Shown here: positions 1 to 64,000 of the stretch, piece after piece
Layout of the letters: each line of letters opens with the position of its first letter
How positions within the stretch are numbered: the first letter of the stretch is position 1
Notes under the pieces: model-generated
Databases searched by the model: none
Told to the model about the DNA's origin: nothing
Seen by the model: the letters and a program-made list of their open reading frames with translations, nothing else
Translations under genes and position numbers: made by a program
Assembly (NCBI GenBank): GCA_000004695.1
Contig: CM000150.2
Span: 480,001 to 544,000 of the forward strand
Direction: 5' to 3'
Source of the DNA: Dictyostelium discoideum
Taxonomy: Eukaryota
Length of the DNA: 64,000 nt

Positions 1-49
<49 letters not shown>

Positions 50-1596
50 TTTAATTATTTTTATTATTATTATTTAAATAATTGTTTCGTTTTTTTTTTT
101 TAATTATTATTTTTTTTTGTTATTTTTTTTTTTTTTTTTTAATAAATATTATTTGTTTTAATGGTACAGTTTTAATTATTATGAAAGTTATTATTATTAC
201 TATTGATTTATTATAATTATAATTGTAACCAATAAAGATTTAAAAAAAAAAAAAAAAAATATTTCCAAAAAAAAAAAAATAAAATAAAATAAATTAAAAT
301 AGGAAAATAATTATTTAAAAAAAAAAAAAATTAAAATTAAAATAACTATGGTGTAAGGTTAATTTTTTATTATTACTACAAAGTCTTTTTATTTTGTGTA
401 TATGGACTTTGGAAAAAAAAAAAAAAAAAAAAAAAAAAGTTTTTTTGAAAAATACTATTTATTACTAAGGCTTAAAAATTCCCAAAAAAAGAATTTTAAA
501 AAAAAAAAAAAAAAAAATATTTACAAAAAATAGTTTTTTATTTTTTATTTTTTTTTATTTTTTTTTTTTTTTATTTTTTTTTAAATTAGAAAAAAAAAAA
601 AAAATAAAAAAAAAAATAAAATGAAAAAAAAAAAAAAAGAGAAATAAAAAAAAAAAAAAAAAAAAAAAATAATAACCTTAAAGGTATAATTTTTGGTTTT
701 AATAATGTCGGCACCATAATGATTGATTAAAAAGTTTTAAAACAATATTTTATTTTATTTGGAAAATGATTTATTTTAATTTGATAGAAAGTTAAAATTT
801 GGGAAAAAAAAAAAAAAAAAAAAAAAAAAAAGATACACAAATTTAATTACCTTTTTTTTTTTTTTTTTTTCCAAATTTTAACTTTCTATTCTTTAATTTT
901 TTTTTTTTTTTTTTTTTTTATTTATTAATATTATTATTATTATTATATTATTATTATTATTATATTATTATTATTTAAAATTGTATATTTATTAATAATT
1001 ATGGCAAAGATTGTAAGGACCAAGTTTATTTATATTATTGTCGAGACTATTTAATTAAAATAATTTAAAAAAAAAAAATAAAAAATAAAAATTAAAAAAA
1101 AAAAAAAAGGGTAAAAAAAATAAGGATATTTTTTTTTTGATTTATAAAGAGTCTCAACAAAAAAAAAAAAAAATAAAAAAAATAATTAAAAAAAAAAAAG
1201 AAATAAAAATAAAAAATTGGATATTGTTTTTTTAAAATAAAAAATTCAAAAAAAAAATAAAAAAACAAAAAATAAAAAAAATAAATAATGGTAAATTAAT
1301 TTTCAATAATAGAAAATTTATTATCAATATTGAATTAAAAAAGGAATTTATTTTTATTTTTATTTTTTTTTTCCAATGATCACCGCACCTCAAAAACCTT
1401 TTTTCAATTACCATTATTATATTTTTAAAAATAAATCTAAACAGAAAAGGGTAAAATATTGAAAATTAAATGGGATAATAAAAGAAGATTTTTTAAAATT
1501 AAAAATTAAAAACTAAAAAATAAAAAATAAAAAATAAAATAATAAATTGTAAATTATAATTTGCAGAGGGAAAGGGTTAATTTGTTTAATAATAAT

Positions 1597-1647
<51 letters not shown>

Positions 1648-1684
1648 TTTATTTTTTACTATTTTTTATTATTTTTAAATTATT

Positions 1685-3244
1685 TTAAATTAAACCTGGT
1701 AAAACGACATATGGAACTCTACGACAATATTCTTTCCATAACTCACCATATTTCTTTGAACATTTTTGATGATCTCTCCATTGACGATGAGAATTGAGTA
1801 CAACCAAATAAATTGGATATAAATAAACAATTGGAGTATTGAATAAACATGGGAATGAGAATGAGAATGCAACAATCCAATCACCAAGGTAATTTGGTTT
1901 TCTTAAAATACCCCAAAAACCTGATACCAATAATTTTCCAGCAATTGTTTCTGGTTTTTTACCCCAAATTAATGATTTTGGATTAGTTTTGAATTGATGT
2001 TTTTGTGAATTTGAACTAAATAGAAATAAAATAAAATAAAATAAAATAAAATAAAATAAAATAAAATAAAATAAAATAAAATAAAATAAAATAATAATAA
2101 AAAAATTAATATTTAGATCATATTTTAAAAAAAATAAAAAAAATAAAACATACATTCTAAAAACAGCAAAACCAATTGCGAAAATAGTTGAAATAATAAT
2201 CATTTGAATTGGAGTTAAATGAATTCTATTGTAAAGTAAAAACCATGGTTGAACTGCAAACATGAAACCTATTAAAATAAAATAAAATAAAATAAAAAAT
2301 TAATTAATAAATTTTGAATTGAAAAGAGAAAAAAATAAAAAAATATAAAAAAAAACTTACAAATCCAAACAAGATCACCCCAAATAAGCATAAAACCCCA
2401 ATTTTCAGCAATAATATCCCAAGTTGAAAGCATACATTCTTCAAAATAGAAATAATCAAATGCATAAATAAAAGTGAAAATTTGATATAAAATCATACCA
2501 GTTGATAATGATCCATAAACTTTATATTCTTGTGCAGCTAATGAAAAATTAACCATAATCCAACCCATTAATGCTGGTCTTAATGCAAAGAATTTCAAAT
2601 CTAATCCTGCAAATCTTGGATTTAATTCAACACCTAAAAATAAATCATGAATTAAATTACCTTCTCTTTTACCCTGTATATGTTTAAAAATAAATATTTA
2701 GAATTTAGGGGGGGGGCTAATAAATAAAATTTTAAAAAAAACTTACTCTACCAGATGTAATACCAGTAATGAATAATGTAATTGTTAAGAGAGTTGCAAA
2801 AATATTAACAGTTGTAAAGATTGGACCAAAATGATCATATACAAGAGTTGGTTCAAACCATTTCATATAGTATGAACCAAAGAAAAAGAAACCAATTAAA
2901 CAAAAGAATAAATTTAAACCATTGATTTTATATGTGAGTCTTTTAGTTTGATCATAAATTAATGGTTGACCTTTAACATATTTACCTGGTACAATATGTG
3001 AACCAACACCTAAGAAAATTAAAAATGATGAAAAAATCAAAACCTAAAGAATAAAAAACACACACACACACAAAAATTAAAAATAGAATTAGATATTTTT
3101 TTTTTTTTTTTTTTTTTGTCCGACCCAATTTTTTAATTATTAATAATATTTTACAGATTCATAGGTTGGTGCTCTCCAACTTGTTAACATGCCTGGTAAG
3201 GCAAAGATTGAAAAATCTTCACTAAATGGTAAACCTTGTAACAT
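1685..3244 (-). CDS. Sterol reductase of the ERG4/ERG24/DHCR7 family, five exons: complement(join(1685..2015,2154..2268,2361..2673,2747..3043,3155..3244)), about 381 aa
   Basis: Translation contains GNLIHDLFLGVELNPR (the GN-IYD-F-G-ELNPR sterol reductase motif) and the C-terminal signature LLVSGFWGILRKPNYLGDW. It ends ...CRRVPYVVLPGLI, which resembles the DHCR7 C-terminus. Introns are bounded by GTAAGT/GTATGT...AG. First exon (MLQGLPFSEDF...) uses an unusual GTAAAA donor and is less certain. Confidence 0.75.
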
Positions 3245-4011
3245 TGTTTAGTTTTTTGTGGTATTTTACAATTATCAAAAAAAAAAAAAAAAAAAAATTT
3301 AAAAAAATTTAAAAACGATGGGATTTTTAAAAAAAAAAAATAAAAAAAAAATAAATTCAAAAAAAAAAAATTATATTTATTTTTGTTGATTTTTTAAACT
3401 TTCCCATTAAATATTTAAAAAAATCAAATAATTCAGAAAAACAATTTAAAAGGAATTTAATTGATTTTTTACATGTAGAAATATAAAGGAAACAACACAA
3501 CTTTACCATCCTAACTATGAAATGAAAGAATATAGTAGGTCTTTCAATAAAGGTGAAGATATCTAGCTAATAATAATAATAATAATAATAATAATATCGC
3601 AAGGTATCAAGACTTTAAGAGATTACTTTATTGGATCTTATCTTTGGAGGTACCTCCAAATTAATTTTTTTTATTACAACAATTAAAAAACATTGAAATT
3701 TTACCAACAAAAACAAAATAATAAAAAAATATCAAATAATGAGTATTTTTTTTTATAATGTTTATTGATTTAAATTTCATTTTATTTTATTTTATATATA
3801 AGTACTAAATTTTAAAATCTAGATCCTTTTTTTTTTTTTGTTTTTTATTTCTTAGTTAATATTTTTTTTATATTTATCAATTTTGTTTTTTTTTTTTTTT
3901 AATAATTTTTTTTTTTTTTTTTTTTTTTTCATTTTTTACTTTTTCACTTTTTTTATATTTTTTTATTTCATTTTTCATTTTTCAAAATTTAAAAAAAAAA
4001 AAAATCAGATA

Positions 4012-4928
4012 ATGGATAATAATAATAATAATAATAATAATTTAATAAATCAACAAGAAATTTGTTTAGAATTAATTAAAAAAATTAAAAATGATATTAT
4101 AGAAAAATATGAAAATAAAGAAGTTGATAAAGATTATTTAATGGAAATGATGTTTCAATTAAAAGAACAACATTCAAAATTGGAACAATTAATTGAGGAT
4201 CAACATTGGAGACCAATTAAAGAAATCATTGAAAATATTAATCAATCAAATAATAAATTGGAATCATTTAAATATGAGAAAATAATGTTGGAATCTGAAA
4301 TCAATGATTTACGTAAACTTCAATTCGATCTTTCTGATCCATCACTTGGTATAACTCCACTTGAAAAATTCTTATCATTTCAATCACCACAATATATTGA
4401 ATCTTTTAATTCTAAACCAAAAGAAAAACAATCAATTGAAAGATTAGAATGGGAAATTTATCAAAGAAAATTGTAATTTCAAAAATAAAAAAAAAAAAAT
4501 AAAAAAAAAATAAAAAATTTTACTAATATTTTTTATTATTATTATTACTACTATTAGAAAATTAATAGAATTGGAAAAATTAAAAAAATTAAAAATTAAA
4601 CTAAAACAAGATGATGAAAAAGCAAATAATGAATTAAAACAATTTGAAGATAAATTAAAAGAAAATTTAAATGTAAAGAAAGCAGTCGAACCATTTCAAA
4701 AATTTATTGGAATTTTACCAGTTTCAAAAAATAATAATAATAATAATATAATTGGAAATCATCCACTTTTATTAGAATCACCTCAACCTTTATATATTTT
4801 ATATCATGAATTAGTTTACTTTAAAGAATTCTTTTTCAATGAAAATTTAACTGTAGAATTAATAAAAATTGAAAATAGTGATGAAAATAATGAAAGTGTT
4901 GAGAATAATACAATTAGTAATAATAATG

Positions 4929-5000
<72 letters not shown>

Positions 5001-5684
5001 TGAATGAAAATAGTATGAATGTAGATAATAATGATGATTATGACGATGATGACGATGATGGTAATAATTATAATAATTATAATAACAATAAATCAACGAA
5101 ATTAATTTCTCAAAGTGAAGTTTACATATCATTAAAAATTAAGAGTAAGTTGGTTTTTTTTTTATTTTACAAAATAACAAATATTAATATATACAGTACT
5201 TTTAGAGAACAAAAAAGATCTTTCAATTCAGTTTTATTATTATCCAAATTTAAAAATTGTAACAGTATTACCAAGCTTGGATGGTGATTTTGAAATGGGT
5301 CAAAAACTTTTAGAGAGTTTAGATAATTCTGATACTGGTTTAATGACTCCAAATTTATCAAATCATTTCATATTCGAAAGGTGAGTAATTATAATAAATA
5401 ATAATAATAATAATAATAATAATATTAATAAATAATAATAAAAAATAATATCCACTAACACTACTATCACCTTTTATTTATAAAATAGTTTTGGAAAAGA
5501 TTTATTTAAATTAGATGAACACAATTTAAAGGGAAGACCCTATAAATGGGTTCAATTTATTACTGGTTTATCATTTTTACCTGAAATTACAACAGACAAT
5601 ATGAAAGATAAAAGTTTTCAATTACACAATTTCCAACCTAAAACATCACATAAAATATTATTTGAAATAATAAATTCCCTTTAA
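4012..5684 (+). CDS. Hypothetical coiled-coil protein, four exons: join(4012..4472,4558..5144,5266..5380,5489..5684), about 452 aa
   Basis: ATG at 4012. ORF-track pieces 3883..4476 and 4571..5287 join in frame through GTAATT...TAG and GTAAGT...ACAG introns. K/E-rich heptad-like sequence plus a poly-N/D-rich low-complexity insert. No recognisable catalytic motif. Confidence 0.45.
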
Positions 5685-5944
5685 AAAAAAAATATTCGAT
5701 TTCTTTAAAAAAACAAAACAAAACAAAACCCGATTTCTTTTTTTTTAAAAAAAAAAAAAAAAGAAAAAAACAAAACTCATTTTGTAAAAAATAATCCCAT
5801 AAAATCTAACCTGTTTTTATACCCTTTGCTAAATAAAGGAAAAACAAAAAAAAAAAAATAAAAAACCTAAAAATCAACACCTAAAATCTATTTTGTTTTA
5901 ACTTTTTTATCAAAACCCTCTATTTATTTAAAATCGTGATTAAT

Positions 5945-6391
5945 TTACTTTTTGTTAGAGTCAACTTGGACAGTTGGGATTGACTATAAAAAGAAGAGAG
6001 AGAAAGATTAGTATTTGTTTTGTGTCGTGTTTGTGTTTTTTTGATTGTTTTATACATACTGGTGGGAGAGTTTGCATTAATTTGGCAGCTTTGGCGTTAT
6101 CAGCAACTCTTAAAGTGTAAAGGTATCTACCACATCTAACTTTGAATTTAGTGAGGTTTTTGCCAACTTTTTTGATTCTGATTTCCTTGGCATCTTTATT
6201 TCTAACGGTGACTAAAAAGTCTTTGATTTCACGGATTTCTCTTGGCTATATTATTCGATTGTGGATTGAAATGATTGGTGTGGATTGTGATGATTGAGTA
6301 TATTGATTGTTGATTGATTGATTGATGATAATTATTTATTTTAAATTATTTAATGTAAAGTTATAATATGTATATGTTAGTTAAATACCAT
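5945..6391 (-). CDS. rpl38: 60S ribosomal protein L38, complement(join(5945..5983,6060..6245,6389..6391)); first exon is the ATG alone
   Basis: Exon 2 translates to [62 protein letters not shown], closely matching eukaryotic RPL38 ([27 protein letters not shown]...KFKVRCSRYLYTL...LPPG). A 39-nt last exon encodes [12 protein letters not shown]. An intron directly after ATG is common in Dictyostelium ribosomal protein genes. Confidence 0.8.
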
Positions 6392-7278
6392 TTTAAAAGG
6401 ATGAAAAAAGAGATTATCTATCAATAATCTTCAAAGGAATATGTGACATAGTGATAGATTGAAAAAAGAGATAAAAGATACCAACCATTTTGATATGTGG
6501 CGAATAAACGAAAAATTAAGAAAAAAAAAAAAAAATTTTGACGCCTCAATTTTTACGACATAAAAATTAATTTTCATGTACTCCCGCACACACCTTTTTT
6601 TTACATGCGGGAATAATAACGTTGGTTTTTTTTTTTTTTTCAATTTTTTTTTTTTTTTTTTTTCAAACTAACTTATTTTATTTTTCCAATCCAATAAACT
6701 TTTTTTTATTTTTTTATTTTAAATTAAATTAAAAAATATAATATATGAAAATTTTTAGATTATTTATAATTATTATTTTATTTTTTTTAAAGATTTAAAT
6801 AGGTTTTTTATTTTTTTTTTTTTTTTTTTATATATTTTTATATATTTTTTTCTTATTCTTTATTATTTTTTTTTTTTTTTTAATTTAGTTTATTTGAGTG
6901 CTCTAAGTATTGGATAGAAACTTTGATTTAGGTTATTCTTTCTTGGGTTTTCTCTTCTTTTGATTAATTGGTTAATTAGGTGAGTCACAAAAAATTTGAG
7001 TACATGGTTTGGAAACTTCAATATTGTTTTGAAGTAAACTTGAATCTTCCTCAACTTGTTTGAGCACTGCAATTGGAATTATCTTCAAATTCTTGAATAT
7101 TTAAAAGTTTGAAAAAAAAAACAGGGAGAAATTATTCGATACCATTTGTTTTTTTTTTCTTAATTCAAAGCCAATACAATTAGCATACTTCTTAATCTAT
7201 TATAAAATAAAAAATAAATTTAACAAAATAAATAATAAATAAATAAAAACAAAATAAATTTAAAGAAAAAAAAAAGAC

Positions 7279-7316
<38 letters not shown>

Positions 7317-7553
7317 GTATATATTTAAAGGTTTATTTGTTTTGTTTTTATTTTTTTAGTTTTTAATTTTTTTTTTTTTTGTTTTTTTTTAGTTATTTCT
7401 TTACAATAATATTATATGCATGGTTAATTCCAATCATTATTTAAATATTCGAAAATTATCCCTCTGTTGAAAGTTTTATATATAAAAAAAAAAAAAAAAA
7501 GAACAAAATTAGTAAAATGAATAAATTTAAAACTATTATTATTATTTAAAAGT

Positions 7554-8497
7554 TTAATTACCCCAGAATCTTGGTAAATTATTTCCAGGAATCATTTTAC
7601 GTTCTACACCGTTTTTGTCGATAATACATAATCTAATTACACCACCAGATGAACCATCTCTGAACATAGCAAGAGCCAATGCTATGATTATTTTTTTTAA
7701 AAAAAAAAAAAAAATGTTAGAATGAAAATAAATTAAATAAAGCAATAATAAAAATAATAAAAAAAATTGAATGAATATGGAGGAGGGAACTTACAATTTT
7801 GAACAAATTCAATACATTCATCTTTAGTCATTTTTGGTTTAAATTTGGAATCACAATAACCATAAATATAGGTTGAACCTGAACCACCAATAGCAAATGG
7901 TTGTTTAACCATTGAACCTCCAAGCGAAATATTGTATACACTACCACCTTGATGTTTATCCCAACCAGCTACAATAATACCAGCCATTAAATTGTTTTTA
8001 TTACTATAACATAATAATTGGAAAAGACTTGCTGCGGTTTTTACATCTGGTTCATCACATAATTCTGAACTATATATATATATATACAAATAAATAAATA
8101 ATAAAAAATAAAAAAAAAATAATTGATTAATAAATTTGATTTTTATATTTTTATTAAATATTTAATAAAAACATACGTATGCATTTCAAGATAATATCTA
8201 ACATAATCAGAAATTGCTTGAGTATCAGCAGCTGAACCTGATCTACAACAATAAATTCTTTCATGAATTGGGGTAATTTTGTTTGTAACTCTATTTGCGA
8301 TATATGCACCAGTGGTAGTTCTTGAATCTGCACCCATAATAACACCACCATCATATTCTACTGCCATAATAGAAGTCTAAATAAATAATAAATAATTAAT
8401 ATATAAAATAAAATATAAAATTTAAAAAAAAATAATGAAATTATAAAAAACTTACACCTAAATCAACGGCATTATCTAACCATTCAGGGGCCTCCAT
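7554..8497 (-). CDS. psmB6: Proteasome subunit beta type-6 (beta-1), complement(join(7554..7681,7795..8069,8177..8376,8456..8497)), 214 aa
   Basis: [14 protein letters not shown]|[54 protein letters not shown]...[21 protein letters not shown]...[17 protein letters not shown]... aligns along its length with human PSMB6, including the Thr1 active-site context. All four exon junctions keep frame with GTAAGT/GTATGT donors. Confidence 0.85.
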
Positions 8498-8891
8498 TAT
8501 TTAATATATTTAATAAATATATATATAAATTTATATATATATAAATGTGAATAATTTAATAAAGAAAAAAAAAAATATAAATGAAAATTTTTTAAATTTT
8601 TTTTTTTTTGATGAAGTTGACAAAAAAAAAAAAAAAAATTAAAAAAAAAAAATTAAAAAAAAATAAAAAAAAATTAAAAAAAATAAAATTAAAATTAATT
8701 AAAAATGTGTTGTTCACTTTTTTTTTTTTTTTTTTTTTTAATTTTTTTTTTTAATTTTACCTTACAATTCTTATTTTATTTTTTTATTTTATTCTATTTT
8801 TAATTTAGATCAAAACAGTGTTTTATATAAAATTTCATATTTTATTTTATTTTTTTTATTTTTTTATTTTTTTATTTTAATTTTTTATTTT

Positions 8892-8922
<31 letters not shown>

Positions 8923-10112
8923 TTAATTAAGATCAAATGGTGTTTTATATGAAATATCATATATTTTCCAATCAAAAGCATCAACAGGTGAAACCCAATT
9001 TACTTTAATGGTGACAGGACAATGTTTTTGATTTAATTTATACTTTTCAGAGGTGACTAAATAAAATGCTTCAATTTTAATAGTTTCACCAAAATCTTTA
9101 TCAGACTCTAATGTGAGTGCAGTGATTGGTTGAAAATCGAAATTATCAATATCTATATCATTTGCATTGAATTTAAATTCATCATTACCAGTTTCAATTG
9201 CATAGAATGAGTCACGTAATAATAATAAATTAACAATTCCAGGTTGACATGATAATTCTTGTAATTCCATTGATTTACCTTCTTTTGCAATTCTATAAAT
9301 TGTTTTTAATGCATTTTTTGAACCTATAATTAAATAAATATTAATATTATTATTATTATTATTATTTTTCAATAATTAATTAATTGAATATAAATTTAAA
9401 TATAAATATAAATATAAATACTTTTTAAAAAATCATCTTTATCAAGAGTTGGATATAAAGGTTTTTTTGAATCTGAAAGAATTGCAGCATTCCATTGAAA
9501 ATTTTCAGCAAATCCTGATACTCTTGGGTGTGGTAAAATTAATAAGAATGGGTTATATTGGAATAGTTCATTGATTAATGGGGCACTAAAAAAGTGTGGT
9601 GGAATAACAGGAGTATCTCTAATTGGTGTATAACGATGTAGATATTCTGCCAATGAAAGATTTGCTGCTAAACCATAGCCACCTTTATATTGCTTTGATT
9701 TAACTAATGCTTCTAATAATATATATTCTGGATTATCATCATTTCTATCCTCTAAAATACTTTCATTTTTATCTGTACCTAATGGCATTAAATATTTATT
9801 ATCAAGTGATGGTTTTTCATCATCTTCATCCTCTTCATCTTCATCATCTTCTTCTTCTTCATGTTCATCAACAGCTTGTTTTTTTTTTTCATTTTCTTTT
9901 TTATTCTTTTCTAATTCATTTTCATCTTTTGAATTTTTATTTGGTTCATTTGATGATGAATAAAATCTTTTAATATTATTACTTTTATTATTGTAATTAT
10001 TATTATTATTATTAGTTAAACATATTGAAGTTGATTTTAATACATTTGTTGTATATAATCTTTTTAATATAAAAAATTTATTTTGGTTTTTAATTAGTTT
10101 AGTTGGAATCAT
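8923..10112 (-). CDS. Hypothetical mitochondrially targeted protein, complement(join(8923..9323,9422..10112)), about 363 aa; possibly a Tim44-like (MRPL45/Mba1-type) domain
   Basis: Basic amphipathic N-terminus (MIPTKLIKNQNKFFILKRLYTTNVLKS), an acidic D/E stretch, and a conserved-looking C-terminal half. One GTATTT...ATAG intron joins the two ORF-track pieces in frame. Domain assignment is tentative. Confidence 0.45.
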
Positions 10113-10624
10113 TGTAGAAAATAAATAAATAAATAAAGAAAGAAAGAAAGGAAAGAATTAAATAAAAAAAAATAAAAATAAAAATTAAAATTAAAAAAAA
10201 AAATAAAAAAAAAATAAAAAAAAATGAAAAAAATTAATTTTTTTTTTTTTATTTTAAATTTAAAATTAATACAAAATGAAAAAAAAGGGTGCTTTTTTTT
10301 GATCTTCACCAAATTTAGTTATTTTAAATTTTTAGTTTGCCTCTTTTTTTTTTTTTCTTTTTTTTTTTTTCTATTTATATAAAAAATAAATAAATATTAA
10401 TTAATAATTTAAAAATTTAAAATTATTAATTAATATGTTATGAGTCATTATTTAAAAAAAAATTTTATTTTATTTTATTTTTTTTATTTTTTTTTTCAAA
10501 TTTTTTTTATTTTTTTTTATTATTCATTTTTAATTTTATTTCTTTCAAATATATAAAATAAAAATAAACATATATAAAAATAAATATATAAATAAATTTT
10601 GAACTTTATAAAAAAAATAAAAAA

Positions 10625-11661
10625 ATGAAATCAATATTTAAAGAAATTAATAATATTGAATATTCAATTAGGGATAGTTTTAAATCATTATCAGATTGTG
10701 CATCAATGTTGGAGATTCAAAATTTAAATACTCATATAAAATCAAATCTTGAAAAATTAAATCAATTATTAAAAGAAGCAAATGAAAAACTATATGAAGG
10801 AAATAATACAATTGAAATAGAACAATCTAAAAAAGAATTACAATTTCATAAAGAAGAATATGAAAAGTAATTATATTATATTGTTTTATATATTCCTTAT
10901 ATAAACATAATTACTAATTATTAATTATTATTATTATTATTAACAACAATAATAATAATAATAAAAAAAAATACAGTTTAAAAGTTTTACAAAGAAAAGC
11001 AAATTTACAAACTTCAAAGAATTTACAAGAGAAATATAAACAAAATAAAAAATTACTTTTATCTGGAAGTGAAAAAATTACACAACAATCAAGGTTTTAT
11101 TCAAATCAAAAGTATATTATTATACCAAATTAATTTTATTTATATATATATTACCAATATTATTTACTAATGGTATTGAAACTTTATATTTATTTATTTT
11201 AGTTCAAAAGCAGATTTATTAAAAACTTCAATATCATTAACAGATACACTCAAAAGAACTAGAAATTTTATGAATACTCAAGTTAGTAGAAGTTCTGATA
11301 TTTTACATGAAATAAGTTTGTATTTATTTTTATTTATATTTTATATAATATCACATTGAAAAAAAAAAATATTTATATATTAACATAAATAATTTCTTTT
11401 TTTTTAAAAAAAAAAAAAGATGAATCATCAAAGATTGTAGATAAAACAGTTAGTCAACAAAAAGAATATGAAAATATTACAACAGAAGGAAAATCATTAT
11501 TAACGAAATTAAAAAGAAGGGATATGACAGATAAACTGTTAATTTGGTTTGGTTTAATAGTTTTCTTATTGGTAGTTGTATACATTCTTAAAGTTAGATT
11601 TGGTACTCAAATTATAAATTGGATTTATAAATTAATTGGACCATCAATAATTAATAAATAA
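10625..11661 (+). CDS. Tail-anchored SNARE-like protein of the Sec20/BNIP1 family (putative), join(10625..10866,10977..11093,11203..11315,11420..11661), about 237 aa
   Basis: Four small exons in consistent phase. Coiled-coil N-terminus and a SNARE-like segment (SKADLLKTSISLTDTLKRTRNFMNTQVSRSSDILHEI...). C-terminal single TM (LLIWFGLIVFLLVVVYIL) followed by a short lumenal tail. Length and topology fit BNIP1/Sec20. Confidence 0.4.
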
Positions 11662-11894
11662 TAATAAAAAATATATATATATATATAAATTTGTTGGTGT
11701 TTTTTTGACAACAAATTTATACTTTGTAACACTCACCCCACTCACAATTTTTTTTTAATTTTTCTAATTTTTTAATTTTTTTTTTGAATTTCACTTTTTT
11801 TTAATTTTTAATTTTTAATTTTTTTTTTTTTTTTTTTTTCAATGTCTGTCATTCATTTTACATTTAATGGGTTAGAAAAAAAAAAAAAAAGAGA

Positions 11895-12103
11895 ATGGGA
11901 TCAATAACACATAATAAAGGAAATCAAATTAAAAAGAAATTAGATTCATTTATTGGTATTTCAAATTGGGAATCATTATCAATTGAACATGATAATATTA
12001 ATCATCAATTAGATATTACATTACTTGCTATTATTAAAGATATTACAAATAAACCAGATTATTCTAGTTGTACTACTACTACTACTACTACTACTATTAC
12101 CAC

Positions 12104-12135
<32 letters not shown>

Positions 12136-13425
12136 TAAATAAAAATGAAGACAATAGTAATACTACTAATAATAATTTAATTAAATCAATTAATAAAGAA
12201 GTTGAAAATTCATCAGTTAATAATAATGGTTTCATTTCAATGAATCAACAAAAACAAAATTATCATTATAATATACCAACATCACTTAAAGATATTAAAT
12301 CAATAATTATTAAATCTCAAAAATTAAAAGGTCAATTACAATCTTTAAAACAAGTTTTTAAACAAAATATAATTATAAATAATCAAGAAGTAATTGAACA
12401 ACAAGTAGATGCTATTAAACAACAGCAACAGCAACAACAAGAACAACAACAAGAACAAGAACAAGAACAACAACAACAACAAGATGGTGAATCAATATCA
12501 TTATCATCATCAACATCATCAGGTATAACAATATCATCATTATCAAATATTGAATATAATCCAAGTATAGCATTTAAATTGGGTAAAGAATTTGTAATTG
12601 GTAATTTATTCATTGATCAAATTATATTATTTTTAGAATTTCTATATGGTATTGCATTAGAGATTGAAACTAATTTACAATATTGGGAATCAATTGAACC
12701 AACAATATACTATTTACAAAAGTCACCTTTATTTTGGTTAAAATATTATCATCAACAATTGAATAGAAGAATACAATTCTCAAATAAATTTAGTGAACTT
12801 CATAATTTAAAACAACCAAAACCAATACTTTATATTTCAAATCTTTTAAATAAAGTAAATTCTTTTATTTTAAATAAACAACCATCATCACAACAAGTCG
12901 AGCAACAACAACAACAACAACAAGAAAGAGATGAGCAACAACAACAACAACAACAACAACAGCAACAACAACAACAACATAATAATAGTCATCATCATCA
13001 TCATCATCGAAATGAAAATGAAAAAAAAAAGAAATCAAAAAGAATTAAACATCCAAAAATAGAATTATTAGATAAAATTCAAAAATTAAAATCATATCAA
13101 GTTGTAATTTCTGTTATTATTGGTAGATTAACATTTTTATTAGATTCTTTAAAAATTAATACAAATAATAACAATAACAACAACAACACTGCAGATAATA
13201 ATAATAATAATTTAAATGATAATGAATCAATTAAAAGATTTAGTGAATTAATGTCAAAATCAAGTATAATTATATTTGATTCATTATTATTATTTAATGA
13301 ATTATTTAAAAAGAATAAAGAATCAAATGATAATGATAAGAAAGTAGATGATGATGACGAATTAATTAAATTATCAAAAGATTTAATTAATGAAATTATT
13401 AATATTAGAAATGAAGATGGAGATC

Positions 13426-13509
<84 letters not shown>

Positions 13510-14666
13510 CATTACAATTATTAAATTTTAAAATATTATTAAATAATCAAAATTTAATTAATAAATTAATGGAGGTAATGGTAAAGAGGTTAAGTGGTAA
13601 TTTAAGTATACCAAATGTGTTTATTAGAAATTGGGTAAAGTTATCAGTTGGTTCAGTGATTGTATTCTTTGGTATTAAATATTCTTATGATAATTTCGAT
13701 TCATTCAAACAATCTGCATTCGATATTAGGGATGCATTCATTAGATTCTATCATGAGCATTTGGAAGAGCCTCTATTGAATATTTGGAATGTGATTAGAT
13801 ACGATAAGAAGTCACTGCAATTGGCAGACCCTGCATCATTGCAATCTTCAATTGACTCATTGGGCAGAATGGTTATCGACTATAATATAGACAGAAACCA
13901 TCTCGATATCAATTCAACCGAAACTAGACAACACCTATTCCAATTGGCATCGCGTGGTGACATTTCATCCATTATGAAATCCTACGAATCTAATATCAGA
14001 TCGCCATTACAGAATATCCTATTCGGCGATATGATTAGATTAATATTAATTCAAATTCAAAAGGAGAAAGTTGACGTAGACAAAGCAATGGTTGCAATCG
14101 ATAAGTTACTCCAAGCCAACGAACTAAACTTCCAATTGCTCGCTGCTATACCCTCTGCTATCTTTTTGGCTTTATTAATTTGGCAAATTAAAAAGTTATT
14201 CACTAATCAAAAGAAAACTTTACCCTATTCACAATTAGTAATCTTTCAAACTTTAAGAAAAATTAATCGTACTTTAATTTTAAATAATACTCAAGATCAA
14301 CAAAATAATAATTTACCAAATTTCATTTCACCATTATTATTAACTCAAATTAATATTTTAAATTATTCAACAATTATTAATAATCAAGATAATAATAATA
14401 ATATTAATAATATTAATAATAATAATAATAATAATAATAATCAATTAATTAAAACTCAATTTAAACCATTTGAAAAATATGGTACAATTTTAATTTCAAC
14501 AAATAAATTAAGAAGTCATCAAAGATTTGTTAGAGAAAATACTGAAAGTCAATGGTTTAATCAAGATGTTCATGATTTAGAATCTGAGGCTTTATCAAAT
14601 CAAGATAAAATTCAAACTATAAATAGAATGTTTCAAACTTATTCTTTTTTAAAGAATATTAAATAA
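11895..14666 (+). CDS. Hypothetical 923-aa protein with long poly-Q/poly-N tracts and a conserved C-terminal domain ending in a hydrophobic segment
   Basis: Single long ORF from ATG 11895. Contains a (CAA)29 poly-Q tract and a complex C-terminal region (...[29 protein letters not shown]...[19 protein letters not shown]...). A weak resemblance to NCA2-type proteins is speculative. Confidence 0.55.
13425..13508 (+). repeat. (CAA)n microsatellite encoding a poly-Q of about 29 residues inside the 11895..14666 CDS
   Basis: Uninterrupted caa repeats seen directly in the sequence. Confidence 0.9.
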
Positions 14667-15056
14667 TAGAATAATAAAAAAATAAAAAAATTATAAAAAA
14701 ATTAAAAAATTACAATTGTAATGTTTCGATGTCACGTCACACGCATGGGTAATAAAATTATTTTTTTTAATTTTTTTTTTTTTTTCCCAAAAATAAATTT
14801 TTAAATACACAGTCACCATTTTGTTTTAATAATATCGGTGTGGTTTGAGTCAAATTAAAAAAAAAATAAAAAAAAATATTATTTTTTTTTATTTTTTTAT
14901 TTTTAATTTTTTTTTTCTTTTTTTTTTTTTTTTTTTTTTTTTTTTGGTTTTTTTAAAAAACAGTAATAACACATTCAAAAATATAAGATATTTTATATAT
15001 GTAGTTAATTAAAAACTACAGAATTTCGAATATATATTTATATATTTATATATTTT

Positions 15057-15087
<31 letters not shown>

Positions 15088-15109
15088 ATTTTCTTTTTCT
15101 GTATAAAAA

Positions 15110-18317
<3,208 letters not shown>

Positions 18318-18394
18318 AATAAAATAAAATAAAATAAAAATAAAATAAAAATAATAATAACAATAATAATAATATATTTTTAAAAATTTATTTA

Positions 18395-18480
18395 TTTATT
18401 TAATTTATTTAATTTATTTAATTTATTTAATTTATTTAATTTATTTATTTATTTTATTTATTTTTTATTTATTTAATTTA
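18395..18480. repeat. Minisatellite, about 9 copies of tttatttaa, between the convergent 3' ends of ireA and the ankyrin-kinase gene
   Basis: atttatttaatttatttaatttatttaa... seen directly. Lies in the 200-bp gap between the two stop codons. Confidence 0.7.
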
Positions 18481-18515
18481 TTTTTATATTTATTTATTTT
18501 TTTTTTTTTTTTTTT

Positions 18516-20338
18516 TTATTCATCAACTCCTATAAAACCTTTAGCATAATTAATTTTTAATTTTTCATTATAAACAAAAGGACTTACAAATGTTGAGTCT
18601 TTTGATTCTTTGTATTTTTTTTCAATCATTTTAGCTATTTTATGTTGTCTAATAACTTGATCAGAATAATCATCATCAATGTTTATCTTATTGAAAATTG
18701 AATTCCATTTTTCTTTTTTTGAATGGTAGATTGATTCCATTTCACTTAATTTTTCAAAAGCTTCACATGCACTTGGACGATCATAATCATTATGACTAAG
18801 CATTGAATAGATTAAATCACTTATTGGCAATGGAATTGAATCATGTAAAATTGGTCTAAGGAAATTGCGGACTCCATTATTTATTTGGGAATTTTCCCTA
18901 AGATTTCCAAAAGGATAAATATATTTCACTCCAATATATGGTATTGATGCACAAATTTCAAATAAAACAACACCCAATGCGAAAATATCAGTTTTAGTAT
19001 TTGCAACACTGTTGGAGGTGGCTTCAGGTGGTTGAAAACTTGATGTTCCAGCAAATTTCCTTAAGGTCTCTAGGTTTTCTGTTGAAAAAAAACGTGCAGT
19101 ACCAAAATCACAAACTTTAATTAAACCATTATCATTTACCAAAAAATTTTTAGATTTTAAATCTCTGTGAATTAAAGGACCATTTGGATTGGTGTGGATA
19201 TCATAAGCGCAATGAACCACACCAAAGGCATACCTAAAGAATTGATCAAATGATGTCATCTTTTCATTTCTTAAAACATCAAATAGAGTACCCTTTGAAC
19301 AATACTCTAAGAATAGGAATAAAGATTTTTCTTTATAGAAATAACCATATAAACCAACTGTTGATGGAGTTTGTGATAAGGACATTGATTCAACTTCTTT
19401 AACCACTTCATCTTTATTTGATTTATTTACTTCGCACTTTTTAACAGCACAGACTTTTTTTCATCTCCAATGGTATAATTTAATTTATAAACTTCACCAA
19501 ATGATCCTCTACCAATAAAATCGGTTAAAAGAGTACTATTAAAAGATTCAAATTGAAGGCATTTCTGTAATGGTGGTGCATCCTTTCCTTCAATCAATGG
19601 TTGAATTCTTGACATATTAACTGGAAAATAATGAAGTAAAAAACTATTAAATGATGGTGATTTTATAATATTCATTGAACGAATACCTAAAATTTCAAAC
19701 AATACAAATGTTCGAGCATGACAAAGGACCATAAAATTAGTAAAGGTTTTGATGATATTACTAATTTCAGTAACCATAATTAATAATGGACCATTTTTAT
19801 AAATCTCTTTCATCTTCATACCTGGGTCCCTCTTGATTGAACTATTTTTATCTTCAAGATATGGTTTTGCACCAAAAGCTAAAAGAATTTTGATAATATT
19901 TTCATCTTTAAGTTTTATTGCTAAATGAAGTGGAACAGATAATCTATTATTTCTTATGTTTGGATCTGCTCCACAAACCAATAATGCTGCAATAACTGGG
20001 GCACTTTCTGATTTTAAAGTTTTTAAGGCAATGTGAATTGCTGTATTACCATTATAGTATTGATAATTTAAATCAACATTCATTGCGGAGAGTTTACAAA
20101 AAAATGTAACATAATTTTTAAATAATTCAATTTTAGTTTGTTTTTCATCAAAGATTTTATTCCATTCCGATTCCATACTACTATTTGAATTACCCAATAT
20201 TGATGAGATTGATGGTAATGATTTTGGATTGATAATTGAATAATAAAGTATATTTGACTTTAAACTAGTTAAATTATATAAGTATCACAATATAAAATTA
20301 ATAAATAATATATTTATGTGTAATAAAATATTATATAG

Positions 20339-20388
<50 letters not shown>

Positions 20389-20958
20389 ATTATAAAAATA
20401 ATAATAATTATAAAAATAATAATAATAAACTTACTTTTCATTTTTATAAAAAACTTCTTGCAATAAATCAAGTTTTTCAATCAAAACTAATAAACTATTC
20501 AATTTATTGACGTCAGTTATTTTATCAATTGTTTCTCTAATTAAGTTAATAAATCCTTTGATAAAAACTGGGTTGAATCTGTTTTGATTTGAAATCAATA
20601 AATTGATTGCTTCTAATTCCAATCCATTTAAATAGTAGGTTTTAAATTTTTTAAATAATACCAATAGATTTAAATCTTTCTTAAATTCTTCCATTTTTTC
20701 ATTTTCCTTAAAAGATATTAATTTTCCATTAACTTTCACACCATTATCTTTTGTTTTTATATTGGTTTTATGAGTGATTTTAAATTTTTTTTTTTTATAA
20801 ATTATATAATCTTCAAACATATTTAAATCATCTGTTTTAGAACCAATAATTATCTGATCTTCATTAAAAGTTTCCTTTGGAGGAATTATTGACTTTAACT
20901 TGGATTTTAAATTATTTATACTTTTTTTTAATTCAAATTTATTTTTATCTTGATTTTC

Positions 20959-21033
<75 letters not shown>

Positions 21034-21192
21034 TTCATTATTATTATTTTGATTTTCCTTATTATTTTTATTATTATTAATTATATTTTGATTTTCATTA
21101 TTATTAATATTTTGACTATCATTATTATTTATATTTTGATTTTCATTATTATTTATATTTTGATTTTCATTATTATTTATATTTTGATTTTC

Positions 21193-21264
<72 letters not shown>

Positions 21265-21319
21265 ATTATTTTTATTATTAATATTATTTTTATTATTTTT
21301 ATTATTATTATTATTATTG

Positions 21320-21381
<62 letters not shown>

Positions 21382-21561
21382 ATTATTATTATTAATTCCA
21401 ATTATACTTTCATTTTTTTTTTTGTCTGGATCTATTACTAAACATTGGAGTAATATTTTTGATGAGATGAAATTATTTAATAATTCATAATTTTGGAAAT
21501 TTACCAAATTACCAAATTTTTTTTGGAAATTTTGGAAATCTTTTTCAATTTCCTTTTGCAT
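18516..21561 (-). CDS. N-rich ankyrin-repeat protein kinase (TKL-like), merged model complement(join(18516..20264,20435..21561)); a -1 frameshift in an A7 run at 19455..19461 breaks the kinase domain in this assembly
   Basis: ORF 20431..21561 ends ...EVFYKNE-AA|GTAAGT. After a 170-nt AT-rich intron ending AACTAG, the frame continues without a stop (NLKSNILYYSIINPKSLPSISSILGNSNSSMESEW...) into the ankyrin repeats (GNTAIHIALK..., SVPLHLAIKLKDENIIKILLAFGAKP). Kinase subdomains follow: GRGSFGEVY, VCAVKK (only if one extra A is present in the A7 run), HRDLKSKNFLV, DFGTAR. Confidence 0.6.
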
Positions 21562-21578
21562 TTTACTTTTTTTTTTTA

Positions 21579-21639
<61 letters not shown>

Positions 21640-22700
21640 AATTATTGTGATTATTAGAATGAGTGTTATACTTTAAATGAATGCTTTTGTATTTATGATT
21701 TATAAAAATAATATTGAGGTGTTTTTTTTTTTTTTTTTTTTTATACAAAAAAAGAATTAAAATAATTTGATATTGAAAAAAAATAAAAAAAAATTAAAAT
21801 AATTTGATATTGAAAAAAAAATAAAAAAAAATTAAAATTAAAATAAATAAATAAATAAATAAATTAAATATACAAAACTTAGCACATACCTAATATAACA
21901 TCAATATATCGCTTTCAAAAAAAAAAAAACAAAAAAAAAAGATACTCATGGGGGTAATTGTATCATGGGGTTAGTTGTTGAAAAAAATGAGCACTTTGTT
22001 AGTGTGTATTTTTCTTTTTTTTTTGTTGATGTTACAAATTGGAATGATGCATCTCATTAAAACTTCTTTTTATATAATTACAAAAAATTTATTCCCGAAA
22101 TGGTATTTTTTTTTTATCACAGTGGCTACTGTAATAAGGAATTAGTGGTTGAAAAAAAAAATACATTGTGTGTGTAATTTTTTTTTTATAGAAATGTTTT
22201 TTTTTTTGATAGTGGTTATTGTTTTGATTAATTTTTTTTTTTTATTTGGTGGTGGGAATTGTTTTGATAATTTTTTTTTTTTTTTTTTTGGTAGTGGGAA
22301 TAGTATAGATTATTATTAGTTTTTTATTTTTTTATTTATTTTTTTTTTTTAAAAATTAATACCTCCAATTTTTATTATTTATTTTTTTTTATTTTTTTTA
22401 TATAGTTCTACTATTTGTAGGTGCCCCTAAAATTAAAATAAATAATAATTGAAATTTATCAGTTTTGTTTTGCTAATCATTTATTTTTTTGAGGAAAAAG
22501 AGTATATCTCAAATTTTAAGATTTATATTTTTCATATAATGTAATTACCCAAGCGGGGTATTTTTTTTTTTTTAAATATACAATTTATTTTTTAATAATA
22601 TTATATAATATTTTTTTTTTTAATTTTGAAATTAAAAAATACTTTTTATTCGCAATATAATAAAAATTATATTATACCTTAAATATGGGTGGACAAGTTT

Positions 22701-22739
<39 letters not shown>

Positions 22740-22909
22740 CTTTTCATTTTGTTTAAACTCATTTTAATACAAACAAATAATAAAAATAAATAATTTAACC
22801 AAAAATAATATTGGTTTGTTATATTAATTATCTCTTTTTTTAAAAAATAGATACACCATTAATAATTTTAATAATAATTATTTATATTAAAATTATTATT
22901 GTTATTATT

Positions 22910-23400
22910 ATAGATTAGAATACAACATCACCAATAATAGTAATCATTCGTAGAAAATCACCAATTATGAAAGATTCAAAGTATTGAACATCTTGTTGTG
23001 ATTCCACCCTTCGTACTCCTGTTAAAACTCCAACTAAAGGTTCCACTACTACTGTTTCAGTAGTAACTAATACCCAACTATAGTGCTTCAATTACCGCTC
23101 CAACTGCTCCAAAACCAGTTTCTCGTAGTACAACCCGTAGCTTAACTAATGCACCCATCAATGCAGTCAATAGTGAAGATCTTCCATTAATCTAAACGGT
23201 AATTCAGCAAACCCCATAGTGTTACCTGTAGTACAGTAATATGGCCAGTAATTAGGCGAATCCCGTACTGAGGACTGTAATGTAGCCCTTACCGCAGCCT
23301 GCAATGCAGCCCATATTGAATCACCTTATCCTCATGAGTCATTTTAATTGGTATTCCTCTCATTATTTCCGCCCACTTCCCCAAAGTTATAATTAGTATT
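22910..23400. other. Island at about 42% G+C with decayed coding-like signal and no ORF of 60 aa or more on either strand; putative gene relic of unknown origin
   Basis: Base composition differs sharply from the flanks (under 20% G+C). Short open stretches encode S/T/P-rich (ASITAPTAPKPVSRSTTRSLTNAPINAVNSEDLPLI) and Cys-containing peptides, interrupted by stops in every frame. Confidence 0.3.
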
Positions 23401-23466
23401 TCAAAAAAAAAAATTCAAAAATAAACAACAAATAATTATTTAAAAATGTTTTTAAATTCTTAGGGT

Positions 23467-23525
<59 letters not shown>

Positions 23526-23985
23526 GTTTGGGAGTGTTAGTGTGCTATATTTTATTTGTTTTTTCAATTTTTTTTATTTAAAATAAAGTTAATGTTTTTG
23601 ATTTTTTTCAATATTTTTTTTGTCTAAATTTGGGGAAGTGGGTGTTTTTTCAAATAGTTATTGTTTTATGAGTGTTTTTAAGTGGTTGAGTGTGATGTAA
23701 TTTTTAATTTTTGTTATTTTAAAAAAATACAAATTGTTTTTGATAGTGTGTTGGTATGTGTTTTTATTTATTGTGTGTTTTTATTTGTTAAAATAAATAA
23801 AAAAAAAAAATAAAACATAATTTTTAATTTATTTTTTATTTTCATTTGTCAATATTAAAATTTACCAGTATAATAATTTATTATTTTTATCATTCTTGAA
23901 GACAGGAAAAAATAAAAAATTAATTATTTCTTTTATTATTTATTAAAAAAATAAAAAACTAAATCTGATTTTAAATAGTTTTACA

Positions 23986-26744
23986 ATGGAGAAAAAATTA
24001 TTAATAATAGTTATCATCTTTTTATTTTCAATTATCCAAGTATTTTGTAGAATTGATTCTAGTATGTATTAAACAAAAAAAAAAAACCAAAGTTTTAATA
24101 ATTTTTTAAAAAACATATTGTATTAATAATAAAAAACTTTAAATGAAAAATAGAAACATTTGTAATTTCAAATGAAACATTCCTATCATACCATTTTCCA
24201 GTTGGTAGTGAATATTTTTCATCATTAAATTTTGAACTTTTAGTAGGGCCATCATTTCAATTGGATTTTTAATGTATTACTTTCAATAGTACATTTTGTT
24301 TTTCAAAAATTGATCAAGAAAATAAAAAACAATTGTATGGTAAATCCATTACCTACTCAACACAAGAAACCTATGATTTGGATAAAAAAAGGCTACCAAC
24401 TCCAATAGTTTCTTCACCTTTCCAAAAACCAACAAAAGGTGGAACCTCAATTTTAAAAGGTACTTATTTAACATTTTTTGAAAAAAATTATTATGAAGTT
24501 ATCTACCCAGAAAAACAAACAATTGATATTTTGAATTCAAAATCATTATAATTCGATGCAACAAATGTTAAAGTTAATTGTCCACCTGGTTGTGGTTATC
24601 AAATAATTAAATGTGAGAATGGTAAATTATTTAATTTTAGTTATTCAAATCCATCAGTATTTGATTATAAAATAAATTCATCAAATATTATTGTAAATGG
24701 ATCTGATTTTTGTGATAGTTCTTATTCTTCAAATATTACAATTGATGGTGTTATCATTCCAAATTCAAATTATCAAAAAGATGAAGACTCAATTGTAATT
24801 ATTTATACTCAACAACATACAACCAAATCATTAATGAAAATAGAAACAAGCAATGTAACATCTGTTGAAATTGAAATTGTTTTTAAATCAGAACCATTAA
24901 TAATAAATTCAATTCCATATAGTAAAGGTGGTTTAATTATTTTAGAAGGTTTAAGATTATCTTCAAATACAAATAAAAACAATAATAACAATATAATTAT
25001 TAAAATTGGAAATACAACATGTTCAAATGCAATTTCAATATCAAATGAATCAATCACATGTAATTTAAATCCGGGTATAAATAAATCAGTTACTTTAAAT
25101 AATTTACCAGTTTCAGTTACAATTAATAATATTACAAATGAAAATACATTATTATTTAATTATGGTATGGTCAAATTAAATCCAAATAAATATAGTTTAC
25201 CAGATCGTGTTTTACAATTAAATGGTGATTGTCTCGGAAATTCAAATAGTACTATTGTTTATTTAAATGGAAAAGAAACATTATTAAATGATTTAAAAAT
25301 AAATAACCAAGAAACAACTTTATCATTTAAAATACCAGATGAATTTAAATCAAAATTAAATGTTTCAATCAAGGTAAATGATATTTTATCAAATGAAATT
25401 CAAATTGATATTTCATTTTATGCAAGTCATTCAAATGAACAACCAAGTACAAATGGTAAAACAAATATTATATTCACATTATATAATATTAAATCTGAAA
25501 ATTATAATAAAATACCATCAATTATTATAATTCCTGAACAAATTGTAATAAATGGTGTTTCAGTAAATTCACCAACCAATCAAGATGTTCATTCGTATTC
25601 ATTTTTAATTCCAGCTGGGTGTGGTAAAAAAGATATTCAAATTATAATTGGTAGTCAATCATGTTTGTCATCAATTACATACTTTGAACCAATTATTAAA
25701 AATTGTTTAGTATCAGGTTTTGATGGTACAAATGGAAATATAATTTGTGATGGTAGTTTTGGTAATAAAGATTATTTAATTAAATCATCTGTACTATTTT
25801 CAAATGATGAAATTGTACCACCATCAATCAATAGTACAACATTTTCGTTCCCTCTAATATCAGGTTATCACAGTGATGATTTAATTTTTCAAATGTGCGG
25901 TGTTCAAAGTAAACCATTTAAATTAAACATCTCACCATCATTAAAAGGAATCAATCACAGTCAAATGGAAACATTAGGTGGTAAATTTTACATTCTTGGT
26001 GAATTCTTTAGTGCAAATATAAATTGTAGTGTATTTTGCAATGATAAAGAATATGAAAAACATTTTGAAAACTCAAAGACGATTTCATTCGATTTACAAA
26101 TTCCAGGTCCAAATGATATTACATGTAATTATACATTTGATAATGGAAAAAATACTGGTGATTTTAAGATTGAATATCCTTTACCATTAATAGAAAATAC
26201 GAGCTCAATAAATGTAAATGGTGGAAATTTAACAATTTATGGTAAAAACTTTTATAATATTTCAAATATCAAAGTTGAAGTTGATAATCAATTAAAATGT
26301 AATAATATTGAATTTATTAATTTAAATAGTTTAACCTGTTTCTTACCACCATTTAATGAAACAAGAAAACAACCATTATTTAATGATCAAAAACTATTAT
26401 TAAATTCATCAACAACTATTTTTAGCAAAAAATTATTATTAAATGTTACATTTGAAAGTAAAACATGGAGTGGATATATTTTTCAATATTCAAAAGAAGA
26501 AATAAAAAATAATGGTACAAGTGAAAATTCAACCAATGATATTTTAAATCATGAAAAAAATAATAATAATCAGAAAGATGGAAGTAGTTTAAGTAAAAAA
26601 AGTATAATATTATTATCAATATTATTACCTGGTTTTATTATTTTAATAGTTTCTTTAACAATTGTTATTCTTGTAATTAAAAAAAATAAAACAAAACATA
26701 GTAAAAATATGTCACCAAAAGAGAAAGAATTAATGAAACAATAA
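23986..26744 (+). pseudogene. tgr-like IPT/TIG membrane glycoprotein, array copy 1, pseudogene: in-frame TAA at 24270..24272 and 24549..24551, plus a Trp-to-Cys change
   Basis: Same exon structure as copies 2-4 (exon 1 23986..24061, exon 2 from 24154). LDFECIT is replaced by LDF*CIT (gaa to taa) and SLSFDAT by SL*FDAT (tca to taa). IKWENG is replaced by IKCENG. The distal 636 codons (24834..26744) remain open. Confidence 0.75.
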
Positions 26745-27059
26745 TAGTAGCAATAAAAATAATTTAATAATTATTAAATTATTAATTTATTATTTATATT
26801 TAATAATTAATATTATTTGTAATAGGGAAATGGGCATCTTCAAATATTTTTTATTTCTCTGATCATAAATTTGAACCTGACCGATTTTTTTCCAAATTTC
26901 AATTTCACATTCTCCCAACTCAACAAAAAGATATTACTTAAAAAACTATAAAATTATATCGAATAACAATTTTTAAAAAATAGTAATAATAAAAAAAAAA
27001 AAGAAACATTCAATAATAATAATGATTGAAAAGATGTTTTTAAATTGTTGATTGTTTAG

Positions 27060-27137
27060 AAGTTTGTATTTTTTTTTGAAAATCCAATTTTAACTTTAAA
27101 ATACAATTTAATGTTTTTGATAGTGTGTTTTTTATTT

Positions 27138-27171
<34 letters not shown>

Positions 27172-27660
27172 AATGTGTGTTAGTGTACTATGTTTTATTA
27201 GTTATGTGAGTTTGTTGTGTTTTTTCAATTTATTCTATTTAAAATAAAGATAATGTTTTCGATAGTGTGTTATTTTTCAATATTTGTCTAAGTTTGGAGA
27301 AGTGGGTGTTTTTTTCAAATAATTATTGTTTTATGAGTGTTTTTAAGTGGTTAAGTGTGATGAAATTTTTTATTTTTTGTTATTTTAAAAAAATACAAAG
27401 TGTTTTTGATAGTGTGTTAGTGTGTGTTTTTATTTAATTTATTTTTATTCAATTTTTTTAATTATTTTTTAATATTGTATAAATAAATAATAAAAAAAAA
27501 TAAAACATTATAATTTTTAATTTATTTTTTATTTTCATTTGTCAATATTAAAATTTACCAGTATAATAATTTATTATTTTTATCATTCACCAACAAATAA
27601 TAAAAAAAATTAATTATTTGTTTTAAAATATTAAAAAATTAAATCTGATTTTAAATAATT
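27060..27660 (+). promoter_or_regulatory. Conserved 5' module of the tandem units, present at about 23460..23985, 27060..27665, 30740..31340 and 34600..35176, containing repeated GT-rich boxes (putative G-box/GBF-type developmental elements)
   Basis: Blocks such as ggagaagtgggtgttttttt, gtttttgatagtgtgttagtgtgtgttttt and gtggttaagtgtgatg recur in the same order before each copy, embedded in otherwise A/T-only DNA. The TTTTGATAGTGTG motif occurs about three times per unit. Confidence 0.35.
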
Positions 27661-27665
27661 TTACA

Positions 27666-30414
27666 ATGGAGAAAAAATTACTAATAATAGTTATCGTCTT
27701 TTTATTTTCAACTATCCAAGTATTTTGTAGAATTGATGATAGTATGTATAAAACAAAAAAACAAAACTTTATCATTTTTCAAAAAACATATTGTATTAAT
27801 AAATGAAAACTTTAAATGAAAAATAGAAACATTTGTAATTTCAAATGAAACATACCTATCATACCATTTTCCTGTTGATAGTGAATACTTTTCATCATTA
27901 AATTTTGAACATTATGAAGGACCATCATTTCAATTGGATTTTGAATGTATTACTTTCAATGGCACAATTTGTTTTTCACAAATTTATCCAGAAATTAAAA
28001 AAAAAATTTATGGTACGTCAATTTCATATTCAACACAAAAAACATACAAATTAGATCAAGAATTGTTTCCAACTCCAATAGTTTCCTCACCTTTCCAACC
28101 TCCAACAAAAGGTGGAATCTCAATTTTAAAAGGTACTTTTTTAACATTTTCGGAAAAAACCTTTTATCAAGTTATCTACCCAAAAAAGCAAAAGATTTTT
28201 ATTTTAGATTCAGAATCGTTATCGTTCGATGCAACAAATTTTAAAGTTAATTGTCCACCTGGTTGTGGTTATCAAATAATTAAATGGGATAATGGTAATT
28301 TATTTAATTTTAGTTATTCAAATCCATCAATATCGGTTGTTAAAATAAATCCATCAAATATTATTGTAAATGGATCTGATTTTTGTGATAGTTCTTATTC
28401 TTCAAATATTACAATTGATGGAGTTATCATTCCAAATTCAAATTATGAAAAAGATGAAGACTCAATTGTAATTATTTATACTCAACAACACACAATCAAA
28501 TCATTAATGAAAATTGAAACAAGCAATGTAACATCTGTTGAAATTGAAATTGTTTTTAAACCAGAACCTTTATTAATAAACTCGGTTCCATATAGTAAAG
28601 GTGGTTTATTAATTTTAGAAGGTTTAAGATTATCTTCAAATACAACAAATAAAAATAATAACAATAATAATATAATTATTAAAATTGGAAATATTACATG
28701 TTCAAACGCAATTTCAATCTCAAATGATTCAATCACATGTAATTTAAATCCGGGTTTTAATAATAAATCAGTTACTTTAAATAATTTACCAGTTTCAGTT
28801 ACAATTAACAATATTACAAATGAAAATAAATTATTATTTAATTATGGCATCGTTAAATTAAATCCAAATAAATATAGTTTACCAGATCGTGTTTTACAAT
28901 TAAATGGTGATTGTCTCGGAAATTCAAATGGTACTATAGTTTATTTAAATGGAAAAGAAACATTATTAAATGATTTAAAAATAAATAACCAAGAAACAAC
29001 TTTATCATTTAAAATACCAGATGAATTTAAATCAAAATTAAATGTTTCAATCAAGGTAAATGATATTTTATCAAATGAAATTCAAATTGATATTTCATTT
29101 TATGCAAGTCATTCAAATGAACAACCAAGTACAAATGGTAATACAAATATTATATTCACATTATATAATATTAAATCTGAAAATTATAATAAAATACCAT
29201 CAATTATTATAATTCCTGAACAAATTGTAATAAATGGTGTTTCAGTAAATTCACCAACCAATCAAGATGTTCATTCGTATTCATTTTTAATTCCAGCTGG
29301 GTGTGGTAAAAAAGATATTCAAATTATAATTGGTAGTCAATCATGTTTGTCATCAATTACATACTTTGAACCAATTATTAAAAATTGTTTAGTATCAGGT
29401 TTTGATGGTACAAATGGAAATATAATTTGTGATGGTAGTTTTGGTAATAAAGATTATTTAATTAAATCATCTGTACTATTTTCAAATGATGAAATTATAC
29501 CACCATCAATCAATAGTACAACATTTTCGTTCCCGCTTATATCAGGTTATCACAGTGATGATTTAATTTTTCAAATGTGTGGTGTTCAAAGTAAACCATT
29601 TAAATTAAACATCTCACCATCATTAAAAGGAATCAATCAAAGTCAAATGGAAACATTAGGTGGTAAATTTTACATTCTTGGTGAATTCTTTAGTGCAAAT
29701 ATAAATTGTAGTGTATTTTGCAATGATAAAGAATATGAAAAAAAATTTGAAAACTCAAAGACGATTTCATTCGATTTACAAATTCCAGGTCCAAATGATA
29801 TTACATGTAATTATACATTTGATAATGGAAAAAATACTGGTGATTTTAAGATTGAATATCCTTTACCATTAATAGAAAATACGAGTTCAATAAATGTAAA
29901 TGGTGGAAATTTAACAATTTATGGTAAAAACTTTTATAATGTTTCAAATATCAAAGTTGAAGTTGATAATCAATTAAAATGTAATAAAATTGAATTTATT
30001 AATTTAAATAGTTTAACCTGTTTCTTACCACCATTTATTGAAACATTATTTAATGATCAAAAACTATTATTAAATTCATCAACAACTATTTTTAGTAAAA
30101 AATTATTATTAAATGTTACATTTGAAAGTAAAACATGGAGTGGATATATTTTTCAATATTCAAAAGAAGAAATAAAAAATAATGATACAAGTGAAAATTC
30201 AACCAATGATATTTTAAATCATGAAAAAAATAATAATAATCAGAAAGATGGAAGTAGTTTAAGTAAAAAAAGTATAATATTATTATCAATATTATTACCT
30301 AGTTTTATTATTTTAATAGTTTCTTTGGCAATTGTTATTCTTGTAATTAAAAGAAATAAAACAAAACATAGTAAAAATATGTCATCAAAAGAGAAAGAAT
30401 TAATGAAACAATAA
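27666..30414 (+). CDS. tgr-like IPT/TIG type-I membrane glycoprotein, array copy 2, join(27666..27741,27827..30414)
   Basis: Signal peptide MEKKLLIIVIVFLFSTIQVFC in exon 1 (GTATGT...ATAG intron, phase 1). At least three IPT/TIG-like modules (e.g. PYSKGGLLILEGLRLSS...IIIKIGNITCSNAISISNDSITCNLNPG; YPLPLIENTSSINVNGGNLTIYGKNFYNVSNIKVEVDNQLKC...LTCFLPPF). More than 50 N-x-S/T sequons. C-terminal TM SIILLSILLPSFIILIVSLAIVILVI with a short basic tail. Lacks 4 aa (FIETLFNDQ) relative to copies 1, 3 and 4 (FNETRKQPLFNDQ). Confidence 0.8.
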
Positions 30415-30807
30415 TAGTAGCAATAAAAATAATTTAATAATTATTAAATTATTAATTTATTATTTACATTTAATAATTAATATTATTTGTAATAGGGAAA
30501 TGGGCATCTTCAAATATTTTTTATTTCTCTGATCATAAATTTGGACCTGACCGATTTTTTTCCAAATTTCAATTTCACATTCTCCCAACTCAACAAAAAG
30601 ATATTACTTAAAAAACTATAAAATTATATCAAATAACAATTTTTAAAAAATAGTGATAATAAAAAAAAAAAAGAAACATTCAATAATAATAATAATTGAA
30701 AAGATGTTTTTAAATTGTTGATTGTTTAGAAGTTTGTATTTTTTTTTGAAAATCCAATTTTAACTTTAAAATACAATTTAATGTTTTTGATAGTGTGTTT
30801 TTTATTT

Positions 30808-30840
<33 letters not shown>

Positions 30841-31340
30841 AATGTGTGTTAGTGTACTATGTTTTATTAGTTATGTGAGTTTGTTGTGTTTTTTCAATTT
30901 ATTCTATTTAAAATAAAGATAATGTTTTCGATAGTGTGTTATTTTTCAATATATTTTTGTTGTCTAAGTTTGGAGAAGTGGGTGTTTTTTTCAAATAATT
31001 ATTGTTTTATGAGTGTTTTTAAGTGGTTAAGTGTGATGAAATTTTTTATTTTTTGTTATTTTAAAAAAATACAAAGTGTTTTTGATTGTGTGTTAGTGTG
31101 TGTTTTTATTTAATTTATTTTTATTCAATTTTTTTAATTATTTTTTAATTTTGTATAAATAAATAATAAAAAAAATAAAACATAATAATTTTTAATTTAT
31201 TTTTTATTTTCATTTGTCAATATTAAAATTTACCAGTATAATAATTTATTATTTTTATCATTCACCAACAAATAATAAAAAAAATTAATTATTTGTTTTA
31301 AAATATTAAAAAATTAAATCTGATTTTAAATAATTTTACA

Positions 31341-34098
31341 ATGGAGAAAAAATTACTAATAATAGTTATCGTCTTTTTATTTTCAACTATCCAAGTATTT
31401 TGTAGAATTGATGATAGTATGTATAAAACAAAAAAACAAAACTTTATCATTTTTCAAAAAACATATTTTATTAATAAATGAAAACTTTAAATGAAAAATA
31501 GAAACATTTGTAATTTCAAATGAAACATACCTATCATACCATTTTCCTGTTGGTAGTGAATACTTTTCATCATTAAATTTTGAACATTATGAAGGACCAT
31601 CATTTCAATTGGATTTTGAATGTATTACTGGCAATGGTACAGTTTGTTTTTCACAAATTTATCCAGAAATTAAAAAAAAATTTTATGGTACGTCAATTTC
31701 ATATTCAACACAAAAAACATACAAATTAGATCATGAATTGTTTCCCACTCCAATAGTTTCCTCACCTTTCCGACCACCAACAAAAGGTGGAATCTCAATT
31801 TTAAAAGGTACTTATTTAACATTTTCTGAAAGACTTTCCTATTATGAAGTTATCTACCCAAAAAAACAAAAGATTGTGATTTCAGATTCAGAATCATTAT
31901 CATTCGATGCAACAAACGTTAAAGTTAATTGTCCACCTGGTTGTGGTTATCAAATAATTAAATGGGAGAATGGCCAATTATTTAATTTTAGTTATTCAAA
32001 TCCATCAGTATTTGATTATAAAATAAATCCATCAAATATTATTGTAAATGGATCTGATTTTTGTGATAGTTCTTATTCTTCAAATATTACAATTGATGGT
32101 GTTATCATTCTAAATTCAAACTACCAAAAAGATGAAGACTCAATTGTAATTATTTATACTCAACAACACACGACCAAATCATTAATGAAAATTGAAACTA
32201 GCAATGTAACTTCTGTTGAAATTGAAATTGTTTTTAAACCAGAACCATTAATTATAAATTCAATTCCATATATTAAAGGTGGTTTAATTATTTTAGAAGG
32301 TTCAAGATTATCTTCAAATACAAATAAAAACAATAATAATAATATAATTATTAAAATTGGAAATATTACATGTTCAAACGCAATTTCAATCTCAAATGAA
32401 TCAATCACATGTAATTTAAATCCGGGTATATATAATAAATCAGTTCCCTTAAATAATTTACCAGTTTCAGTTACAATTAACAATATTACAAATGAAAATA
32501 CATTATTATTTAATTATGGTATGGTCAAATTAAATCCAAATAAATATAGTTTACCAGATCGTGTTTTACAATTAAATGGTGATTGTCTTGGAAATTCAAA
32601 TAGTACCATAGTTTATTTAAATGGAAAAGAAACATTATTAAATGATTTAAAAATAAATAACCAAGAAACAACTTTATCATTTAAAATACCAGATGAATTT
32701 AAATCAAAATTAAATGTTTCAATCAAGGTAAATGATATTTTATCAAATGAAATTCAAATTGATATTTCATTTTATGCAAGTTATTCTAATGAACAACCAA
32801 GTACAAATGGTAATACAAATATAATATTCACATTATATAATATTAAATCTGAAAATTATAATAAAATACCATCAATTATTATAATTCCTGAACAAATTGT
32901 AATAAATGGTGTTTCAGTAAATTCACCAACCAATCAAGATGTTCATTCGTATTCATTTTTAATTCCAGCTGGGTGTGGTAAAAAAGATATTCAAATTATA
33001 ATTGGTAGTCAATCATGTTTGTCATCAATTACATACTTTGAACCAATTATTAAAAATTGTTTAGTATCAGGTTTTGATGGTACAAATGGAAATATAATTT
33101 GTGATGGTAGTTTTGGTAATAAAGATTATTTAATTAAATCATCTGTACTTTTTTCAAATGATGAAATTGTACCACCATCAATCAATAGTACAACATTTTC
33201 GTTCCCACTAATATCAGGTTATCACAGTGATGATTTAATTTTTCAAATGTGCGGTGTTCAAAGTAAACCATTTAAATTAAACATCGCACCATCTTTGAAA
33301 AGAATCGATCAAAGTCAAATGGAAACATTGGGTGGTAAATTTTACATTCTTGGCGAATTCTTTGGTGTAAATATAAATTGTAGTGTATTTTGCAATGATA
33401 AAGAATATGAAAAAAAATTTGAAAACTCAAAGACGATTTCATTCGATTTACAAATTCCAGGTCCAAATGATATTACATGTAATTATACATTTGATAATGG
33501 AAAAAATACTGGTGATTTTAAGATTGAATATCCTTTACCATTAATAGAAAATACGAGTTCAATAAATGTAAATGGTGGAAATTTAACAATTTATGGTAAA
33601 AACTTTTATAATGTTTCAAATATCAAAGTTGAAGTTGATAATCAACTAAAATGTAATAATTTTGAATTTATTAATTTAAATAGTTTAACCTGTTTCTTAC
33701 CACCATTTAATGAAACAAGAAAACAATCATTATTTAATGATCAAAAACTATTATTAAATTCATCAACAACTATTTTTAGCAAAAAATTATTATTAAATGT
33801 TACATTTGAAAGTAAAACATGGAGTGGATATATTTTTCAATATTCAAAAGAAGAAATAAAAAATAATGATACAAGTGAAAATTCAACCAATGATATTTTA
33901 AATCATGAAAAAAATAATAATAATAATCAGAAAGATGGAAGTAGTTTAAGTAAAAAAAGTATAATATTATCAATATTATTACCTGGTTTTATTATTTTAG
34001 TAGTTTCTTTAACAATTGTTATTATTGTAATTAAAAGAAATAAAACAAAACATAGTAAAAATATGTCATCAAAAGAGAAAGAATTAATGAAACAATAA
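31341..34098 (+). CDS. tgr-like IPT/TIG type-I membrane glycoprotein, array copy 3, join(31341..31416,31502..34098)
   Basis: Same architecture as copy 2. Intact ORF with scattered substitutions clustered in the N-terminal domain. One-residue shorter TM (SIILSILLPG...). Confidence 0.8.
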
Positions 34099-35176
34099 TA
34101 GTAGCAATAAAAATAATTTAATAATTATTAAATTATTAAATTATTATTTATATTTAATAATTAATATTATTTGTAATAGGGAAATGGATGTATCTTCAAA
34201 ATATTTTTTATTTCTCTGATCATAAATTTGAACCTGACCGATTTTTTTCCAAATTTCAATTTCACATTCTCCCAACTCAACAAAAAGATATTACTTAAAA
34301 AACGATAAAATTATATCAAATAACAATTTTTAAAAAATAGTAATAAAAAAAAAAAAATTAAAAAGAAACATTCAATAATAATAAAAATTAAAAAAAATGT
34401 TTTTAAATTGTTGATTGTTTAGAAGTTTGTATTTTTTTTTGAAAATCCAATTTTAACTTTGGAGAAGTGGGTGTGTTTTTAATTTTTTTTTTTTGTAAAT
34501 CTAATTATAACTTAGGAGAAGTGGGTGTTTTTTTTTTTTTTTTTTTTTATGAAAGTGTGTTAATGTGTGATGTTTTGATTTGTTAAATGATTTTTTCTCT
34601 TTTAATTCAATTTGTTTTTTTTTAAAATACAATTTAATGTTTTTGATAGTGTGCATTTTTTATTTGTTTTTTTTTTTTTTTTTTTTGGAATGTGTGTTAG
34701 TGTACTATGTTTTATAAGTTATGTGAGTTTGTTGTGTTTTTTCAATTTATTTTATTTAAAATAAAGATAATGTTTTCGATAGTGTGTTATTTTTCAATAT
34801 ATTTTTGTTATCTGAGTTTGAAGAAGTGGGTGTTTTTTCAAATAATTATTGTTTTATGAGTGTTTTTAAGTGGTTAAGTGTGATGAAATTTTTTATTTTT
34901 GTTATTTTAAAAAAAAATACAAAGTTTTTTTGATAGTGTGTTAGTGTGTGTTTATTTAATGTATTTTTATTCAATTTTTTTAATTATTTTTTAATTATAT
35001 TTGAATAAATAATAAAAAAAATAAAACATTAAAATATTTAATTTTTTTTTTTTTTTCATTTGTCAATATTAAAATTTACCAGTATAATTTATTATTTTTA
35101 CCATTCACCAATAAAAAAAAAAATTATTATTTATTTTAAAAATAAAAAACTAAATCTGATTTTAAATAGTTTTACA

Positions 35177-38100
35177 ATGGAGAAAAAATTATTAATAATA
35201 GTTATCATCTTTTTATTTTCAACTATCCAAGTATTTTGTCAAATTGATTATAGTATGTATAAAACAAAAAAACAAACTTTTAATAATTTTTTAAAATATA
35301 TTGTATTAATAATTGAAAACTTTAAATTAAAAATAGAAACATTTGTAATTTCAAATGAAACATACCTATCATACCATTTTCCAGTTGGTAGTGAATATTT
35401 TTCATCATTAAATTTTGAACGTTTCGTAGGTCCATCATTTCAACTGGATTTTGAATGTATTACTTTCAATGGTACAGTTTGTTTTTCTCAAATTAATCAA
35501 GAAAATAAAAAACAATTGTATGGTACATCCATTACCTATACAACAAAAGTAACTATTAGTTTGTATAAGAATAACCTTCCAACTCCAATAGTTTCTTCAC
35601 CTTTCCAACCTCCAACAAAAGGTGGAATCTCAATTTTAAAAGGTACCTATTTAACATTTTCTGAAAGACTTTCCTATTATGAAGTTATCTACCCAAAAAA
35701 ACAAAAGATTGTGATTTCAGATTCAGAATCATTATCATTCGATGCAACAAACGTTAAAGTTAATTGTCCACCTGGTTGTGGTTATCAAATAATTAAATGG
35801 GAGAATGGCCAATTATTTAATTTTAGTTATTCAAATCCATCAGTATTTGATTATAAAATAAATCCATCAAATATTATTGTAAATGGATCTGATTTTTGTG
35901 ATAGTTCTTATTCTTCAAATATTACAATTGATGGTGTTATCATTCCAAATTCAAACTACCAAAAAGATGAAGACTCAATTGTAATTATTTATATTCAACA
36001 ACACACAACCAAATCATTATTGAAAATAGAAACAAGCAATGTAACATCTGTTGAAATTGAAATTGTTTTTAAACCAGAACCATTAATTATAAATTCAATT
36101 CCATATAGTAAAGGTGGTTTAATTATTTTAGATGGTTCAAGATTATCTTCAAATACAAATAAAAACAATAATAATATAATTATTAAAATTGGAAATATTA
36201 CATGTTCAAACGCAATTTCAATCTCAAATGAATCAATCACATGTAATTTAAATCCGGGTATATATAATAAATCAGTTGCCTTAAATAATTTACCAGTTTC
36301 AGTTACAATTAATAATATTACAAATGGAAATACATTATTATTTAATTATGGTATGGTCAAATTAAATCCAAATAAATATAGTTTACCAGATCGTATTTTA
36401 CAATTAAATGGTGATTGTCTCGGAAATTCAAATAGTACTATTGTTTATTTAAATGGAAAAGAAACATTATTAAATGATTTAAAAATAAATAACCAAGAAA
36501 CAACTTTATCATTTAAAATACCAGATGAATTTAAATCAAAATTAAATGTTTCAATCAAGGTAAATGATATTTTATCAAATGAAATTCAAATTGATATTTC
36601 ATTTTATGCAAGTCATTCTAATGAACAACCAAGTACAAATGGTAATACAAATATTATATTCACATTATATAATATTAAATCTGAAAATTATAATAAAATA
36701 CCATCGATTATAATTATTCCTGAACAAATTGTTATTAATGGTGTTTCAGTAAATTCACCAACCAACCAAGATGTTCATTTGTATTCATTTTTAATTCCAG
36801 CTGGGTGTGGTAAAAAAGATATTCAAATTATAATTGGTAGTCAATCATGTTTGTCATCAATTACATACTTTGAACCAATTATTAAAAATTGTTTAGTATC
36901 AGGTTTTGATGGTACAAATGGAAATATAATTTGTGATGGTAGTTTTGGTAATAAAGATTATTTAATTAAATCATCTGTACTTTTTTCAAATGATGAAATT
37001 GTACCACCATCAATCAATAGTACAACATTTTCGTTCCCTCTAATATCAGGTTATCACAGTGATGATTTAATTTTTCAAATGTGCGGTGTTCAAAGTAAAC
37101 CATTTAAATTAAACATCTCACCATCATTAAAAAGAATCAATCAAAGTCAAATGGAAACATTGGGTGGTAAATTTTACATTCTTGGTGAATTCTTTAGTGC
37201 AAATATAAATTGTAGTGTATTTTGCAATGATAAAGAATATGAAAAACATTTTGAAAACTCAAAGACGATTTCATTCGATTTACAAATTCCAGGTCCAAAT
37301 GATATTACATGTAATTATACATTTGATAATGGAAAAAATACTGGTGATTTTAAGATTGAATATCCTTTACCATTAATAGAAAATACGAGTTCAATAAATG
37401 TGAATGGTGGAAATTTAACAATTTATGGTAAAAACTTTTATAATGTTTCAAATATCAAAGTTGAAGTTGATAATCAATTAAAATGTAATAATATTGAATT
37501 TATTAATTTAAACAGTTTAACCTGTTTCTTACCACCATTTAATGAAACAAGAGAGCAATCATTATTTAATGATCAAAAACTATTATTAAATTCATCAACA
37601 ACTATTTTTAGCAAAAAATTATTATTAAATGTTACATTTGAAAGTAAAACATGGAGTGGATATATTTTTCAATATTCAAAAGAAGAAATAAAAAATAATG
37701 GTACAAGTGAAAATTCAAGTAATGATATAATAGATCATGAAAAAAACAATAATACTACAAAAAATGGTAAAGGCGGTATCAATTTAAGTAAAGAAAGTAA
37801 AATAATAATTTCTGTAGTCTTACCTGGTGTTATTATTTTAATAATTTTATCGGTAGTAGTAATCTATCGTATTAGAATAAATAGAATTACACGAAATACA
37901 TATGTGAAAAAAATTAATGAAATGAAAACAATAACACCAGAAGAGAAACGAGATGAAATAGATGAATCAGATGAAATTAAAAAAAAACTTGATATTGAAA
38001 TGTCAGAATTAAGATCCAATCTATTCATACACTCAATCAGTTATACTAACACACTCAAAGAACAACAAATGGAAAGGGATCAAATCAATAAAAGTCCAAG

Positions 38101-38377
38101 TCTACAAATTCAACCACAAAATAATCAATTGAATATAATTAATAATGGTGAAGGTTCAAGTCAACAAATTCAACCACAAAGTAATCAATCAAATATTATT
38201 AATAATGATGAGGGTTCAAGCCACCAATTTCAACCTGAAATTAATCAATCCAATACAATTAATAATAGTGAAGGTTCAAGTCAACAAATTCAACCACAAA
38301 ATAATCAATTGAATATAATTAATAATGATGTGGGTTCAAGTCACCAATCTAAGCAAAATGATAGTACTGGTTGCTGA
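35177..38377 (+). CDS. tgr-like IPT/TIG type-I membrane glycoprotein, array copy 4, join(35177..35252,35337..38377), with a divergent TM and a roughly 200-aa cytoplasmic tail carrying three EGSSQQIQPQNNQLNIINN-type repeats
   Basis: Ectodomain is collinear with copies 2 and 3 up to ...YSKEEIKNNGTSENS. It then diverges (KNGKGGINLSKESKIIISVVLPGVIILIILSVVVIY...) into a long tail with an acidic stretch and three 19-aa repeats. The 3' flank is also unrelated to those of units 1-3. Confidence 0.75.
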   Translation: MEKKLLIIVIIFLFSTIQVFCQIDYSMYKTKKQTFNNFLKYIVLIIENFKLKIETFVISNETYLSYHFPVGSEYFSSLNFERFVGPSFQLDFECITFNGTVCFSQINQENKKQLYGTSITYTTKVTISLYKNNLPTPIVSSPFQPPTKGGISILKGTYLTFSERLSYYEVIYPKKQKIVISDSESLSFDATNVKVNCPPGCGYQIIKWENGQLFNFSYSNPSVFDYKINPSNIIVNGSDFCDSSYSSNITIDGVIIPNSNYQKDEDSIVIIYIQQHTTKSLLKIETSNVTSVEIEIVFKPEPLIINSIPYSKGGLIILDGSRLSSNTNKNNNNIIIKIGNITCSNAISISNESITCNLNPGIYNKSVALNNLPVSVTINNITNGNTLLFNYGMVKLNPNKYSLPDRILQLNGDCLGNSNSTIVYLNGKETLLNDLKINNQETTLSFKIPDEFKSKLNVSIKVNDILSNEIQIDISFYASHSNEQPSTNGNTNIIFTLYNIKSENYNKIPSIIIIPEQIVINGVSVNSPTNQDVHLYSFLIPAGCGKKDIQIIIGSQSCLSSITYFEPIIKNCLVSGFDGTNGNIICDGSFGNKDYLIKSSVLFSNDEIVPPSINSTTFSFPLISGYHSDDLIFQMCGVQSKPFKLNISPSLKRINQSQMETLGGKFYILGEFFSANINCSVFCNDKEYEKHFENSKTISFDLQIPGPNDITCNYTFDNGKNTGDFKIEYPLPLIENTSSINVNGGNLTIYGKNFYNVSNIKVEVDNQLKCNNIEFINLNSLTCFLPPFNETREQSLFNDQKLLLNSSTTIFSKKLLLNVTFESKTWSGYIFQYSKEEIKNNGTSENSSNDIIDHEKNNNTTKNGKGGINLSKESKIIISVVLPGVIILIILSVVVIYRIRINRITRNTYVKKINEMKTITPEEKRDEIDESDEIKKKLDIEMSELRSNLFIHSISYTNTLKEQQMERDQINKSPSLQIQPQNNQLNIINNGEGSSQQIQPQSNQSNIINNDEGSSHQFQPEINQSNTINNSEGSSQQIQPQNNQLNIINNDVGSSHQSKQNDSTGC

Positions 38378-38709
38378 TAAATAATTAAAATAATAAAAAA
38401 AAAATAAAAAAATAAAAAAATAAAAAAATAGTAATAATATAATCCTTTTTTAAAATAATAAATTATAAACAATATTAATTTTTAATTTTTAAAATTATTA
38501 TTTTAGTATTTTCTTTTTACACCTTCAAAGCATAGGTACTTTTTAAAATTGAGATTTTTTTGTTTTTTTGTGTTGGAAAGGAGCAAAATTTGAAAAGATC
38601 TTTCTAAAAATAGAATTAATTTGAATGACAAAGTTTTTTTTTTTTTTTTTTTAAGATTTTTTTTTTTTTTTTTTTTTTATCATTTTTTTTTTTATTTTTA
38701 AAATCAAAA

Positions 38710-40050
38710 ATGAAAAACAGCTCATCAATGTTAAAAGGAGTTAAATCATTTATTGGTAGTGGAATTTATACAAACAAACCAATATATGATGTAGCAATTG
38801 TTGGTGGGGGTATAGTTGGATTAGCAACAGGTAGAGAATTATTAAAGAGGAATCCAAAATTAAAAATTGTAATACTTGAAAAGGAGAATGAAATTGCACC
38901 ACATCAATCATCACATAATAGTGGTGTAATTCATTGTGGAATTTATTATAAACCAGGATCATTAAGAGCTAAACTTTGTACAAAAGGTTCAAAGTTAATG
39001 TATGACTATTGTAATGAAAATCAAATAAACTATGAAAATTGTGGTAAATTAATTGTTGCAACTAAAAAAGAAGAATTTCAACAATTAGAACAACTCTATA
39101 AAAGAGGTATTGAAAATGGTGTACCAAATATAAAACTATTAGAATCAAAAGAACAACTATTATCAATTGAACCATTTATAAATGGTGGTTTACGTGCAAT
39201 TCATACACCATCAACTGGAATCATTGATTATAAAGAAGTCTCAAAATCATTTGGTAATGATATTACTGAAAAGTTTGGAAAAGATTCAAAATCTGAAATT
39301 AAATTAAATTTTAATGCAAAAAATTTTAAATATAATTCAAATGATAAATTATTATTAATTTCAACTGGTGATGATGATGATGATGAAGAACAACAACAAT
39401 CAATTTTAACCAAATATTCAATTGTATGTGGTGGCATGAATAGTGATAGAATTGCAAAAGTTGCATATGGTAATGATGAACCATCGATTGTACCATTTCG
39501 AGGTAGTTTTTTACAATTTAAACCAGAATTTAGACATTTGATTAAAGGTAATGTTTATCCATTACCAAATGCTTCATTCCCATTTTTAGGTGTTCATTTC
39601 ACAAAGAGGATTAATGGTGAAGTTTGGTTAGGTCCAAATGCGGTATTATCATTCGACAGAGAGGGATACAAATTCACAGATTTCAATCTACACGATACTA
39701 TTGATTTAATTAAAAATCCTGGTTTATTTAAATTGGCCAAAAAACATTGGAAATATGGCTTAGGTGAATTGTATAGAGATTTTAATAAAGATCATTTCAT
39801 TCAACTTTTAAAACCATATATGCCAAATATCACCGTGGACATGTTAGAATATGGAGGTAGTGGTGTTAGAAGTCAAGCAATTTCGAAATCTGGTGATTTA
39901 ATTGAAGATTTCATTTTTGATACACCATCAGATGTTCCAATAATACATGTAAGAAATTCACCTTCTCCTGCTGCAACCTCTTCACTTGCAATTGCAATTG
40001 AAATTGTAGATTTAGCTCAAAATAATTTTAAAAATTTAAATTCTTTATAA
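38710..40050 (+). CDS. l2hgdh: L-2-hydroxyglutarate dehydrogenase, mitochondrial (FAD-dependent), single exon, 446 aa
   Basis: DVAIVGGGIVGLATGREL...HQSSHNSGVIHCGIYYKPGSLRAKLC...CGKLIVA...VPFRGSFLQFKP...FPFLGVHFT...WLGPNAVL...GVRSQA...HVRNSPSPAATSSLAIA is collinear with human L2HGDH, including the FAD-binding GxGxxG. Confidence 0.85.
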   Translation: MKNSSSMLKGVKSFIGSGIYTNKPIYDVAIVGGGIVGLATGRELLKRNPKLKIVILEKENEIAPHQSSHNSGVIHCGIYYKPGSLRAKLCTKGSKLMYDYCNENQINYENCGKLIVATKKEEFQQLEQLYKRGIENGVPNIKLLESKEQLLSIEPFINGGLRAIHTPSTGIIDYKEVSKSFGNDITEKFGKDSKSEIKLNFNAKNFKYNSNDKLLLISTGDDDDDEEQQQSILTKYSIVCGGMNSDRIAKVAYGNDEPSIVPFRGSFLQFKPEFRHLIKGNVYPLPNASFPFLGVHFTKRINGEVWLGPNAVLSFDREGYKFTDFNLHDTIDLIKNPGLFKLAKKHWKYGLGELYRDFNKDHFIQLLKPYMPNITVDMLEYGGSGVRSQAISKSGDLIEDFIFDTPSDVPIIHVRNSPSPAATSSLAIAIEIVDLAQNNFKNLNSL

Positions 40051-40100
40051 AAAAAAAAAATAAAATAAAATTTAATAAAAGTACATTTTTATTTATTTAT

Positions 40101-40454
40101 TTATTTTTTTTTTTTTTTTTTAATTTGTTTGTTTGTTTGTTTGTTTACTACTTGTGTGTGGTTTTGATTTTTTTTTTGATGTTTTGTTGGATGATTTTTA
40201 TTTGATTGATTTCCCATACCTGAAATATGTTTTCTTTTTTTTGAAATTTTTCCTGTTATTTTTTCTTCTTTATTACAAGTAATTTCATTAATTGTTTCTT
40301 GTGATTCATTTTTTAGAGTCGTATCTTTTGTGTGTACTTTATCAATAACAATTGATTCTTGAATACTATTATTTGGATGATGGTTATTGCTGTTGCTGTT
40401 GCTATTGTTATTATTATCATTATTATCTTTAAGATCTTTAGTATTATTAACCAA
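40101..40454 (-). CDS. Hypothetical N/K-rich small basic ORF; start unresolved (track start is TTG) and the frame stays open upstream to about 40600
   Basis: Low-complexity, coiled-coil-like (…NRKIEKLTEELELVNNTKDLKD…). Downstream of, and on the same strand as, the Nudix gene. Could be an independent gene or a mis-split exon. Confidence 0.2.
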   Translation of the reverse strand: MVNNTKDLKDNNDNNNNSNSNSNNHHPNNSIQESIVIDKVHTKDTTLKNESQETINEITCNKEEKITGKISKKRKHISGMGNQSNKNHPTKHQKKNQNHTQVVNKQTNKQIKKKKKK

Positions 40455-40646
40455 TTCAAGTTCTTCAGTTAATTTCTCTATTTTTCTATTATATTTATTA
40501 ATTTTTTTTTCGTTATTTAATGTATTTAATTTATTGTTAAAGTTTAATTTTCCTTTTATTTTTTTATTTTTATTTTTATCTAGTAACCTTTTATTAAAAT
40601 TATTTTAATTAGTAATGAGGAAAATAATAAAAAAATAAAAAATAAA

Positions 40647-40701
<55 letters not shown>

Positions 40702-40750
40702 CAAAACATTGTTATCTTTTTTTAATTTAGTTATTGTTTATTAATTTAGT

Positions 40751-40971
40751 TTAATATCCGTACAAACCACTACCACCAATTCTATTGGAACTATCTTGAT
40801 TTTCATTATTACGACTGTTATTATTATTGGTATTGGTATTAATACTAGTAATATCTTTATTTTTATTTTTATTTCTATTATACTTGTCTTTGTTTTTATT
40901 ATTATTATTATTTTTATTAATATTATTATTATTTTTATTATTATTAGTAGTAGTAGTTGTTGTTGTTGTAG

Positions 40972-41003
<32 letters not shown>

Positions 41004-42397
41004 GTATTATTAGTATTATTTATTCTATTATTATGTTTTTTACTATCTTCTATATAATTTTCATTAATTTTCTTATTAATTAAAGTAAAATCTAAATTTT
41101 CTTGTTGTTGTTGTTGAGATTGTGTTAATAACTCTCTAAAGTATGGTTTAAGGAAACTAAGCATTGAAGAAAAGAATTTTATACATTCACCATTTGAACC
41201 ATCAGGACGTAAAAAGAAAGGAGAAAAAAAAGTACATTTGAAAACCTCTTTTTGATCAACCCATTCTAAAAACAATTGATCAGTATGTTTCATAGAGGTA
41301 CGATCAACCGATTTAAATAAATCAGGTATATTTGAATCAAATGGTATTGGTGCACAAAATAAAACATACTTTGAATTTGGTATCCAAAATTTTTGAGTTT
41401 TTTCCGATTGAAATAGTTCTCTATACTCTTGAAGTGAATTTTCAAAGATGAAACCAGTCTCTTCATTGAATTCTCTGGTGGCGGTATCTATTGCAATCTC
41501 ACCATTTTCAATCTTTCCACCAAATGGTAAGAAAACTTCATTGGTAAGCGATGAATTTGGATTCTTTTTTCTCTTTTCAGTTCTATCTTCACATCCCATT
41601 AAAAATTTGATTTTACCTTGATCAATTGAAAATAATAAAACACCAGCTGCTTTATAATTTTTATCAACTTCATCTGGTACTATAGTAAATGATGAATTTT
41701 TTGAAAAGATACCTTGAGTTTTATTTTCTTTTTGTTGTGGTTGTTGTTGTTCATTTTGTAGTTGTTCATGTTGTAGTTGTTCATGTTGTAGTTGTTCGTG
41801 TTGTCCACTGCTATAATTTCTTTGTTGTTGTCTATATGATGAAGATGATGAAGATGATGATGAAGATGAAGATTTATAACTATTTACATAATTTTTTTGT
41901 TCATTACCATAATAATTTGCTGATCGATTATTTTGTCTACTCTCTGAATAATAGTCTCTGCTATTGTCATCATAATCCTTTGTGCTATTATAACTTGATC
42001 TTTGTTGTTGTTGTGTAGAATAATTTCTATCTTGGTCATATCCTCTGTTGTTATTATTACCATAATAATCATCTCTATAATTTTGGTAGTGTCTGCTTTG
42101 ACTGTTATGGTCAAATCTAACTTGGCCACTATTGTAGTTATCATTGTAACTGTTGTTATTGTAATTGTCGTATCTATTGTTATTATTACTATTATTATTA
42201 TTATAGTTATTATTATAGTTATTATTATTATTATTATAGTTATTATTATTATTATAATCTCTATTATAATCTCTATTATTGAAGCTATTACGATCCCCCA
42301 TTGTTGAATATTTATTAAAATTTAGAAGGAAAGGTTTGGTATTTGAAATTGAGTTTTTCAATTGAATAGTTGATAATTGAATTCTAGAAGGGATCAT
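40751..42397 (-). CDS. Nudix hydrolase domain protein with a long N/Y/S-rich low-complexity N-terminal region, 548 aa
   Basis: Canonical Nudix box GGKIENGEIAIDTATREFNEETGF (G-x5-E-x7-REUxEExGU) within ...GVLLFSIDQGKIKFLMG.... ATG at 42397. Poly-S and (NNY)n tracts upstream of the domain. Confidence 0.7.
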
Positions 42398-42602
42398 ATT
42401 TTTTTTTTTAGAAATAAAAAAAAAAATAATAGTTAATAAAAAAATATAAACTTTTTTTTTTTTTCTTTTATCTATACAAACAAAAAGATGAGTTTTTAAA
42501 TAAAGAAATTTATTATGTGTGTGTTTTGAAAAAAAAAATTGAAATGAATCTAAAAAAAGTTTTTTTTAAAAAAAAATTTCAAAACTCTTATTTTTTTTTT
42601 AT

Positions 42603-42641
<39 letters not shown>

Positions 42642-43163
42642 TTAACCAAATTGGGATGTTTCAAACAAAAAATAAAAAAATAGAATATTAGAAAAGAAAT
42701 TTGAATTTCAATGCCCATCTTTAATCATGGTTTTATTAATTAAAAAAAAAAAAAAAAAAAAAATTAAAGAATAAAAAAAAAAAAAATAATAAAATAAAAT
42801 TAGAAATCAAATAAATTAATAAAAAAATAATAAAATAAAATTTTAAAATAATAATAATAATAATTATATCATATTCATTTTGTATTTTTTATTTTTTTAT
42901 TTATTTTTATTTTTTTTTATTTTTTATTTTTTTTTTTTAAAAATATTAAAATACTAATACGAGAATTATTTGAAAAAAAAAAAAAAAAACACTTTCGTTA
43001 AAATTTTAAAAAAAAATCAAAAGATATTTTGAAAAACGGGTGGAAAAAAAAAAAAAAATCGAAAATTTTTTTTTTTTTTTTTTTTTTTATAAACACTAGT
43101 GTTTTTTTTTAATTATCAAACCATAACACTATTATCTAATAAAAATAATAATAATATAATAAA

Positions 43164-43493
43164 ATGAATAAGATTTCATTTGAAATGGTTGATTTAAGAG
43201 AATCATACGACTATGAATTATTGAAAAGGTTTTATAATGAATTAATGATTCCAAATTTTCCAGATGAAAATGAATTAGAACCTTTAGAAAGTTGGGTTGA
43301 AATGTTTGGAAATTTAAATGAAAATAATAATAATAATAATAATAACAATTTAAACTTTTTTAACAATGACAATAACCAAGAAACTATTAATATAAATTTT
43401 GAAAATAATTTATTTTTTGGATCAAATGGTGCTGATGGTGCTGATATAATTGAATATCAAGAAGAAGAAGAACAACAACAACAACAAAAACAA

Positions 43494-43526
<33 letters not shown>

Positions 43527-45381
43527 CTCGATAAAAAAAATAATGAAGATGATGAAGAAAATATTGAATTTCATATAGTTTTATCAATTTGTTCAGAAAA
43601 AGATAGAATTGAAGGACAATCTAATATATTGGGTGGTATTGTATTTGAATATTATCCATCAATAAATTGTGGTTGTATAACTTATATATTGGTTAATGAT
43701 AATTATCGTGGACTTGGGATAGCGAGTAAATTATTAAAAGAATCAAATAATAGATTCAACGATATCGCTAATCGATTTGGACATCTTTCTGGATGTAATG
43801 CAATATTCTTAGAGACAAATTCCGCAGAGAGGGTCAAACCAGAGAATGACGTAATGGATCCATCTAAACGTCATTCAATATTCCATAAAATGGGTATCAG
43901 GTTACTAGATTTCGATTACATTCAACCACCATTATCAAATGATAGTAATAAATGTAAAGATTTATTATTACTATGTTTATTAACTCAAAATATACCAAAA
44001 CAACAAAAATTGAAAATAAATAATAATAATAATAATAATAATAATTCAATTGATAGATATTATTATTTACCAAGTTTATTATTGGAGAGTTTTATTAAAG
44101 TGTTTTGGAAATCATGTTATTCTAGAATCACCCCTAAAATCAATTGGAAAAAAGATGTTGATTATCAAAGAATGGTAGATCAATTAAAGAGAAGAGAAAT
44201 AATACCGTTATTAGATTTACCTTGGAATAGACCTTGGACATTGGTTGACTTAAGAGATAGTTTCAATTCAAATAGATCATTAATCACTAAATTTTATAAT
44301 CAAATTTTAGTACCAAATTTTAAAGGTCATCATGAATTAGAATCACTTGAATCTTGGTTTAAAATGTTACCATTAATAGATAATAATAGCAATACCAATA
44401 ATAGCAATTCTAATGCTAATAATTATAATAATGATTTCTTTCATTTATTAGTTGCATTAAGATATCTAAATGATGATATTGATCATAATCAAGAACCAAT
44501 CATTTGTGGTGGTATTGCATTTGAATATCATCCAAAATCAAATTGTGCATTAATTACTTACTTTTTAATTGGTGGTGGTGAAAATAATCGTTCTGAAATG
44601 ATGGCAAAAGCATTACTTCAAAGATCACTTGAAATCATTGAACAAAATGCAATCGATTGTGGTAATTTAGCTGGTTGTAATGCAATATTTATTGAAAATA
44701 ATAAAAATAATCATAATAATCAAAATAATCAAAATAATAATAATAATACAAAAGAATATTTAAATCAAGATGAAATCATTGAAATATCATATAATTCAGA
44801 ATTTTTAGAGAAATTAGGTTTTATGAAATTAGATTTTAATTATGTTCAACCACCATTATCATTTGAAAAAAGTTCAAGTAATTCTTTAAATTTATTAGTT
44901 TTATTAACTTCGAGAATACCACAAACTATTGATTTAAATTTAATTGAAAATGAAAATGAAAATAATAATATTAATATTAATAATAATAATTATTTACCAA
45001 ATTCATTAATTATTAAATTTATTCAAACATTTTGGGAAAATACAATTAAAAGAAATGAAATTATAAATTTAAATTTATATGAAAATGATTTAAATTTTAA
45101 TATTATGATGGATAGTTTAAAAAGGAAATCTAAAATCCAATTATTAAAATCATCATTAAATTCAAGTTGGGATAATAATTTCACATTAATTGATTTAGCA
45201 GTTGATTTCCATCAAGATTTATTCGACCAATTTTATAATTCATTACCATTTAATAATGAAAATCAAAATCAAAATAATAATAATTATTTAAATATTGAAC
45301 CTAAATCAATATTACAAAAATCCTTATTAAAGAAATCAAATTTTCAAGAAGATATTCATATTTTATTATTAGTTTCATATG

Positions 45382-45450
<69 letters not shown>

Positions 45451-46205
45451 TTTGCCCAACTATATATGGTTCAATTATTTTCTCATATTTTCCAATAAGT
45501 AATTGTGGTTTAATTTCAAATATTTTCATTAAAAGACCACCACCAAGTGAAAATATTAATAATAATAATGAGCATTTTACAAGTTTATATGGTTATTCAA
45601 TTAAAAATAAAAATTATGATATTGGTATTGAATTATTAAATGATTCTATTGGTATTATAAATAGAATATCAACTTCAAAAACTCATATATCCGGTCCGAA
45701 TGCTATATTTTTAGAATGTTCAACAATTACAAATAACTATAGTAGTAGTAATAATAGTAATAATAGTAATAATGATGATAATAGTATAGTTAATAATATA
45801 AAGAAATTTAATGAAAATGAAAATGAAGGTAATTTCATTCAAATTCCATTTAGTAATGAAATTAAAAATCAAGGTTGGTTAATATTAGATTTAAAATATT
45901 ATCAACCACCTAGAAACTCATTAAAATATATTCAAAGTAATGAAAATTTGGAAATATTAGAACAACCACCTTCATTATTATGCGTTTTAAATTGTTTACA
46001 ATTTCCTCACGATATTTCATTACCATCACCATCATTATATATCCCAAAAGATTTATTTAAAAAATTCTTAGCTTCATATTGGACTTCAATTTTCTCAAGA
46101 AATCAAATTTCAATTCAACAATATTCAACAAATAAAAAAAATAATACAAATATTAAATTAAATCAACAATTTAATGAAAAAGATAAAATTTTATTATTAA
46201 ATTAA
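43164..46205 (+). CDS. Protein of 1013 aa built from three tandem GNAT-like (N-acetyltransferase fold) modules
   Basis: Three collinear repeats of about 300 aa share (I/L)xGG(I)xFEY(Y/H)Pxx(N)C(G/A)xITY...(R)GLG(I)A(S)KLL...(S/A)GCNAIFLE...(K/L)(L)DFxY(V/I)QPPLS, at aa 150-260, 440-560 and 720-900. The R-x-x-G-x-G/A motif (YRGLGIASKLL) is the GNAT acetyl-CoA motif A. Confidence 0.55.
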
Positions 46206-46530
46206 TAAAATAAAATAAAGAATAAAGAATAAAATAAAATAAATAATAAATAATAATTCACGGGAAAAAATTAAATTAAATTATTCTATAAATTAATGAA
46301 ATTAGGCAATTTTATTATTATTAAATTAATAAAAAAAAAAATAGAGAATAAAGTAAAACAAAGAATAATTATAGAGAAAAATAAATTGATATTAATATTT
46401 ATTTTATTATAAATTAATAAAATAGGGTAATTTTTTTTATTTTTTAATGATTAAAATATGACAAAAACTGTTAAAAAATAAGAAATTACCAATTTTATTA
46501 ATTTCTTTTTTTCTGCGAATAATAATAATT

Positions 46531-46577
<47 letters not shown>

Positions 46578-46606
46578 AATATAATATATAATATTGTTTA
46601 ATTATT

Positions 46607-47617
46607 TTATTTTATTAATTTATCAAATTGTGATGATAATAATTGATAAGTATTTGGACCAGATTTATAATTTGAATCACCTTTAATTTTTGATAATAAT
46701 AATTTTGAATCAGTGTCTGAAATATAAGGGAATGCAATCATGTATGTTTCAGTATCAGGTTTAATATGTGATAAGTAAATTGAATCTAATGTATCTTTAA
46801 TTAATTTTGATTTATTAATATTTTTACCATTACAATTATAATAAATTTCTAATATTTTATTATAATGATTAATATTTAATATAACTTGATTATTTTCGTC
46901 ATTAAATTTCAATAAATTTAAATAGGAATCAACAATTTCAATTATTAAATTTTCAATTCTACTTTCTTGCTCTCTTGTCATTGAAATTGTATTATCATTT
47001 TGAATTTTATTTTGAACCTTAATAATTGAATCGAAAAATAAACTAAATTGATTATTTGTAATTTTTAAATTATTATTATCACTAAATAAAATTGAAAATA
47101 ATTTATCAAATTTTCTATATGATTTTGAATTAAATTCTAATATGAAATCTAATGTTACTTCATTATCACTATCATTATTATTATTATTATTATTATCTAA
47201 TTCTTCAATATATTTAGTAAATATATTATGATATTCATTTTTATTAATATCATTATCATATGAATATCTTGATAATATCATAAAATCATATAACTGTTTT
47301 CCAATTGGTTTGGTTTGATTTAAATAATTTTGAAAATCATCTTTTTTTGGAAATTTTTCAATTATTGATTCAATTGAATATAAATTTCTATTACTATTTT
47401 TTAAATTATCATTTAATATTAATTGTTCAATATCATTTGATTTACCACCACTACTACTACTATAATATCTATTGTTGATATTAAAAATATTATTATTATT
47501 ATTATTTTTATAGTTTCCAATACTACTGTAATTGATGATATTTAAAGTACATAAAAAAGAACAATTTGTTTTTATGGTAGACTTTTTAATTAACTTTTCA
47601 ATTTTTTGGATTTTCAT
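46607..47617 (-). CDS. Hypothetical 336-aa protein, possibly mitochondrial (basic N-terminus), N-rich
   Basis: Single ORF from ATG 47617. No recognisable motif. Confidence 0.45.
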   Translation of the reverse strand: MKIQKIEKLIKKSTIKTNCSFLCTLNIINYSSIGNYKNNNNNNIFNINNRYYSSSSGGKSNDIEQLILNDNLKNSNRNLYSIESIIEKFPKKDDFQNYLNQTKPIGKQLYDFMILSRYSYDNDINKNEYHNIFTKYIEELDNNNNNNNDSDNEVTLDFILEFNSKSYRKFDKLFSILFSDNNNLKITNNQFSLFFDSIIKVQNKIQNDNTISMTREQESRIENLIIEIVDSYLNLLKFNDENNQVILNINHYNKILEIYYNCNGKNINKSKLIKDTLDSIYLSHIKPDTETYMIAFPYISDTDSKLLLSKIKGDSNYKSGPNTYQLLSSQFDKLIK

Positions 47618-47772
47618 ATGTTTTTGTGTGTGTTTTGCTAAAAGTAAGCTTTTTATGAAAAAAACTATTTCAAAACAAAAAAAAAAAAAAATAAAAGAAA
47701 AATAAAAAAATGAAAAATGTTTAAAAAAAAAAAAAAAAAAATTTAACTTTTATTTTATAAACTTGCTGCAAA

Positions 47773-48397
47773 ATGAATTCTAATAATAATTCCCCCCAAA
47801 GAAAATATGATAATTATAACTATGGTTATCAATATAACCACAATAATAATTACCAATATAATCAAGATAACTACTGGTATAACAATCATTATAATAATAA
47901 TAATCAATATCAATATCAATATCAATATCAATATCAAAACTACAACGATCAACATGGTCAATATTCTCAAGATAATTCATGGTATGATCCAATTCCACCA
48001 AGTCCATTCTTCTTTGAAAATAACCACTATCAAAATGATATCAATTATAATAGAAATCAAATGATTCAAACTTTTAAAGGTTTATTTTTAAATCCAAAAG
48101 GAAATCAACAACCCTTTCCTCCCAATACTATAAACAAAATGTATAACCATAACAATCACCATCACCATCACCATCACCAACAACAACAACAAAACAATCA
48201 ATATGAAGAAAATATTTATAAACAAGACCATGAACACATTGAAAATGAAAATGAAAATGAAAATGAAAATGAAAATGAAAATGAAAATGAAAATGAAAAT
48301 GAAGAAACTTTATTTGAAGAAGAGAACCAAGAATACTGTGAAGAGTATGAAAATGATTATATTGATCATTCTGAAAACTATCATGATTATTATAACC

Positions 48398-48430
<33 letters not shown>

Positions 48431-48777
48431 GTGATGGCGATGGTGATGGTGATGGTTATTATAACAACTACTATGATGAAAATGAAAATGAAAATGAAAA
48501 TGAAAATGAAAATGAAAATGAAAATGAAAATGAAAATGAAAATGAAAATGAAGAATATGATATAATCAAAGAAGATAAAATAATAATTAATGATACAATA
48601 AAAAAGATAATAAAACAAAGCCAATTAAATATTAAACCTCAAAAAAGACAATCTATCATAAATCAAATTAGTGATATTGACTATAATTATAATATTGATC
48701 ATTTCAATGAAGAAACTAATAATAATAATTGTGATAGGGATTATATAAACATTATTGAAAATATTAAAAAAATCTAA
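47773..48777 (+). CDS. Low-complexity prion-like protein, 334 aa: N/Y/Q-rich, poly-His, (EN)n x2, (DG)n
   Basis: ATG 47773. (GAAAAT)n hexamer repeats at about 48245..48300 and 48481..48549 encode (EN)10-12. HHHHHHH tract. DYDYDYDGDGDGDGDG. Confidence 0.5.
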
Positions 48778-48937
48778 ATTTGCAAATAATTTTAAAAACA
48801 AATAAAAAAATAAAATCTGCATATATATTAGTAATAATTATTATTATAAAATAATTTTATTACTAGATATTTTTTTTTTTTTTTTTTTTTTTATGACTTA
48901 ATAATAAAATATAAATTATATTAAAATTATATATTCT

Positions 48938-48976
<39 letters not shown>

Positions 48977-49035
48977 TTTTTTTTTTTTTTATGACTTATA
49001 AAATTTACAATTGATTGTGGTCACAATTATTATAT

Positions 49036-49072
<37 letters not shown>

Positions 49073-49187
49073 GTTTGAGGTTTTGTATATGATGATAATG
49101 ATAATGTGTAGAATTTGAATATGATTGAAAGGTTGATTATGATGTGATGTATTATATTATTTATTATTATTATTATTATTATTTAAT

Positions 49188-49451
49188 TTAACCATGTTTT
49201 GATTTTACGACTCCTTTAGCACCTTTAGTACCACTGTGAGAACCTGCTGTCTTTGGATTGAATGCTGGTGCGAATTTTGGAACGAAAGGAATATCCTTCT
49301 TTTCACCACTGGTGTAATATAAGTATAATGCAATTAATCCAACTAAAATTGAAATTGGGTGGAAGATTAATTTAAGTAAGAAGAATGCCAATAAAAATGG
49401 TGTTTTAATTAAAAAAACAATTAATGATCCAATAAATCCGAAAAAGCCCAC
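49188..49451 (-). CDS. Small hydrophobic protein (2 TM) with a G/K-rich C-terminal tail; track start is GTG, so the true first exon or start is unresolved
   Basis: GFFGFIGSLIVFLIKTPFLLAFFLLKLIF...ILVGLIALYLYY...GTKGAKGVVKSKHG. Coding-like composition compared with the flanks. Confidence 0.3.
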   Translation of the reverse strand: MGFFGFIGSLIVFLIKTPFLLAFFLLKLIFHPISILVGLIALYLYYTSGEKKDIPFVPKFAPAFNPKTAGSHSGTKGAKGVVKSKHG

Positions 49452-50162
49452 TTGATATATAAAATAAAATAAAATAAAATAAAATAAATAAATAAATAAA
49501 TAAAATATATATATTAGGATATATTATTTCTTTGATTTCTCCGATTTCTTTTTTTATTTTTTAACAAATATTTGAATTGCATCATCAATCGCAATCGAAA
49601 TTAATGTTGATCATCAAATATTAATTTTAAATTTTTTTTATTTTAATTTTAATTTTAATTTTAATTTTTATAATTTGCAGAAAGGTAATTACTTTTTTTA
49701 TTATTTGATGTATTGTATGTACAATTGCAAAGGGGGTGAAAATTAATAAAAGTAAAAAAAAAAAAAAAATAAAAAAATAAAAAAAATAAAAAAAAAAAAA
49801 TAAAAAAATAAAAAAAAATAAAAAAAACAAAAAAAAAAAAAAAAAAAAAAATTAAAAAAAAAAAAAAATTATTTGAAGGTAGAAATTTTTTTAATTAAAA
49901 TATTTGAACTTCAAAATTTTTATTAATTTATTAATTTATTAGGTCAATTTATTAAATTATAAAAAAAAAAAAAAAGGAAATTAAATTTAATTAAATTTTA
50001 TGATAATGGGAATTGGACAAAAAAAAAAAAAAAAATAAAAAAATAAAAAAAAAATAAAAAAAAAAGTTTTATTTTAATAAAATAAGTAAAATAAATTAGT
50101 TATTGTTGTTTATAATAATAAATTTGTATAATTTTTTTTGAATTGAATTCCAACAATTTATT

Positions 50163-50252
50163 TTATTTTGTTTTTTTATTTTTATTTTTATTTTTATTTT
50201 TATTCTTATTATTACTGTTGCTATTATCATTTTTTAAATTTGAAAGTATATC

Positions 50253-50297
<45 letters not shown>

Positions 50298-50978
50298 TTC
50301 ATTTTTTTTATTATTTTTTGAATCTAATTTTTCAAATTCCAATTCTAAATTATTTATTCTTTCTTTAATATATTTTAATTTCTTATCATTTGAAGTTGAT
50401 TTTGGAGCATTCTTTAAGACTGATTTCTCTTTTCTTAATTGTTGAATTTCATTGATGACATACAAAGTTTTAAATTTATTTACATCCTTTGTTACAGGCA
50501 TAACCAATTCCTTTATTAAATATAATGTGAATAGAGCCAATATGATTGAACCACCCAATGAAATAAACTCACCTAAAAATGTAGGTGATGCATATAAAAC
50601 CACTGTTAATAAAATACAAATGAATATTGTAACAATTTGATTAAATATTGATGGTGTTGGTATCTCAAATCTATCTTGCTCAATTCTATCTAATTTCTCT
50701 TTTTCTTCATTTGATGATTTCTTAATTTTATTTTCTTTTTCTTCATGTTCTTCTTCTTCTTCTTCTTCATCAGATGAAACTTTTTCTTTTTTATTTTTTT
50801 TATCTTTTTTATTTTGTTTTGGTGATTCAATTACTGATGATTTATTATTTTTATTCTTTTTTGTTTTTTTAGTAATTGACGATGATGTAGATTCATTTTC
50901 ATAATCATCTTCATCACCAAGTACTGCAAATATATTGTTATTATTTGTATTATTTGATAATGGCTTTGACTTTGCCAT
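50163..50978 (-). CDS. Hypothetical 271-aa protein: acidic/Ser-rich N-terminus, two central TM helices, C-terminal coiled coil and N/K-rich tail
   Basis: ATG 50978. Hydrophobic hairpin IVTIFICILLTVVLYASPTFLGEFISLGGSIILALFTLYLI. Confidence 0.45.
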
Positions 50979-51129
50979 TTTTTTTTTTTTTAAAAACTTT
51001 ATTGAATTAAAATAAAATAAAATAAAATAAATAAAAAAAATTAAAAAATAAATAAAAAAAAAAAATTAAAAAATAAATAAAAAAAAAATAAAAAAAAAAA
51101 AAAAAATTTTTGGAAGTGCAACACCAGCC

Positions 51130-51170
<41 letters not shown>

Positions 51171-51857
51171 AAAATGGGAATATTAACTAAAAAAACATGG
51201 TGGTGTGTGAATAAGGGAAAATTAAAAAATATATATCAAAGAAACATTAAGTACTTTTTGAAGAAAAAAAATATATATATTTATTTAATAATCAAAACCA
51301 GGGTTAATTGATTAAAGAATATAATTTTAATATTTTTTTTTTTTTTCTTTCAGGGAAAAAAAAAAAAGCCAAAAAAATAAATGGATAATCACCTATAATT
51401 TTAAAATAAACCAAAACAAAACAATAATAATAATAAAAATGTTATTTTCTTTTAATGAAATTCAAATCCAAAATCATTATTGTAAATAAATTACTAAAAA
51501 AAAAAAAATAAATAAAAACAAAAATAAATAAAAAAAGTTTTGAATCACAAAAGCAACGCACCAATCGAAATTCAAATCGAGATATTTTAAAAACAATACA
51601 ATTTTTTTTAAAAAATTTTGATTTTATAAAAAATGACCAATCAGCTGGCAATCAGAAAAAAAAAAAAAAAAAAAAGAAAAAAAAGAAAAAAAAAAAGTTT
51701 CGGCCTACTGAAAAAAGATATTTTTGAAAAAAAAAAAAAGAAAAAAATAAAAAAAATAAAAATAAAAATAAAAAAATTGCTTTTGAACAAAATTTTTCAA
51801 CCGCTAAAATAAAAGAAAGAAAGCTTTGAAACCAATCGTTTGTTTGTGCGTAGTCAA

Positions 51858-51904
<47 letters not shown>

Positions 51905-52156
51905 AACTGTTTTTTCTACTATTCTTTTTCTCTTTTTTTTTGATTTACAACTTTAGAAAATCAGTTTTTTTTAATATTATTTTTTATTTTTTTATTTTTT
52001 TTTTTTTTTGTTTTTTTTTTTTTTTTATTTTATTGTAATAATAGATTGTACCTATACATATATATTTATATATTAAAATATTAATATATATTTACTATTT
52101 ATTTTTTTAAAAAGTAAATGTTTTAGTTAGTGTCAAATAACCATTGAATTTTTTTT

Positions 52157-52192
<36 letters not shown>

Positions 52193-52404
52193 TAGCTTAA
52201 ATACATATACATACATAAACACACCTTGTACATTTTAATAAATCTTTTTTTTTTTTTTTTTTAAATATCTTTAAAATCTCAAGTTAATCACCACAATAAT
52301 TATTTTTTTAAAATTCCAACAAAAAAAAAAAAAAAAAGACGACAAGACTTGCGATTTTTAAAAGTAAAAATAAAAAATAACTAAAAATAAAAAAAAACAT
52401 CTTC

Positions 52405-52450
52405 ATCATCACCCAACCACACACACAAACACACACACAAACACACAAAG
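52405..52450. promoter_or_regulatory. CA-rich element (acacacacaaacacacacacaaacacacaaag) about 650 bp upstream of the channel-RasGEF start
   Basis: A C/A-rich block is highly unusual in this AT-rich intergenic context. It resembles the C/A-rich regulatory elements described for Dictyostelium developmental promoters. Confidence 0.25.
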
Positions 52451-52730
52451 CCTAATATCCTCACATTCACAACAAACAAACAAACTTAACTTAACTTAAT
52501 TAATACCAAACAGAATTAGTATTGTTATTTTTATTATTTGGTTTTAAAAGATATAATATTTAAAATCAATTTTTGTTGTTGTTTTTTTTTTAAAAAAAAT
52601 ATATATATAAATATAAAACCACCCATACATATACACATAAACACTTATATATATATATATAACGATAACTGTATCCCACTTTTTGTTATTTATAACAACA
52701 ATAAATAATAATATAAATAATAATAATATA

Positions 52731-52824
<94 letters not shown>

Positions 52825-53107
52825 TAAAAAATATAAAGACAAAAAAGGGGGTTGTGTATATATATAATTTTTTTTTTTTTTTTTCTAAACACATTTTAAT
52901 ATATTTTTTAAATAATTATTTTATTATTTTTTTTTTTTAAAATAAAAAATAATAACCATTTTATTTTTTTAATCAAATATTTTGGTTTACTATTTTTTTT
53001 ATTCAATTTGTTTTTTAAAATTTCACAACAAACCAAGGAAAAAAAAAAAAAAAAACTATATAAGTAAAAAAAAAAAAAAAAAAAGGAAAAAAAAAAAGGA
53101 AAAAAAG

Positions 53108-56100
53108 ATGGCGGAAAGAGTAAAAATTTTAAAACCTGGATTAACAAATAGAAGTAGGTCAGCATCTATTGATATGATAGTTATGGATGAAATTGCAAAA
53201 AATAATCCAATTTATACAAATGATAATAGTAATAATAATAATAATGATGAAACATCATCAAATATTTCAGGATCAAATAGTATTCAAAATTTATCATTAA
53301 ATAATTTAAATAATTTAAGTGGTGGTGGTGGTGGTAGTAATAGTAATAGTGTAAATAATACAATATCAGAAAGAAATCCAGATTCACCAAGATTTAGAAG
53401 TAATACAGGTAATTTACAAACGATGATGATGGTTAGTAATGGTAATATAATTGGATCAATACAATCACCATCACCACCAATATCACCACGTGCACAAATG
53501 ACAGCACCAAATCTTTCAAAATTTTTAGATCAACATACACCACCACCATCACCAAAACCCGAGCATCTAAGTGGTCATTTAAGAATTCAACAACAACATC
53601 ATAGCGGTATATATAGAAATTTAAGTTTTAGTAGTGTAAATTCAAGTACATCATTTGGTGATTTTAAAAGGTCAACAAATTTATTTCAACCACCACAATC
53701 ACAATCTCAACAACAACAACAATTACAATTACAACAACAACAACAACAATCAATGCCAAATTTAAGTTTAGGTAATAATATTAATAGTAATAATAATAAT
53801 AATAATGGTTCAGAAAATAATGATATTTCAATGGAAATTAAAGATAATACAAGTGGTATTGATACAAGTGTTAAAAGTTTTTCACCAAGAAAGAAAAGGA
53901 AGAAAGAGAATAAAATTATTAGAAGAATTAGAAGATGGATGACATGGGTGATTAGTTCAAATATTTGGTTAACAATAATGATAATATCAATTATATTTGT
54001 ATTATTTATTGATGATATTATTGGTGCATCGGGATCACCATCGTCCAATGCGATTGATTATAGTATAATGGCAGTGAAATGCAGCATAATTGGATTCTTT
54101 TCAATTGATATCATATTGAATTTATTTTGTTTTCAACAAGAGTATTTCCCAGGCACAATAGTGTTTTGGCTAGATTTAATTAGTTTAATATCCATAGTCA
54201 CCGATATCCACCATTTTCAAAACTACTATGCAAATTTAGTATTGTCAATAACTGTAAATACAAGAATCATTAGAATATGTGGTTCTTTCATAAGGATATC
54301 ACTGATATCGACATTGTATAATAGATTCCTAAGAAAGCAAACATTACCATCTGAAGGATTAGAAGTTGAAGCAAGTAAATTAGGTGATAAATTAATAAGG
54401 TTGACAACTAATAAAATCGTTTTATTAGCATTGGCCGTCTTATTTGCAACTCAATTATTAGTATATGAATCTGATACACCAACACAATATATTCAATCAA
54501 CAATCTCGTCATTTGAATATTTATCATCAACTTATGGTTTACAATCACCTGAATTCACTGGTGTTTTTAATAATTATCAATTAAATAATGAAAAATTATT
54601 ATTCACACAAATTTCAAATCAAAAAATTTTTAATTTACCTGATAAAATTAATTCACTTCAAGAAAGATCAATTTTAAAATATAATTATTTAAATTCAATA
54701 ATTTGGATTGATAATTCTGTAAGTTTTTTTTTAAAAAAAAATATAATTTAATTTTATAGATTTATTAATTAATTAATTTTTAATTTTTTTTTTTTTTAGT
54801 ATTATATAAAATATTCATGTATTTTACATTTATGTTTAACAGTTTTTGTAATATTAGTTTTAATTACAATTAATTTATTAATTGTAAATGATGCACATTG
54901 GTTAGTAATTAATCCATTAGAGAATGTATTAACAATTGTAAAATTATTATCAAAACAAAATTCAATGATAAAACAAGGTGGTGGTGGTAGTGGTATAGTT
55001 GGTGGATTTTCAAATAATACAATTAATTCAAATTCAAATTTAAATTCAAATTCAAATTTAAATTCAAATTCAAATTCAAATTTAGTTAGGAATAGAGTTG
55101 AATCAATTGGTAATAAATCAGATACTGCTGATACAACTAGTAGTAGTGGTATTGATAATGAGGAACCTGATGAAGCAGACTTTTTATTAGGAATGTTAAA
55201 TGAAATTGATGATTCATTACAAGCTGCAAAAGAAAAAGTTGAAGAAGAGTCAATTCAAAATTCAATACTTAAAAAAGATATTGAAGATCTTTATGTTGAG
55301 AAATATATATTACAAGTTCATCTAAGATCAATTGTTAGAAAAATTAATTTTCATGATCCTATTGGACATTATTTAAAAAATAGACAACTTTTACTAATGC
55401 AATCAAATGCAACTTTTAATACATTGGAACAAGATAGCGAAGATGATATTAGATTTAAATTGAATGATGACGGCTTACCAGACTTAAATGTAATTCAATA
55501 TGCAACCATTGACAAATTAATTGAGAAATTGACAATGGCAGAAGCACATGACTTGAAATTTGCAAATGTATTTTTATTAACCTATCGTAAATTCCTATCA
55601 CCAGTGGAGTTGATGGAGCGTTTGACAATAAGGTTTTGTGTCACACCTACTATGGAATTGCCAGAAAAGTTGTTGGCTTCCAAAGAACAGGTTGAGCAAT
55701 GGAGAAAGACAAAACAGGAGCAAATCCGTACAAGTGTATTCAATACTATTAAACTCTGGATTGGTATTTATAATTGGGATTTCTATGAAAATCCAGACCT
55801 TTATGAATTGTTTAATAACCTAGTTAATAAAATCATGCCATTTTGTAAAATGGAGAAACACGCTACCTACATTGACTCTATACACAAGAGAAAGATGGCT
55901 ACCTATATCCAAGATCCACCTTATATACCAATTGAACCATTAACTCAGGAGGAAATAGCAGAAACAATGGTATTGGAGGATAGGCTATTATTCAATTTCG
56001 ATATATCCGATATTGCAATTCAAATCACTTTAATGGAGTTTGATTTATTTAAAAATATAAAATCAAAAGAATTTTTAAACCTTGCATGGACTCATAAAAC

Positions 56101-56707
56101 CGAGAAAACTAGGCTCTCTCCAAATATCGTCAGATTCATTGAACATTTCAATAGTGTTAGTTTTTGGCTACAAACTTGTATTGTTAAAAGCGGGAAAATT
56201 AAAGAACGTGTCGCTGTACTTAAAAAAGTGATTGCATTAGCTGACGTTTTCGTACAACTAAATAACTACTATGGTGCAATGGAAGTCCTCTCATCTTTAG
56301 AATCCTCTGCCGTGTCTAGATTACATAAAACTTGGGAACAAGTGCCACAATCCTCTATCCAGTCTTTACAATCCTTACAAAAACTATTATCACCACAAGA
56401 GAATTTTAAAAATTATCGTGAAAGAATTTCAAAATGTGGTTCTTGTTGTATACCATATATTGGTTTATATCTAAGTGATTTAACATTCATTCATGAAGGT
56501 AATCCAGACTATTATCAACAATCACAATTAATTAATTTCTCAAAACTTCGTGAAGTTGCCATTACAATTAATACAATTAAACAATTTCAAAATATTTTTT
56601 ATTATTATGAAAAAAATCAAAATATTCGTTCTCAAATGAATTTTAAATCACCAGGTGCTGATATAATTTGGAAAATGTCATTAAGTTGTGAACAAAGAAA
56701 TAAATAA
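53108..56707 (+). CDS. RasGEF (REM + CDC25 domains) fused to an N-terminal 6-TM voltage-gated-cation-channel-like module, join(53108..54718,54800..56707), about 1172 aa
   Basis: C-terminal half has RasGEF-N (VIQYATIDKLIEKLT...FLLTYRKFLSPVELMERL) and a CDC25 catalytic domain (IAIQITLMEFDLFKNIKSKEFL...VLKKVIALADVFVQLNNYYGAMEVLSSLESSAVSRL...YIGLYLSDLTFIHEGNPD). N-terminal half has helices resembling S1-S6: an S3-like IVFWLDLISLISIV, an S4-like segment with basic residues every third position (NTRIIRICGSFIRISLISTLYNRFLRK), and an S6-like ...ILVLITINLLIVND. One 81-nt GTAAGT...TTTAG intron keeps frame. Confidence 0.7.
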
Positions 56708-56730
56708 TTAATAATAATTAATAATTAATT

Positions 56731-56770
<40 letters not shown>

Positions 56771-57015
56771 AATAAATTAATTAATCAAATTGTAAATTAA
56801 ATTTATTTATTTATTAAATTTATTTATTTATTTATTTATTTATTTAAATAAAAATTATTTTATTTCAATTTTTTTTTCAATTTCACTTTTTTTTTTTTTT
56901 TTTTTTTTTTTATTTTTTATTTTATATTTTTTTTTTTTTTTTTTACAACTTCATTCATTCATAATTATTTTTTTTTTAAATTAATTATTATATATATATA
57001 TAAATTTAGTTTAAA

Positions 57016-57247
57016 ATGAATCCAGTTGAAGATTTTACAAAATTAAATTTATTTGGAACTTTTACAAATTTTGTTTCTGCACCAGTTCCTTTTGATTGTT
57101 ATCATGATCCAACTAAGAGTGAAACTATTTTAGTTGCAGGTATGTAAATAAAATAGTTTAAAATATATTAAATTTGTAAATTATATAATTTAATAAAAAA
57201 TAAAAAAAAAAAATAAAAAAAAACCTTATGAATATATTTATTTAAAT

Positions 57248-57289
<42 letters not shown>

Positions 57290-57560
57290 ACCAGGAGTAT
57301 TACCAAATGATATGAAAGTTAATGTGGATAAAGATAAATTAATAATTCAAGGTAAAAGAGAATGTGAAAAACATGATTATCTTTTTAGTAATAGATGGTG
57401 TGGTAGCTTTATACATCATATTAGTTTTGCTAAAGAAGTTAAAGCTTCAGATGTAAATGTGGGTTTAGGTGAAGGAATATTAAAAATTACAATCTCAAAC
57501 ACTCCAACAAATAATGTAATTGGTGTTAAAATGTCAAATAATAATAAAGTTGAATTTTAA
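57016..57560 (+). CDS. Small heat-shock protein (HSP20/alpha-crystallin domain), join(57016..57139,57286..57560), 132 aa
   Basis: Exon 2 encodes DLPGVLPNDMKVNVDKDKLIIQGKRE...RWCGSFIHHISFAKEVKASDVNVGLGEGILKITI, a typical alpha-crystallin domain. One GTATGT...TTAAG intron. Confidence 0.7.
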
Positions 57561-57621
57561 AATAAAAAGATAAAAACATAAAAATTTTAATTAAAATTTT
57601 CTTTTTTTTTTTTTTTTTTAT

Positions 57622-58492
57622 TTACTTTTTTGATATCTTTTTTGTTGTTGTTGTTGGTGTTTTCTTTACAACCTTTTTAACTTCTGTTGCTTCAGTAGTT
57701 GGTGTTGTTGTTGTTGTTGCTTTTTTAGAAACTACTTTTTTAGTTGATGCTGCGGTTGGTGTTGTTGTTTTCTTTTGTGCAGCGGCAGCAGCTTTTTCTA
57801 ATTTTTCTTTTTCTAATCTTTCTTTTTCTAATTTTTCTTGTTCTAATCTTTGTTTTTCTTTTTCTAATCTTTCTTGTTCTTCTTTTTCTTCTTTTTCTTT
57901 TTGTTGTTGTTGTTGTTTATAAACATCACCCATTAATGGATGACCATATAATACAGTATATTTATTGCATAATTTCTCTAATTCACCTGCTGTTTTTTGA
58001 TAGAAATTTAATTTATGATCCATTTTCATTTTTTCATAATCATCTTTATATTTAATAATTAATGCTTTTGTATATTGTTGAAGGTGAGCATTTATTCCTC
58101 TATCTTTTGCTTTAACTTCTTTTGGTAATGTTAAATCTAAATAAATAAATTATAATAAATTATAATAATAATAATAAAAAAATAATAATAAAAAATAAAA
58201 ATAAAAATAAGTGTGTTAATATTAATAGAATTTTAAAGTCTCTATATTTATTTTTTTATTAAAACTTACCAACTGGTTTTGCTTCCATTCCTAATTTATT
58301 TAAAGCTTTTTTATTATCACATTCAAATTTATTACTATATTGTAAACCCATTAAAGCGAAATTTTCAAGTGCTGTTTTATTGTTATCCCATCTTTTCATA
58401 ACTTCTTCATCTACACGTCCAAAATTAAATTGTTTCTTTAAAGTACCCTCTTTTCTTCTCTTTCTATCAATTTTATTATTCATTCCTGTCAT
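57622..58492 (-). CDS. Nucleolar protein NOP16 homologue, complement(join(57622..58136,58270..58492)), 245 aa, with a K/E coiled-coil and a poly-T/K tail
   Basis: WDNNKTALENFALMGLQYSNK and YKDDYEKMKMDHKLNFYQKTAGELEKL align with human NOP16 (WDHAKSVRQNLAEMGLAVDPN; HGEDYKAMARDEKNYYQDTPKQIRSKI). GTAAGT...ATTTAG intron, phase 1. Confidence 0.55.
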
Positions 58493-58571
58493 TTTTTATT
58501 TATTTATTTTTATATTTATAAATGTATATAAATATTTTTATTTAATTGATAAATATTAATAAAAAAAAAAA

Positions 58572-58612
<41 letters not shown>

Positions 58613-59175
58613 GAATTGAACGACAAAAACTTTTTTCGATTTTTATTTTATTTTTATTTTTATTTTTTTTAATTTTATTTATTTTTTTTAATAATTATTT
58701 TTTTTTTTTTTTTTGATTGATTAGAAACAATAATAAATACTTGGAGTGTTTTATATTTTTTAATAATTTAAGTAACAACAGATTTAAATTACCATATTTC
58801 ATACAATACTTTATTTTTTTAATATTATTTTTTTTTTTATTCATGGAATTTCCATTTAATGTAAAAAACACACTCCCTAGTATTTGTGAATAATTTTTTA
58901 AAAAATCCCATTTCCAAGGTTAAGATTTCTTTAATTTTAAAGATAATAAATTCACATAGTTTTATTTTTTTTTGTAAAATTGGATTTTTCTTCAAACTTT
59001 TTTTTTTTTTAATAATATATAATATCATGATCTTTTTCTTTTTTCGACTATTTGGACCTTTTTTTTTTTTTTTTTTTTTTTTAGCCATTTTTTTTTTTTT
59101 TTTCTTTTTTATTTTCCAAATAATAATAATAAATAATAAATAATAAATAATAATAATAATAATAATAATAATAAA

Positions 59176-59289
59176 GTGAGCCAAATAAAAAAAATAAAAT
59201 TAGATACTAATGAAAATAAAATTATACCCAAATATATTTGTCTTAATATTATTGAGCCATTGATTAATTATTTATTAACAAATAGAAAA

Positions 59290-59345
<56 letters not shown>

Positions 59346-61233
59346 TAATAATAATAAAAATTTTGAAATTAAAAATTATTATTACAATTTTAATGAAATT
59401 TTAAAATTATCATTAGTATCAAAAGATTGGTTTAATATAATTTCAAATTTAATTGGTAATAATATTATTGATAATAATATTTTAGAATATTGGATTAATG
59501 GTATTATTGATGGTTCAGATATAAGTTCACCACCACCAGTTAAAGCTGAATTTATAACATATGATTTTAAAAAGAAAAATTCAAAAGGTGATGATATCGA
59601 TATAAAATTTAATATGAAAATTAATAAAGAATTTTCAATTATTAAAATTGATAAAAATATTGTAAAAGATTATTTTAAAAATCAAGTTTTATGTTTAGAT
59701 TGTTTATTATATGATTATCTAATTGAACTTGCCGAATTGGAAAATCAAGGTAAACTACATTACAGAAAGATTCTAATTAAAATGGATTACTTTTATAGTG
59801 ATTTTTATGATTTGTATTTTGAGGGTGGGAATCCAAATAGCAAGTTAATTAAAAAAGGTGGATTGGTAGATTTAACTACACCATCATCACCATCATCATC
59901 ATCTGATAGTAGTAATTGTATTATTGAATTTACATTACACGATTTAATTACCATGGATGATATTGATGATGGATTTTGTGCGGTGTATTACCATGGTGGG
60001 GATGAAAAGAAATTAAATATTAATAATATCAGTTATTTCGGGTCACATCAAGATTACGATTATAAAGTTTTTCAAAAAGTTTTAAAAAACATTACATCAA
60101 AAAATATTAAATTTAATATTGGAAATGATGATGAAGATACTCATGCAGATTTTTCAGATTTTTTCAATAGTCAACTTAATGGACAAGTCGAGTCAATTAA
60201 AATCTATTCAGATTTCGTTGAACCATTTCATCTATTAAATGTAAATCAATTAAATAATTTACATACACTTTCAATACCAATCCATTTTCATGAAATCATT
60301 GGTATGTTATTAGAATTTAATGAAGATTCACAATTACAATGTAGAAATAATGAAATATTATCAAAACACCAGGATAGCATAATCAAAGATTGGGAATCAA
60401 TGATTGAATCTTTAAAATCATGTAGACCCTTAAAAAATTTAGAAATTTCAAATCCATGTTTTGACTCTCACTGTATCTATAATTTCATGAAAGAATCACT
60501 TGATTACAAAAATAAAGATACCACCCCCCATGATGATGACAATGAAGATGAAAAAGAAAATGAAGATGAAAATGAGGATTTAAAAAATTGTTTATATTAT
60601 TTAAAAATGTTTTCAAATGGTATTAAATCATTATTATCTTCATCATCGTTGGAATATTTTAAAATTAAAAATTGTGGTATTGTAATTTGTAATGACACAT
60701 TCTCTGAATTATCTAATAATAAATCAATTAAAACTTTAGTATTGGATGACGAATTTTCATCGTGCAAACAAATGAATGATGGTGATGAATTTTATGAAAT
60801 CCATTATTTTAATATTATTCAATATTTATTTGAAAATATATTCAATTCACCAAATTCAAATATCAGACACTTTAAATTCTCATCAAAATATTCAAATTCA
60901 TTACAACCAATATTTAAATCAATTTTAAATAATTTGAATACAATTCAATTATATTCAATAACAATAAAAATTACTCAAAATATTTTAGAATCAACTTTAG
61001 ATGAAATTATTAATCTTTCATATAAATTCAAGGAAAATCAAAAACAACGACAACATAAGAACTTATGTGAATTTAAAATAAGTGTGATTAATTCAAAAAC
61101 TAAAAAATCTGAAAAAGATAATTCAAAAACTGATAAATCAAAAAAATATCAATCATTATTAAATGATAAAATTAATGGAAATTCTTGCCATTTCTCTATT
61201 TCCGTTTTAAGCTACTCAAACAATGATTTCTAA
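59176..61233 (+). CDS. Hypothetical F-box-like protein, paralogue A; the start is unresolved because the track start is GTG and an in-frame stop lies upstream, so a 5' exon is probably missing
   Basis: F-box-like segment ...EILKLSLVSKDWFNIISNLIGNNIID..., acidic tracts, and a C-terminal ...NIRHFKFSSKYSNSLQPIFKSILNNLNTIQLYSIT... Paralogous to the gene starting at 62006. Confidence 0.5.
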
Positions 61234-62005
61234 AAAAAAAAACAAAAACAAAAAAAAAAAAAAAATAATAAATAAATAAATAAATAAATATAAAATAAAG
61301 ACAAGAATTTATAAATTCAATTTTTTTTTTTTTTTTTTTTTTATTAATAAATCAATTTTATTTTTGGAAAATATCTTTAAATAGCAAAAAAAAAAAAAAA
61401 AAAAAAAAAATGAAAGTAAAATATAGATTTTAATATTTTTCATATGCTTTTGGAAAATAACTTTAAATAGAAAAAAAAAAAAAATTATTTAATTTTGATG
61501 AATTTTCATAAAAAAAAAAAAAAGATTTTTTTTTTTAAAGATTTTGAATTTTGATTAACAAACATATAAACAGATATTTTTAACAAAAAAAAAAAAAATA
61601 AAAAAAATAAAAAAAAATTAAAAATAAAAAAAATAAAAAATACAAATGGCCAGATTAGTCTTTGAAATTTTTTCGATTTTTTTTATTTTTGTTCAATTTT
61701 TTCAACGAATATCTGTTCGGGTATTTAAAAAAGATTTTTTTTGTTTTATTTTTTTTATTTTTTAATATTTTTTTTTCTTTGTGTTTTTTTTTTGTCGTTT
61801 TTTTTTTTTTTATTTTTTTTTTTTTTGGTATATGTCAAAGTTGAAAACAAACTCTCTTGTGCTACTTAAATAATAAACACTCAAAAAAAAAAAAATAAAA
61901 AATAAAAATAAAAATAAAAATAAAAAAAAAATTTTAAAACCCCTTTCACCATTAAAATAGAAAATAAAAAATTGATGAACCCTCCACAAAATTGCCAATT
62001 TAGAG

Positions 62006-62249
62006 ATGAATGATAGTTTAAAATTTAGAAATATATTAGTAAATATGGATTACAATAAAAGAGAATTTAAAAATTTATTAAATTCAAATTATAAAAAAAT
62101 AAAATTAGATAATAATAATAATAATAATAATAATGATACTATAACCATACCAAATTATATTTATAATAATATTATTGAATCAATAGTTAATTATTTATTA
62201 TTAAATAAAAAAAATAATATTAATAATTGTAATAATAATATTAATAATT

Positions 62250-62313
<64 letters not shown>

Positions 62314-64000
62314 TTATGAAATTAAAAACTACTATTATTATATAAATGAAATTATAAAATTATCATTAGTATCAAAGGAATGGTATAAAATCATATCAAA
62401 TTTAATAACCAATAATATCATTGACAATAATAGAATAGAATATTGGTTCAATGAACCATTATTACCAACTATTTCACCACCACCACCACAACCAGATACT
62501 ATTTCATATAATTTTAGAAAGAAATATTCAGAAAGCAGTGAAATTAAATTAAATTTTAAAATGAATATAAATAAGGAATATTCAATTATTAAAATTAATA
62601 ATACTAATAATAGTAATAATGATAATAATATTATAAAAGATTATTTTAAACAACAAGTATTATGTTTAAATAAATTAACATATGAAGAATTAGAAGAAAT
62701 TTCCAAATTAAAGATGAATAATAGTTTAAAATTTAGAAAGATATTAGTAAATATGGATTATAATAAAACAGAATTTAAAAATTTATTAAATTCAAATTAT
62801 AAAAAAATAAACAGTTCATTTGATTTATCAAATCTACCTTCATCCAATAATAATATAAATAATAATAATAATAATAATAATAATTGTAAAGTTGATATTA
62901 CTCTTCATAATTTCTCATTATTAAATGATAATATTGATATTAGTAGTAGTAATGATAATAATGATGATAAAATAGAATCAAAATTATATATAAATAATAT
63001 TAGTTATTTCGGAACAAATAATTGTGATAAGATATTCAATATATTAAATCATATTAAATCAAAGAATATTAAATATATAAATAATGATAATGATGACGAT
63101 ATTATTCATATGGATTTTTCAGGACTGTTTAATCAAGATATTAATGGACAAGTTGAATCAATTAAAATTTATTCAGATTTCGTTGAACCCTATCATCTAT
63201 TAAATGTTAATCAATTAAATAATTTACATACACTTTCAATACCAATTCAATTTCATGAAATCATTGAAATTATGTTAGGAAATGATGAATCACAATGTAG
63301 AAATGATGAATTTCTATCACAATTTAGAAATGATATTATCAATCATTGGGAACTAATGATTGAATCATTAAGTACTTGTAAATTATTAAAAAATTTAACA
63401 ATTTCAAAAGCATGTCCATATACACGTTGTATTTATAACCATTTTAGTGATGATGATGAATTTAATTATTATGATAGTAGTTATAGTGAAAATAATAGTT
63501 TTTACAATCATGATGATAATGATGACAATGATGATGATGATGATGAAGATGATGAAGAAGATGATGATGATGAGGATCATGAGGATCATGATGATACAAA
63601 AAAGATTTTAAATTATTTAAAAATGTTTTCAAATGGTATTAAATCATTATTATCTTCATCCTCTTCATCATTGGAATATTTTAAAATCAAGAATGGTGGT
63701 ATGGTAATTTGTAATGATTTATTCTCTGAATTATCTAATAATAAATCAATTAAAACTTTAGTATTGGATGACAATTTTAAAACATTTGATGATGGCGGTG
63801 GTAGTGGTAGTGGTAATGATCATAGTAAATTCAAAGATCAAGAATTCTTTAAAAAGTTTTATTTTAATACTATTCAATATTTATTTGAAAATATATTCAA
63901 TTCAACAAGTTCAAATATTAGACATTTTAAATTCTCTTCAACATATTCAAATTCATTACAACCAATATTTAAATCAATTTTAAATAATTTAAATACAATT
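62006..64000 (+). CDS. Hypothetical F-box-like protein, paralogue B (3' end runs off the window); contains an internal duplication of its own N-terminal 30-aa module
   Basis: ATG 62006, open to the window end (not in the ORF track because there is no stop). MNDSLKFRNILVNMDYNKREFKNLLNSNYKKI at the N-terminus recurs as MNNSLKFRKILVNMDYNKTEFKNLLNSNYKKI at about 62704..62800. Shares IIKLSLVSKEWYKIISNL, GQVESIKIYSDFVEP and ...NIRHFKFSS... with paralogue A. Confidence 0.55.

Follow-up and report, generated by a model that had tools for sequence, protein, structure and literature searches.

Results

Three reading frames and a conserved intron

The window, by which we mean the whole 64,000-nucleotide stretch that was analysed, is part of chromosome 1 of Dictyostelium discoideum AX4 and has a G+C content of 20.3 %. 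The AX4 genes DDB_G0267656 and DDB_G0267660 each have an identical counterpart among the other ORFs of the window. On the minus strand, three ORFs (20431..21561, 19427..20197, and 18516..19406) are present as described in an original prediction, which had read them as a single gene for an ankyrin-repeat kinase of about 955 amino acids. The features of the locus are as follows.

20435..21561, minus strand: exon 1, 1127 nt (375 codons plus 2 bases), with the ATG at 21561..21559
21396..20950, minus strand: Asn-rich low-complexity tract of exon 1, preceded by a conserved N-terminal stretch
20949..20437, minus strand: region of exon 1 of ~170 aa (aa 205-375), conserved in orthologues
20265..20434, minus strand: spliceosomal intron, 170 nt, phase 2, from GTAAGT at 20434..20429 to AACTAG ending at 20265
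19430..20264, minus strand: part of exon 2 in frame with exon 1, comprising a linker, the ankyrin repeats, the G-loop, and 8 out-of-frame codons
20195..20197, minus strand: TTG codon, an internal Leu and neither a start nor a myristoylation site, the apparent M of MGNSNSS
20053..19946, minus strand: ankyrin repeat 1, aa 447-482 (PF00023, 38.4 bits against a cut-off of 21.1)
19933..19859, minus strand: ankyrin repeat 2, aa 487-511, below threshold
19513..19496, minus strand: kinase G-loop GRGSFG, in frame with exon 1
19455..19461, minus strand: A7 homopolymer, site of a 1-nt deletion; A8 (GAA-AAA-AAA-GTC) is ancestral in close relatives
18516..19454, minus strand: rest of exon 2, read in the -1 frame, with the kinase core, the C-terminal tail, and, at 18518..18516, the original stop
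19451..19440, minus strand: VAVK motif (CAVK), -1 frame
19427..19429, minus strand: premature stop TAA, created by the frameshift
19317..19319, minus strand: codon TTC (Phe), TAC (Tyr) in contigs with A8
19169..19146, minus strand: HRDLKSKN motif, -1 frame
19109..19101, minus strand: DFG motif, -1 frame

The intron proposed between the first two ORFs holds up, as do its GTAAGT donor, its phase, and its end at AACTAG. It is not pure A/T, as had been claimed, since 160 of its 170 nucleotides are A or T and the rest are 5 G and 5 C (5.9 % G+C), and its homopolymer run is 48 nt (T48) rather than T45. Its ends are GT…AG with a GTAAGT-type donor, and its size and base composition fall within the criteria for Dictyostelium introns in the methods of Goldberg et al. 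2006 (60-250 nt, <15 % G+C; PMC1420674). Its removal keeps the frame between exon 1 and the start of exon 2, that is, between the first two ORFs only, and the spliced frame is open over the junction, with …EVFYKNE on one side and NLKSNILYYSIINPKSLPSISSILGNSNSS… on the other (NLKSNILYY…).

Orthologues were retrieved in two ways. A protein hit, P0002, led to locus L006 (D. cf. discoideum), and an IRE1-like neighbouring gene served as the anchor for L007 and L008, both labelled D. discoideum, and for L009 and L010 of D. citrinum. In tblastn, the frame changes exactly at residue 375 in every locus from L006 to L010. Amino acids 374-958 form one HSP in each of the five, the frame change being only at the intron. 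An intron with a GTAAG donor is found at the identical codon and in phase 2 in all five and in L011, a near-identical assembly (GCA_054883475.1) that we located through an identical 923-aa neighbour. Intron length varies, being 125 nt in L006, 122 in L007, 107 in L008, 74 in both L009 and L010, and 148 in L011. Between the window and L006, the indels in the intron are 64, 1, 16, and 2 nt, as a set not multiples of 3, and those in the exons are 3, 24, 102, and 6 nt, all multiples of 3, apart from the A7 run and an 11-nt lesion of L006. L008, L009, and L010 splice to intact ORFs matching their annotated lengths of 1085, 1054, and 1132 aa. The published conceptual translation of the locus, in the part given across the junction, agrees with the position as well. 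From these comparisons, the 170-nt segment is a real intron, the splicing of which in vivo we infer. Sequence searches with the locus returned no transcript-derived match.

For aa 205-375 of exon 1, dN/dS against L006 is ~0.2, indicating that this conserved part is coding; the N-terminus of exon 1 is also conserved in orthologues. The 22 codons between the acceptor and TTG 20197..20195 are likewise conserved as protein, and the observation that MGNSNSS opens on TTG and not ATG was correct.

The intact orthologues (L008, annotated as ACTFIR, 1085 aa; D. citrinum L009, 1054 aa, and L010, 1132 aa) have the same architecture as the AX4 locus. An N-rich region, one phase-2 intron, ankyrin repeats, and a kinase domain are shared among them and with ACTFIY_010776/P0002. 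Their kinase domains are uninterrupted, unlike that of AX4, and protein identity to AX4 is 65-83 %. In D. discoideum-type genomes, the orthologue adjoins an IRE1-like gene, as it does in AX4. That neighbour (16152..18317, plus strand) is convergent with the locus, carries Pkinase and Ribonuc_2-5A/KEN domains, and is 984 aa long in L011. Its end lies 198 nt from the stop of the locus, and the gap is full of AATTTATTT/TAAAA-type tandem repeats. In D. citrinum (L009:10378-13616 and L010:10584-14056), the orthologue and the IRE1-like gene share a strand, whereas in D. discoideum-type genomes the two are convergent, a difference that indicates a local inversion.

A one-nucleotide deletion interrupts the kinase domain

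The original prediction had the frame running without a stop from exon 1 through the ankyrin repeats and the kinase domain. This is true of the ankyrin repeats but not of the kinase, as the spliced frame ends at TAA 19429..19427, 20 codons past the G-loop GRGSFG. The -1 frame, in which the rest of the kinase is encoded, is closed upstream by TGA 19463..19461. The switch between frames is limited to 19460..19430, 31 nt that begin with the A7 run at 19461..19455, and no intron therefore fits between the second and third ORFs. The lesion is positioned in kinase subdomain I-II, between the G-loop and the VAIK lysine. The product encoded after splicing is 654 aa long, ends in …GDEKKSVLLKSAK at the stop, and lacks the catalytic core; a 958-aa protein, close to the ~955 aa predicted, is obtained only after one A is added to the A7 run. 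Joining the three ORFs into one gene is thus right for the first two, whereas the third is cut off by the 1-nt deletion.

Five read-assembled genomic contigs from five SRA runs (L001-L005) are 99.9 % identical to the window over 18.5-20.36 kb. They differ from the gene in the window at two places only, with A8 in place of A7 and, at 19318, A in place of T, and their ORF (P0001) encodes an uninterrupted ankyrin-kinase of 553 aa. A8 is also found at the site in L007 and L008, which have GAA-AAA-AAA-GTC there (GAAAAAAAAGTC). L006, L009, and L010 have other in-frame codons there, and their coding sequence is continuous. L011, by comparison, has A7, and T at 19318. The differences between L011 and the window over ~22.8 kb are 6 SNPs and some indels, the latter mostly in long homopolymer runs. 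As A7 recurs in this near-identical assembly, we regard the deletion as probably genuine in the AX4-type lineage; we take the independence of L011 from its other differences to the window. The Phe codon at 19317..19319 looks like a derived substitution of the AX4-type allele, and so the second such change, beside the deletion, within the broken kinase domain, because the A8 contigs, L006, L008, and the paralogue-like protein P0003 all have Tyr.

The locus has the marks of a unitary pseudogene. A disabling mutation, the 1-nt deletion, lies in an otherwise conserved coding region. There is an intact syntenic counterpart in L008, whose 1085-aa ORF adjoins the IRE1-like gene, and for exon 2 an intact allele is present in L001-L005. 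The lesion is reproduced in L011, an assembly judged independent by its other differences. The intact form has two exons and encodes ~950-1130 aa after removal of one canonical phase-2 intron. In the AX4-type allele, the A8 run that follows the glycine loop and precedes the VAIK lysine has become shorter by one A. Ribosomes on the spliced mRNA would then shift frame, add 8 wrong residues (SVLLKSAK), and stop. The outcome would be an N-terminal/ankyrin fragment of 654 aa without the catalytic core, where the fate of the transcript or of the truncated protein is something that we infer.

Domain content of the intact form

Only on the sequence repaired by one A does Pkinase (PF00069) match as a whole, with 146.1 bits against a cut-off of 31.7 (E = 1.7e-42). 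The match is unbroken from aa 625 to 880, covers profile positions 6-259 of 263, and ends at 18753. The repaired translation holds all of the catalytic motifs, GRGSFG, CAVK, HRDLKSKN, and DFG; in this genome, the kinase domain is not in one continuous frame. Against L006, dN/dS of the kinase is 0.5-0.6, and the dN/dS values are compatible with a gene that may be fast-evolving but constrained. By its domains, the intact gene would encode a kinase of the Dictyostelium lineage in which an Asn-rich N-terminal region is followed by the conserved ~170-aa segment, 2-3 ankyrin repeats, and an ePK domain. Its predicted role, judged from domain content, would be to phosphorylate proteins and to bind partners through the ankyrin repeats.

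Ankyrin repeats and an ePK domain also occur in one polypeptide in the animal kinases ILK, TNNI3K, and RIPK4/ANKK1. The domain combination is alike, but only 2-3 repeats are detected in the gene in the window, and its kinase domain is of no recognised family, the class being "Other-Unique". NEK1, CTR1, PDK1, ZAK, PLK2, and Aurora all lie at much the same distance from this kinase domain (E ~1e-22 to 1e-24), in agreement with its class as published in Table S2 of Goldberg et al. (PMC1420674). A paralogue or parental gene was also sought within the window, where the one match was to the IRE1-like gene, through weak similarity in the kinase.

Correspondence to a catalogued pseudogene

Goldberg et al. 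2006 (PLoS Genet 2:e38, PMC1420674) list 15 ePK pseudogenes in AX4 (Table S2 and Fig. 6), for which the criterion was frameshifts or stops in conserved regions. One row of Table S2 is DDB0216536p/DDB0216536ps, classed as Other/Other-Unique, with the motifs CAVK, HRDLKSKN, and DFG and the status of pseudogene. The conceptual protein given there for DDB0216536_ps opens MQKEIEKDFQ…, MQKEIEKDFQNFQKKFGN…, and spans the exon junction unbroken (…EVFYKNENLKSNILYY…, …LLQEVFYKNENLKSNILYYSIINPKSLPSISSIL…). In what the table gives, its N-terminal sequence is identical to that of the locus in the window over at least 400 residues, and the start, the exon 1/exon 2 junction, the CAVK, HRDLKSKN, and DFG motifs, and the pseudogene class are all equal. 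We are therefore confident, at a probability of roughly 0.9, that the locus at 21561..18516 on the minus strand is the catalogued AX4 kinase pseudogene DDB0216536_ps, frameshifted and not an intact gene.

On the evidence of that table, the gene model, the intron, and the pseudogene status were already published in 2006 (Goldberg et al. 2006, PMC1420674). The window shows no departure from the listing of DDB0216536_ps, to which our analysis adds the precise change at 19461..19455, from A8 to A7, the intact allele in other D. discoideum-type genomes, and the confirmation of A7 in a second assembly. The original prediction is partly confirmed as an observation and partly supported in its interpretation. 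The importance of the result goes little past annotation hygiene, in that joining ORFs by eye can miss a frameshift. Annotation of the AX4 locus should remain that of a pseudogene.

Alternatives to a frameshifted pseudogene

The alternative that survives best, though we consider it very unlikely, is an error in the reference, in which AX4 truly has A8, the gene is intact with a product of 958 aa, and the homopolymer was miscalled as A7. The lesion is, after all, a 1-nt change in a homopolymer, and contigs of 99.9 % identity from five sequencing runs have A8. Those contigs also differ at 19318, and so come from a different allele or strain. L011, separately assembled, has A7 while differing from the window elsewhere; had the AX4 reference been used to polish it, the A7 there would be no independent evidence. 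Goldberg et al. (PMC1420674) corrected some genes from reads and ESTs, marked in Table S2 by the code "c", yet classed this locus "p", a pseudogene. The broken ORFs were not found as called genes in read-based assemblies, which would fit a miscall, but AX4 is plainly covered only in part by that collection. When the three ORFs, and the versions of them that begin at ATG, were looked up as exact sequences among the proteins and contigs, there was no match, and the AX4 IRE1-like protein is missing there too. Protein searches returned neither that protein nor the 83 %-identical ACTFIR/ACTFIW models, the genes of which are present in the contig index. An absent match in that collection is thus weak evidence.

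Recoding is less probable again. Some full-length kinase could be restored in AX4 if ribosomes slipped by -1 on A_AAA_AAG or if transcription slipped on A7, and the slippery heptamer GA-A_AAA_AAG-TCT is correctly phased, such that a -1 slip gives the ancestral …GDEKKVCAVKK…. Relatives, however, are in frame at the site, with A8 or other in-frame codons, and need no frameshift. There are 123 AAAAAAG heptamers in the window, and A/T runs of 7 or more occur at 6.8 per kb, so that chance alone would produce the motif. Folding of the 90 nt downstream is unremarkable (MFE -9.6 kcal/mol, z = -0.04 against shuffles). Of the signs of programmed -1 frameshifting, then, the slippery heptamer is present, and a need conserved in relatives and a downstream structure are both lacking. 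We rejected programmed frameshifting and transcriptional slippage as unsupported, the frameshift being unconserved, the motif expected by chance, and the RNA downstream without unusual structure. That low-level decoding of A7, by ribosomal -1 or polymerase slippage, yields a trace of full-length ankyrin-kinase in AX4 seems only marginally less improbable.

A second, very short intron could in principle bridge the frameshift through removal of a 26-nt GT…AG segment, GTGCGAAGTAAATAAATCAAATAAAG. With the start, the stop, and the 148-nt intron of L011, exactly one such GT…AG removal opens a frame of 949 aa. A length of 26 nt is far under the 60-250 nt typical of Dictyostelium in the methods of Goldberg et al. 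2006 (PMC1420674). The removal also leaves the CAVK codons out of frame and loses the VAIK lysine (…GDEKKSVLLK joined to NEVVKEV…), and the stretch is continuous coding sequence in all orthologues. Introns that mask frameshifts are, moreover, an annotation artefact documented for these pseudogenes in the same paper (PMC1420674). An intron bridging the second and third ORFs was rejected given the 31-nt switch zone and the fact that the sole candidate matching 949 aa has a length of 26 nt and takes the VAIK lysine with it; we regard it as next to impossible. Equally negligible is the reading of the three ORFs as one intact gene of ~955 aa with a single canonical intron, which has in its favour a real intron joining the first two pieces in frame and fails at the in-frame TAA, the 31-nt switch to a third piece in the -1 frame, and the 654-aa product.

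Possible lesions in other lineages

Apart from the frameshifted AX4 pseudogene, two further lineages have out-of-frame deletions in exon 1 of this gene. At L006:5943-5965 (~20686 of the window), exon 1 lacks 11 nt between two TTTAA direct repeats, and the frame shifts. As a result, the annotation is split into genes of 256 aa and 643 aa (ACTFIY_010776). This deletion may have disabled the gene independently, or it may be an error of assembly. At L007:~12400-12440 (~21450 of the window), the ACTFIW orthologue is without 17 nt (CATCAAAAATATTACTA) near the N-terminus that are present in AX4 and L008. Its annotation of 1077 aa sidesteps the frameshift by means of a far-upstream ATG and an extra intron of ~1.6 kb.

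In all, three lineages have three different out-of-frame lesions, A8 to A7 in AX4, 11 nt in L006, and 17 nt in L007. Provided that the L006 and L007 deletions are not assembly errors, this pattern points to a gene that may be dispensable and fast-evolving. We lean, with some reservation, toward the view that loss of function segregates as a polymorphism of this orphan kinase, with at least three independent disruptions within the D. discoideum complex. If so, the standard laboratory strain would be a natural knock-out. With an intact allele in other isolates, the function of the kinase is to be studied outside the AX4 background.

The record of L011 is affected as well. At L011:16609-19632 of GCA_054883475.1, equivalent to 18516..21561 of the window, the A7 frameshift is present, yet a 949-aa product is annotated. 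The annotation appears to hide the frameshift behind a bogus 26-nt intron, which excises the stop codon together with the catalytic lysine, and the record probably needs to be changed to a pseudogene.

Long homopolymer runs lie at 20339..20386 (48 nt, in the intron), at 21581..21636 (56 nt, upstream of the ATG), and at ~18500 in the 3' flank. Short-read contigs end exactly at long homopolymer runs. In L011, the intron, upstream, and 3'-flank runs are shorter by 22, 26, and 4 nt, which reflects either length polymorphism or the limits of assembly.

Further along the window, at ~24000..38400, large ORFs lie on the plus strand (24834..26744, 27934..30414, 31609..34098, and 35060..38377). Pfam Ig_TgrO1 matches are found in the first gene at the equivalent position of L011 and in the neighbours of L006, and the sequence of this region suggests a cluster of putative Tgr-family cell-surface genes.

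Follow-up and report, generated by a model that had tools for sequence, protein, structure and literature searches.

A broken ankyrin-repeat kinase gene in laboratory Dictyostelium discoideum: probably a recent, lineage-specific pseudogene

Is the protein kinase gene that is interrupted at a run of seven adenines on chromosome 1 of Dictyostelium discoideum AX4 truly inactivated in this strain, or is the run miscounted in the reference sequence? The window analysed here (the whole stretch of 64,000 nt, contig CM000150.2, positions 480,001 to 544,000) is very AT-rich and contains poly-Asn tracts. Two of its single-exon ORFs match the AX4 proteins DDB_G0267656 and DDB_G0267660 exactly, and the convergent neighbour of the kinase gene is ireA (16152-18317). 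An earlier note, made from the sequence alone, had proposed that the run splits the kinase domain and had named two possible causes, a sequencing error or a genuine strain-specific inactivation. The explanation that very probably applies is that this is a real, recent and lineage-specific pseudogene: one A would have been lost in the laboratory (NC4-derived) lineage, and the locus would be polymorphic within the species.

The kinase gene and its interrupted frame

The run is T7 on the plus strand (C-TTTTTTT-C, window 19455-19461) and A7 on the coding (minus) strand, which reads GGA GAT GAA AAA AAG TCT GTG CTG TTA AAA AGT GCG AAG TAA across it. In the zero frame, translation with A7 gives ...GRGSFGEVYKLNYTIGDEKKSVLLKSAK (in longer form, ...TDFIGRGSFGEVYKLNYTIGDEKKSVLLKSAK) and ends at a premature TAA (19429-19427). 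Both the sequence and its reading frames bear out the proposal that the run breaks the kinase frame. The stop had been placed 12 codons on, which holds when counting from the D of DEKK; it lies nine codons after the run itself. The -1 frame reads KKVCAVKKCEVNKSNKDEVVKEVESMSLSQ... and is open for 296 codons to 18516. This ORF alone matches the Pkinase profile (E-value: 4.6e-35), beginning at profile position 46. An open frame of this length with a kinase match is not a chance event.

The gene that contains the run has two exons (21561..18516, minus strand); its protein has a poly-Asn N-terminus, followed by ankyrin repeats and then a protein kinase domain. Exon 1 (20435..21561) starts with an ATG at 21561, encodes the poly-Asn-rich N-terminal region and ends in phase 2 before GTAAGT; a 376-codon ORF (21561..20431) ends at this canonical donor and joins the exon 2 ORF in phase. 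The intron (20265..20434) is 170 nt long, has the form GTAAGT...CTAG, has a GC content of 5.9% and contains an A47 tract. The annotated proteins of two other assemblies, ACTFIY and ACTFIR, share this junction. Exon 2 (18516..20264) encodes the ankyrin repeats and the kinase domain, is broken by the frameshift and has its normal stop at 18518-18516. The extension of the gene through the intron to 21561 was missing from the earlier note, as was its prior publication (discussed below).

If one A is added and the 170-nt intron is removed, the spliced coding sequence is 2877 nt (958 codons) with no further stop. The product has the conserved domain PF00069 (Pkinase; E-value: 1.2e-42), covering profile positions 6-259 of 263 and crossing the A run. 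An eighth A therefore restores the beta3 lysine motif and the frame through HRDLKSKN and DFG, as had been claimed. The motifs of this product are GRGSFG at residue 627, CAVK at 648, HRDLKSKN at 742, DFG at 762 and PPE at 788. The split in the catalytic domain (approximately 18753..19519) separates the Gly-rich loop GRGSFG from the beta3 lysine of CAVK. Upstream of the frameshift, the ankyrin repeat region (approximately 19853..20083, residues 62-138 of the exon 2 product) matches PF00023 and PF12796 (Ank E-value: 5e-10, Ank_2 E-value: 1.9e-6). A search against solved structures found a generic kinase fold relationship only (NEK1, CTR1, PDK1, ZAK and Aurora; E-values of approximately 1e-22).

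With A7, GRGSFG lies in one frame and the remaining catalytic motifs lie in another, with a stop between them; they are found on one polypeptide only in the A8 allele described below (P0001). This frameshift is the sole lesion in 958 codons, and all of the catalytic motifs are whole in the repaired frame. As expected of an unprocessed, polymorphic pseudogene, the disabling mutation lies in an otherwise conserved coding region, after the Gly loop and before the beta3 lysine. Translation of the A7 allele would end nine codons past the run to give a product of approximately 654 aa, which would keep the ankyrin repeats and the Gly-rich loop and would be without the beta3 lysine, the catalytic loop and DFG. 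According to established kinase biochemistry, a product that lacks these elements cannot be a kinase, and the A7 allele is predicted from its sequence to be a loss-of-function allele.

Intact alleles and the direction of the change

A homolog search with the repaired exon 2 product returned P0001, a 553-aa protein encoded in Logan assemblies made from public read sets. The two proteins are 100% identical by BLASTP rounding, and direct comparison shows a single substitution. P0001 is carried by five Logan contigs from two SRA series (SRR26869256/57 and SRR28564540/41/43). These contigs are 99.9% identical to the window and are genomic, since the intron is partly included; their ends lie in the A47 tract and in an A22 tract that follows the stop codon. 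They show exactly two differences from the window: an eighth A at the run, and position 19318 (minus strand), at which the window has TTC (Phe) and the five contigs have TAC (Tyr). Comparison with other isolates, which the earlier note had recommended, thus shows that other D. discoideum read sets have A8 on a haplotype with one further SNP. Tyr is found at 19318 in all of the relatives (P0002, P0003 and the ACTFIR protein) and is the ancestral residue.

The direction of the change is indicated by more distant sequences. The ACTFIR assembly (labelled D. discoideum, approximately 87% nucleotide identity here) has A8 and an intact gene of 1085 aa whose intron is at the same position. ACTFIY (D. 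cf. discoideum, approximately 85% identical and syntenic) has GAAGAAAAAATG at the site, which is equivalent in length to A8, and its exon 2 is intact. In the AX4 paralog DDB_G0267566 the homologous site (GTAGAAAAACAT) is likewise of A8-equivalent length. Because ACTFIR, ACTFIY and the paralog all have A8 or its equivalent length, the allele of the AX4 lineage is a one-base deletion. Intact counterparts of the gene are therefore present both in conspecifics and in relatives (the five read-set assemblies, ACTFIR and ACTFIY exon 2).

A8 would thus be the ancestral form of the run in the kinase domain and would have become A7 in the D. discoideum laboratory lineage (AX4, presumably AX2 and probably the parent NC4), with replication slippage as the likely cause of the loss. 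The one-base deletion in an A:T run agrees with the mutation spectrum of D. discoideum. In mutation-accumulation lines of this species, indels arise at 2x the rate of substitutions, deletions are 4.5x as frequent as insertions, and repeat-associated indels occur mainly in A:T homopolymers (PMC7466956). The run sits in a weakly constrained, Dictyostelium-specific ankyrin-repeat kinase. Comparison of exon 2 between the window and ACTFIY gives a dN/dS of 0.54 (dS 0.23, dN 0.13), with pN < pS (z = 3.7), which indicates purifying selection that is real but weak. The locus resembles the polymorphic unitary pseudogenes that arise by homopolymer indels in many species, in which there is likewise a single disabling indel, functional alleles persist and the ORF is otherwise undecayed.

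ACTFIY carries an independent lesion in this sibling lineage, an 11-nt deletion in exon 1 that shifts the frame (L006:7700-8080 compared with window 20560-20900). Its annotation splits the orthologous kinase gene into genes of 256 aa and 643 aa. This exon 1 lesion suggests that the kinase family tolerates damage.

A second assembly and the competing explanations

The reference and the five Logan contigs cannot by themselves separate a reference error from a polymorphism, because at both differences, which are approximately 140 nt apart, it is the reference that has the derived state. A second assembly of the locus is available in GCA_054883475.1 (CM142508.1, locus tag ACTFIT), which was reached through a tgr-like neighbour and covers window 13911-36748 (L012). 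It has T7 at the site and the linked TTC codon, as in the window. Over window 13911-21610 there are no mismatches, and the differences consist of long homopolymers and one intergenic insertion. Across all 22.8 kb only 10 differences separate the two sequences. Seven of them are changes purely of length in long homopolymer tracts; one deletion and one substitution fall within a single interrupted T-rich tract; the remainder are an intergenic insertion of one base and an isolated substitution. Of the homopolymers of 6-13 nt, 193 of 193 agree over the 22.8 kb (among them 45 of 7 nt and 17 of 8 nt), whereas 8 of the 16 tracts of at least 14 nt differ in length. The combination of concordant short runs and differing long tracts shows that the second assembly is not a copy of the reference and is accurate at the length class of the A7 run.

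The tracts of at least 14 nt that differ are always shorter in GCA_054883475.1 (for example, A25 for the A47 of the intron). The differing long tracts are at window positions 14942, 15063, 18497, 20339, 21581, 23468 and 27139. The cause may be true instability of such long tracts or a miscount by one of the technologies.

The ACTFI* assemblies were built de novo from Nanopore and Illumina reads and represent nine wild isolates, chosen to be divergent, and the laboratory strain AX2-214 (Holland et al., PNAS 2025, PMC12745789). GCA_054883475.1 is probably AX2-214, as among the strains listed in that paper only AX2-214 can be nearly identical to AX4. If so, the A7 allele is shared by two laboratory strains. 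AX2 and AX3/AX4 were derived separately from NC4, and the deletion is therefore placed in NC4 or in very early laboratory history; it was presumably already present in NC4.

It is improbable that the laboratory strain truly has A8 (possibly with TAC at 19318) and that the Sanger reference of 2005 miscounted the homopolymer. Such an error would fit a gene whose remainder is flawless, and two derived differences this close together could reflect a locally poor stretch of the reference, a reading that is contradicted by the second assembly only. There is also precedent, since four other kinase frameshifts in this genome proved to be errors (Goldberg et al. 2006, PMC1420674). That study checked individual genome reads where frameshifts blocked gene models and corrected the four genes, but having inspected the reads its authors retained the present locus as a pseudogene. 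More directly, both A7 and TTC are found in an independent de novo assembly that agrees with the reference at every homopolymer of 6-13 nt and departs from it at the long tracts. The protein collection holds only A8-form exon 2 products for this locus; exact look-ups in it found neither the A7-type ORFs (249, 289, 296 and 654 aa) nor an A8 form with Phe. The missing A7 ORFs are uninformative because AX4 is absent from the gene-position index, in which no laboratory-strain read sets are evident, and because poly-Asn-rich proteins seem to be absent from the collection. Of the two causes named in the earlier note, error is thus disfavoured, and genuine inactivation is supported by the A7 run and linked Phe codon of the second assembly.

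Two further explanations would leave the gene functional. The less credible, which can be given almost no weight, is that a 26-nt GT...AG intron (19437-19412) removes the stop and restores the frame. Excision of exactly this segment (GTGCGAAG...ATAAAG, 19412..19437, minus strand) does yield the annotated 949-aa product of GCA_054883475.1 (L012:4593-7616), and it is the sole GT-AG removal that gives 949 aa. At 26 nt and 27% GC, however, it is unlike Dictyostelium introns, which are typically 60-250 nt long with a GC content below 15% (PMC1420674), and unlike the real 170-nt intron of the same gene. Since the frameshift precedes the segment that is removed, the 949-aa product reads the beta3 segment as SVLLK rather than VCAVKK. 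It also lacks KCEVNKSNK, a stretch that the A8 contigs and ACTFIR conserve and that is similar in ACTFIY. The 26-nt intron is rejected on the basis of its length, its GC content and these conserved coding residues. The annotation of GCA_054883475.1 thus appears to use an artificial intron to mask the frameshift, a practice of gene predictors that is described by Goldberg et al. (2006, PMC1420674).

Functional recoding is also very unlikely, though less so than the short intron. According to this explanation, the A7 allele still yields full-length kinase, either by -1 ribosomal slippage on A AAA AAG or from transcripts in which RNA polymerase has added an A, making the gene leaky or tunable. 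A heptamer of the X XXY YYZ type is indeed present in the correct zero frame (19460-19454, minus strand), a -1 slip or an A8 transcript would give exactly the protein of the intact allele, and the gene shows no other decay. The programmed -1 frameshift of E. coli dnaX uses an identical A AAA AAG heptamer in the zero frame, and here too a -1 shift would give a functional product. Unlike dnaX, the present site is eukaryotic, has no downstream structure and is not conserved in its arrangement. The minimum free energy of the 100 nt downstream (-11.4 kcal/mol) does not differ from the mean of shuffled sequences (-11.47 kcal/mol; z = 0.03), and the A8 contigs, ACTFIR, ACTFIY and the paralog all encode the kinase in a single frame. 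Neither the comparison of the downstream fold with shuffles nor the frames of the relatives thus supports programmed frameshifting. In eukaryotes, ribosomes slip poorly when AAG occupies the A site, and A7 runs seldom cause slippage, such that any rescue would amount to a small percentage at best. The heptamer is judged to be incidental, and the likeness to dnaX is best read as a by-product of the deletion of one A from A8. It is similarly doubtful, to the point of speculation, that A7 is a leaky, contingency-like allele and that natural populations keep both A7 and A8 as an on/off switch that can be reversed. The A7/A8 polymorphism lies approximately 2 kb from a tgr-like gene array that varies in copy number (described below).

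Prior record, relatives and neighbourhood

Loss of one A in the laboratory lineage, the explanation preferred here, concerns a gene that is already in the literature. DDB0216536_ps is listed in Table S2 of Goldberg et al. (2006, PLoS Genet 2:e38, PMC1420674) as a 'pseudogene' in the class Other/Other-Unique, with the quality 'kd' and the motifs CAVK, HRDLKSKN and DFG. The 399 N-terminal residues stored in that table are identical to the spliced model, including the splice junction. DDB0216536_ps is thus the same object as the locus in the window and does not differ from it. Goldberg et al. (2006, PMC1420674, Table S2 and Fig. 6) recorded 15 ePK pseudogenes in the Dictyostelium kinome, each defined by a frameshift or stop in a conserved region. 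The same study found that gene predictors had hidden kinase lesions by means of false introns or truncations, and 9 of the 15 gave an EST or RT-PCR signal. What is new beyond the 2006 record is the direction of the change (one A lost from A8), its reproduction in a second assembly and the intact A8 alleles in other D. discoideum samples. A literature search on the five SRR accessions, DDB0216536 and DDB_G0267566 found no match.

This is an ordinary, recent gene loss at the level of the strain, catalogued since 2006, and its significance goes little beyond bookkeeping. The lesion is most probably a genuine allele of the laboratory lineage and not a reference error, and the intact allele appears still to segregate in D. 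discoideum. Laboratory strains would therefore lack a kinase that is present in some wild strains, which could matter when the phenotypes of laboratory and wild strains are compared. The annotated 949-aa 'protein' is without the catalytic lysine and is unfit for use as a kinase sequence.

The closest AX4 paralog found is DDB_G0267566 (UniProt Q1ZXR2), which is encoded on the same chromosome, has the same order of ankyrin repeats followed by a kinase domain and is 54% identical over exon 2. It shares the beta3 context (EKHCAVKE) with the same spacing. It differs from the present gene in being intact (annotated as 844 aa) and in having neither a long poly-Asn N-terminus nor an A8 run at the homologous position. 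The D. firmibasis protein RB653_010032 (P0004) is 325 aa long and consists of an ankyrin region and a remnant of the kinase C-lobe (...DIHSLGVVLFELCASIPYIG...); it may be another degenerate member of a small ankyrin-kinase family.

Among JGI metagenome contigs there were no matches to the site in either its A7 or its A8 form. AX4 IreA (984 aa) and the ACTFIR kinase (1085 aa), which both have long poly-Asn tracts, were not found in the protein collection, including by a homolog search with IreA. Negative conclusions drawn from that collection are limited accordingly, as poly-Asn proteins seem to be missing from it.

ACTFIR and ACTFIW, both of which are labelled D. discoideum, have only approximately 86-92% nucleotide identity to the window (L007 and L008), compared with 99.9% for the Logan contigs. 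According to the source paper, tropical isolates are genetically distant (PMC12745789), with which this divergence is consistent. In ACTFIY, the part of the ireA kinase/RNase exon that adjoins the kinase gene is limited to its last 83 codons (L006:10216-11366 compared with window 15232-18341). The ACTFIY locus is without approximately 1.9 kb, including the IreA kinase domain, an absence that may reflect either true deletion or collapse of the assembly.

Four tandem tgr-like genes (Ig_TgrO1) with approximately 90-94% mutual identity are located just upstream of the kinase gene (window 23800-37900). A search with the tgr-like protein returned no read-set contigs. The number of tgr-like copies is four in both the window and GCA_054883475.1 (L012), two in ACTFIW and one in ACTFIR.

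Follow-up and report, generated by a model that had tools for sequence, protein, structure and literature searches.

The tandem array lies in the window (the whole stretch of 64,000 nt that was analyzed) and is the annotated tgrO gene cluster of D. discoideum AX4 chromosome 1, which contains tgrO1, two intact paralogues and one pseudogene (Table 1). The tgrO locus is already known and annotated, and a new kind of system was not revealed. A repeat search of the window gave start-to-start spacings of 3670-3684, 3672-3684 and 3832-3846 nt for the four direct repeats; together with blastn, this confirmed the four head-to-tail units of ~3.7 kb described in the initial annotation. Each unit consists, in order, of a poly-T tract, an upstream region of ~0.5 kb, a two-exon gene and a 3' flank of ~0.37 kb, and the intron of every copy (84-92 nt) has the form GTATGT...AAATAG. 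All four genes are on the plus strand, and the ORF list of the window contained no minus-strand ORF of at least 150 aa inside the array. When unit 2 was searched against the window by blastn, unit-to-unit identity was 91.6-96.2%, intergenic DNA included. The MAFFT alignment of the four units gave 92.8-96.9% over aligned columns, with 101-234 positions differing between any two units.

Table 1. Coordinates (window positions) of the tgrO array and its features
Feature	Position	Strand	Details
Whole tandem array	23466..37886	+	four head-to-tail units, 3.67-3.84 kb (repeat spacing, blastn of unit 2, MAFFT of four units)
Copy 1, tgrO pseudogene	23986..26744	+	exon 1 23986-24061, intron 24062-24153, exon 2 24154-26744; 888 codons
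Copy 1, in-frame stop at codon 65	24270-24272		GAA->TAA
Copy 1, in-frame stop at codon 158	24549-24551		TCA->TAA
Copy 2, tgrO1	27666..30414	+	exon 1 27666-27741, intron 27742-27826, exon 2 27827-30414; 887 aa
Copy 2, TM segment	30271-30348		residues 841-866, then 21-aa tail
Copy 3	31341..34098	+	exon 1 31341-31416, intron 31417-31501, exon 2 31502-34098; 890 aa, short tail
Copy 4	35177..38377	+	exon 1 35177-35252, intron 35253-35336, exon 2 35337-38377; 1038 aa
Copy 4, TM segment	37802-37867		followed by 169-aa cytoplasmic tail
Copy 4, tail repeat	38097..38347	+	4.2 copies of 60 nt (20 aa, Q/N-rich); Tandem Repeats Finder
Upstream motif GGRGAAGTGGGTG	27296..27308	+	~355-370 nt before ATG, one per unit at 23632, 27296, 30972
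Upstream motif, ahead of copy 4	34461, 34515, 34820		three copies
Upstream motif, inverted copy	23370-23382		just left of array

According to UniProt and RefSeq, copies 2, 3 and 4 are exact matches to D. discoideum AX4 proteins. Copy 2 is letter for letter Q55GI8 (TGRO1_DICDI, 'Tiger protein O1')/XP_647196.2, copy 3 matched Q55GI7/XP_647197.1, and copy 4 matched Q55GI6/XP_647198.2. An identity above 90% between copies, as proposed in the initial annotation, applied to the DNA units but not to all of the proteins, given that copies 3 and 4 are 93 and 88% identical to TgrO1, respectively. The variant peptides listed there (NPSISVVKINPSN, NPSVFDYKINPSN, FIETLFNDQ and FNETRKQPLFNDQ), as well as the differences in poly-N length, were all found in the copies. 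A product of ~830 aa had been deduced because the first exon and the beginning of the second were missed, and the intact proteins are in fact longer (Table 1). The count of more than 50 N-glycosylation sequons also had to be corrected, to 25-33 N-X-S/T sites per copy. The dead copy was identified as copy 1, which carries two in-frame TAA stops in both the AX4 assembly and an independent assembly of the AX2 lineage (L002), and its CDS was 100% identical between the two. The short tail described for the family holds for copies 1-3 (21 aa), whereas copy 4, the one copy expected to have a different tail, ends in 169 repeat-rich residues. In other isolates, the tail of the copy-4 type is extended, with total protein lengths of 1117 and 1137 aa, and the tail repeat gave multiple offset blastn matches in genome L001. 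Within the upstream regions, seven matches to the motif GGRGAAGTGGGTG were found, compared with 0.03 expected, and the motif was also located upstream of tgrO copies in three other genomes (L001, L002 and L004).

Assembly errors typically arise where tandem units are nearly identical, and short reads are described as cross-mapping between tgr paralogues in the main text of bioRxiv 10.1101/2025.10.22.684067, both of which would favor a real array of smaller size that had been expanded or joined wrongly during assembly. Such an artefact is nevertheless extremely improbable. The independent long-read assembly L002 (GCA_054883475.1, same lab-strain lineage) contains all four genes in an unchanged order, with 100% identity across the CDS of each of copies 1-3 and across the 1572 nt of copy 4 present in it; moreover, the number of positions at which the units differ makes them individually distinguishable.

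Each gene encodes a type I membrane glycoprotein, in which a signal peptide is followed by an all-beta ectodomain of some nine Ig-like (E-set/TIG-type) sandwiches, a single TM helix and a cytoplasmic tail. In agreement with the signal peptide and single TM segment proposed in the initial annotation, every copy has a signal-like N-terminus (MEKKLLIIVIVFLFSTIQVFC), as judged by hydrophobicity, and one hydrophobic segment of 22-26 residues near the C-terminus. The Pfam model PF24612 (Ig_TgrO1) matched TgrO1 in three stretches (E 1.2e-39). In the AlphaFold model of TgrO1 (mean pLDDT 75.8), residues 28-802 are all-beta and form about nine sandwiches, and a helix spans residues 839-874. The Foldseek matches were multi-Ig structures, including plexin A1/A4 and MET, which were among the top hits, as well as the Ig strings of titin and cytokine receptors. 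In the animal plexin and MET receptors, as in the tgrO proteins, IPT-type Ig-like sandwiches follow one another along a type I ectodomain, but the tgrO proteins have no sema, PSI, kinase or GAP domain and the identity is ~9-13%, so that the likeness applies at the fold level only. PF01833 (IPT/TIG) itself had no match in TgrO1 at E<=10, nor in the ORFs of copies 2 and 4 at E<=1. Of the three or more IPT/TIG modules that had been proposed, the Ig-like repeats were therefore recovered but PF01833 was not. The lack of significant TIG/IPT hits, which had been named as evidence against the proposal, was thus literally observed; it is not a fair refutation, however, because the sister model PF24612 matches strongly and homologues carry PF01833 at corresponding positions (13 of 22 homologues); the 61% identical paralogue P0011 matched it at E 6e-15.

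Tiger denotes the Transmembrane, IPT/Ig E-set Repeat family of Dictyostelium. The assignment to this family made in the initial annotation stood, based on the identity of copy 2 with UniProt TgrO1, the PF24612 matches and the homology to TgrC1/LagC; the type I topology, the Ig E-set repeats of the ectodomain and the tgr annotation in the reference are all consistent with it. When 1.8 billion proteins were searched, the TgrO family profile reached a TgrC-type protein (P0102) at E 1.3e-37, whose relatives bear the names TgrC1, LagC and tgrD1. BLASTP of TgrO1 against LagC (AAF72532) gave a collinear alignment of 485 aa with 23% identity (E 5e-8), and LagC also carries PF24612. As these matches show, the tgrO proteins are distant homologues of TgrC1/LagC.

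TgrC1 (LagC, gp150), the ligand of the TgrB1/TgrC1 allorecognition pair, resembles TgrO1 in length (888 versus 887 aa), type I topology, a collinear string of Ig-like/TIG modules and the common PF24612 match, and its short cytoplasmic tail is like that of tgrO copies 1-3. Unlike TgrC1, the tgrO genes are unpaired, arranged head to tail and located on chromosome 1, with omega <0.5 and no detectable PF01833. According to the main text of bioRxiv 10.1101/2025.10.22.684067, tgrC1 and tgrB1 belong to two different subfamilies and lie head to head on a shared promoter; TgrC1 is described there and in PMC12745789 as peaking at ~9 h of development and being extremely polymorphic. The tgrA cluster is more similar in layout, since it consists of unpaired paralogues in same-strand tandem, compared with the head-to-head pairs of most tgr clusters, although its subfamily name differs from that of TgrO1. 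It is presented in the main text of bioRxiv 10.1101/2025.10.22.684067 as the one unpaired same-strand cluster, yet the array containing TgrO1 is also same-strand. The present array falls within the tgrA/H/I/O group of subfamilies of PMC12745789, whose description in the main text fits a variation of one to four copies at tgrO and contains nothing that contradicts it. In the main texts of the tgr papers, neither mosaic or concerted evolution of tgrO nor the dichotomy of short and long tails is described.

Based on the MAFFT alignment of the four units, identity between them was found to be mosaic. Copy 3 is chimeric, with a copy-2-like 5' end and a copy-4-like sequence from about codon 130 onward. 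To the left of ~28139, 81 informative sites placed it with copy 2 and 5 with copy 4, whereas to the right 57 sites placed it with copy 4 and 19 with copy 2 (max chi-square 81.7, equalled in 0 of 2000 permutations). In the center of the gene, paralogues within one genome are 1.0-2.5% apart, compared with ~5-6% between AX4 and ACTFIW and ~13% from D. citrinum, while cross-genome orthology is retained in the first ~700 nt and at the 3' end. Gene conversion or unequal crossing-over maintains near-identity of the central ~1.3 kb within each genome, and the ends keep older, lineage-spanning differences. The view of an actively evolving, recombining locus in the initial annotation was borne out, with duplication, loss and gene conversion all represented.

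The comparison of the array between isolates, as recommended in the initial annotation, revealed between one and four copies at the syntenic site. AX4 and AX2 have four copies each, ACTFIW has two, ACTFIR and ACTFIZ have one each, ACTFIY has one near-complete copy plus fragments, and D. citrinum has two. Apart from the laboratory strains, the 'D. discoideum' genomes compared are diverged tropical isolates (flank dS 0.05-0.11). In all of the syntenic genomes studied (L001, L003, L005 and L006), the neighbor of the DAO gene is the long-tail form, which is also the only form common to all of the syntenic loci examined; orthology of copy 4 was judged by distance. The copy beside the DAO gene is conserved and probably the ancestral one. 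The short-tail form arose before the split of AX4 and ACTFIW; the AX4/AX2 lineage then raised it to three copies, one of which has since died.

An alternative reading, which we consider unlikely, is that unequal crossing-over yielded the extra short-tail copies as selectively neutral by-products, now heading to pseudogenisation, and that only the long-tail copy 4 is functionally maintained. The presence of the long-tail gene at every syntenic locus examined, where it stands alone in ACTFIR and ACTFIZ, is consistent with this reading, as is the death of one of the three short-tail copies. The dN/dS of pseudogene copy 1 (0.35-0.45) is the same as that of the intact copies; conversion from a constrained donor can thus mask decay and imitate constraint, and a dN/dS below 1 is no proof that each copy is functional. 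The short-tail form, however, is intact in ACTFIW (885 aa), and its 3' end differs by 4.5-5.1% from AX4 copies 1-3 and by 6.6-7.0% from the long-tail form. This orthology indicates that the short-tail form has survived since before the lineages split, and copy 2 and its ACTFIW counterpart show an omega of 0.39 overall and 0.22 in the center.

Selection was assessed by dN/dS among the paralogues and against orthologues in the diverged tropical isolates only, and no gene-wide signal of diversifying selection was observed in these comparisons (paralogues 0.31-0.49; orthologue omega 0.41-0.44). Orthologue dS was 0.14-0.16, compared with 0.05-0.11 for the flanking genes; synonymous divergence between isolates is thus ~1.5-2x that of the neighbors and of the same order. 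The N-terminal third evolves faster than the center (omega 0.41-0.49, and 0.43-0.48 in the orthologue comparison; dN up to 0.10), which may leave room for site-specific diversifying selection, given that a gene-wide dN/dS test is coarse.

These data bear on the suggestion that the array is a second allorecognition (kin-discrimination) locus, in which diversifying or balancing selection would maintain variety in the N-terminal domains. In its favor, the genes share a superfamily with TgrC1, their copy number differs between isolates, and the N-terminal third is where substitutions and small indels are concentrated. This third escapes the homogenisation of the center, and the copy-4-like lineage, like others, is retained there across isolates. 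Protein divergence is also about ten times that of the neighboring DAO gene (dN 0.056-0.070 versus 0.004-0.006). Against this, omega is below 0.5 even in the N-terminal third, and dS is raised there as well, so the clustering marks where conversion fails to reach rather than selection. No head-to-head partner of a second subfamily, of the TgrB1/TgrC1 type, was found, as all four genes are of one strand and one subfamily. AX4 and ACTFIR orthologues are ~89% identical, compared with ~74% for the TgrC-type proteins of these two strains, whose orthology is uncertain. In the main texts of PMC12745789 and bioRxiv 10.1101/2025.10.22.684067, most tgr genes besides tgrB1/C1 are reported to be lowly expressed in clonal development, and low developmental expression and unknown function are given for many genes of this kind. 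The literature search returned no mention of tgrO1 by name. Allorecognition at this locus is improbable, and the candidate role in kin or cell-cell recognition put forward in the initial annotation was not supported by the unpaired same-strand genes, a dN/dS of 0.3-0.5 and an isolate divergence near flank level. A still more speculative and very doubtful scheme, with a parallel in the TgrC1 (short tail)/TgrB1 (signalling tail) pair, is that short- and long-tail tgrO paralogues form a self-contained ligand/receptor-like contact system from one subfamily, in which the conversion-resistant N-terminal domains would give strain specificity, the homogenised center would serve as a structural stalk, and the variation from one to four copies between isolates would modulate a second level of adhesion or self-recognition.

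Taken together, the array is very likely best explained as the annotated tgrO cluster of Ig-like type I glycoproteins, homologous to TgrC1/LagC and shaped by birth-and-death and conversion, with a putative role in adhesion and not as a kin-discrimination determinant. Judging by fold and family, the Ig-like domains would allow the tgrO proteins to mediate adhesion or contact at the cell surface, and any signalling would go through the long-tail copy. Kin discrimination itself would be the role of the head-to-head tgrB1/tgrC1 pair, which is located on another chromosome.

The tgr family is a model for how microbes discriminate kin from non-kin and for how diversity is generated in recognition genes. 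The tgrO array displays birth-and-death and gene conversion in one 14-kb stretch, as recent papers report family-wide. The locus-level detail added here comprises a dated chimera, a homogenised core with conversion-resistant ends, a long-tail copy that is probably ancestral, and one to four copies across isolates. The value of the tgrO cluster is that of a documented example, and it cautions against assigning the function of TgrB1/C1 to genes that merely resemble them.

The G+C content across the window was 13–27%, and a repeat search revealed four direct copies with start-to-start spacings of ∼3.67, 3.68, and 3.83 kb. When one unit was compared with the window by blastn, the remaining three units were 91.6–96.2% identical to it, counting the intergenic DNA, and tblastn detected no further tgrO copies or fragments in the 64 kb. 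In every unit, a 76-nt exon 1 encoding MEKKLLIIV...VFC is followed by an intron of 84–92 nt (GTATGT...AAATAG) and a long exon 2. Two in-frame stops interrupt copy 1, at codon 65 (GAA to TAA) and codon 158 (TCA to TAA). These are not sequencing errors, because an independent assembly of the same laboratory-strain lineage (L002, AX2) is 100% identical over the copy 1 coding sequence; an assembly artefact as the source of the array was likewise rejected on comparison with L002. The 836-aa product (P0007) that automatic annotation gives the pseudogene in L002 is an annotation artefact, evidently spliced around both stops, which matters for counts of "intact" tgr genes. The tail of copy 4 contains a 60-nt repeat in 4.2 copies. 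The four-copy tandem array of the initial annotation is real once its numbers are corrected: every variant peptide quoted was found in the array copies, the intact products have 887, 890, and 1038 residues rather than ∼830 (a figure derived from the long ORF alone), and each copy carries 25–33 N-X-S/T sequons, not more than 50. The coordinates of all features are collected in the table.

Features of the tgrO array, its flanks and the loci fetched from other assemblies (positions in the window unless a locus is named)
Feature	Position	Strand	Remark
Array extent	23466-37886	+	blastn, one unit vs the window
Copy 1	23986-26744	+	pseudogene, 888 codons, two in-frame TAA stops; tail 21 aa
Copy 1 stop, codon 65	24270-24272	+
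Copy 1 stop, codon 158	24549-24551	+
Copy 2	27666-30414	+	tgrO1, product 887 aa; tail 21 aa
Copy 3	31341-34098	+	product 890 aa; tail 21 aa
Copy 4	35177-38377	+	product 1038 aa; tail 169 aa
Motif GGRGAAGTGGGTG	23632, 27296, 30972, 34461, 34515, 34820	+	upstream regions of tgrO copies
Motif GGRGAAGTGGGTG, inverted	23370-23382	-	just outside the array
Poly-T runs	23468-23524, 27128-27170, 30798-30839		42-57 nt
Tandem duplications	34432-34794		54-nt unit (2.2 copies), 137-nt unit (2.0 copies)
NCA2-domain protein	11895-14666		ordinary flanking gene
IRE1-like kinase/RNase	16152-18317		ordinary flanking gene
Ankyrin-repeat protein kinase	18516-20197	-
376-aa ORF	20431-21561	-	periodic coding repeat
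Island, 36.5% G+C	22881-23400	-	directly left of the array
DAO-family FAD oxidoreductase	38710-40050		directly downstream of the array; ordinary flanking gene
RasGEF	54965-56707		ordinary flanking gene
tgr-like fragment, ACTFIW	L001 5179-5478		upstream of the two tgrO genes
P0007, AX2 lineage	L002 10001-12759		836-aa call for copy 1
tgrO locus, ACTFIY	L004 5727-12201, 17988-19434		fragmented; inverted piece 7562-7816

The products of copies 2–4 matched D. discoideum AX4 proteins exactly: copy 2 agrees at every residue with UniProt Q55GI8 ("Tiger protein O1"), copy 3 is XP_647197.1, and copy 4 is XP_647198.2. With respect to the IPT/TIG modules claimed for them, Pfam gave no PF01833 (TIG) match on the array proteins even at E<=10, whereas PF24612 ("TgrO1-like Ig-like domain") was found in three stretches with E of about 1e-39. 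TIG was matched by 13 of the 22 homologues, including P0011, a paralogue with 61% identity (residues 712–772), and the TIG signal has therefore decayed below threshold in the tgrO subfamily. Given the strong PF24612 match and the presence of TIG in homologues, the missing PF01833 match was rejected as a refutation. An AlphaFold model built with the 22 homologues as input (mean pLDDT 75.8) had an all-beta fold spanning residues 28 to about 802, in roughly nine sandwich modules, and a helix at 839–874. Foldseek matches in the PDB were multi-Ig ectodomains, among them plexin A1/A4 and MET, which is consistent with, though not specific for, the Tgr family.

When the family profile was searched exhaustively with HMMER, 366 cluster representatives matched at E<=1e-3. 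Every match that could be named was dictyostelid, and ten distant matches that were looked up proved to be "hypothetical" or "IPT/TIG domain-containing" dictyostelid proteins, with no other names. TgrB/C was not reached by a word-indexed homologue search with the family alignment; the link to the TgrC type was found by exhaustive HMMER and a further search seeded with a distant match. P0102 (family-profile E 1.3e-37) is of the TgrC type, its own relatives being named TgrC1 alleles, LagC, and tgrD1. TgrO1 and LagC are collinear, with 23% identity across 485 aa (E 5e-8), and PF24612 is also present in LagC. Annotation (as TgrO1) and homology to LagC and TgrC-type proteins therefore establish the membership of the array genes in the Tgr family, as first proposed. 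A literature search for tgrO1 retrieved no paper.

Comparison of the four units revealed a mosaic of identity. Copies 2 and 3 are near-identical in the upstream region and on through the first ∼400 nt of coding sequence, where copy 4 is different, while from ∼28.1 kb on (copy 2 coordinates) copy 3 is near-identical to copy 4. The central ∼1.1 kb is near-identical across all four copies, with a stretch of ∼300 nt showing zero differences; at the 3′ end, copies 1–3 are alike and copy 4 is wholly divergent. A maximum chi-square analysis of informative sites placed a breakpoint near 28139 (chi-square 81.7, reached by 0 of 2000 permutations), to the left of which copy 3 sides with copy 2 at 81 sites vs 5, and to the right with copy 4 at 57 sites vs 19. 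The mosaic, the copy 3 breakpoint, and the homogenised core bear out the description of the locus as actively recombining.

The syntenic interval, bounded by the ankyrin-kinase and DAO-family oxidoreductase genes, was obtained from six genomes via the proteins of recently deposited Dictyostelium assemblies. Four tgrO copies were found at the site in AX4 and the AX2 lineage, two in ACTFIW (885 aa with a short tail and 1117 aa with a long tail) and in D. citrinum (L005), and one in ACTFIZ (L003) and ACTFIR (L006; 1137 aa, long tail); ACTFIY has a single near-complete copy plus fragments. The sole constant among the loci was a long-tail gene adjoining DAO. In the gene centre, paralogues inside one genome differed by 1.0–2.5%, AX4 differed from ACTFIW by 5–6%, and from D. 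citrinum by about 13%. Over the first 700 nt, the nearest sequence to AX4 copy 4 was ACTFIW copy a (6.4%), and at the 3′ end copies 1–3 paired with ACTFIW a and copy 4 with ACTFIW b. This is the signature of a core in concerted evolution through gene conversion, superimposed on an older short-tail/long-tail duplication, together with lineage-specific gain and loss.

ACTFIY is a "cf. discoideum" isolate in which the tgrO locus is fragmented and contains an inverted piece; a DDE_3 transposase gene, not DAO, follows it, and the locus is therefore rearranged. ACTFIW carries an extra tgr-like fragment that AX4 does not have, 56% identical to residues 599–748 of TgrO1 and probably the remnant of a lost copy.

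Seven occurrences of motif GGRGAAGTGGGTG were found where chance would give 0.03, and tgrO genes in L001, L002, and L004 also have it upstream. The motif could serve as a promoter element or simply mark the repeat junction. Copy 4 is preceded by a spacer that exceeds the others by ∼160 nt, and local tandem duplications in this spacer have triplicated the motif. Poly-T runs lie at a matching position in each unit, the first falling at the array's left edge, and may have been a substrate for the unequal exchanges behind it.

The island beside the array has long but broken minus-strand reading frames. Pfam gave no match for it; it shows no similarity to tgr and is not a tgr fragment. The island keeps about 79–80% nucleotide identity in ACTFIW and ACTFIR and has the appearance of a gene that has decayed. 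The 376-aa ORF, which belongs to no Pfam family, consists mainly of a 9–15 nt repeat (63 overlapping copies in the repeat search), and related repeats cross-match a number of further genes at the loci fetched from other assemblies. The kinase exon of the ankyrin-repeat gene gave a dN/dS of 0.76–0.93 between AX4 and the tropical isolates L001 and L006, exceeding that of tgrO, which may be an alignment effect or reflect a truly fast-evolving gene. Scanning the entire window for Rfam families and tRNAs gave no matches.

TgrB1 and TgrC1 form a head-to-head pair from different subfamilies with a shared promoter (bioRxiv 10.1101/2025.10.22.684067). Unlike this pair, the array genes are unpaired, of a single subfamily, and on a single strand. 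Paralogue dN/dS was 0.31–0.49 (Nei–Gojobori), with the caveat that conversion can mimic constraint, since the ratio for pseudogene copy 1 equals that of its intact counterparts. By region, the ratio was 0.41–0.49 in the N-terminal third and 0.17–0.32 in the middle; dS was raised in the N-terminal third too, and the clustered differences therefore mark the limits of conversion, not selection. Orthologue dN/dS (copy 4 vs ACTFIR and ACTFIW) was 0.41–0.44; only across the TM segment and tail, a low-complexity region, did it rise to about 1.1.

The tgrO proteins were 85–88% identical to those of other "D. discoideum" isolates, which are diverged strains of tropical origin (PMC12745789, Table 1 text). 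Flank dS in these isolates was 0.05–0.11, and nucleotide identity was 97–98% for DAO, 86–96% for the other neighbours, and 90–93% for tgrO. Reading the 85–86% identical proteins as hyper-polymorphism was rejected because, by this flank control, the isolates are diverged everywhere; the control takes away most of the apparent hyper-polymorphism. Protein evolution in tgrO is about ten times faster than in DAO. It appears to be slower than in the TgrC-type proteins of these strains, which were about 74% identical and are of uncertain orthology. The suggested role in cell–cell recognition is an extrapolation, and the one structural feature of the TgrB1/TgrC1 system that was compared, the head-to-head layout, speaks against it.

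The locus is already known, being annotated, and the behaviour of the tgrO subfamily is published. Added here at the level of the locus are the chimeric copy 3, the homogenised core, a long-tail copy that is probably ancestral, and a range of 1–4 copies.

Follow-up and report, generated by a model that had tools for sequence, protein, structure and literature searches.

Composition and position of the island

The locus raises the question of how a short G+C-rich island with broken reading frames came to lie in an extremely A+T-rich Dictyostelium genome, directly beside a tandem gene array. We analysed a stretch of 64,000 nucleotides (the window, to which all coordinates refer unless another locus is named), in which the island occupies 22910–23400. 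Its G+C content is 0.385 (38.5%), rising to 0.416 (41.6%) in a core at 22990–23390, so that the value of ~42% over ~500 bp given in an earlier note on this sequence holds for the core and not for the whole 490 bp. The low-G+C surroundings (<20%) described there were confirmed, with 0.139 in the left flank (22400–22909) and 0.154 in the right (23401–23900) in a window with an overall G+C content of 20.3% and a median of 0.20. The island is the highest-G+C 491-bp stretch in the 64 kb by a small margin; native exons at ~13.7 kb and ~55.5 kb reach 0.36. All six frames are interrupted by 8–15 stops, and the longest open stretch, at 58 codons, is unremarkable because 29% of dinucleotide shuffles attain that length. 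One copy is present in the window and one in each related locus.

To the right lies a four-unit tandem array of tgr (IPT/TIG) genes with units of ~3.67 kb, members of which match Pfam Ig_TgrO1 in related loci. Array homology starts at 23443–23471, ~50 bp away, which places the island at the 5' boundary of the array, as the earlier note had stated. To the left are an Asn-rich ORF (20431–21561, minus strand), an ankyrin-kinase gene and an IRE1 orthologue. The island and its right-hand border comprise the following features:

22915–23197, minus strand (most probably): distal part of the island, a coding-sequence relic read in two window frames
23198–23368, no strand assigned: proximal part of the island, ~175 bp, G+C 0.435
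23369–23402, minus strand: inverted tgr spacer motif (GAAATACTAATTATAACTTTGGGGAAGTGGGCGG) that bounds the island and matches 34476–34525 on the opposite strand
23443–23524, plus strand: start of tgr array spacer homology (AAAATGTTTTTAAATT...) with a 57-nt T run

Coding periodicity in the distal part

The whole length of the island is tiled by four minus-strand ORFs; among shuffles, just 2.5% allow a crossing that needs at most three frame switches. A further signal comes from three-base periodicity, which is strong from ~23197 to 22915 when G+C is followed by phase in sliding windows. Windowed period-3 power over the distal 280–340 bp exceeded that of all 2000 shuffles (p<0.0005) in the window copy and in the orthologous islands of two related assemblies, L001 and L004. 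The low-G+C phase jumps by one (from 2 to 0) near 23085 in the window copy, and a single phase is held for more than 300 nt in the same region of L001 and L004. G+C at codon positions 1/2/3 is 0.52/0.38/0.10 in L001 (chi-square p=4e-9), 0.52/0.40/0.10 in L004, and 0.62/0.44/0.18 and 0.53/0.29/0.19 in the two window frames. Tandem Repeats Finder detected no repeat inside the island able to mimic this periodicity.

The G+C of the distal part thus stems from Gly, Val, Thr, Arg and Ala codons, with the excess in codon positions 1 and 2, and third-position G+C (0.18–0.20 in the window copy, 0.10 in the orthologues) compares with 0.09–0.16 in neighbouring native genes. For the readable part, these third positions run counter to the earlier contention that composition argues against a native sequence. 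Periodicity together with native-like third positions means that the distal 60% of the island codes for protein, or did so until recently, with synonymous sites of native composition. Read on the minus strand, the relic runs through an ORF at 23170–23078 and then one at 23091–22915, giving the conceptual product ...LRVVLRETGFGAVGAVIGVIVGVLVITETVV...VQYFESFIIGDFLRMITIIGDVVF*.

Residual codon structure of the kind expected in a pseudogene, namely periodicity and host-like third positions, is therefore present distally and is not significant in the proximal 175 bp. There, period-3 tests gave p=0.07–0.23, chi-square tests on ORF frames a and b gave p=0.4–0.7, and G+C is ~43% at all three phases. 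The proximal part also carries more frame-breaking indels (30/28, 1, 4, 1 and 7 nt); neither strand shows a compensatory pair (0 found), and predicted pairs are broken by some of the substitutions. The segment may be a scrambled remnant of the 5' half of the gene, or it may be unrelated to it. Because it combines 43% G+C with a lack of periodicity, a non-native origin is conceivable for this part alone.

Orthologous islands and disabling lesions

Related loci were taken from five public assemblies with the IRE1 orthologue as anchor. Islands at the same position occur in the two assemblies labelled D. discoideum (L001 17803–18285 and L004 17997–18466), which are 81–82% identical to the window copy with many indels. 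No island was found within 10 kb on either side of the IRE1 gene in D. citrinum (two loci) or D. purpureum. The spacer motif at 23369–23402 is partly deleted in L001.

Four features of the window copy bear on its coding capacity:

23073–23089, minus strand: window-specific 1-nt insertion, GAAGCACTATAGTTGGG versus GGAGTAATA-GTTGGAG in the orthologues
23141–23158, minus strand: candidate start of the relic ORF, ATG GGT GCA TTA GTT AAG, with the ATG at 23158–23156
22984–23013, minus strand: 21-nt (7-codon) unit, single in the window and duplicated in L001 and L004 (RGGVPTR GDGTTTR)
23192–23199, minus strand: 7-nt segment present in the window copy only, removal of which joins the upstream frame to the periodic frame

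The 1-nt insertion shifts the frame, creates a TAG at 23080–23078 and coincides with the phase jump. The single 21-nt unit is flanked by compensating deletions of 1 and 2 nt, and the window copy has three frame-changing indels in all. The orthologues have an open frame of 96 codons (L001) and 95 codons (L004), in both cases with a TAA directly upstream and no in-frame ATG upstream. At the candidate start, which contains the only candidate ATG in the window copy and may have been the start of the former gene, both orthologues read ATA for ATG and TAA for AAG. An intact copy with a start codon was not seen in any genome examined. Disabling lesions are thus present in every copy: the +1 and 7-nt insertions in the window, and the ATG>ATA change, the TAA and indels of +4 and +1 in L001 and L004. 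Since the window carries the +1 insertion and the two relatives carry ATA and TAA, the lesions are lineage-specific. Together with the coding periodicity of the distal 280 bp, these lineage-specific lesions bear out the earlier description of a relic with broken reading frames.

When the orthologue state was chosen for each indel, the resulting composite contained a stop-free path of 178 codons on the minus strand and 83 on the plus strand. None of 60 column shuffles reached 178 codons, a statistic that is only moderately strong because the reversed sequence yields 159 codons and the distribution is heavy-tailed. Substitutions between the window copy and L001 are spread evenly over codon positions 1/2/3 (11/10/7, small counts), and the divergence of the distal part (11–13%) is at least that of its flanks (4–8% in the left flank; 4% at IRE1 third positions), which fits unconstrained, neutral decay. 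G+C-rich neutral DNA would be expected to change faster in an A+T-biased genome.

Two observations concern L001 in particular. A single substitution at ~18054–18058, and at the aligned site of L004, makes a TTAA palindrome, through which the periodic frame acquires a TAA stop on both strands simultaneously. A deposited gene model of 1077 aa (L001 13283–18229, minus strand) begins at an ATG in the island (ATGGGCTGC) and merges the island with the genes downstream. The L004 gene model leaves the island out, and the L001 model is probably an annotation artefact.

Coding strand of the relic

The coding strand is most probably the minus strand, pointing away from the tgr array. This strand is favoured because it offers the longer open path, shows no lesion in the periodic part common to all three copies, and has its terminal stop where the G+C-rich sequence gives way to A+T-rich sequence. 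Periodicity by itself is compatible with either strand. Synonymous-codon scores did not separate the strands (0.36 for minus and 0.27 for plus, with 0.46–0.78 for real genes), a frameshift-tolerant codon score was equal on both, and several codons of the minus frame are infrequent in host genes (GGA, favoured over GGT, as well as CGA and CTA).

We regard it as unlikely that the same relic was instead encoded on the plus strand, co-oriented with the tgr genes, as a Pro/Thr/Ser-rich, mucin-like product (…VKTPTKGSPNTTVSVITKTPTITPITAPTAPKPVSRSTTRS…). The plus frame has the same A/T-rich third positions and remains open for 60 codons in L001 (Pro/Thr-rich) and for ~83 in the composite, ACT and CCA, the codons it uses most, are usual in the host, and its frameshift-tolerant score matches that of the minus strand. 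Yet within the periodic region the plus frame carries a stop (MKDS[K/M]Y*) common to all three copies, where the minus frame has no shared lesion, and the open path is less than half as long (83 versus 178 codons). The Leu, Arg and Ser codons of the plus frame (CTT, CGT and TCT) are moreover atypical, its synonymous score is lower, and protein and Pfam searches found no homologue of its product.

Homology searches

The earlier note had proposed comparing the island with known proteins and with rDNA and mitochondrial DNA. A concatenation of all six frames searched against 5.8 billion proteins returned no homologue and no transposon protein at E<=1, and a profile built from three conceptual translations returned nothing at E<=10 in the same collection. 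At the coding level, no mitochondrial protein matched, and no rRNA family was found at E<=10. Pfam gave no significant domain for the six frames or the composite translations, a PDB sequence search gave only a 33-aa transmembrane peptide (E=0.55), and blastn found no match in plasmid and phage DNA. Two exact-pattern scans of metagenomes were without a match, as was tblastn of the composite proteins for paralogues in the window and all related loci. Exact-sequence look-ups of three window ORFs (16152–18317, 20431–21561 and 22915–23091) returned none on record. A phmmer search of the 58-aa ORF against 1.84 billion representatives produced one match, P0124, a HEAT-like repeat protein that aligns to the short PLVG..RVES motif five times and was rejected as spurious. 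Neither the six frames nor the composite nor the profile thus recovered a functional parent or orthologue of the relic, and because no parent gene or homologue was found, the case for a gene is a statistical one.

Origin of the island

We posit, with a probability of roughly 0.6, that the island is the decaying remnant of a small, native-type Dictyostelium protein-coding gene that is now functionless. The former product would have been rich in Gly, Val, Ile, Thr and Arg, of ~80–170 residues, and would have contained one hydrophobic, transmembrane-like stretch (FGAVGAVIGVIVGVLVI), suggesting a membrane protein; the proximal 175 bp would have belonged to the same gene. The high G+C would derive from the first two codon positions of the amino acids of this product, with third positions as A/T-rich as those of host genes. 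The gene would have been restricted to the lineage of this genome and two close relatives and would have been disabled by different lesions in two lineages. As the remnant of a native, lineage-restricted gene and not of foreign or transposon DNA, the island would be an ordinary pseudogene-type relic. Of the earlier interpretation, the broken-frame relic would accordingly stand, and the non-native composition and the horizontal or transposon origin would not.

Such a relic resembles a unitary pseudogene in its retained codon periodicity, frameshifts, nonsense codon and start loss, and also in its even substitution pattern and its presence as a single copy at the syntenic position in relatives. 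It is unlike one in having no known functional orthologue or parent and a 5' portion that is not readable as coding. The former gene is an orphan in that no functional orthologue or parent gene is known. Small Gly/Val-rich Dictyostelium proteins of the hssA/2C/7E type, which we take to be a lead for the relic product, are similar in having a short G/V/I/T-rich product, a GxxxG-like hydrophobic run and a relatively G+C-rich exon. However, the island matches no protein family (Pfam; profile search at E<=10), and membership is not supported.

A more specific version, that the island is a very young orphan gene (arisen de novo or changing too quickly to be recognised) caught dying beside the fast-evolving tgr array with its variable copy number, strikes us as distinctly unlikely. 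Under this version, because the first lesions differ between lineages, intact expressed alleles may still segregate in natural populations, and if such alleles exist, the locus would offer a small-scale example of how orphan genes arise and die next to a gene family of the cell-recognition type. The island itself is biologically minor, one more lineage-specific gene remnant in a rearranged and unusually divergent region. It illustrates that G+C-rich islands in genomes of extreme A+T richness can have sources other than foreign DNA and RNA genes, and that G+C by codon position can separate amino acid-driven G+C from donor composition.

Alternative explanations

That the island is instead a relic of horizontally acquired or transposon-borne DNA is quite improbable, even though it has the top G+C of the window, includes 175 bp with ~43% G+C at all three phases and sits at a rearrangement-prone boundary. 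Since D. citrinum and D. purpureum lack it at the syntenic loci, it may be a recent arrival. A foreign source is hard to reconcile with a distal third-position G+C of 0.10, which is the native value, and with the lack of matches among 5.8 billion proteins, plasmid and phage DNA and the scanned metagenomes. A transposon would be expected to leave other traces, but the island is flanked only by homopolymer runs, with no terminal inverted or direct repeats and no target-site duplication, and occurs once in the window and once per related locus. Together, the lack of a protein homologue, of a plasmid or phage match, of terminal repeats and of further copies tells against the horizontal or transposon origin that the earlier note had entertained. 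For the known Dictyostelium transposons (DIRS-1, Skipper, TRE, DDT, Tdd and thug), the six-frame search showed no similarity to transposon proteins at E<=1. A nearby tRNA gene is a feature of TRE elements, and no tRNA was found in the 64 kb. We also consider it improbable that, in the relatives at least, the sequence still functions as a short ORF or exon, with the frameshift in the window being strain-specific or a sequencing error. The open frames of 95–96 codons in L004 and L001, the predominance of multiples of three among the indels of the periodic part (3, 3, 12, 3 and 21/24), the 96% conservation of the 3' 76 nt and the L001 gene model that begins within the island would all be in keeping with function. 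Set against these are the TAA directly upstream and the missing upstream in-frame ATG in both relatives, the three frame-changing indels of the window copy, the even distribution of substitutions over codon positions, the L004 model that omits the island, and the fact that no predicted protein in the databases matches.

G+C-rich islands in the A+T-rich intergenic DNA of Dictyostelium are often RNA genes, and the island has an RNA-gene-like size and a non-periodic proximal half. A gene for a structured non-coding RNA is nevertheless very improbable here. Rfam gave no hit at gathering score and, at E<=10, only a chance-level match to snoR07 (E=4), whose 20 bits fall short of the gathering score of 44; scans for tRNA and tmRNA, including relaxed ARAGORN, gave none. 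Folding z-scores are ordinary (−0.9 and −0.7 on the two strands), and for both strands alifold found 0 compensatory pairs and a covariation term of unfavourable (positive) sign, in a comparison whose power is low because it rests on only three closely related sequences. Indels of 1–30 nt between the orthologues point the same way. The DUSE promoter box (CCCAYAA) lies ~60 nt upstream of Dictyostelium RNA genes, and the window contains just two copies of it (5796 and 8333), both more than 14 kb from the island. The island resembles Dictyostelium snRNA, snoRNA, SRP RNA and Class I RNA genes as a G+C island in A+T-rich intergenic DNA, and is unlike them in lacking an Rfam match, a nearby DUSE and a stable or conserved fold and in having a coding-type three-base periodicity. 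There is likewise very little chance that the island serves the tgr array as a boundary or cis-regulatory element, for instance as clustered G-box-type sites. Its position at the array boundary and its edge, where the motif that precedes every tgr unit occurs in inverted form, would suit such a role, but Smith-Waterman scores of the island body against tgr upstream regions fall inside the shuffle range, the edge motif is partly deleted in L001, and a regulatory element leaves the coding periodicity unexplained.

The tgr array and its neighbourhood

The motif GGRGAAGTGGG, which we take to resemble promoter elements of the G-box/GBF type, has seven matches in the window against 0.19 expected. 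Six are on the plus strand (23632, 27296, 30972, 34461, 34515 and 34820) and one on the minus strand at the island edge (23372); the plus-strand sites occur ~350 bp upstream of each tgr start codon in G+T-rich DNA. The exact pattern had no match in the D. citrinum or D. purpureum loci. Strand-skewed G+T-rich stretches at 22100–22400, 23530–23790, 27170–27420 and 34540–34960 show GC skew up to +0.8 and AT skew down to −0.55, and a tandem repeat of 40–42 nt occupies 22197–22333 in 3.3 copies. Homopolymer T runs of 42–66 nt (22703–22744, 23468–23524, 27128–27170, 30798–30839 and 38634–38699) mark the surroundings of the island and every array-unit boundary; the first two bracket the island, and both are preceded by GGGTG.

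Copies of the Ig_TgrO1 type number four in the window (23443–38377) and one in L004 (19212–22712), and L001 (18721–22633) has one copy plus a 125-aa fragment. With four copies against one, array copy number varies between close relatives. The ORF of the first array unit (24834–26744) encodes 636 aa, whereas the ORFs of units 2 and 3 encode 826–829 aa and that of unit 4 encodes 1105 aa; the first unit may be a disrupted copy. Literature searches with tgrO1 and neighbouring gene identifiers gave no match, and an ireA review contained no gene identifier.

In D. citrinum (L002 14782–17655 and L005 15231–18095), the block comprising the kinase and Asn-rich genes has the opposite orientation to that in the window, and one breakpoint falls in the intergenic region where the window has the island. 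This inversion identifies that intergenic region as a rearrangement site. Between the window and L001 or L004, the ankyrin-kinase gene (18516–20197, minus strand) differs by 5–12% at each codon position, the second position being somewhat less divergent than the first and third. For IRE1 the figures are 0.5–1% at the first two positions and 4% at the third. Judging from these differences, constraint on the ankyrin-kinase gene is much weaker than on the adjacent IRE1 gene. The nearest assemblies labelled D. discoideum share ~90% identity with the window in the kinase, Asn-rich and tgr genes and 93% in the IRE1 protein, and on this sequence evidence the window seems to come from a lineage distinct from those assemblies or from a very divergent haplotype.

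Follow-up and report, generated by a model that had tools for sequence, protein, structure and literature searches.

How old is a dead gene whose sequence, over most of its length, is almost the same as that of its living neighbours? The question is raised by four tandem tgrO genes on chromosome 1 of Dictyostelium discoideum AX4, which lie within the 64,000-nucleotide stretch of DNA analyzed here (the window), in sequence of ~78% A+T. The 5′-most gene, copy 1, carries in-frame nonsense codons where the other copies have sense codons. An earlier note had called it a freshly inactivated pseudogene, reasoning that its near-identity to the functional copies implied either very recent loss of function or gene conversion maintaining the 3′ part. 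We find good grounds for the pseudogene and for the second of these alternatives. Copy 1 is very probably a duplicated tgrO pseudogene with a mosaic structure, in which the 3′ part has been homogenised by conversion or unequal crossing-over.

The tgrO array and its first copy

When the short 5′ intron is removed, the translations of all four copies contain a signal peptide, an Ig-like ectodomain, one transmembrane helix and a cytoplasmic tail, and the Pfam family of the array genes is PF24612 (‘TgrO1-like immunoglobulin-like domain’). The exon structure of copy 1, applied to copies 2–4, reproduces the deposited proteins exactly (Table 1); all three are encoded on a 4.92-Mb chromosome. A literature search for the dictyBase names tgrO1–4, or for a ‘_ps’ entry, among the four copies fixed only copy 2, as TgrO1, via UniProt; the exonic lengths in one supplementary table are those of another strain and match none of the array copies. 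Copy 1 resembles TgrO1 (Q55GI8), Q55GI7 and Q55GI6 in its place in the array, exon–intron layout, signal peptide, Ig_TgrO1 ectodomain, transmembrane helix and short tail, and shares ~98% nucleotide identity with them across the 3′ 2 kb. It differs from them by two in-frame TAA codons, by a Trp179-to-Cys change, and by a promoter and first ~160 codons that are 10–14% diverged. Over the N-terminal 175 residues its identity to copies 2–4 is 75–82%, compared with ~98% at the nucleotide level over the rest.

Table 1 Features of copy 1 and its intact neighbours, in window coordinates
Feature	Position	Strand	Description	Basis
5′ flank/promoter region of copy 1	23480..23985	+	inside the repeat unit; ~90% identity	aligned to upstream regions of copies 2–4
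Copy 1 exon 1	23986..24061	+	ATG and signal peptide MEKKLLIIVIIFLFSIIQVFC	gene model
Copy 1 intron 1	24062..24153	+	GTATGT...AAATAG, 92 nt, 88% A+T	position conserved across all copies and strains
Copy 1 exon 2	24154..26744	+	Ig_TgrO1 ectodomain, transmembrane helix, short tail; two stops inside	gene model and Pfam PF24612
‘Intron A’ of KAM9943780.1	24248..24289	+	hides stop 1; 42 nt, GC-AG, 74% A+T	coding in all paralogs, hence regarded as spurious
Nonsense codon 1	24270..24272	+	TAA, codon 65; GAA (Glu) in copies 2–4; G>T	direct reading, spliced model 23986–24061 + 24154–26744; also in second assembly
Putative recombination/conversion junction zone of copy 1	24455..24680	+		topology switch near 24460; divergence drop at 24551 or 24679
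‘Intron B’ of KAM9943780.1	24460..24573	+	hides stop 2; 114 nt, GT-AG, 79% A+T, a coding composition	coding in all paralogs, hence regarded as spurious
Nonsense codon 2	24549..24551	+	TAA, codon 158; Ser in copies 3 and 4 (TCA) and copy 2 (TCG); C>A	direct reading; also in second assembly
Putatively homogenised 3′ part of copy 1	24552..26744	+	still open	low divergence and dS, few private substitutions
Trp-to-Cys change	24612..24614	+	TGT for TGG, codon 179, G>T; motif GCGYQIIKWENG	TGG in copies 2–4; private change at 24614
Copy 2 (tgrO1)	exons 27666–27741, 27827–30414	+	intact, 887 aa	exact match to XP_647196.2/UniProt Q55GI8 ‘Tiger protein O1’
Copy 3	exons 31341–31416, 31502–34098	+	intact, 890 aa	exact match to XP_647197.1/Q55GI7
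Copy 4	exons 35177–35252, 35337–38377	+	intact, 1038 aa, long cytoplasmic tail	exact match to XP_647198.2/Q55GI6

Read from the translation alone, copy 1 has the N terminus MEKKLLIIVIIFLFSIIQVFC and, near the C terminus, SIILLSILLPGFIILIVSLTIVILVI followed by KKNKTKH. PF24612 matches its conceptual translation in three stretches (E=1.8e-35, 121 bits; 1.2e-39 for copy 2); in the intact copies the first stretch scores best, but in copy 1 a later one does. With this domain family, a signal sequence together with a single C-terminal transmembrane helix, and paralogy with the adjacent TgrO1, copy 1 belongs to the TgrO subfamily of Tiger (Tgr) transmembrane Ig-like proteins. The hallmarks of a non-processed copy are also present, namely the retained intron and upstream homology from ~23480.

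Copies 2–4 stay open over 887, 890 and 1038 codons at 78% A+T, and the stops of copy 1 are therefore true departures from a conserved frame rather than chance occurrences. The first lies in frame where copies 2–4 have GAA, just as reported earlier. For the second, the reported contrast with TCA applies to copies 3 and 4, but copy 2 has TCG, which still encodes Ser; codons 65 and 158 specify Glu and Ser in the ACTFIW and ACTFIR genes as well. The Trp-to-Cys change, previously placed near 24611, is confirmed a base further on. Trp179 is invariant in 26 of 26 aligned family members, including paralogs only ~30% identical, so its replacement, which falls within the first Ig_TgrO1 domain (residues 113–190 in the intact copies), is a third damaging change. 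The three lesions occupy the N-terminal fifth of the gene, a narrower region than the N-terminal third given before, and copy 1 contains no frameshift anywhere. The frame downstream of the second stop is open for 731 codons if the natural stop is included; the earlier figure of 636 counts only from the first subsequent ATG, at 24834, which begins a 636-aa ORF with Ig-like domains and the transmembrane helix.

Translation from the normal ATG of copy 1 would stop at codon 65, having produced only the signal peptide and ~40 further residues. Termination there would leave copy 1 with neither an Ig-like ectodomain nor a membrane anchor, and the codon-158 stop and the loss of Trp179 in the first Ig_TgrO1 domain would be additional lesions. 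The hits and clusters that we examined contain no AX4 protein record for copy 1, and its three neighbours have the consecutive records XP_647196/7/8; neither the 636-aa ORF nor the 72-aa ORF that lies between the two stops has a record by exact look-up. Two independent nonsense codons and a lost invariant Trp, each of which recurs in a second assembly (GCA_054883475.1, locus tags ACTFIT) with the same four-gene array, together with the lack of an AX4 protein record in these searches, uphold the proposal that the gene is dead. The evidence supports classing copy 1 as a non-processed (duplicated) pseudogene of the tgrO subfamily, for which we infer both the absence of a functional product and pseudogene status in dictyBase.

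Mosaic structure of the four copies

All six pairs of copies are mosaics, with 10–14% divergence in the 5′ part and 2–3% in the 3′ part. Maximum chi-square analysis found clustered differences in every pair, and 0 of 500 permutations reached the observed value (p<0.002). In comparisons with copies 3 and 4 the breakpoint of copy 1 coincides with the final base of the second stop (24551), and in the comparison with copy 2 it is at 24679; divergence from copies 3 and 4 is 13.5% and 10.8% to the left of 24551, and 2.7% and 2.4% to the right. Phylogenetically informative sites also change their grouping along the gene. From 23480 to ~24450, 39 sites support (1,4)(2,3), and from ~24460 onward 16 sites support (1,2)(3,4). 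This array shows copy 1 to have apparently exchanged blocks with copy 4 (the 5′ block) and with copy 2 (the middle block).

Synonymous divergence follows the same division. Between copy 1 and copies 2, 3 and 4, dS is 0.19, 0.18 and 0.13 in codons 1–200 and 0.024, 0.049 and 0.057 in codons 401–830, a 3- to 8-fold fall from 5′ to 3′. Within AX4 as a whole, dS is 0.08–0.23 in codons 1–200 and 0.02–0.075 in codons 401–830, compared with between-strain values of 0.12–0.17 throughout for the arrays of two wild D. discoideum isolates. In protein alignments, the 3′ part carries strain-specific residues that are common to the copies of one genome, such as SGFDG in AX4 versus SGYDG in the wild isolates, and strains differ in which N-terminal types are combined with which tail types. 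Across 24154–24560 copy 1 differs from its paralogs by 10–20%. The promoter lies on the divergent side. Between 23554 and 23958, copies 1 and 2 differ at 39 of 384 aligned bases, whereas only 3 of 427 separate copies 2 and 3, which are 99–100% identical in the upstream region; the 5′ flank of copy 1 is as rich in private sites as the start of its coding sequence and also has many sites that join it with copy 4. The earlier description of the remaining codons and the promoter as nearly identical to the functional copies thus holds for the 3′ part, at ~98%, but not for the promoter, at ~90%.

Clustered differences, incompatible topologies and low 3′ dS fit best with concerted evolution by gene conversion or unequal crossing-over, a mechanism that we read from the pattern. 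Conversion maintaining the 3′ part, raised in the earlier note as its second alternative, is the better supported of the two, given mosaics in six pairs, the topology switch at ~24460 and the fall in dS. We propose that the promoter, exon 1, intron and first ~160 codons of copy 1 represent an old private lineage, 10–14% diverged from its neighbours, and that downstream of this segment gene conversion or unequal crossing-over has held copy 1 within ~2–3% of the intact genes. The same process appears to shape all four copies, whose promoters and N-terminal parts retain older lineages. There are parallels with other cases of concerted evolution around a protected hypervariable segment, such as MHC genes and intralocus recombination in tgrB/tgrC, in that near-identical blocks alternate with old, diverged ones, the topology changes along the gene, and strain-specific 3′ residues are common within a genome. 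In contrast to these systems, conversion in the tgrO array is deduced from pattern only, and TgrO proteins have no known function (PMC12745789).

Age of the inactivation

The label ‘freshly inactivated’ had been drawn from the near-identity of the 3′ part, which does not support such a conclusion, because that near-identity belongs to all four copies, as the six mosaic pairs, the topology switch and the dS drop indicate. Since the 3′ part is refreshed by exchange, its clean state dates the last exchange and not the death of the gene. More generally, near-identity to functional paralogs cannot date a pseudogene in a tandem array when the copies evolve in concert.

Private substitutions of copy 1 are distributed very unevenly (binomial p=1.5e-10): the leading 582 aligned coding sites contain 27 of them and the following 1740 sites contain 8. 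The codons for K122, E151 and T154 are among those with private variants. The eight 3′ substitutions, past alignment codon 200 (~24660 onward), comprise four non-synonymous and four synonymous changes and include no lesion; copy 1 has the fewest private 3′ changes among the four copies, as would be expected from recent overwriting by intact neighbours. Both stops sit on the long private 5′ branch, and the Trp-to-Cys change (24614) lies just inside the homogenised part, before ~24660. Approximately 6.9% of possible point substitutions in the 5′ segment create a stop, so that 27 neutral changes predict ~1.9 stops, and two are observed. Prolonged drift of the 5′ part could yield such a count, and the stops could date from any time on the private branch.

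The reading that competes best with this one is very recent loss, in which copy 1 worked until shortly before NC4 was isolated, its N-terminal divergence is normal hypervariability, and the stops and the Trp-to-Cys change are its newest mutations. Several observations are as this reading predicts. First, copy 1 carries substitutions only, with no frameshift or deletion. Second, the first 150–200 codons are hypervariable among all the intact copies too, and an intact gene, ACTFIW copy B, has the same amount and the same kind of private N-terminal change, with a non-synonymous to synonymous (N:S) ratio of 25:7 compared with 21:6 in copy 1. Finally, there is no significant acceleration relative to the intact copies. 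Tajima relative-rate counts of non-synonymous changes are 19 versus 18 for copy 1 and copy 4, and 31 versus 16 for copy 1 and copy 2, the latter a nominal signal only (p=0.04, uncorrected). Nevertheless, three independent damaging hits within 345 nt are hard to accommodate in a very short time without many accompanying neutral changes, as each extra stop, at ~7% stop-creating substitutions, implies roughly 14 neutral substitutions. Moreover, the 3′ identity is explained by the concerted evolution common to all copies, and the promoter is ~10% diverged too. We therefore regard very recent loss as possible but rather unlikely.

The comparison of dN/dS between the 5′ and 3′ parts, put forward in the earlier note as a check, is uninformative on age, and the private N:S ratio of copy 1 matches that of the intact gene. 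The N-terminal N:S ratio is near neutral, or diversifying, in intact tgrO genes as well, and with near-neutral evolution in working genes dN/dS cannot date the inactivation. When the repaired N-terminal 227 aa served as a protein query for a closer relative or an intact allele of this segment, only three hits came back, the best at 79% identity, from a cryptic sister species.

Reality of the stops and the place of copy 1 in the tgr family

Three further readings would make the stops either unreal or harmless, and the first is that the AX4 reference is in error, through sequencing or through assembly, such as a wrong joining of paralogous reads in a near-identical array. Mis-assembly is a well-known hazard where, as here, four copies share ~98% identity across 2 kb. 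The stops, however, sit where copy 1 differs by 10–14% from the other copies, which makes assembly easy, and the changes are substitutions, not errors in homopolymer length. Both AX2 and AX4 descend from NC4, as axenic strains derived separately. The second assembly is almost certainly that of AX2-214, as we infer from a study in which AX2-214 is the one laboratory strain sequenced de novo by Nanopore and all wild isolates are called genetically diverged from AX4 (PMC12745789). Along 15.1 kb, the only departures of this assembly from the window are two non-coding SNPs and two homopolymer length differences, and both TAA codons and the TGT are present. Resequencing had been named as the check on the stops, with GAA and TCA at these positions as the sign of assembly errors; this independent long-read assembly in effect supplies the check, carrying all three changes and neither GAA nor TCA. 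Lesions common to AX4 and the presumed AX2-214 assembly must predate the laboratory lineages and are not Sanger assembly errors. Despite a published caution about cross-mapping of short reads between paralogous tgr genes (bioRxiv 10.1101/2025.10.22.684067), an identical sequence in a de novo long-read assembly leads us to reject assembly error as the source of the stops, and an artefact seems to us extremely improbable.

It is equally hard to believe that copy 1 is functional and that its stops are spliced out, as in the automatic model deposited in GenBank for GCA_054883475.1 (KAM9943780.1, P0004; 836 aa), in which two introns remove exactly both stops. Their excision does restore an open frame, and the second ‘intron’ has GT-AG ends. 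But the first is only 42 nt long with GC-AG ends, and both have a coding-like composition, 74% and 79% A+T compared with 88% in the real intron. Splicing them out would cost the protein residues that all paralogs and strains conserve, half of the first Ig_TgrO1 domain among them, and would leave the Trp179-to-Cys change in place. Avoiding in-frame stops is, moreover, typical behaviour of ab initio predictors. We reject splicing around the stops on intron length, splice-site form, composition and conservation, and KAM9943780.1 is regarded as an artefact, probably a mis-modelled pseudogene. As for a truncated product made from the internal ATG at 24834 or by stop-codon read-through, we give it next to no credence even with the 636-aa ORF still open, as such a product would lack the signal peptide needed to place the ectodomain outside the cell, is not on record as a 636-aa protein by exact look-up, and would require many upstream ATGs to be bypassed; programmed read-through at TAA is not known from Dictyostelium.

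As a duplicated pseudogene, copy 1 is unremarkable, being of a kind already known in a family full of pseudogenes. The tgr family evolves by birth and death and numbers 38 genes and 26 pseudogenes in AX4; tgrA/H/I/O are among the fastest-duplicating groups, and the copies that are intact vary by strain (PMC12745789; bioRxiv 10.1101/2025.10.22.684067). Long-read assemblies exist for North American wild isolates ~0.3% distant from AX4 (EO617, EO1224, EO1236, EO1271, QS18, QS33, QS68; bioRxiv 10.1101/2025.10.22.684067). Like the annotated AX4 tgr pseudogenes (for example, tgrC_ps1), of which it may itself be one, copy 1 adjoins intact paralogs and is disabled by internal stops; it is full length rather than truncated. 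The tgrO cluster is thus one worked example of the birth-and-death and recombination dynamics already described for tgr. The practical value of the result is small but real, in that the in-frame stops are genuine, a GenBank model is mis-modelled, and a mosaic map of the tgrO array is now available.

A more speculative role, which by analogy with chicken pseudo-V genes and VSG pseudogenes we mention as a long shot, is that copy 1 might serve as a silent donor cassette, keeping a private N-terminal segment beside the expressed tgrO genes while conversion refreshes its 3′ homology. If so, segments copied into or out of the expressed neighbours could generate new surface-protein variants. A similar donor model has recently been proposed for partial tgrB/tgrC duplicates (PMC12745789).

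Between strains, the tgrO array is evolutionarily fluid. There are four copies in AX4 and in GCA_054883475.1, two plus a 3′ fragment in ACTFIW, one in ACTFIR and two in D. citrinum, and in the cryptic sister species the array is rearranged and frame-broken.

Substitutions and gene model of copy 1

The GenBank protein KAM9943780.1 (ACTFIT_008359, 836 aa), deposited for copy 1 of a near-identical laboratory strain (GCA_054883475.1, here the second assembly; locus L002), comes from an ab initio gene prediction whose introns skip both stop codons of the pseudogene. Each of the three damaging changes of copy 1, at window positions 24270, 24550 and 24614, is a G:C-to-T:A transversion (G>T, C>A and G>T, respectively). 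Among the substitutions private to copy 1, meaning those absent from its paralogs, C>A or G>T accounts for 10 of 35 as a raw count.

Across the 15 kb compared, the window and the second assembly differ solely in the lengths of two T-runs and at two non-coding SNPs. One run, at window 23468–23524, is an uninterrupted 57-nt poly(T) that precedes the copy-1 ATG by ~460 bp and is 14 nt shorter in the second assembly; the other, at ~27139–27170 upstream of copy 2, is shorter there by 4 nt. These differences could represent true length polymorphism or homopolymer error in Nanopore or Sanger reads.

Array architecture and the individual copies

The tgrO array (window 23986–38377) consists of short-tailed copies 1–3 followed by a single long-tailed copy 4. 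Copy number varies by strain, with four copies in AX4, two plus a fragment in the wild isolate ACTFIW, one in the wild isolate ACTFIR and two in D. citrinum (window and loci L003, L004 and L005). Comparison of the arrays shows that N-terminal type and tail type have been recombined between strains; in ACTFIW copy A, for example, a short tail is joined to a copy-4-like N terminus.

The 5′ intron of copy 4 carries TTA where copies 1–3 carry TGA and thus contains no in-frame stop, so that the mechanical ORF reads through the intron to give 1105 aa; removal of this intron is confirmed by the deposited protein. In the long cytoplasmic tail of copy 4, the NN.EGSSQQIQPQ.NQSN units are encoded by a tandem repeat, and the orthologous long-tailed genes of ACTFIW and ACTFIR contain several extra units, their proteins being 1117 and 1137 aa long versus 1038 aa for copy 4. 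Separately, four codons (RKQS) that all other copies and strains in the protein alignment retain have been deleted in frame from copy 2 (TgrO1) alone.

Features of tgrO genes and their coordinates
Feature	Position	Detail
KAM9943780.1 gene model	L002 10001-12759 = window 23986-26744	
Copy-2 RKQS deletion	window 30140-30160 region	protein ...PPFIET--LFND...
Copy-4 read-through ORF	window 35060-38377	
Copy-4 cytoplasmic tail tandem repeat	window 38097-38347	60-nt (20-aa) unit, 4.2 copies
Split homologue and upstream partial copy	L006 6900-13400	GCA_054859205.1, Dictyostelium cf. discoideum

A split homologue in Dictyostelium cf. discoideum

In Dictyostelium cf. discoideum, the homologous gene is spread across three reading frames and called as pieces of 335 and 719 aa. 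Upstream of it lies a partial copy carrying an inverted fragment. This arrangement could represent another pseudogene or result from Nanopore indel errors.

Follow-up and report, generated by a model that had tools for sequence, protein, structure and literature searches.

A four-copy array of Tgr-type genes

The window, i.e., the whole 64,000-nucleotide stretch of Dictyostelium discoideum AX4 chromosome 1 that we analysed, contains four tandem gene copies, all on the + strand and arranged head-to-tail. The array is bounded by an IRE1-like kinase / Ank-kinase gene and by DDB_G0267656, the + strand gene for L-2-hydroxyglutarate dehydrogenase (L2HGDH; 38710..40050), which provides a synteny anchor. 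The first three copies are of a short-tailed (S) type. Copy 1 (23986..26744; intron 24062-24153) is homologous to copy 4 across 23494-26652 and is a pseudogene with in-frame TAA codons at 24270 and 24549. Copies 2 (27666..30414; intron 27742-27826) and 3 (31341..34098; intron 31417-31501) have intact spliced ORFs of 887 and 890 aa, respectively, the latter identical to XP_647197.1/Q55GI7. A unique AT-rich intergenic region (38378..38709) between copy 4 and L2HGDH ends the array.

Copy 4 (35177..38377) is of a long-tailed (L) type. Its ATG lies at 35177 and its stop codon at 38375-38377, and its sole intron (35253-35336, 84 nt) is situated at the 5′ end, leaving the 3′ end without one. The intron is in frame and stop-free, so the raw ORF runs to 1066 aa from the ATG; the spliced product of 1038 aa is an exact match to XP_647198.2/EAL73605.2/Q55GI6. 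The same protein has a second accession, KAM9943783.1, and the consecutive entries KAM9943782/3/4 correspond to copy 3, copy 4 and L2HGDH. Copy 4 is a real gene that has been annotated for years in the reference, a known member of a known dynamic family.

The copy 4 protein, named 'immunoglobulin E-set domain-containing protein' by NCBI, matches Pfam PF24612 (Ig_TgrO1) in three stretches (E=5.4e-44, 148.7 bits against a cut-off of 27.9), and its N-terminus, MEKKLLIIVIIFLFSTIQVFC, resembles a signal peptide as judged from its sequence. It is a Tgr-family type I membrane protein, for which we infer the cytoplasmic topology. A search for relatives returned 60 matches at E<=1e-3 among 1.84 billion representatives, and every match whose origin was checked came from a Dictyostelium species; a contig search with the exact copy 4 protein gave no match. 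Published work describes the tgr subfamilies, tgrAHIO among them, as large and dynamic, recombination having both added and removed arrays, and gives the functions of TgrA/H/I/O as unknown (PMC12745789; bioRxiv 10.1101/2025.10.22.684067). The cluster probably belongs to the rapidly duplicating tgrAHIO group, and literature searches on tgrO1 and on DDB_G02676xx identifiers returned no match.

Copies 1-3 have a long tract in common with copy 4 (34621..37718, + strand), comprising the 5′ flank, exon 1, the intron and the ectodomain. Identity over this tract is 91-94% overall and 94-100% from ~35750 to 37718. An N-terminal segment of the ectodomain (35354..35753) is hypervariable, with 12-37 mismatches per 200 nt between copies or strains.

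The identity break and the copy 4 tail

Copy 4 is near-identical to copies 1-3 as far as the codons for ...NNGTSENS (37694-37717), and identity then breaks sharply at 37718/37719. Just four differences between 37400 and 37718 are private to copy 4, while ~29% of positions differ from 37719 on; identity falls from 94-100% to ~71%, and to ~57% after 37736. A sequence-only reading of this DNA had proposed that homology ends abruptly after NNGTSENS and that the transmembrane segment (TM) is a different one. The break is indeed sharp, but homology continues beyond it. The juxtamembrane stalk (37718..37801) is diverged and still homologous to that of copies 1-3; a 127-nt alignment to copy 3 that takes in the stalk and the TM's first half (37721-37847) has 74% identity (E=2e-20), and global alignment of the stalk/TM region with copy 3 gives z=10.5 against dinucleotide shuffles. 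Likewise, the TM is diverged where that reading quoted it (37808-37867), but it keeps LPG(F/V)IIL in common with the S copies; by these alignments it is a diverged homologue rather than unrelated sequence swapped in.

Beyond ~37850 no similarity of copy 4 to copies 1-3 or their spacers was detectable. Immediately upstream of the S stop codon there is a 15-nt collinear match whose reading frame differs from that of copy 4. Searches of the window turned up no second copy of the tail, and tblastn without composition correction detected no tail-coding remnants in the spacers after copies 1-3; its tail matches elsewhere (e.g., 20944-21435 and 16413-17039) were rejected as low-complexity Q/N only. 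As had been proposed, the 3′ flank (38378-38709) bears no relation to the inter-copy spacers, since the array ends with copy 4 and L2HGDH comes next.

The TM helix itself, IIISVVLPGVIILIILSVVVIY (37802-37867), is a 22-residue hydrophobic stretch between K and R that AF2 models as a helix with pLDDT 80-94. It is followed by a basic stop-transfer segment, RIRINRITRNTYVKKINEMK (37868..37927), whose placement on the cytoplasmic side follows the positive-inside rule. Next come an acidic block and linker, TITPEEKRDEIDESDEIKKKLDIEMSEL RSNLFIHSISYTNTLKEQQMERDQI (37928..38086), predicted to form a single long cytoplasmic helix and holding the motifs T/SPEEK and IEMSxLRxNLxxHSISYT shared with orthologues. 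The acidic block itself occupies 37928-38011 and the Q/N-rich tandem repeat follows, much as the sequence-only reading had described, although the repeat is not the three 19-aa units at ~38130-38340 that it listed. The coding minisatellite (38087..38347) has a period of 20 aa and consists of four 60-nt, Q/N-rich units in frame (38087-38146, 38147-38206, 38207-38266 and 38267-38326; pairwise 45-55 of 60 nt identical) and a partial fifth, DVGSSHQ. TRF reports period 60 and 4.2 copies at 38097-38347, with 82% matches, 0% indels and a score of 355, far above chance expectation. The protein ends in DVGSSHQSKQNDSTGC, which together with the stop codon spans 38327..38377.

The last array member thus carries, as had been claimed, a distinct tail of ~169 aa, against ~21 aa in the S copies. 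None of 2000 dinucleotide shuffles of its 169 codons was stop-free (mean 12.6 stops), and the other two frames of the region contain 10 and 34 stops. AF2 predicts helices at residues 5-50 and 54-105 with pLDDT up to 98; the repeat region, in which 39 of 96 residues are Q or N, scores below 50 and is predicted to be disordered, features looked for in prion-like Q/N-rich domains. Many low-complexity regions of Dictyostelium are likewise Q/N-rich.

Long-tailed genes in other strains and species

A word-indexed protein search missed close relatives, even AX4's own, and orthologous loci were therefore reached through the L2HGDH neighbour; with the C-terminal 325 aa as query, the sole match of that search was P0001, a rearranged fragment (L001) which is the only other copy of the tail found. 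A long-tailed gene lies directly upstream of L2HGDH in four other D. discoideum or cf. discoideum assemblies (L004, L005, L006 and L007), each with the same unbroken ectodomain-TM-tail ORF. PMC12745789 describes Nanopore+Illumina genomes, to which these assemblies probably belong. Anywhere from 0 to 3 S copies precede the L copy: L006 has one of each, L005 and L007 have the L gene only, and L004 has one gene. The S copy of L006 is intact, and the intact S ORFs (copies 2 and 3 and that of L006) span 885-890 codons; S-type TM and tail differ between AX4 and L006 by 10 mismatches in 161 nt. The minisatellite is polymorphic at these orthologous loci, with TRF counts of 4.2 units in AX4, 9.2 in L004, 7.9 in L005, 8.2 in L006 and 8.4 in L007; the L001 fragment has 6.5.

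The single gene of L004 combines the two types. Its 5′ end has 0-3 mismatches per 200 nt to the S gene of L006 and 24-35 to the L gene, whereas its 3′ end has 1-6 mismatches to the L gene and 48-55 to the S gene. Judged by these counts, it is chimeric, with its 5′ part from the short type and its 3′ part from the long type. Sequence aligning to AX4 runs in this assembly to 23492 and resumes at once from 34523, with the two alignments overlapping by ~30 bp.

Dictyostelium firmibasis, which split from D. discoideum 50-100 My ago (PMC12745789), has an S-L (L002) and an S-S-L (L003) array, both ending in a long-tailed copy. As neither adjoins L2HGDH, synteny is incomplete. Within a species, the final 1.5 kb of the ectodomain has 97-99% identity, against 77-78% between species; stalk and TM of S and L copies are 71-72% identical at the nucleotide level in both species. 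Motifs in the long tails of the two species are collinear (T/SPEEK, NLxxHxxxxxN and NDEGSSxxFxP); this orthology is based on short motifs and position, with BLASTP E=0.007 in one pairwise comparison; the D. firmibasis tail carries a different, EKESL repeat in place of the 20-aa repeat. Cross-species identity of stalk and TM is 0.61-0.62 for L-L, 0.59-0.60 for S-L and 0.55-0.57 for S-S pairs. The region therefore does not cluster by tail type, and these values do not establish one ancient origin for the S module; the S tails of the two species have no specific similarity to each other.

Origin of the array, tail constraint and known systems

We consider it highly probable, given these alignments, that copy 4 is the terminal L member of a Tgr array of n S copies and one L copy, and that the break is the edge of a homogenised tract; it would therefore mark neither a recent replacement nor an assembly joint. 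The S module, with its diverged TM and ~21-aa tail, and the L module beside L2HGDH, with its own TM and a tail made up of the basic stop-transfer segment, a helix of ~50 residues with an acidic start and the disordered minisatellite, would be old, diverged homologues. Unequal crossover and gene conversion would keep the promoter region, intron and ectodomain upstream of 37718 94-100% alike. Since the common tract is followed by the L module and then by unique flanking DNA, an unequal crossover between S and L would yield only a single S/L chimera (contraction) or more S copies upstream of one L (expansion), and this geometry would confine the long tail to the terminal copy. The minisatellite grows and shrinks by whole 60-nt units. 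Judging by the identity patterns and the one chimeric allele, it is probably recombination that homogenises the array, and a long tail at the L2HGDH-proximal position seems to be the conserved condition rather than a new acquisition. In the literature searched we found no description of the layout of n S copies plus a terminal L copy, nor of the polymorphic 20-aa tail repeat.

The short tails may instead be derived, S copies having arisen from the L type by frameshift or nonsense mutation followed by decay, possibly independently in both species, such that the dimorphism would reflect degeneration of extra copies and not two maintained modules. Several observations fit this account: copy 1 is a pseudogene, S copies differ in number and may be missing altogether, the 15-nt match before the S stop is out of frame, and no specific similarity links the S tails of the two species. 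However, the S genes of copies 2 and 3 and of L006 are intact with ectodomain dN/dS of ~0.3, and the S-type TM and tail have changed little between AX4 and L006; on balance we think such degeneration somewhat unlikely. This alternative addresses the origin of the S copies only and is compatible with our explanation of copy 4.

A second alternative makes the long tail a conserved signalling domain, copy 4 a receptor and the short-tailed copies its ligands or decoys, after the precedent of the TgrB1 receptor and its TgrC1 ligand (PMC11088635). The L module predates the split from D. firmibasis, its ORF is strictly maintained, there are islands of conserved motifs, and the helix prediction is a confident one. 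Between strains, however, the membrane-proximal tail has a dN/dS of ~1.0-2.6 (simple Nei-Gojobori estimates over few synonymous sites, about 45, in an AT-biased genome) compared with 0.24-0.36 for the ectodomain; the intracellular domain of TgrB1, by contrast, has been described as almost invariable (PMC11088635). In addition, Pfam searches with the tails alone produced nothing beyond chance matches below threshold and identified no domain, repeat number varies twofold, the repeat is replaced by EKESL in D. firmibasis, and most tgr genes are weakly expressed (bioRxiv 10.1101/2025.10.22.684067). By these measures the tail is retained as an ORF yet weakly constrained, and on balance a conserved signalling domain is disfavoured; we regard it as improbable. 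Our best guess from the structural model is a flexible, fast-evolving intracellular extension on a helical stalk, unlike a conserved catalytic or docking domain.

The sequence-only reading had favoured replacement of a 3′ exon and flank, i.e., a recent event of non-allelic recombination or exon shuffling in which TM, tail and flank were taken over from a gene unrelated or only distantly related to copy 4. The sharpness of the break and the lack of anything similar past ~37850 in copies 1-3 or their spacers would agree with such an event, but it is already largely refuted and very unlikely: the only intron is at the 5′ end and there is therefore no 3′ exon available to swap, stalk and TM are homologous across the break, the long tail occupies the same position in four other assemblies and ends both D. 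firmibasis arrays, and no second copy of the tail was found in the window, nor elsewhere apart from the rearranged L001 fragment. A false junction near 37700 in a collapsed or misjoined array, or a tail belonging to a separate gene, possibilities that this reading had itself raised, can be set aside with near certainty, since although tandem 3.7-kb units of ~95% identity are prone to misassembly in Sanger-era references, the ORF runs unbroken through the junction with homologous sequence either side, the exact 1038-aa protein is annotated, also under the consecutive KAM accessions, and orthologues elsewhere have the same continuous ORF.

Tgr proteins are the best-studied molecules for telling self from non-self in a facultatively multicellular organism, and how the family makes and retains diversity is an active question. 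The locus offers a small, clean example in which crossover would homogenise ectodomains and alter copy number, a terminal unique 3′ module would be structurally shielded from homogenisation, and a contraction chimera appears to have been caught in one strain; it also provides a coding minisatellite within a predicted cytoplasmic tail. For genome scanning, the lesson is that an identity drop ending the last tandem unit is usually the edge of a repeat unit or conversion tract, and not itself a new fusion. These findings leave existing knowledge of the Tgr family unchanged and are fairly ordinary for it.

Compared with the Tgr ('Tiger') family at large (PMC3188802; PMC12745789), copy 4 shows no essential difference and is a member, having a signal peptide-like start, a repeated Ig-like/IPT E-set ectodomain, a single TM and a variable tail, in a family likewise rich in clustered duplicates, pseudogenes and recombinational gain and loss of copies between strains and species. 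The pair TgrB1-TgrC1 (PMC11088635) resembles the array as linked genes of the same family, possibly with different cytoplasmic output, in which the N-terminal ectodomain is most variable. In contrast, the tgrB1 and tgrC1 ectodomains are distinct, whereas those described here have 94-100% identity across most of the domain, and the tgrBC locus, for which wacA and chdB serve as markers (PMC12745789), is elsewhere, whereas the present array lies on chromosome 1 with its genes on the same strand, head-to-tail. The fast-evolving copy 4 tail, with its 4.2-9.2 repeat units, also differs from the TgrB1 intracellular domain.

S and L copies share 97-98% identity in the final 1.5 kb of the ectodomain and 71-72% in stalk and TM, and tails of ~21 aa face tails of ~169 aa. 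Vertebrate paired immune receptors (KIR, LILR, SIRP and Ly49) are similarly linked paralogues, in which ectodomains that recombination keeps almost the same are joined to different TM and cytoplasmic modules of unequal length. The likeness is architectural only; a sequence relationship is absent, homology is not implied and nothing was seen to indicate opposing signalling. An analogy with ITIM-bearing and charged-TM receptors was rejected on inspection, since the tail has no [SIVL]xYxx[ILV] (its two tyrosines are in NTYVKKI and ISYTNT) and the S TM, IILSILLPGFIILVVSLTIVIIVI, has no charged residue. By this analogy, the array could be a maintained 'paired receptor' system with one homogenised ectodomain on two intracellular modules, a reading we hold to be quite doubtful. 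If true, a short-tailed ligand or decoy would be matched with a long-tailed form bearing a helical stalk and a length-variable Q/N tail, exactly one long-tailed copy would be guaranteed, and S dose and repeat length would vary between strains, tuning recognition between cells or adhesion signalling.

Coding minisatellites in cell-surface genes are exemplified by the yeast FLO/ALS adhesins, with which copy 4 has in common an in-frame repeat that varies between strains by whole units, here from 4.2 to 9.2 units of 60 nt. The copy 4 repeat differs in being Q/N-rich and in lying in the predicted cytoplasmic tail rather than in the ectodomain.

A Tgr array ending in a long-tailed gene

The 3' departure of copy 4 from its neighbours is real. 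The gene had been annotated before, and its family is known and notoriously dynamic. Our additions are minor, namely a layout of n short-tailed (S) genes plus one terminal long-tailed (L) gene with a chimeric contraction allele, and a polymorphic minisatellite in the long tail.

Four head-to-tail units, all on the + strand, were obtained when 34001-39000 was compared with the window (G+C ~ 20%) by blastn, with homology to copy 4 (34621-37886) at 23494-26652 (copy 1), 27095-30361 (copy 2) and 30765-34006 (copy 3). The array is neighboured by an NCA2 gene, an IRE1-like kinase/RNase, an Ank-kinase gene, a DAO/L2HGDH gene and a NUDIX gene; ORF 38710-40050 exactly matches DDB_G0267656 (L-2-hydroxyglutarate dehydrogenase, L2HGDH). 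All four copies have in common exon 1, with a signal-peptide-like MEKKLLIIVI... start, and an intron of 84-92 nt (GTATGT...ATAG) followed by a single long second exon. Copy 1 (23986-26744) is a pseudogene, as two TAA codons (24270 and 24549) interrupt a frame that is otherwise open to the normal stop. Copies 2, 3 and 4 have intact ORFs of 887, 890 and 1038 aa. Once spliced, copies 3 and 4 encode proteins identical to XP_647197.1 (Q55GI7) and XP_647198.2 (Q55GI6) of D. discoideum AX4, respectively, and the window belongs to AX4 chromosome 1. As the 84-nt intron of copy 4 (35253-35336) is in frame and stop-free, the raw unspliced ORF, counted from its ATG, is 1066 aa long; an older protein model of 1066 aa is on record (UPI00004E2A6A), a length that would include the intron. 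The sole Pfam match of copy 4 was PF24612 (TgrO1-like Ig-like domain, E=5.4e-44), and the array genes are members of the Tgr ('Tiger') family.

Identity break and anatomy of the copy-4 tail

Sliding identity between copy 4 and copies 1-3 was 94-100% from ~ 35750 to 37736, falling to ~ 71% (37737-37836), ~ 57% (37837-37925) and then background. Differences private to copy 4, i.e., against all three other copies, numbered 4 in 37400-37718 and made up ~ 29% of positions from 37719; the sequence-only reading had placed the break accurately, directly after ...NNGTSENS (37694-37717). Its further statement that homology ends abruptly there does not hold: the stalk and the first half of the transmembrane segment (TM; 37721-37847) still show 74% identity to copy 3 in an alignment of 127 nt (E=2e-20), the score of a global alignment lies 10.5 SD above dinucleotide shuffles, and the proteins have LSK..S.II....LPG(F/V)IIL in common.

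On the + strand, copy 4 continues with the stalk (37718-37801), the TM IIISVVLPGVIILIILSVVVIY (37802-37867), a basic segment (37868-37927), an acidic block (37928-38011), a linker (38012-38086), the repeats (38087-38326, with a partial fifth unit to about 38347) and the C-terminus with stop (38327-38377). TRF reported the repeat at 38097-38347 with a period of 60, 4.2 copies and 82% matches; read in frame, the units are NKSPSLQIQPQNNQLNIINN, GEGSSQQIQPQSNQSNIINN, DEGSSHQFQPEINQSNTINN and SEGSSQQIQPQNNQLNIINN, followed by DVGSSHQSKQNDSTGC up to the stop. There are thus four units of 20 aa plus a fraction, rather than the three 19-aa repeats described earlier, and the earlier observation is confirmed in part. 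Tail matches in neighbouring genes at 20944-21435 (-) and 16413-17039 (+), where coding sequence is Q/N-rich and of low complexity, were rejected as spurious products of tblastn without composition correction.

The 169-codon tail has no in-frame stop, against 10 and 34 in the other two frames, and none of 2000 dinucleotide shuffles was stop-free, so its reading frame is maintained. No match above threshold was found in Pfam for either type of tail. A single-sequence AlphaFold2 model of 37778-38374 predicted one helix comprising TM and basic segment (residues 5-50, pLDDT 80-94) and a second, confidently predicted one at residues 54-105 (block means up to 98), where the acidic block and linker lie, with pLDDT < 50 in the repeats, consistent with their being disordered.

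The long tail as the conserved state of the terminal gene

Four further orthologous loci were reached using relatives of L2HGDH as anchors, and their assemblies probably belong to the Nanopore+Illumina set of PMC12745789. Upstream of L2HGDH, D. discoideum GCA_054859385.1 (L004) has one long-tailed gene (1137 aa model, 9.2 units) and D. discoideum GCA_054859355.1 (L006) a short-tailed (885 aa) and a long-tailed gene (1117 aa, 8.2 units), while in D. cf. discoideum one locus (L005) has one long-tailed gene (7.9 units) plus inverted fragments and another (L007) one long-tailed gene broken in its 5' part (8.4 units). The inverted fragments of L005 (4031-4720, -) are short pieces of tgr ectodomain upstream of its single long-tailed gene. 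On the same contig, ~ 30 kb away, lies an inverted mosaic fragment (L001 9748-11290). It consists of 162 bp from the IRE1-like gene (window 17390-17553), followed by an 885-bp stretch of tgr ectodomain (window 36478-37362) that leads straight into 6.5 tail-repeat units and the stop. In the annotation it is a 371-aa protein (P0001); it resembles a rearranged pseudogene.

A search of a representative library recovered proteins of D. firmibasis, a species which diverged from D. discoideum 50-100 My ago (PMC12745789) and whose genome has two arrays, S-L (L002) and S-S-L (L003). In both, the tail of the last gene is ~ 190 aa and those of the upstream genes ~ 15-20 aa. The long tails are collinear with copy 4 at T/SPEEK, NLxxHxxxxxN and NDEGSS(H/S)xF(Q/S)P (E=0.007 by BLASTP for the last), which is followed in the alignment by a second, degenerate (E/Q)GSSxQxQxQ unit. 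The expanded repeat differs, being a 15-nt EKESL unit in 11.5 copies, and the 20-aa unit appears to be older than its expansion in the D. discoideum lineage. Since the long tail is kept at the terminal gene in L004-L007 and both D. firmibasis arrays, it represents the conserved state of that gene, and the 3' replacement proposed from copy 4 was a wrong reading.

The D. firmibasis arrays do not adjoin L2HGDH, and one lies across from the orthologues of the window genes at 18.5-21.6 kb, i.e., on their other side. At the D. discoideum array position, downstream of the gene orthologous to window ORF 20431-21561, there is a mere remnant (L002 22533-22750), made up of the final codons of the ectodomain (KTWSGYIFQFSKDEI), a stalk with a frameshift and 'NYTENEDPTTNVDK', a sequence similar to the end of the long tail; this suggests that an L-type gene formerly stood there. 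The two arrays (CM069766.1, about 4.29-4.32 Mb and 4.40-4.43 Mb) are ~ 92% identical over 8 kb and in opposite orientation, ~ 100 kb apart, and thus constitute an inverted segmental duplication. In their short-tailed genes a long AAT (poly-Asn) run directly follows the stop (L003 about 8000-8300), which probably accounts for the inflated 924-aa model of the middle copy of L003.

The short module may represent a single old lineage or may have originated twice. Between species, identities of stalk and TM show no clustering by tail type (L-L 0.61-0.62, S-L 0.59-0.60, S-S 0.55-0.57). Immediately ahead of the S stop codon, a collinear match of 15 nt, out of frame relative to copy 4, hints that the S module may derive from a frameshift; the match is too short for proof.

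Within D. discoideum, the S-type and L-type 3' modules are stable lineages, with 15 mismatches per 197 nt between AX4 copy 4 and the L006 long-tailed gene and 10 per 161 between AX4 copy 3 and the L006 short-tailed gene, against 50-53 per 164 across types. In the final 1.5 kb of the sequence coding for the ectodomain, S and L copies are 97-99% identical within species and 77-78% between species, whereas their stalk and TM are 71-72% identical in both D. discoideum and D. firmibasis, a pattern of concerted evolution for all sequence 5' of the TM. In L004, alignment to AX4 ends at 23492 and resumes directly from 34523 with an overlap of ~ 30 bp; the locus therefore lacks the 11 kb in which copies 1-3 lie. 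The 5' end of its single gene (L004 6117-6714) has 0-3 mismatches per 200 nt to the L006 short-tailed gene and 24-35 to the long-tailed one, while its 3' end (L004 8712-9058) has 1-6 to the long-tailed and 48-55 to the short-tailed. This pattern bears directly on the mechanism: the gene appears to have arisen by deletion in an unequal S x L crossover, which would have S-S-L as its reciprocal product. This model would explain why extra copies are always short-tailed and why exactly one long-tailed copy is found, always last.

Selection on the tail and comparison with TgrB1 and TgrC1

Nei-Gojobori dN/dS of the ectodomain was 0.24-0.36, both for AX4 copy 4 across strains and among the AX4 copies, indicating that S and L are both under purifying selection. 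Across the 80 cytoplasmic codons nearest the membrane, with few synonymous sites, the ratio was 1.0-2.6. The tail is kept open and a few islands of motif are retained (IEMSxLRxNLxxHSISYT within the discoideum clade), repeat number varies twofold, and overall the tail appears to evolve about as fast as neutral sequence. The functions of TgrA/H/I/O are unknown, these subfamilies duplicating and rearranging rapidly (PMC12745789), and expression is weak for most tgr genes (bioRxiv 10.1101/2025.10.22.684067).

TgrB1, the receptor for TgrC1, has an intracellular domain described as nearly invariable (PMC11088635), in contrast to the fast-evolving tail of copy 4. Given this contrast, the dN/dS of 1.0-2.6 and the variable repeat number, the distinct signalling tail suggested previously is possible but not supported; we favour a flexible intracellular extension on a predicted helical stalk. 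The N-terminal part of the ectodomain (35354-35753 in copy 4, and its equivalents in copies 1-3) is hypervariable: comparisons among copies and strains gave 12-37 mismatches per 200 nt and at least three haplotypes which do not track tail type, the ectodomain outside it being 93-100% identical. This variation resembles the polymorphism reported for the N-terminal part of tgrB1 and tgrC1.

What the first reader, a model, noticed from the sequence alone, without database searches (positions are those of the whole stretch)
53108..56707. RasGEF fused to a voltage-gated-cation-channel-like 6-TM module
The first ~560 aa contain six predicted helices with hallmarks of the voltage-sensor/pore fold. 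There is an S3-like WLDLISLISIV, an S4-like helix with R/K every third residue (TRIIRICGSFIRISLISTLYNRFLRK), and an S6-like ...VILVLITINLLIVND. This is directly followed in the same ORF (one small in-frame intron) by RasGEF-N and CDC25 domains. A membrane-embedded channel or voltage-sensor module physically coupled to a Ras exchange factor is an unusual architecture. It suggests Ras activation gated by membrane potential or ion flux.
Basis: partly seen in the sequence, partly recalled or inferred. Interest (0 to 1): 0.7.

Follow-up and report, generated by a model that had tools for sequence, protein, structure and literature searches.

The report
Voltage-sensor-domain RasGEF, not a channel
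This Dictyostelium gene encodes one membrane protein that joins a voltage-sensor-type helix bundle and a small outside-facing sensor-like domain (but no ion pore) to a Ras activator, so it is a candidate direct link from membrane voltage or an outside cue to Ras rather than a channel.

Summary
The gene model holds: exon 1 53108-54718, an 81-nt GT..AG intron, exon 2 54800-56707, 1172 aa. RasGEF_N and RasGEF domains are clear, and there are six TM helices at aa ~283-567. It is probably D. discoideum gefW, the one RasGEF reported to have a TM domain and sit at the plasma membrane.

The "pore" reading fails. The TM5-TM6 loop folds confidently as an alpha/beta ectodomain resembling bacterial PDC/Cache sensor domains. 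TM6 runs on as a long, highly conserved cytoplasmic helix.

S4 is depleted: 3 of 9 periodic basic positions are kept, against 5-9 in relatives. The charge-transfer centre is intact.

The same six-TM module is joined to RhoGEF, class III cyclase (apparently the alveolate AC-alpha "channel/enzyme" family) and phosphodiesterase domains across eukaryotes.

Most likely this is a non-channel, sensor-regulated RasGEF. Voltage control is plausible but untested. I found no literature describing a VSD-GEF.

The parts
53108..54718 (+). Exon 1 (aa 1-537): N-terminal low-complexity region, S1-S4, TM5 and the ectodomain
   Evidence: The ATG sits in an A-rich context and the frame is open to the GTAAGT donor at 54719.
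54719..54799 (+). Intron, 81 nt, GTAAGT...TTTAG, about 95% A+T, with in-frame stops
   Evidence: The spliced product is colinear with the D. purpureum orthologue P0001 across the junction.
54800..56707 (+). Exon 2 (aa 538-1172 plus stop): TM6, cytoplasmic helix, linker, coiled region, RasGEF_N and RasGEF
   Evidence: The frame is open from the AG acceptor. TM6 is encoded upstream of the first ATG of this exon (54965), which argues against a separate downstream gene.
53108..53890 (+). aa 1-261: N/Q/S/G-rich low-complexity cytoplasmic region containing one conserved Pro/Ser-rich motif (aa ~120-154)
   Evidence: Identity to D. purpureum is 47%.
53891..54337 (+). aa 262-410: basic juxtamembrane helix (S0) plus voltage-sensor domain S1 (283-306), S2 (314-341), S3 (347-368) and S4 (374-410). 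Key residues are D303, F331, D334, D356, D366, R386, R389 and R396.
   Evidence: - phmmer against 1.84e9 proteins gave 71 hits, 43 of them with Ion_trans S1-S4 only.
- The family profile matches Hv1 at E 7.5e-8.
- Residue table.
54362..54472 (+). aa 419-455: S4-S5 linker-like amphipathic helix plus TM5 (EVEASKLGDKLIRLTTNKIVLLALAVLFATQLLVYES)
   Evidence: The family motif xSxxGxKLxxxTTxKV is conserved. Identity to D. purpureum is 92%. The model shows a helix at positions 169-195.
54473..54718 (+). aa 456-537 (the fold ends at about aa 540, in exon 2): extracellular alpha/beta domain between TM5 and TM6, with a PDC/Cache-like fold
   Evidence: - AF2 gives pLDDT 91.4 for the D. discoideum sequence alone with an 18-row alignment, and >90 in the full-module model.
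54809..54964 (+). aa 541-592: TM6 continuing without a break into a conserved cytoplasmic helix (LVINPLENVLTIVKLLSKQ)
   Evidence: - The model shows one helix at positions 282-347.
- Pro and Glu are invariant or nearly invariant across the family.
- Identity to D. purpureum is 94%, the highest in the protein.
- This region is needed for the precomputed Pfam PF26726 'Helical_RasGEFs' match in relatives.
54965..55168 (+). aa 593-660: G/N/S-rich low-complexity linker
   Evidence: Length and sequence vary among family members.
55169..55468 (+). aa 661-760: second conserved helix (DEADFLLGMLNEIDDSL) followed by a charged helical, coiled-coil-like stretch leading to RasGEF_N
   Evidence: The motif E(T/A)xxLLxxL is shared by RasGEF, RhoGEF and cyclase members. 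The coiled-coil character is inferred from sequence only.
55493..55819 (+). RasGEF_N (REM) domain, aa 769-877
   Evidence: Pfam PF00618, E 2.2e-21, 76.5 bits.
56009..56551 (+). RasGEF (CDC25-homology) catalytic domain, aa 941-1121
   Evidence: Pfam PF00617, E 3.7e-64, full-length match to profile positions 1-181 of 181.

Best explanation
The locus encodes one 1172-aa polytopic plasma-membrane RasGEF, most probably D. discoideum RasGEFW.

Its membrane part is not an ion channel. It is a composite sensor module with three elements:
1. A four-helix voltage-sensor domain (S1-S4). The charge-transfer centre is intact (F331, D334, D356), but S4 keeps only three arginines (R386, R389, R396).
2. An S4-S5-type linker, then TM5, then an ~85-aa extracellular PDC/Cache-like domain, then TM6.
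3. A cytoplasmic helix that continues TM6, carries a conserved P-x-E motif and leads to a second conserved helix. This is the region covered in relatives by the precomputed Pfam family 'Helical_RasGEFs'.

The REM and CDC25 catalytic domains follow.

Proposed mechanism (inferred, not shown): movement of S4 with membrane potential, and/or a change in the ectodomain on binding an extracellular ligand, is passed through the S4-S5 linker, TM5 and TM6 to the rigid cytoplasmic helix. That helix then changes the activity, oligomeric state or membrane orientation of the GEF towards lipid-anchored Ras. This parallels how Ci-VSP couples a voltage sensor to a phosphatase, and how two-TM bacterial sensors couple a periplasmic domain to a cytoplasmic output.

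Shown here: the gene structure, the domains, the VSD homology and fold, the absence of a pore, the ectodomain fold class, the conservation pattern, and reuse of the same module with other signalling enzymes.

Inferred: voltage or ligand dependence, and the direction of regulation.
For: Gene model.

Catalytic domains.

VSD:
- An exhaustive phmmer search gave 71 hits.
- 43 of the 71 match Ion_trans, and in every match inspected only profile positions ~2-122 of 241.
- The family profile against PDB sequences hits Hv1 at 7.5e-8, then Nav and Kv sensors, all within S1-S4.
- The AF2 model has pLDDT 84.5 and pTM 0.74.
- S1 Asp, S2 Phe-x-x-acid and S3 Asp are conserved in every aligned row except one S1 Asn (Lithocolla), including this protein.

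No pore:
- The ectodomain model has pLDDT 91.4.

Transduction core:
- S4-S5/TM5 is 92% and TM6 plus helix is 94% identical to D. purpureum, against 81% for the catalytic domain and 53% for the ectodomain.

Module reuse:
- The module is found with RasGEF, RhoGEF (DH-PH), Guanylate_cyc, PDEase and EF-hand+RasGEF.
- Species include D. purpureum, Cavenderia, Heterostelium, Ceratiomyxa, Lithocolla, Thecamonas, Pigoraptor and Platysulcus.
- Transcriptome-derived contigs carry the module and the enzyme on one ORF.

Localisation: RasGEFW is reported as the one D. discoideum RasGEF noted to have a TM domain, and it sits at the plasma membrane (PMC11696275). It is expressed throughout growth and development (PMC1273635).
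Against: - S4 in the dictyostelid RasGEF clade has lost 5-6 of the 9 periodic basic residues (VRRSRLTNL). The three that remain are spaced R-x-x-R-x6-R, so voltage sensitivity may be weak or lost.
- There is no direct Pfam Ion_trans hit to the protein itself. The VSD assignment rests on transitive homology and a predicted structure of the 74%-identical D. purpureum module.
- No functional data exist for voltage or ligand dependence.
- In the published screen, overexpressed RasGEFW fell in a cluster with few shared characteristics.
- Identity with gefW is inferred by elimination, not by sequence match.
Confidence: 0.6

Rival explanations
1. One reading: a genuine 6-TM voltage-gated cation channel (sensor plus pore) fused to a RasGEF, so that ion flux or gating drives Ras activation.
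For: - The protein has a six-TM topology with a VSD.
- The related alveolate adenylyl cyclases were described as ion channel/enzyme fusions, and a K+ conductance was reported for the purified Paramecium enzyme (cited in PMC10651576; PMC3283738; PMC12414865).
Against: - In every homologue match inspected, Ion_trans stops at about profile position 120 of 241.
- The family profile finds no pore domain in the PDB.
- The TM5-TM6 loop is a confidently folded alpha/beta ectodomain with sensor-domain neighbours, and there is no re-entrant helix or filter motif.
- The GXG motif invoked for the cyclases lies after TM6, in the cytoplasm, and is absent from this protein.
- The review itself says the channel function of that family is unproven.
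Confidence: 0.05
2. A receptor-type RasGEF. The extracellular PDC/Cache-like domain binds a ligand and signals through TM6. The VSD is a voltage-insensitive structural scaffold or lipid-interacting bundle inherited from charged ancestors.
For: - The ectodomain fold class matches ligand-binding sensor domains.
- The TM-ectodomain-TM-long-helix layout is like two-TM bacterial sensors.
- S4 is charge-depleted specifically in this clade.
- The ectodomain evolves faster than the rest (53% identity), as ligand-binding surfaces often do.
Against: - The S4 sequence is almost identical across dictyostelid orthologues, and the charge-transfer centre is fully conserved. That is unexpected for a relic.
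- Hv1 works with three S4 arginines (established knowledge).
- No ligand pocket or ligand has been identified.
- The Cache assignment is only fold-level, and the domain is smaller than typical sCache domains.
Confidence: 0.25
3. A passive membrane anchor. The six-TM region only tethers a constitutively active or otherwise regulated GEF at the plasma membrane next to Ras.
For: - Plasma-membrane localisation is reported for RasGEFW.
- S4 is degenerate.
- The long low-complexity N-terminus and linker could carry the real regulation, for example by phosphorylation.
Against: - TM5 and TM6 plus helix are the most conserved parts of the protein, more so than the catalytic domain.
- The whole module, including the post-TM6 helices, is conserved across eukaryotic supergroups and is coupled to four different enzyme classes. 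A simple anchor would not need a VSD plus a folded ectodomain.
Confidence: 0.08
4. Two separate genes: a ~547-aa membrane protein ending at the stop inside the putative intron, and a 580-aa cytosolic RasGEF starting at ATG 54965.
For: Both unspliced ORFs exist mechanically. No transcript data are available here.
Against: - The splice signals are canonical and the intron is 81 nt and extremely AT-rich.
- 165 nt of open, highly conserved coding sequence (TM6 plus helix, 94% identical to D. purpureum) lie between the acceptor and ATG 54965.
- Orthologues and distant relatives, including transcriptome assemblies (Ceratiomyxa, Lithocolla), carry the module and the RasGEF in one ORF.
Confidence: 0.02

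Closest known systems
D. discoideum RasGEFW (gefW)
   Same: It is a D. discoideum-type RasGEF with REM and CDC25 domains and predicted TM segments. RasGEFW is reported as the one RasGEF of the 25 noted to have a TM domain, it localises to the plasma membrane (PMC11696275), and it is expressed throughout development (PMC1273635). This locus is most probably that gene.
   Different: Identity was inferred by elimination, because no sequence or accession could be matched with these tools. The papers describe only 'a transmembrane domain'. They do not describe a voltage-sensor domain, an ectodomain, or kinship with the cyclase fusions.
Voltage-sensing phosphatase (Ci-VSP / VSP family)
   Different: - The enzyme is a RasGEF, not a PTEN-like phosphatase.
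- Two extra TM helices and a folded ectodomain sit between S4 and the enzyme, so coupling cannot be through a short S4-enzyme linker.
- S4 has three Arg with irregular spacing.
- Sequence identity is about 14%.
Alveolate adenylyl cyclase alpha (Paramecium/Tetrahymena/Plasmodium 'ion channel/enzyme fusion'; Weber et al. 2004, Schultz et al. 1992, as cited)
   Same: The whole six-TM module (S1-S4, linker/TM5, ectodomain, TM6, P-x-E helix, second helix) is homologous to the module of cyclase-bearing hits. For example, P0053 matches TM5-TM6 at iE 3e-13 (alignments). Those hits carry the post-TM6 G-F-G-E-A-G motif, which fits the 'GXG after TMD6' described for AC-alpha.
   Different: - The output domain is REM-CDC25, not a class III cyclase.
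- There is no GXG motif.
- S4 is charge-poor (3 against 9 basic positions).
- That the cyclase hits are the published AC-alpha family is inferred from motif and taxonomy (for example Symbiodinium 'cya'). It was not shown by direct comparison with PfAC-alpha.
Hv1 / TMEM266 (VSD-only proteins)
   Same: Hv1 is the best sequence-profile match in the PDB (E 7.5e-8). Like the dictyostelid protein, it has three S4 arginines.
   Different: - In the HMM alignment, the Hv1 S1 selectivity Asp aligns with a hydrophobic residue (F297) here (tentative).
- This protein has extra TM5, ectodomain and TM6, plus a large enzyme.
Bacterial two-TM sensors with periplasmic PDC/Cache domains (histidine kinases, chemoreceptors, LapD)
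   Different: - There is no detectable sequence similarity.
- The domain is smaller (~85 aa, 4 strands).
- No HAMP domain is detectable.
- The unit is preceded by a VSD.
- The protein is eukaryotic.

Membership tests
RasGEF (CDC25-homology exchange factors) | CDC25-homology catalytic domain (Pfam RasGEF PF00617) above the curated cut-off | tested here: met
   216.4 bits against a 23.1 cut-off, E 3.7e-64, profile positions 1-181 of 181, aa 941-1121.
RasGEF (CDC25-homology exchange factors) | REM / RasGEF_N domain upstream of the catalytic domain | tested here: met
   PF00618, 76.5 bits against a 28.3 cut-off, aa 769-877.
RasGEF (CDC25-homology exchange factors) | Nucleotide-exchange activity on a Ras/Rap GTPase | not testable with these tools
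   This needs a biochemical assay. The substrate GTPase is unknown.
Voltage-gated cation channel superfamily (6TM, Pfam Ion_trans PF00520) | Direct match of the protein to the Ion_trans profile | tested here: not met
   No hit at E<=10 for the full protein or for the isolated TM module.
Voltage-gated cation channel superfamily (6TM, Pfam Ion_trans PF00520) | S1-S4 voltage-sensor domain | tested here: met
   - 43 of 71 homologues hit Ion_trans, at profile positions ~2-122 in all those inspected.
- The family profile matches Hv1, Nav and Kv sensors.
Voltage-gated cation channel superfamily (6TM, Pfam Ion_trans PF00520) | Pore domain: S5, re-entrant P-loop with selectivity filter, S6 | tested here: not met
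   - No Ion_trans or PDB match extends beyond S4.
- The loop is an alpha/beta ectodomain with pLDDT >90 and sensor-domain neighbours.
- Structural alignments to channels cover only ~130-200 residues.
Functional voltage-sensor domain (as in VSP, Hv1, Kv) | Charge-transfer centre: S2 aromatic plus acidic residue three positions later, and S3 Asp | tested here: met
   F331, D334 and D356 are present, and these positions are conserved in all 29 alignment rows that cover them. They are aligned to Hv1 F150/E153/D174-type positions.
Functional voltage-sensor domain (as in VSP, Hv1, Kv) | S4 with a run of basic residues at every third position | tested here: inconclusive
   Only R386, R389 and R396 occupy periodic positions (3 of 9, with one 7-residue gap). 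Relatives have 5-9. Three is the number in Hv1, but the spacing differs.
Functional voltage-sensor domain (as in VSP, Hv1, Kv) | Measured gating charge movement or voltage-dependent output | not testable with these tools
   This requires electrophysiology or voltage-clamp fluorometry.
Alveolate AC-alpha-type 'channel/enzyme' module family (precomputed Pfam PF00520 + PF26726 Helical_RasGEFs) | Homologous six-TM module including TM5, ectodomain, TM6 and the post-TM6 helices | tested here: met
   phmmer matches run across query positions 1-330 to cyclase, RhoGEF and RasGEF members. A profile search gave 371 hits carrying PF00520, PF26726 and PF00211.
Alveolate AC-alpha-type 'channel/enzyme' module family (precomputed Pfam PF00520 + PF26726 Helical_RasGEFs) | Direct PF26726 match of this protein | not testable with these tools
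   PF26726 is absent from the local Pfam copy. Its name and its dependence on the post-TM6 region were inferred.
Alveolate AC-alpha-type 'channel/enzyme' module family (precomputed Pfam PF00520 + PF26726 Helical_RasGEFs) | Class III cyclase catalytic domain and GXG motif after TM6 | tested here: not met
   There is no Guanylate_cyc hit. The position of GFGEAG is occupied by ...SLQAAKEKVEE.
PDC/Cache extracellular sensor domains | Extracytoplasmic location between two TM helices, with the PDC-type alpha/beta fold | tested here: inconclusive
PDC/Cache extracellular sensor domains | Sequence-profile membership (Pfam Cache/dCache/CHASE etc.) | tested here: not met
   There are no such Pfam hits and no PDB sequence hits with the ectodomain profile.
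HAMP domain | Pfam HAMP match, or a profile match to HAMP-containing structures, directly after the last TM helix | tested here: not met
   The P-x-E helix and the second helix looked HAMP-like by eye. No HAMP hit appeared in 10 family members at E<=10, or with the region profile against the PDB.

The most novel reading that the evidence does not exclude
The protein is a bona fide voltage-regulated (or dual voltage- and ligand-regulated) Ras exchange factor. S4 movement in the plasma membrane would then directly set Ras-GTP levels, giving Dictyostelium a one-protein path from membrane potential or electric field to the excitable Ras network. This protein would also be the founding characterised member of an ancient, pan-eukaryotic class of 'VSD + Cache-like ectodomain' modules that drive GEFs, cyclases and phosphodiesterases. 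On that reading, the apicomplexan and ciliate AC-alpha 'K+ channel' domain is likewise a sensor rather than a pore.
Probability: 0.3. Interest if true: 0.85.

Novelty: new variant of a known kind. Interest (0 to 1): 0.62.

Why it matters
Enzymes driven by a voltage sensor are rare. The textbook cases are the voltage-sensing phosphatase, SLC9C1 and the poorly characterised alveolate cyclases. A 2024 review of voltage sensors mentions no exchange factor or cyclase at all.

A VSD hard-wired to a RasGEF would be a direct electrical input into small-GTPase signalling. In Dictyostelium, Ras is the core of the excitable network that steers migration. RasG is needed for directionality in electrotaxis (PMC6679393). 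As far as I know, the sensor of the electric field has not been identified. A plasma-membrane VSD-RasGEF is therefore a concrete candidate that can be knocked out.

The analysis also changes how the related apicomplexan and ciliate cyclase 'channel' domain should be viewed: as a sensor plus ectodomain, not a K+ pore. It shows that the same module has been combined with RasGEF, RhoGEF, cyclase and PDE outputs across eukaryotes.

If S4 in this clade proves inert, the protein is still an unusual receptor-like GEF with a Cache-like ectodomain.

Tried and rejected
1. Direct Pfam and PDB sequence searches with the D. discoideum module found nothing. The word-indexed search with the spliced module found nothing either, not even close orthologues. 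The exhaustive phmmer search was needed.
I therefore modelled the 74%-identical D. purpureum module for the full six TM helices, and the D. discoideum sequence itself only for the ectodomain, which lies wholly in exon 1.
3. Pore-domain reading: rejected (see membership test).
4. HAMP domain after TM6: the motifs LVIxP(I/L)Exx...NPL and ETxxLLxxL looked HAMP-like, but there is no Pfam HAMP hit and no PDB profile hit. Dropped.
5. Hv1-like proton pathway: in the HMM alignment the Hv1 S1 Asp aligns to a hydrophobic residue. Not pursued, and tentative.
7. The afdb50 library was unavailable, so the UniProt name of the D. discoideum protein could not be retrieved.
8. The papers' supplements (for primers or accessions for gefW) are not held.
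9. Literature searches combining a voltage-sensor term with RasGEF, or a voltage-sensing-domain term with Dictyostelium and guanine nucleotide exchange, found nothing relevant.


Full report
**Gene structure**

The region is extremely AT-rich with N/Q-rich coding sequence, which is typical of Dictyostelium. An ATG at 53108 opens a frame that runs to a GTAAGT at 54719. An 81-nt, almost pure A+T segment with in-frame stops ends in TTTAG at 54799. The frame then continues from 54800 to the stop at 56705-56707. Splicing gives a 1172-aa protein.

The junction (...IWIDNS|YYIKYSCILHLCLT...) is colinear with the D. purpureum orthologue. The 165 nt between the acceptor and the first ATG of exon 2 (54965) encode TM6 and a helix that is 94% identical to D. 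purpureum. A two-gene reading is therefore very unlikely. Transcriptome-derived relatives from Ceratiomyxa and Lithocolla carry the membrane module and the RasGEF in one ORF.

**Catalytic part**

Pfam gives RasGEF_N at aa 769-877 (E 2e-21) and a full-length RasGEF domain at aa 941-1121 (E 4e-64). This part of the finding is simply correct.

**Membrane part: is it Ion_trans-like?**

Hydropathy and the later model give six helices between aa ~283 and 567, after ~260 aa of low-complexity sequence. The protein itself does not hit Ion_trans even at E<=10, nor any PDB sequence. A word-indexed search also found nothing.

An exhaustive phmmer scan of 1.84 billion representatives, using the exon-1 part of the module, found 71 proteins at E<=1e-3. 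Of these, 43 match Pfam Ion_trans, 9 carry RasGEF, 3 RhoGEF (DH-PH), 6 a class III cyclase domain and 1 a phosphodiesterase. In every case inspected, the Ion_trans match covers only profile positions ~2-122 of 241, which is the S1-S4 voltage-sensor half.

A profile built from 31 family members hits Hv1 (E 7.5e-8), an Hv1 chimera, and Nav and Kv sensors in the PDB, again only over S1-S4.

**Structure**

The remote tools refuse the spliced sequence. I therefore modelled the D. purpureum module, which is 74% identical, with the family alignment. The model has pLDDT 84.5 and pTM 0.74. It shows:
- an S0 helix;
- four long helices (S1-S4);
- a linker helix running into TM5;
- a compact alpha-alpha-beta-beta-alpha-beta-beta domain with pLDDT >90;
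- one uninterrupted 66-residue helix comprising TM6 and ~35 cytoplasmic residues.

There is no re-entrant loop.

The topology places the ectodomain outside and the GEF in the cytoplasm. The supporting points are a basic cytoplasmic S0, an even number of helices, and a cytoplasmic enzyme.

**State of the voltage sensor**

Across the 31-row alignment, the S2 Phe, the S2 acidic residue three positions later, the S3 Asp and a second S3 acidic residue are conserved in every row that covers them, including this protein (F331, D334, D356, D366). The S1 Asp (D303) is conserved in all but one row. The charge-transfer centre is therefore intact.

S4 is different. Relatives carry 5-9 basic residues at the nine periodic positions; in the cyclase members the sequence is RAGRASRAGTRAGRLVRIVRLIRLIR. 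The dictyostelid RasGEF clade reads VRRSRLTNL at those positions and keeps only R386, R389 and R396.

The depleted S4 is nevertheless nearly identical among dictyostelid orthologues. The VSD-RhoGEF paralogues of the same species keep a canonical S4.

**Conservation pattern**

| Region | Identity to D. purpureum |
|---|---|
| N-terminus | 47% |
| S0-S4 | 76% |
| S4-S5 linker + TM5 | 92% |
| Ectodomain | 53% |
| TM6 + helix | 94% |
| Low-complexity linker | 53% |
| RasGEF_N | 80% |
| RasGEF | 81% |

The helices that would carry a signal from sensor to enzyme are the most constrained part of the protein.

After TM6, two motifs are shared by RasGEF, RhoGEF and cyclase members. The first is a Pro/Glu motif (LVIxP(I/L)Exx). 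The second is a helix, after a variable acidic linker, reading E(T/A)xxLLxxL. Precomputed annotations on relatives list a newer Pfam family, PF26726 'Helical_RasGEFs'. Members truncated within TM6 lack it and those extending past TM6 have it, so it corresponds to this post-TM6 helical region. I suspected a HAMP domain, but neither Pfam nor a PDB profile search supports that.

**Relatives and what is known**

Orthologous VSD-RasGEFs occur in:
- D. purpureum, Cavenderia and Heterostelium;
- an unnamed EukProt entry, P0002 (54% identical);
- Ceratiomyxa (Amoebozoa);
- Lithocolla, which to my knowledge is a nucleariid-type holomycotan;
- Thecamonas, to my knowledge an apusomonad;
- metagenomic eukaryotes, one with EF-hands inserted.

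The cyclase-bearing members carry G-F-G-E-A-G after TM6. [quoted passage not shown] One hit is annotated 'cya' in Symbiodinium. I infer that this is the same family (Weber et al. 2004; Schultz et al. 1992, as cited in those papers). If so, its 'pore' was inferred from sequence and is not supported by the fold seen here.

For D. discoideum, RasGEFW is reported as the RasGEF with a TM domain, and it is at the plasma membrane (PMC11696275). It is expressed throughout development (PMC1273635). This locus is most probably gefW, but I could not match an accession.

Searches combining a voltage-sensor term with RasGEF, or a voltage-sensing-domain term with Dictyostelium and guanine nucleotide exchange, found nothing relevant. 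A 2024 review of voltage sensors mentions neither GEFs nor cyclases.

**Interpretation**

Established:
- one gene;
- a RasGEF;
- a true VSD;
- no pore;
- a folded ectodomain between TM5 and TM6;
- a rigid, conserved TM6-borne helix;
- a module reused with several signalling enzymes across eukaryotes.

Inferred: the module regulates the GEF, by voltage (S4) and/or by an extracellular cue (ectodomain), through the linker/TM5/TM6 helix.

I put about 0.6 on this sensor-regulated, non-channel reading overall. Within it, I put roughly 0.3 on genuine voltage control in the D. discoideum protein, given its thin S4. The rivals are:

| Rival | Confidence |
|---|---|
| Ligand receptor with a vestigial VSD | 0.25 |
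| Passive membrane anchor | 0.08 |
| True channel | 0.05 |
| Two separate genes | 0.02 |

**Verdict**

This is a new variant of the voltage-sensor-coupled enzyme theme in a known, scarcely characterised gene. It is directly testable in a genetically tractable organism, and it bears on how membrane potential or electric fields reach Ras. Interest 0.62.

Noticed in passing
Related proteins P0004 (Acytostelium subglobosum XP_012748630), P0006 (D. purpureum XP_003292884), P0009 (Logan contig): Dictyostelids also have a paralogous protein in which the same six-TM module is fused to a RhoGEF (DH-PH) domain. These paralogues keep a canonical S4 with 6-8 basic positions. D. discoideum presumably has one too, elsewhere in its genome.
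   Followed up: partly
window 53465-53569 (aa ~120-154 of the protein): Inside the otherwise poorly conserved low-complexity N-terminus, the Pro/Ser-rich stretch SPSPPISPRAQMTAPNLSKFLDQHTPPPSPKPEHL is well conserved in D. purpureum and in P0002. It looks like a cluster of proline-directed phosphorylation sites or a docking motif.
   Followed up: no
P0005 (Heterostelium album XP_020430518), residues ~355-375: The annotated orthologue jumps from the end of S3 straight into the ectodomain and lacks S4, the linker and TM5. Its RasGEF domain is also truncated. This is most likely a gene-model error in that genome rather than a real loss.
   Followed up: no
P0039/P0072/P0073 (ENA metagenome contigs) and P0027: Further architectures of the same module occur. 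One is VSD module + EF-hand pair + RasGEF in an uncultured eukaryote. Another has a 3',5'-cyclic-nucleotide phosphodiesterase fragment N-terminal to the module.
   Followed up: partly
P0054 (Thecamonas trahens XP_013755822, annotated 'Ras guanine nucleotide exchange factor A'): This distant VSD-RasGEF also has a partly degenerate S4 (RRCP-RKKH at the periodic positions). Charge loss in S4 may therefore have happened more than once in the GEF-linked members.
   Followed up: no
Pfam PF26726 'Helical_RasGEFs' (seen): A Pfam family newer than the local Pfam copy covers the post-TM6 helical region of this module and is named after RasGEFs. It is precomputed on many cyclase-type relatives. I could not run it on the window protein.
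   Followed up: partly
window 57312-57560 (+): A short ORF (82 aa; ...GKRECEKHDYLFSNRWCGSFIHHISFAKEVKASDVNVGLGEGILKITISN...) just downstream looks, from memory, like the C-terminal part of an alpha-crystallin-type small heat-shock protein, possibly the second exon of a gene. Not checked.
   Followed up: no
window 43164-46205 (+): A 1013-aa ORF appears to contain three internal repeats of ~330 aa, each with an acetyltransferase-like core (…GGI(V/A)FEY(Y/H)P…CG/CALITY(I/F)L(V/I)…). Not analysed.
   Followed up: no
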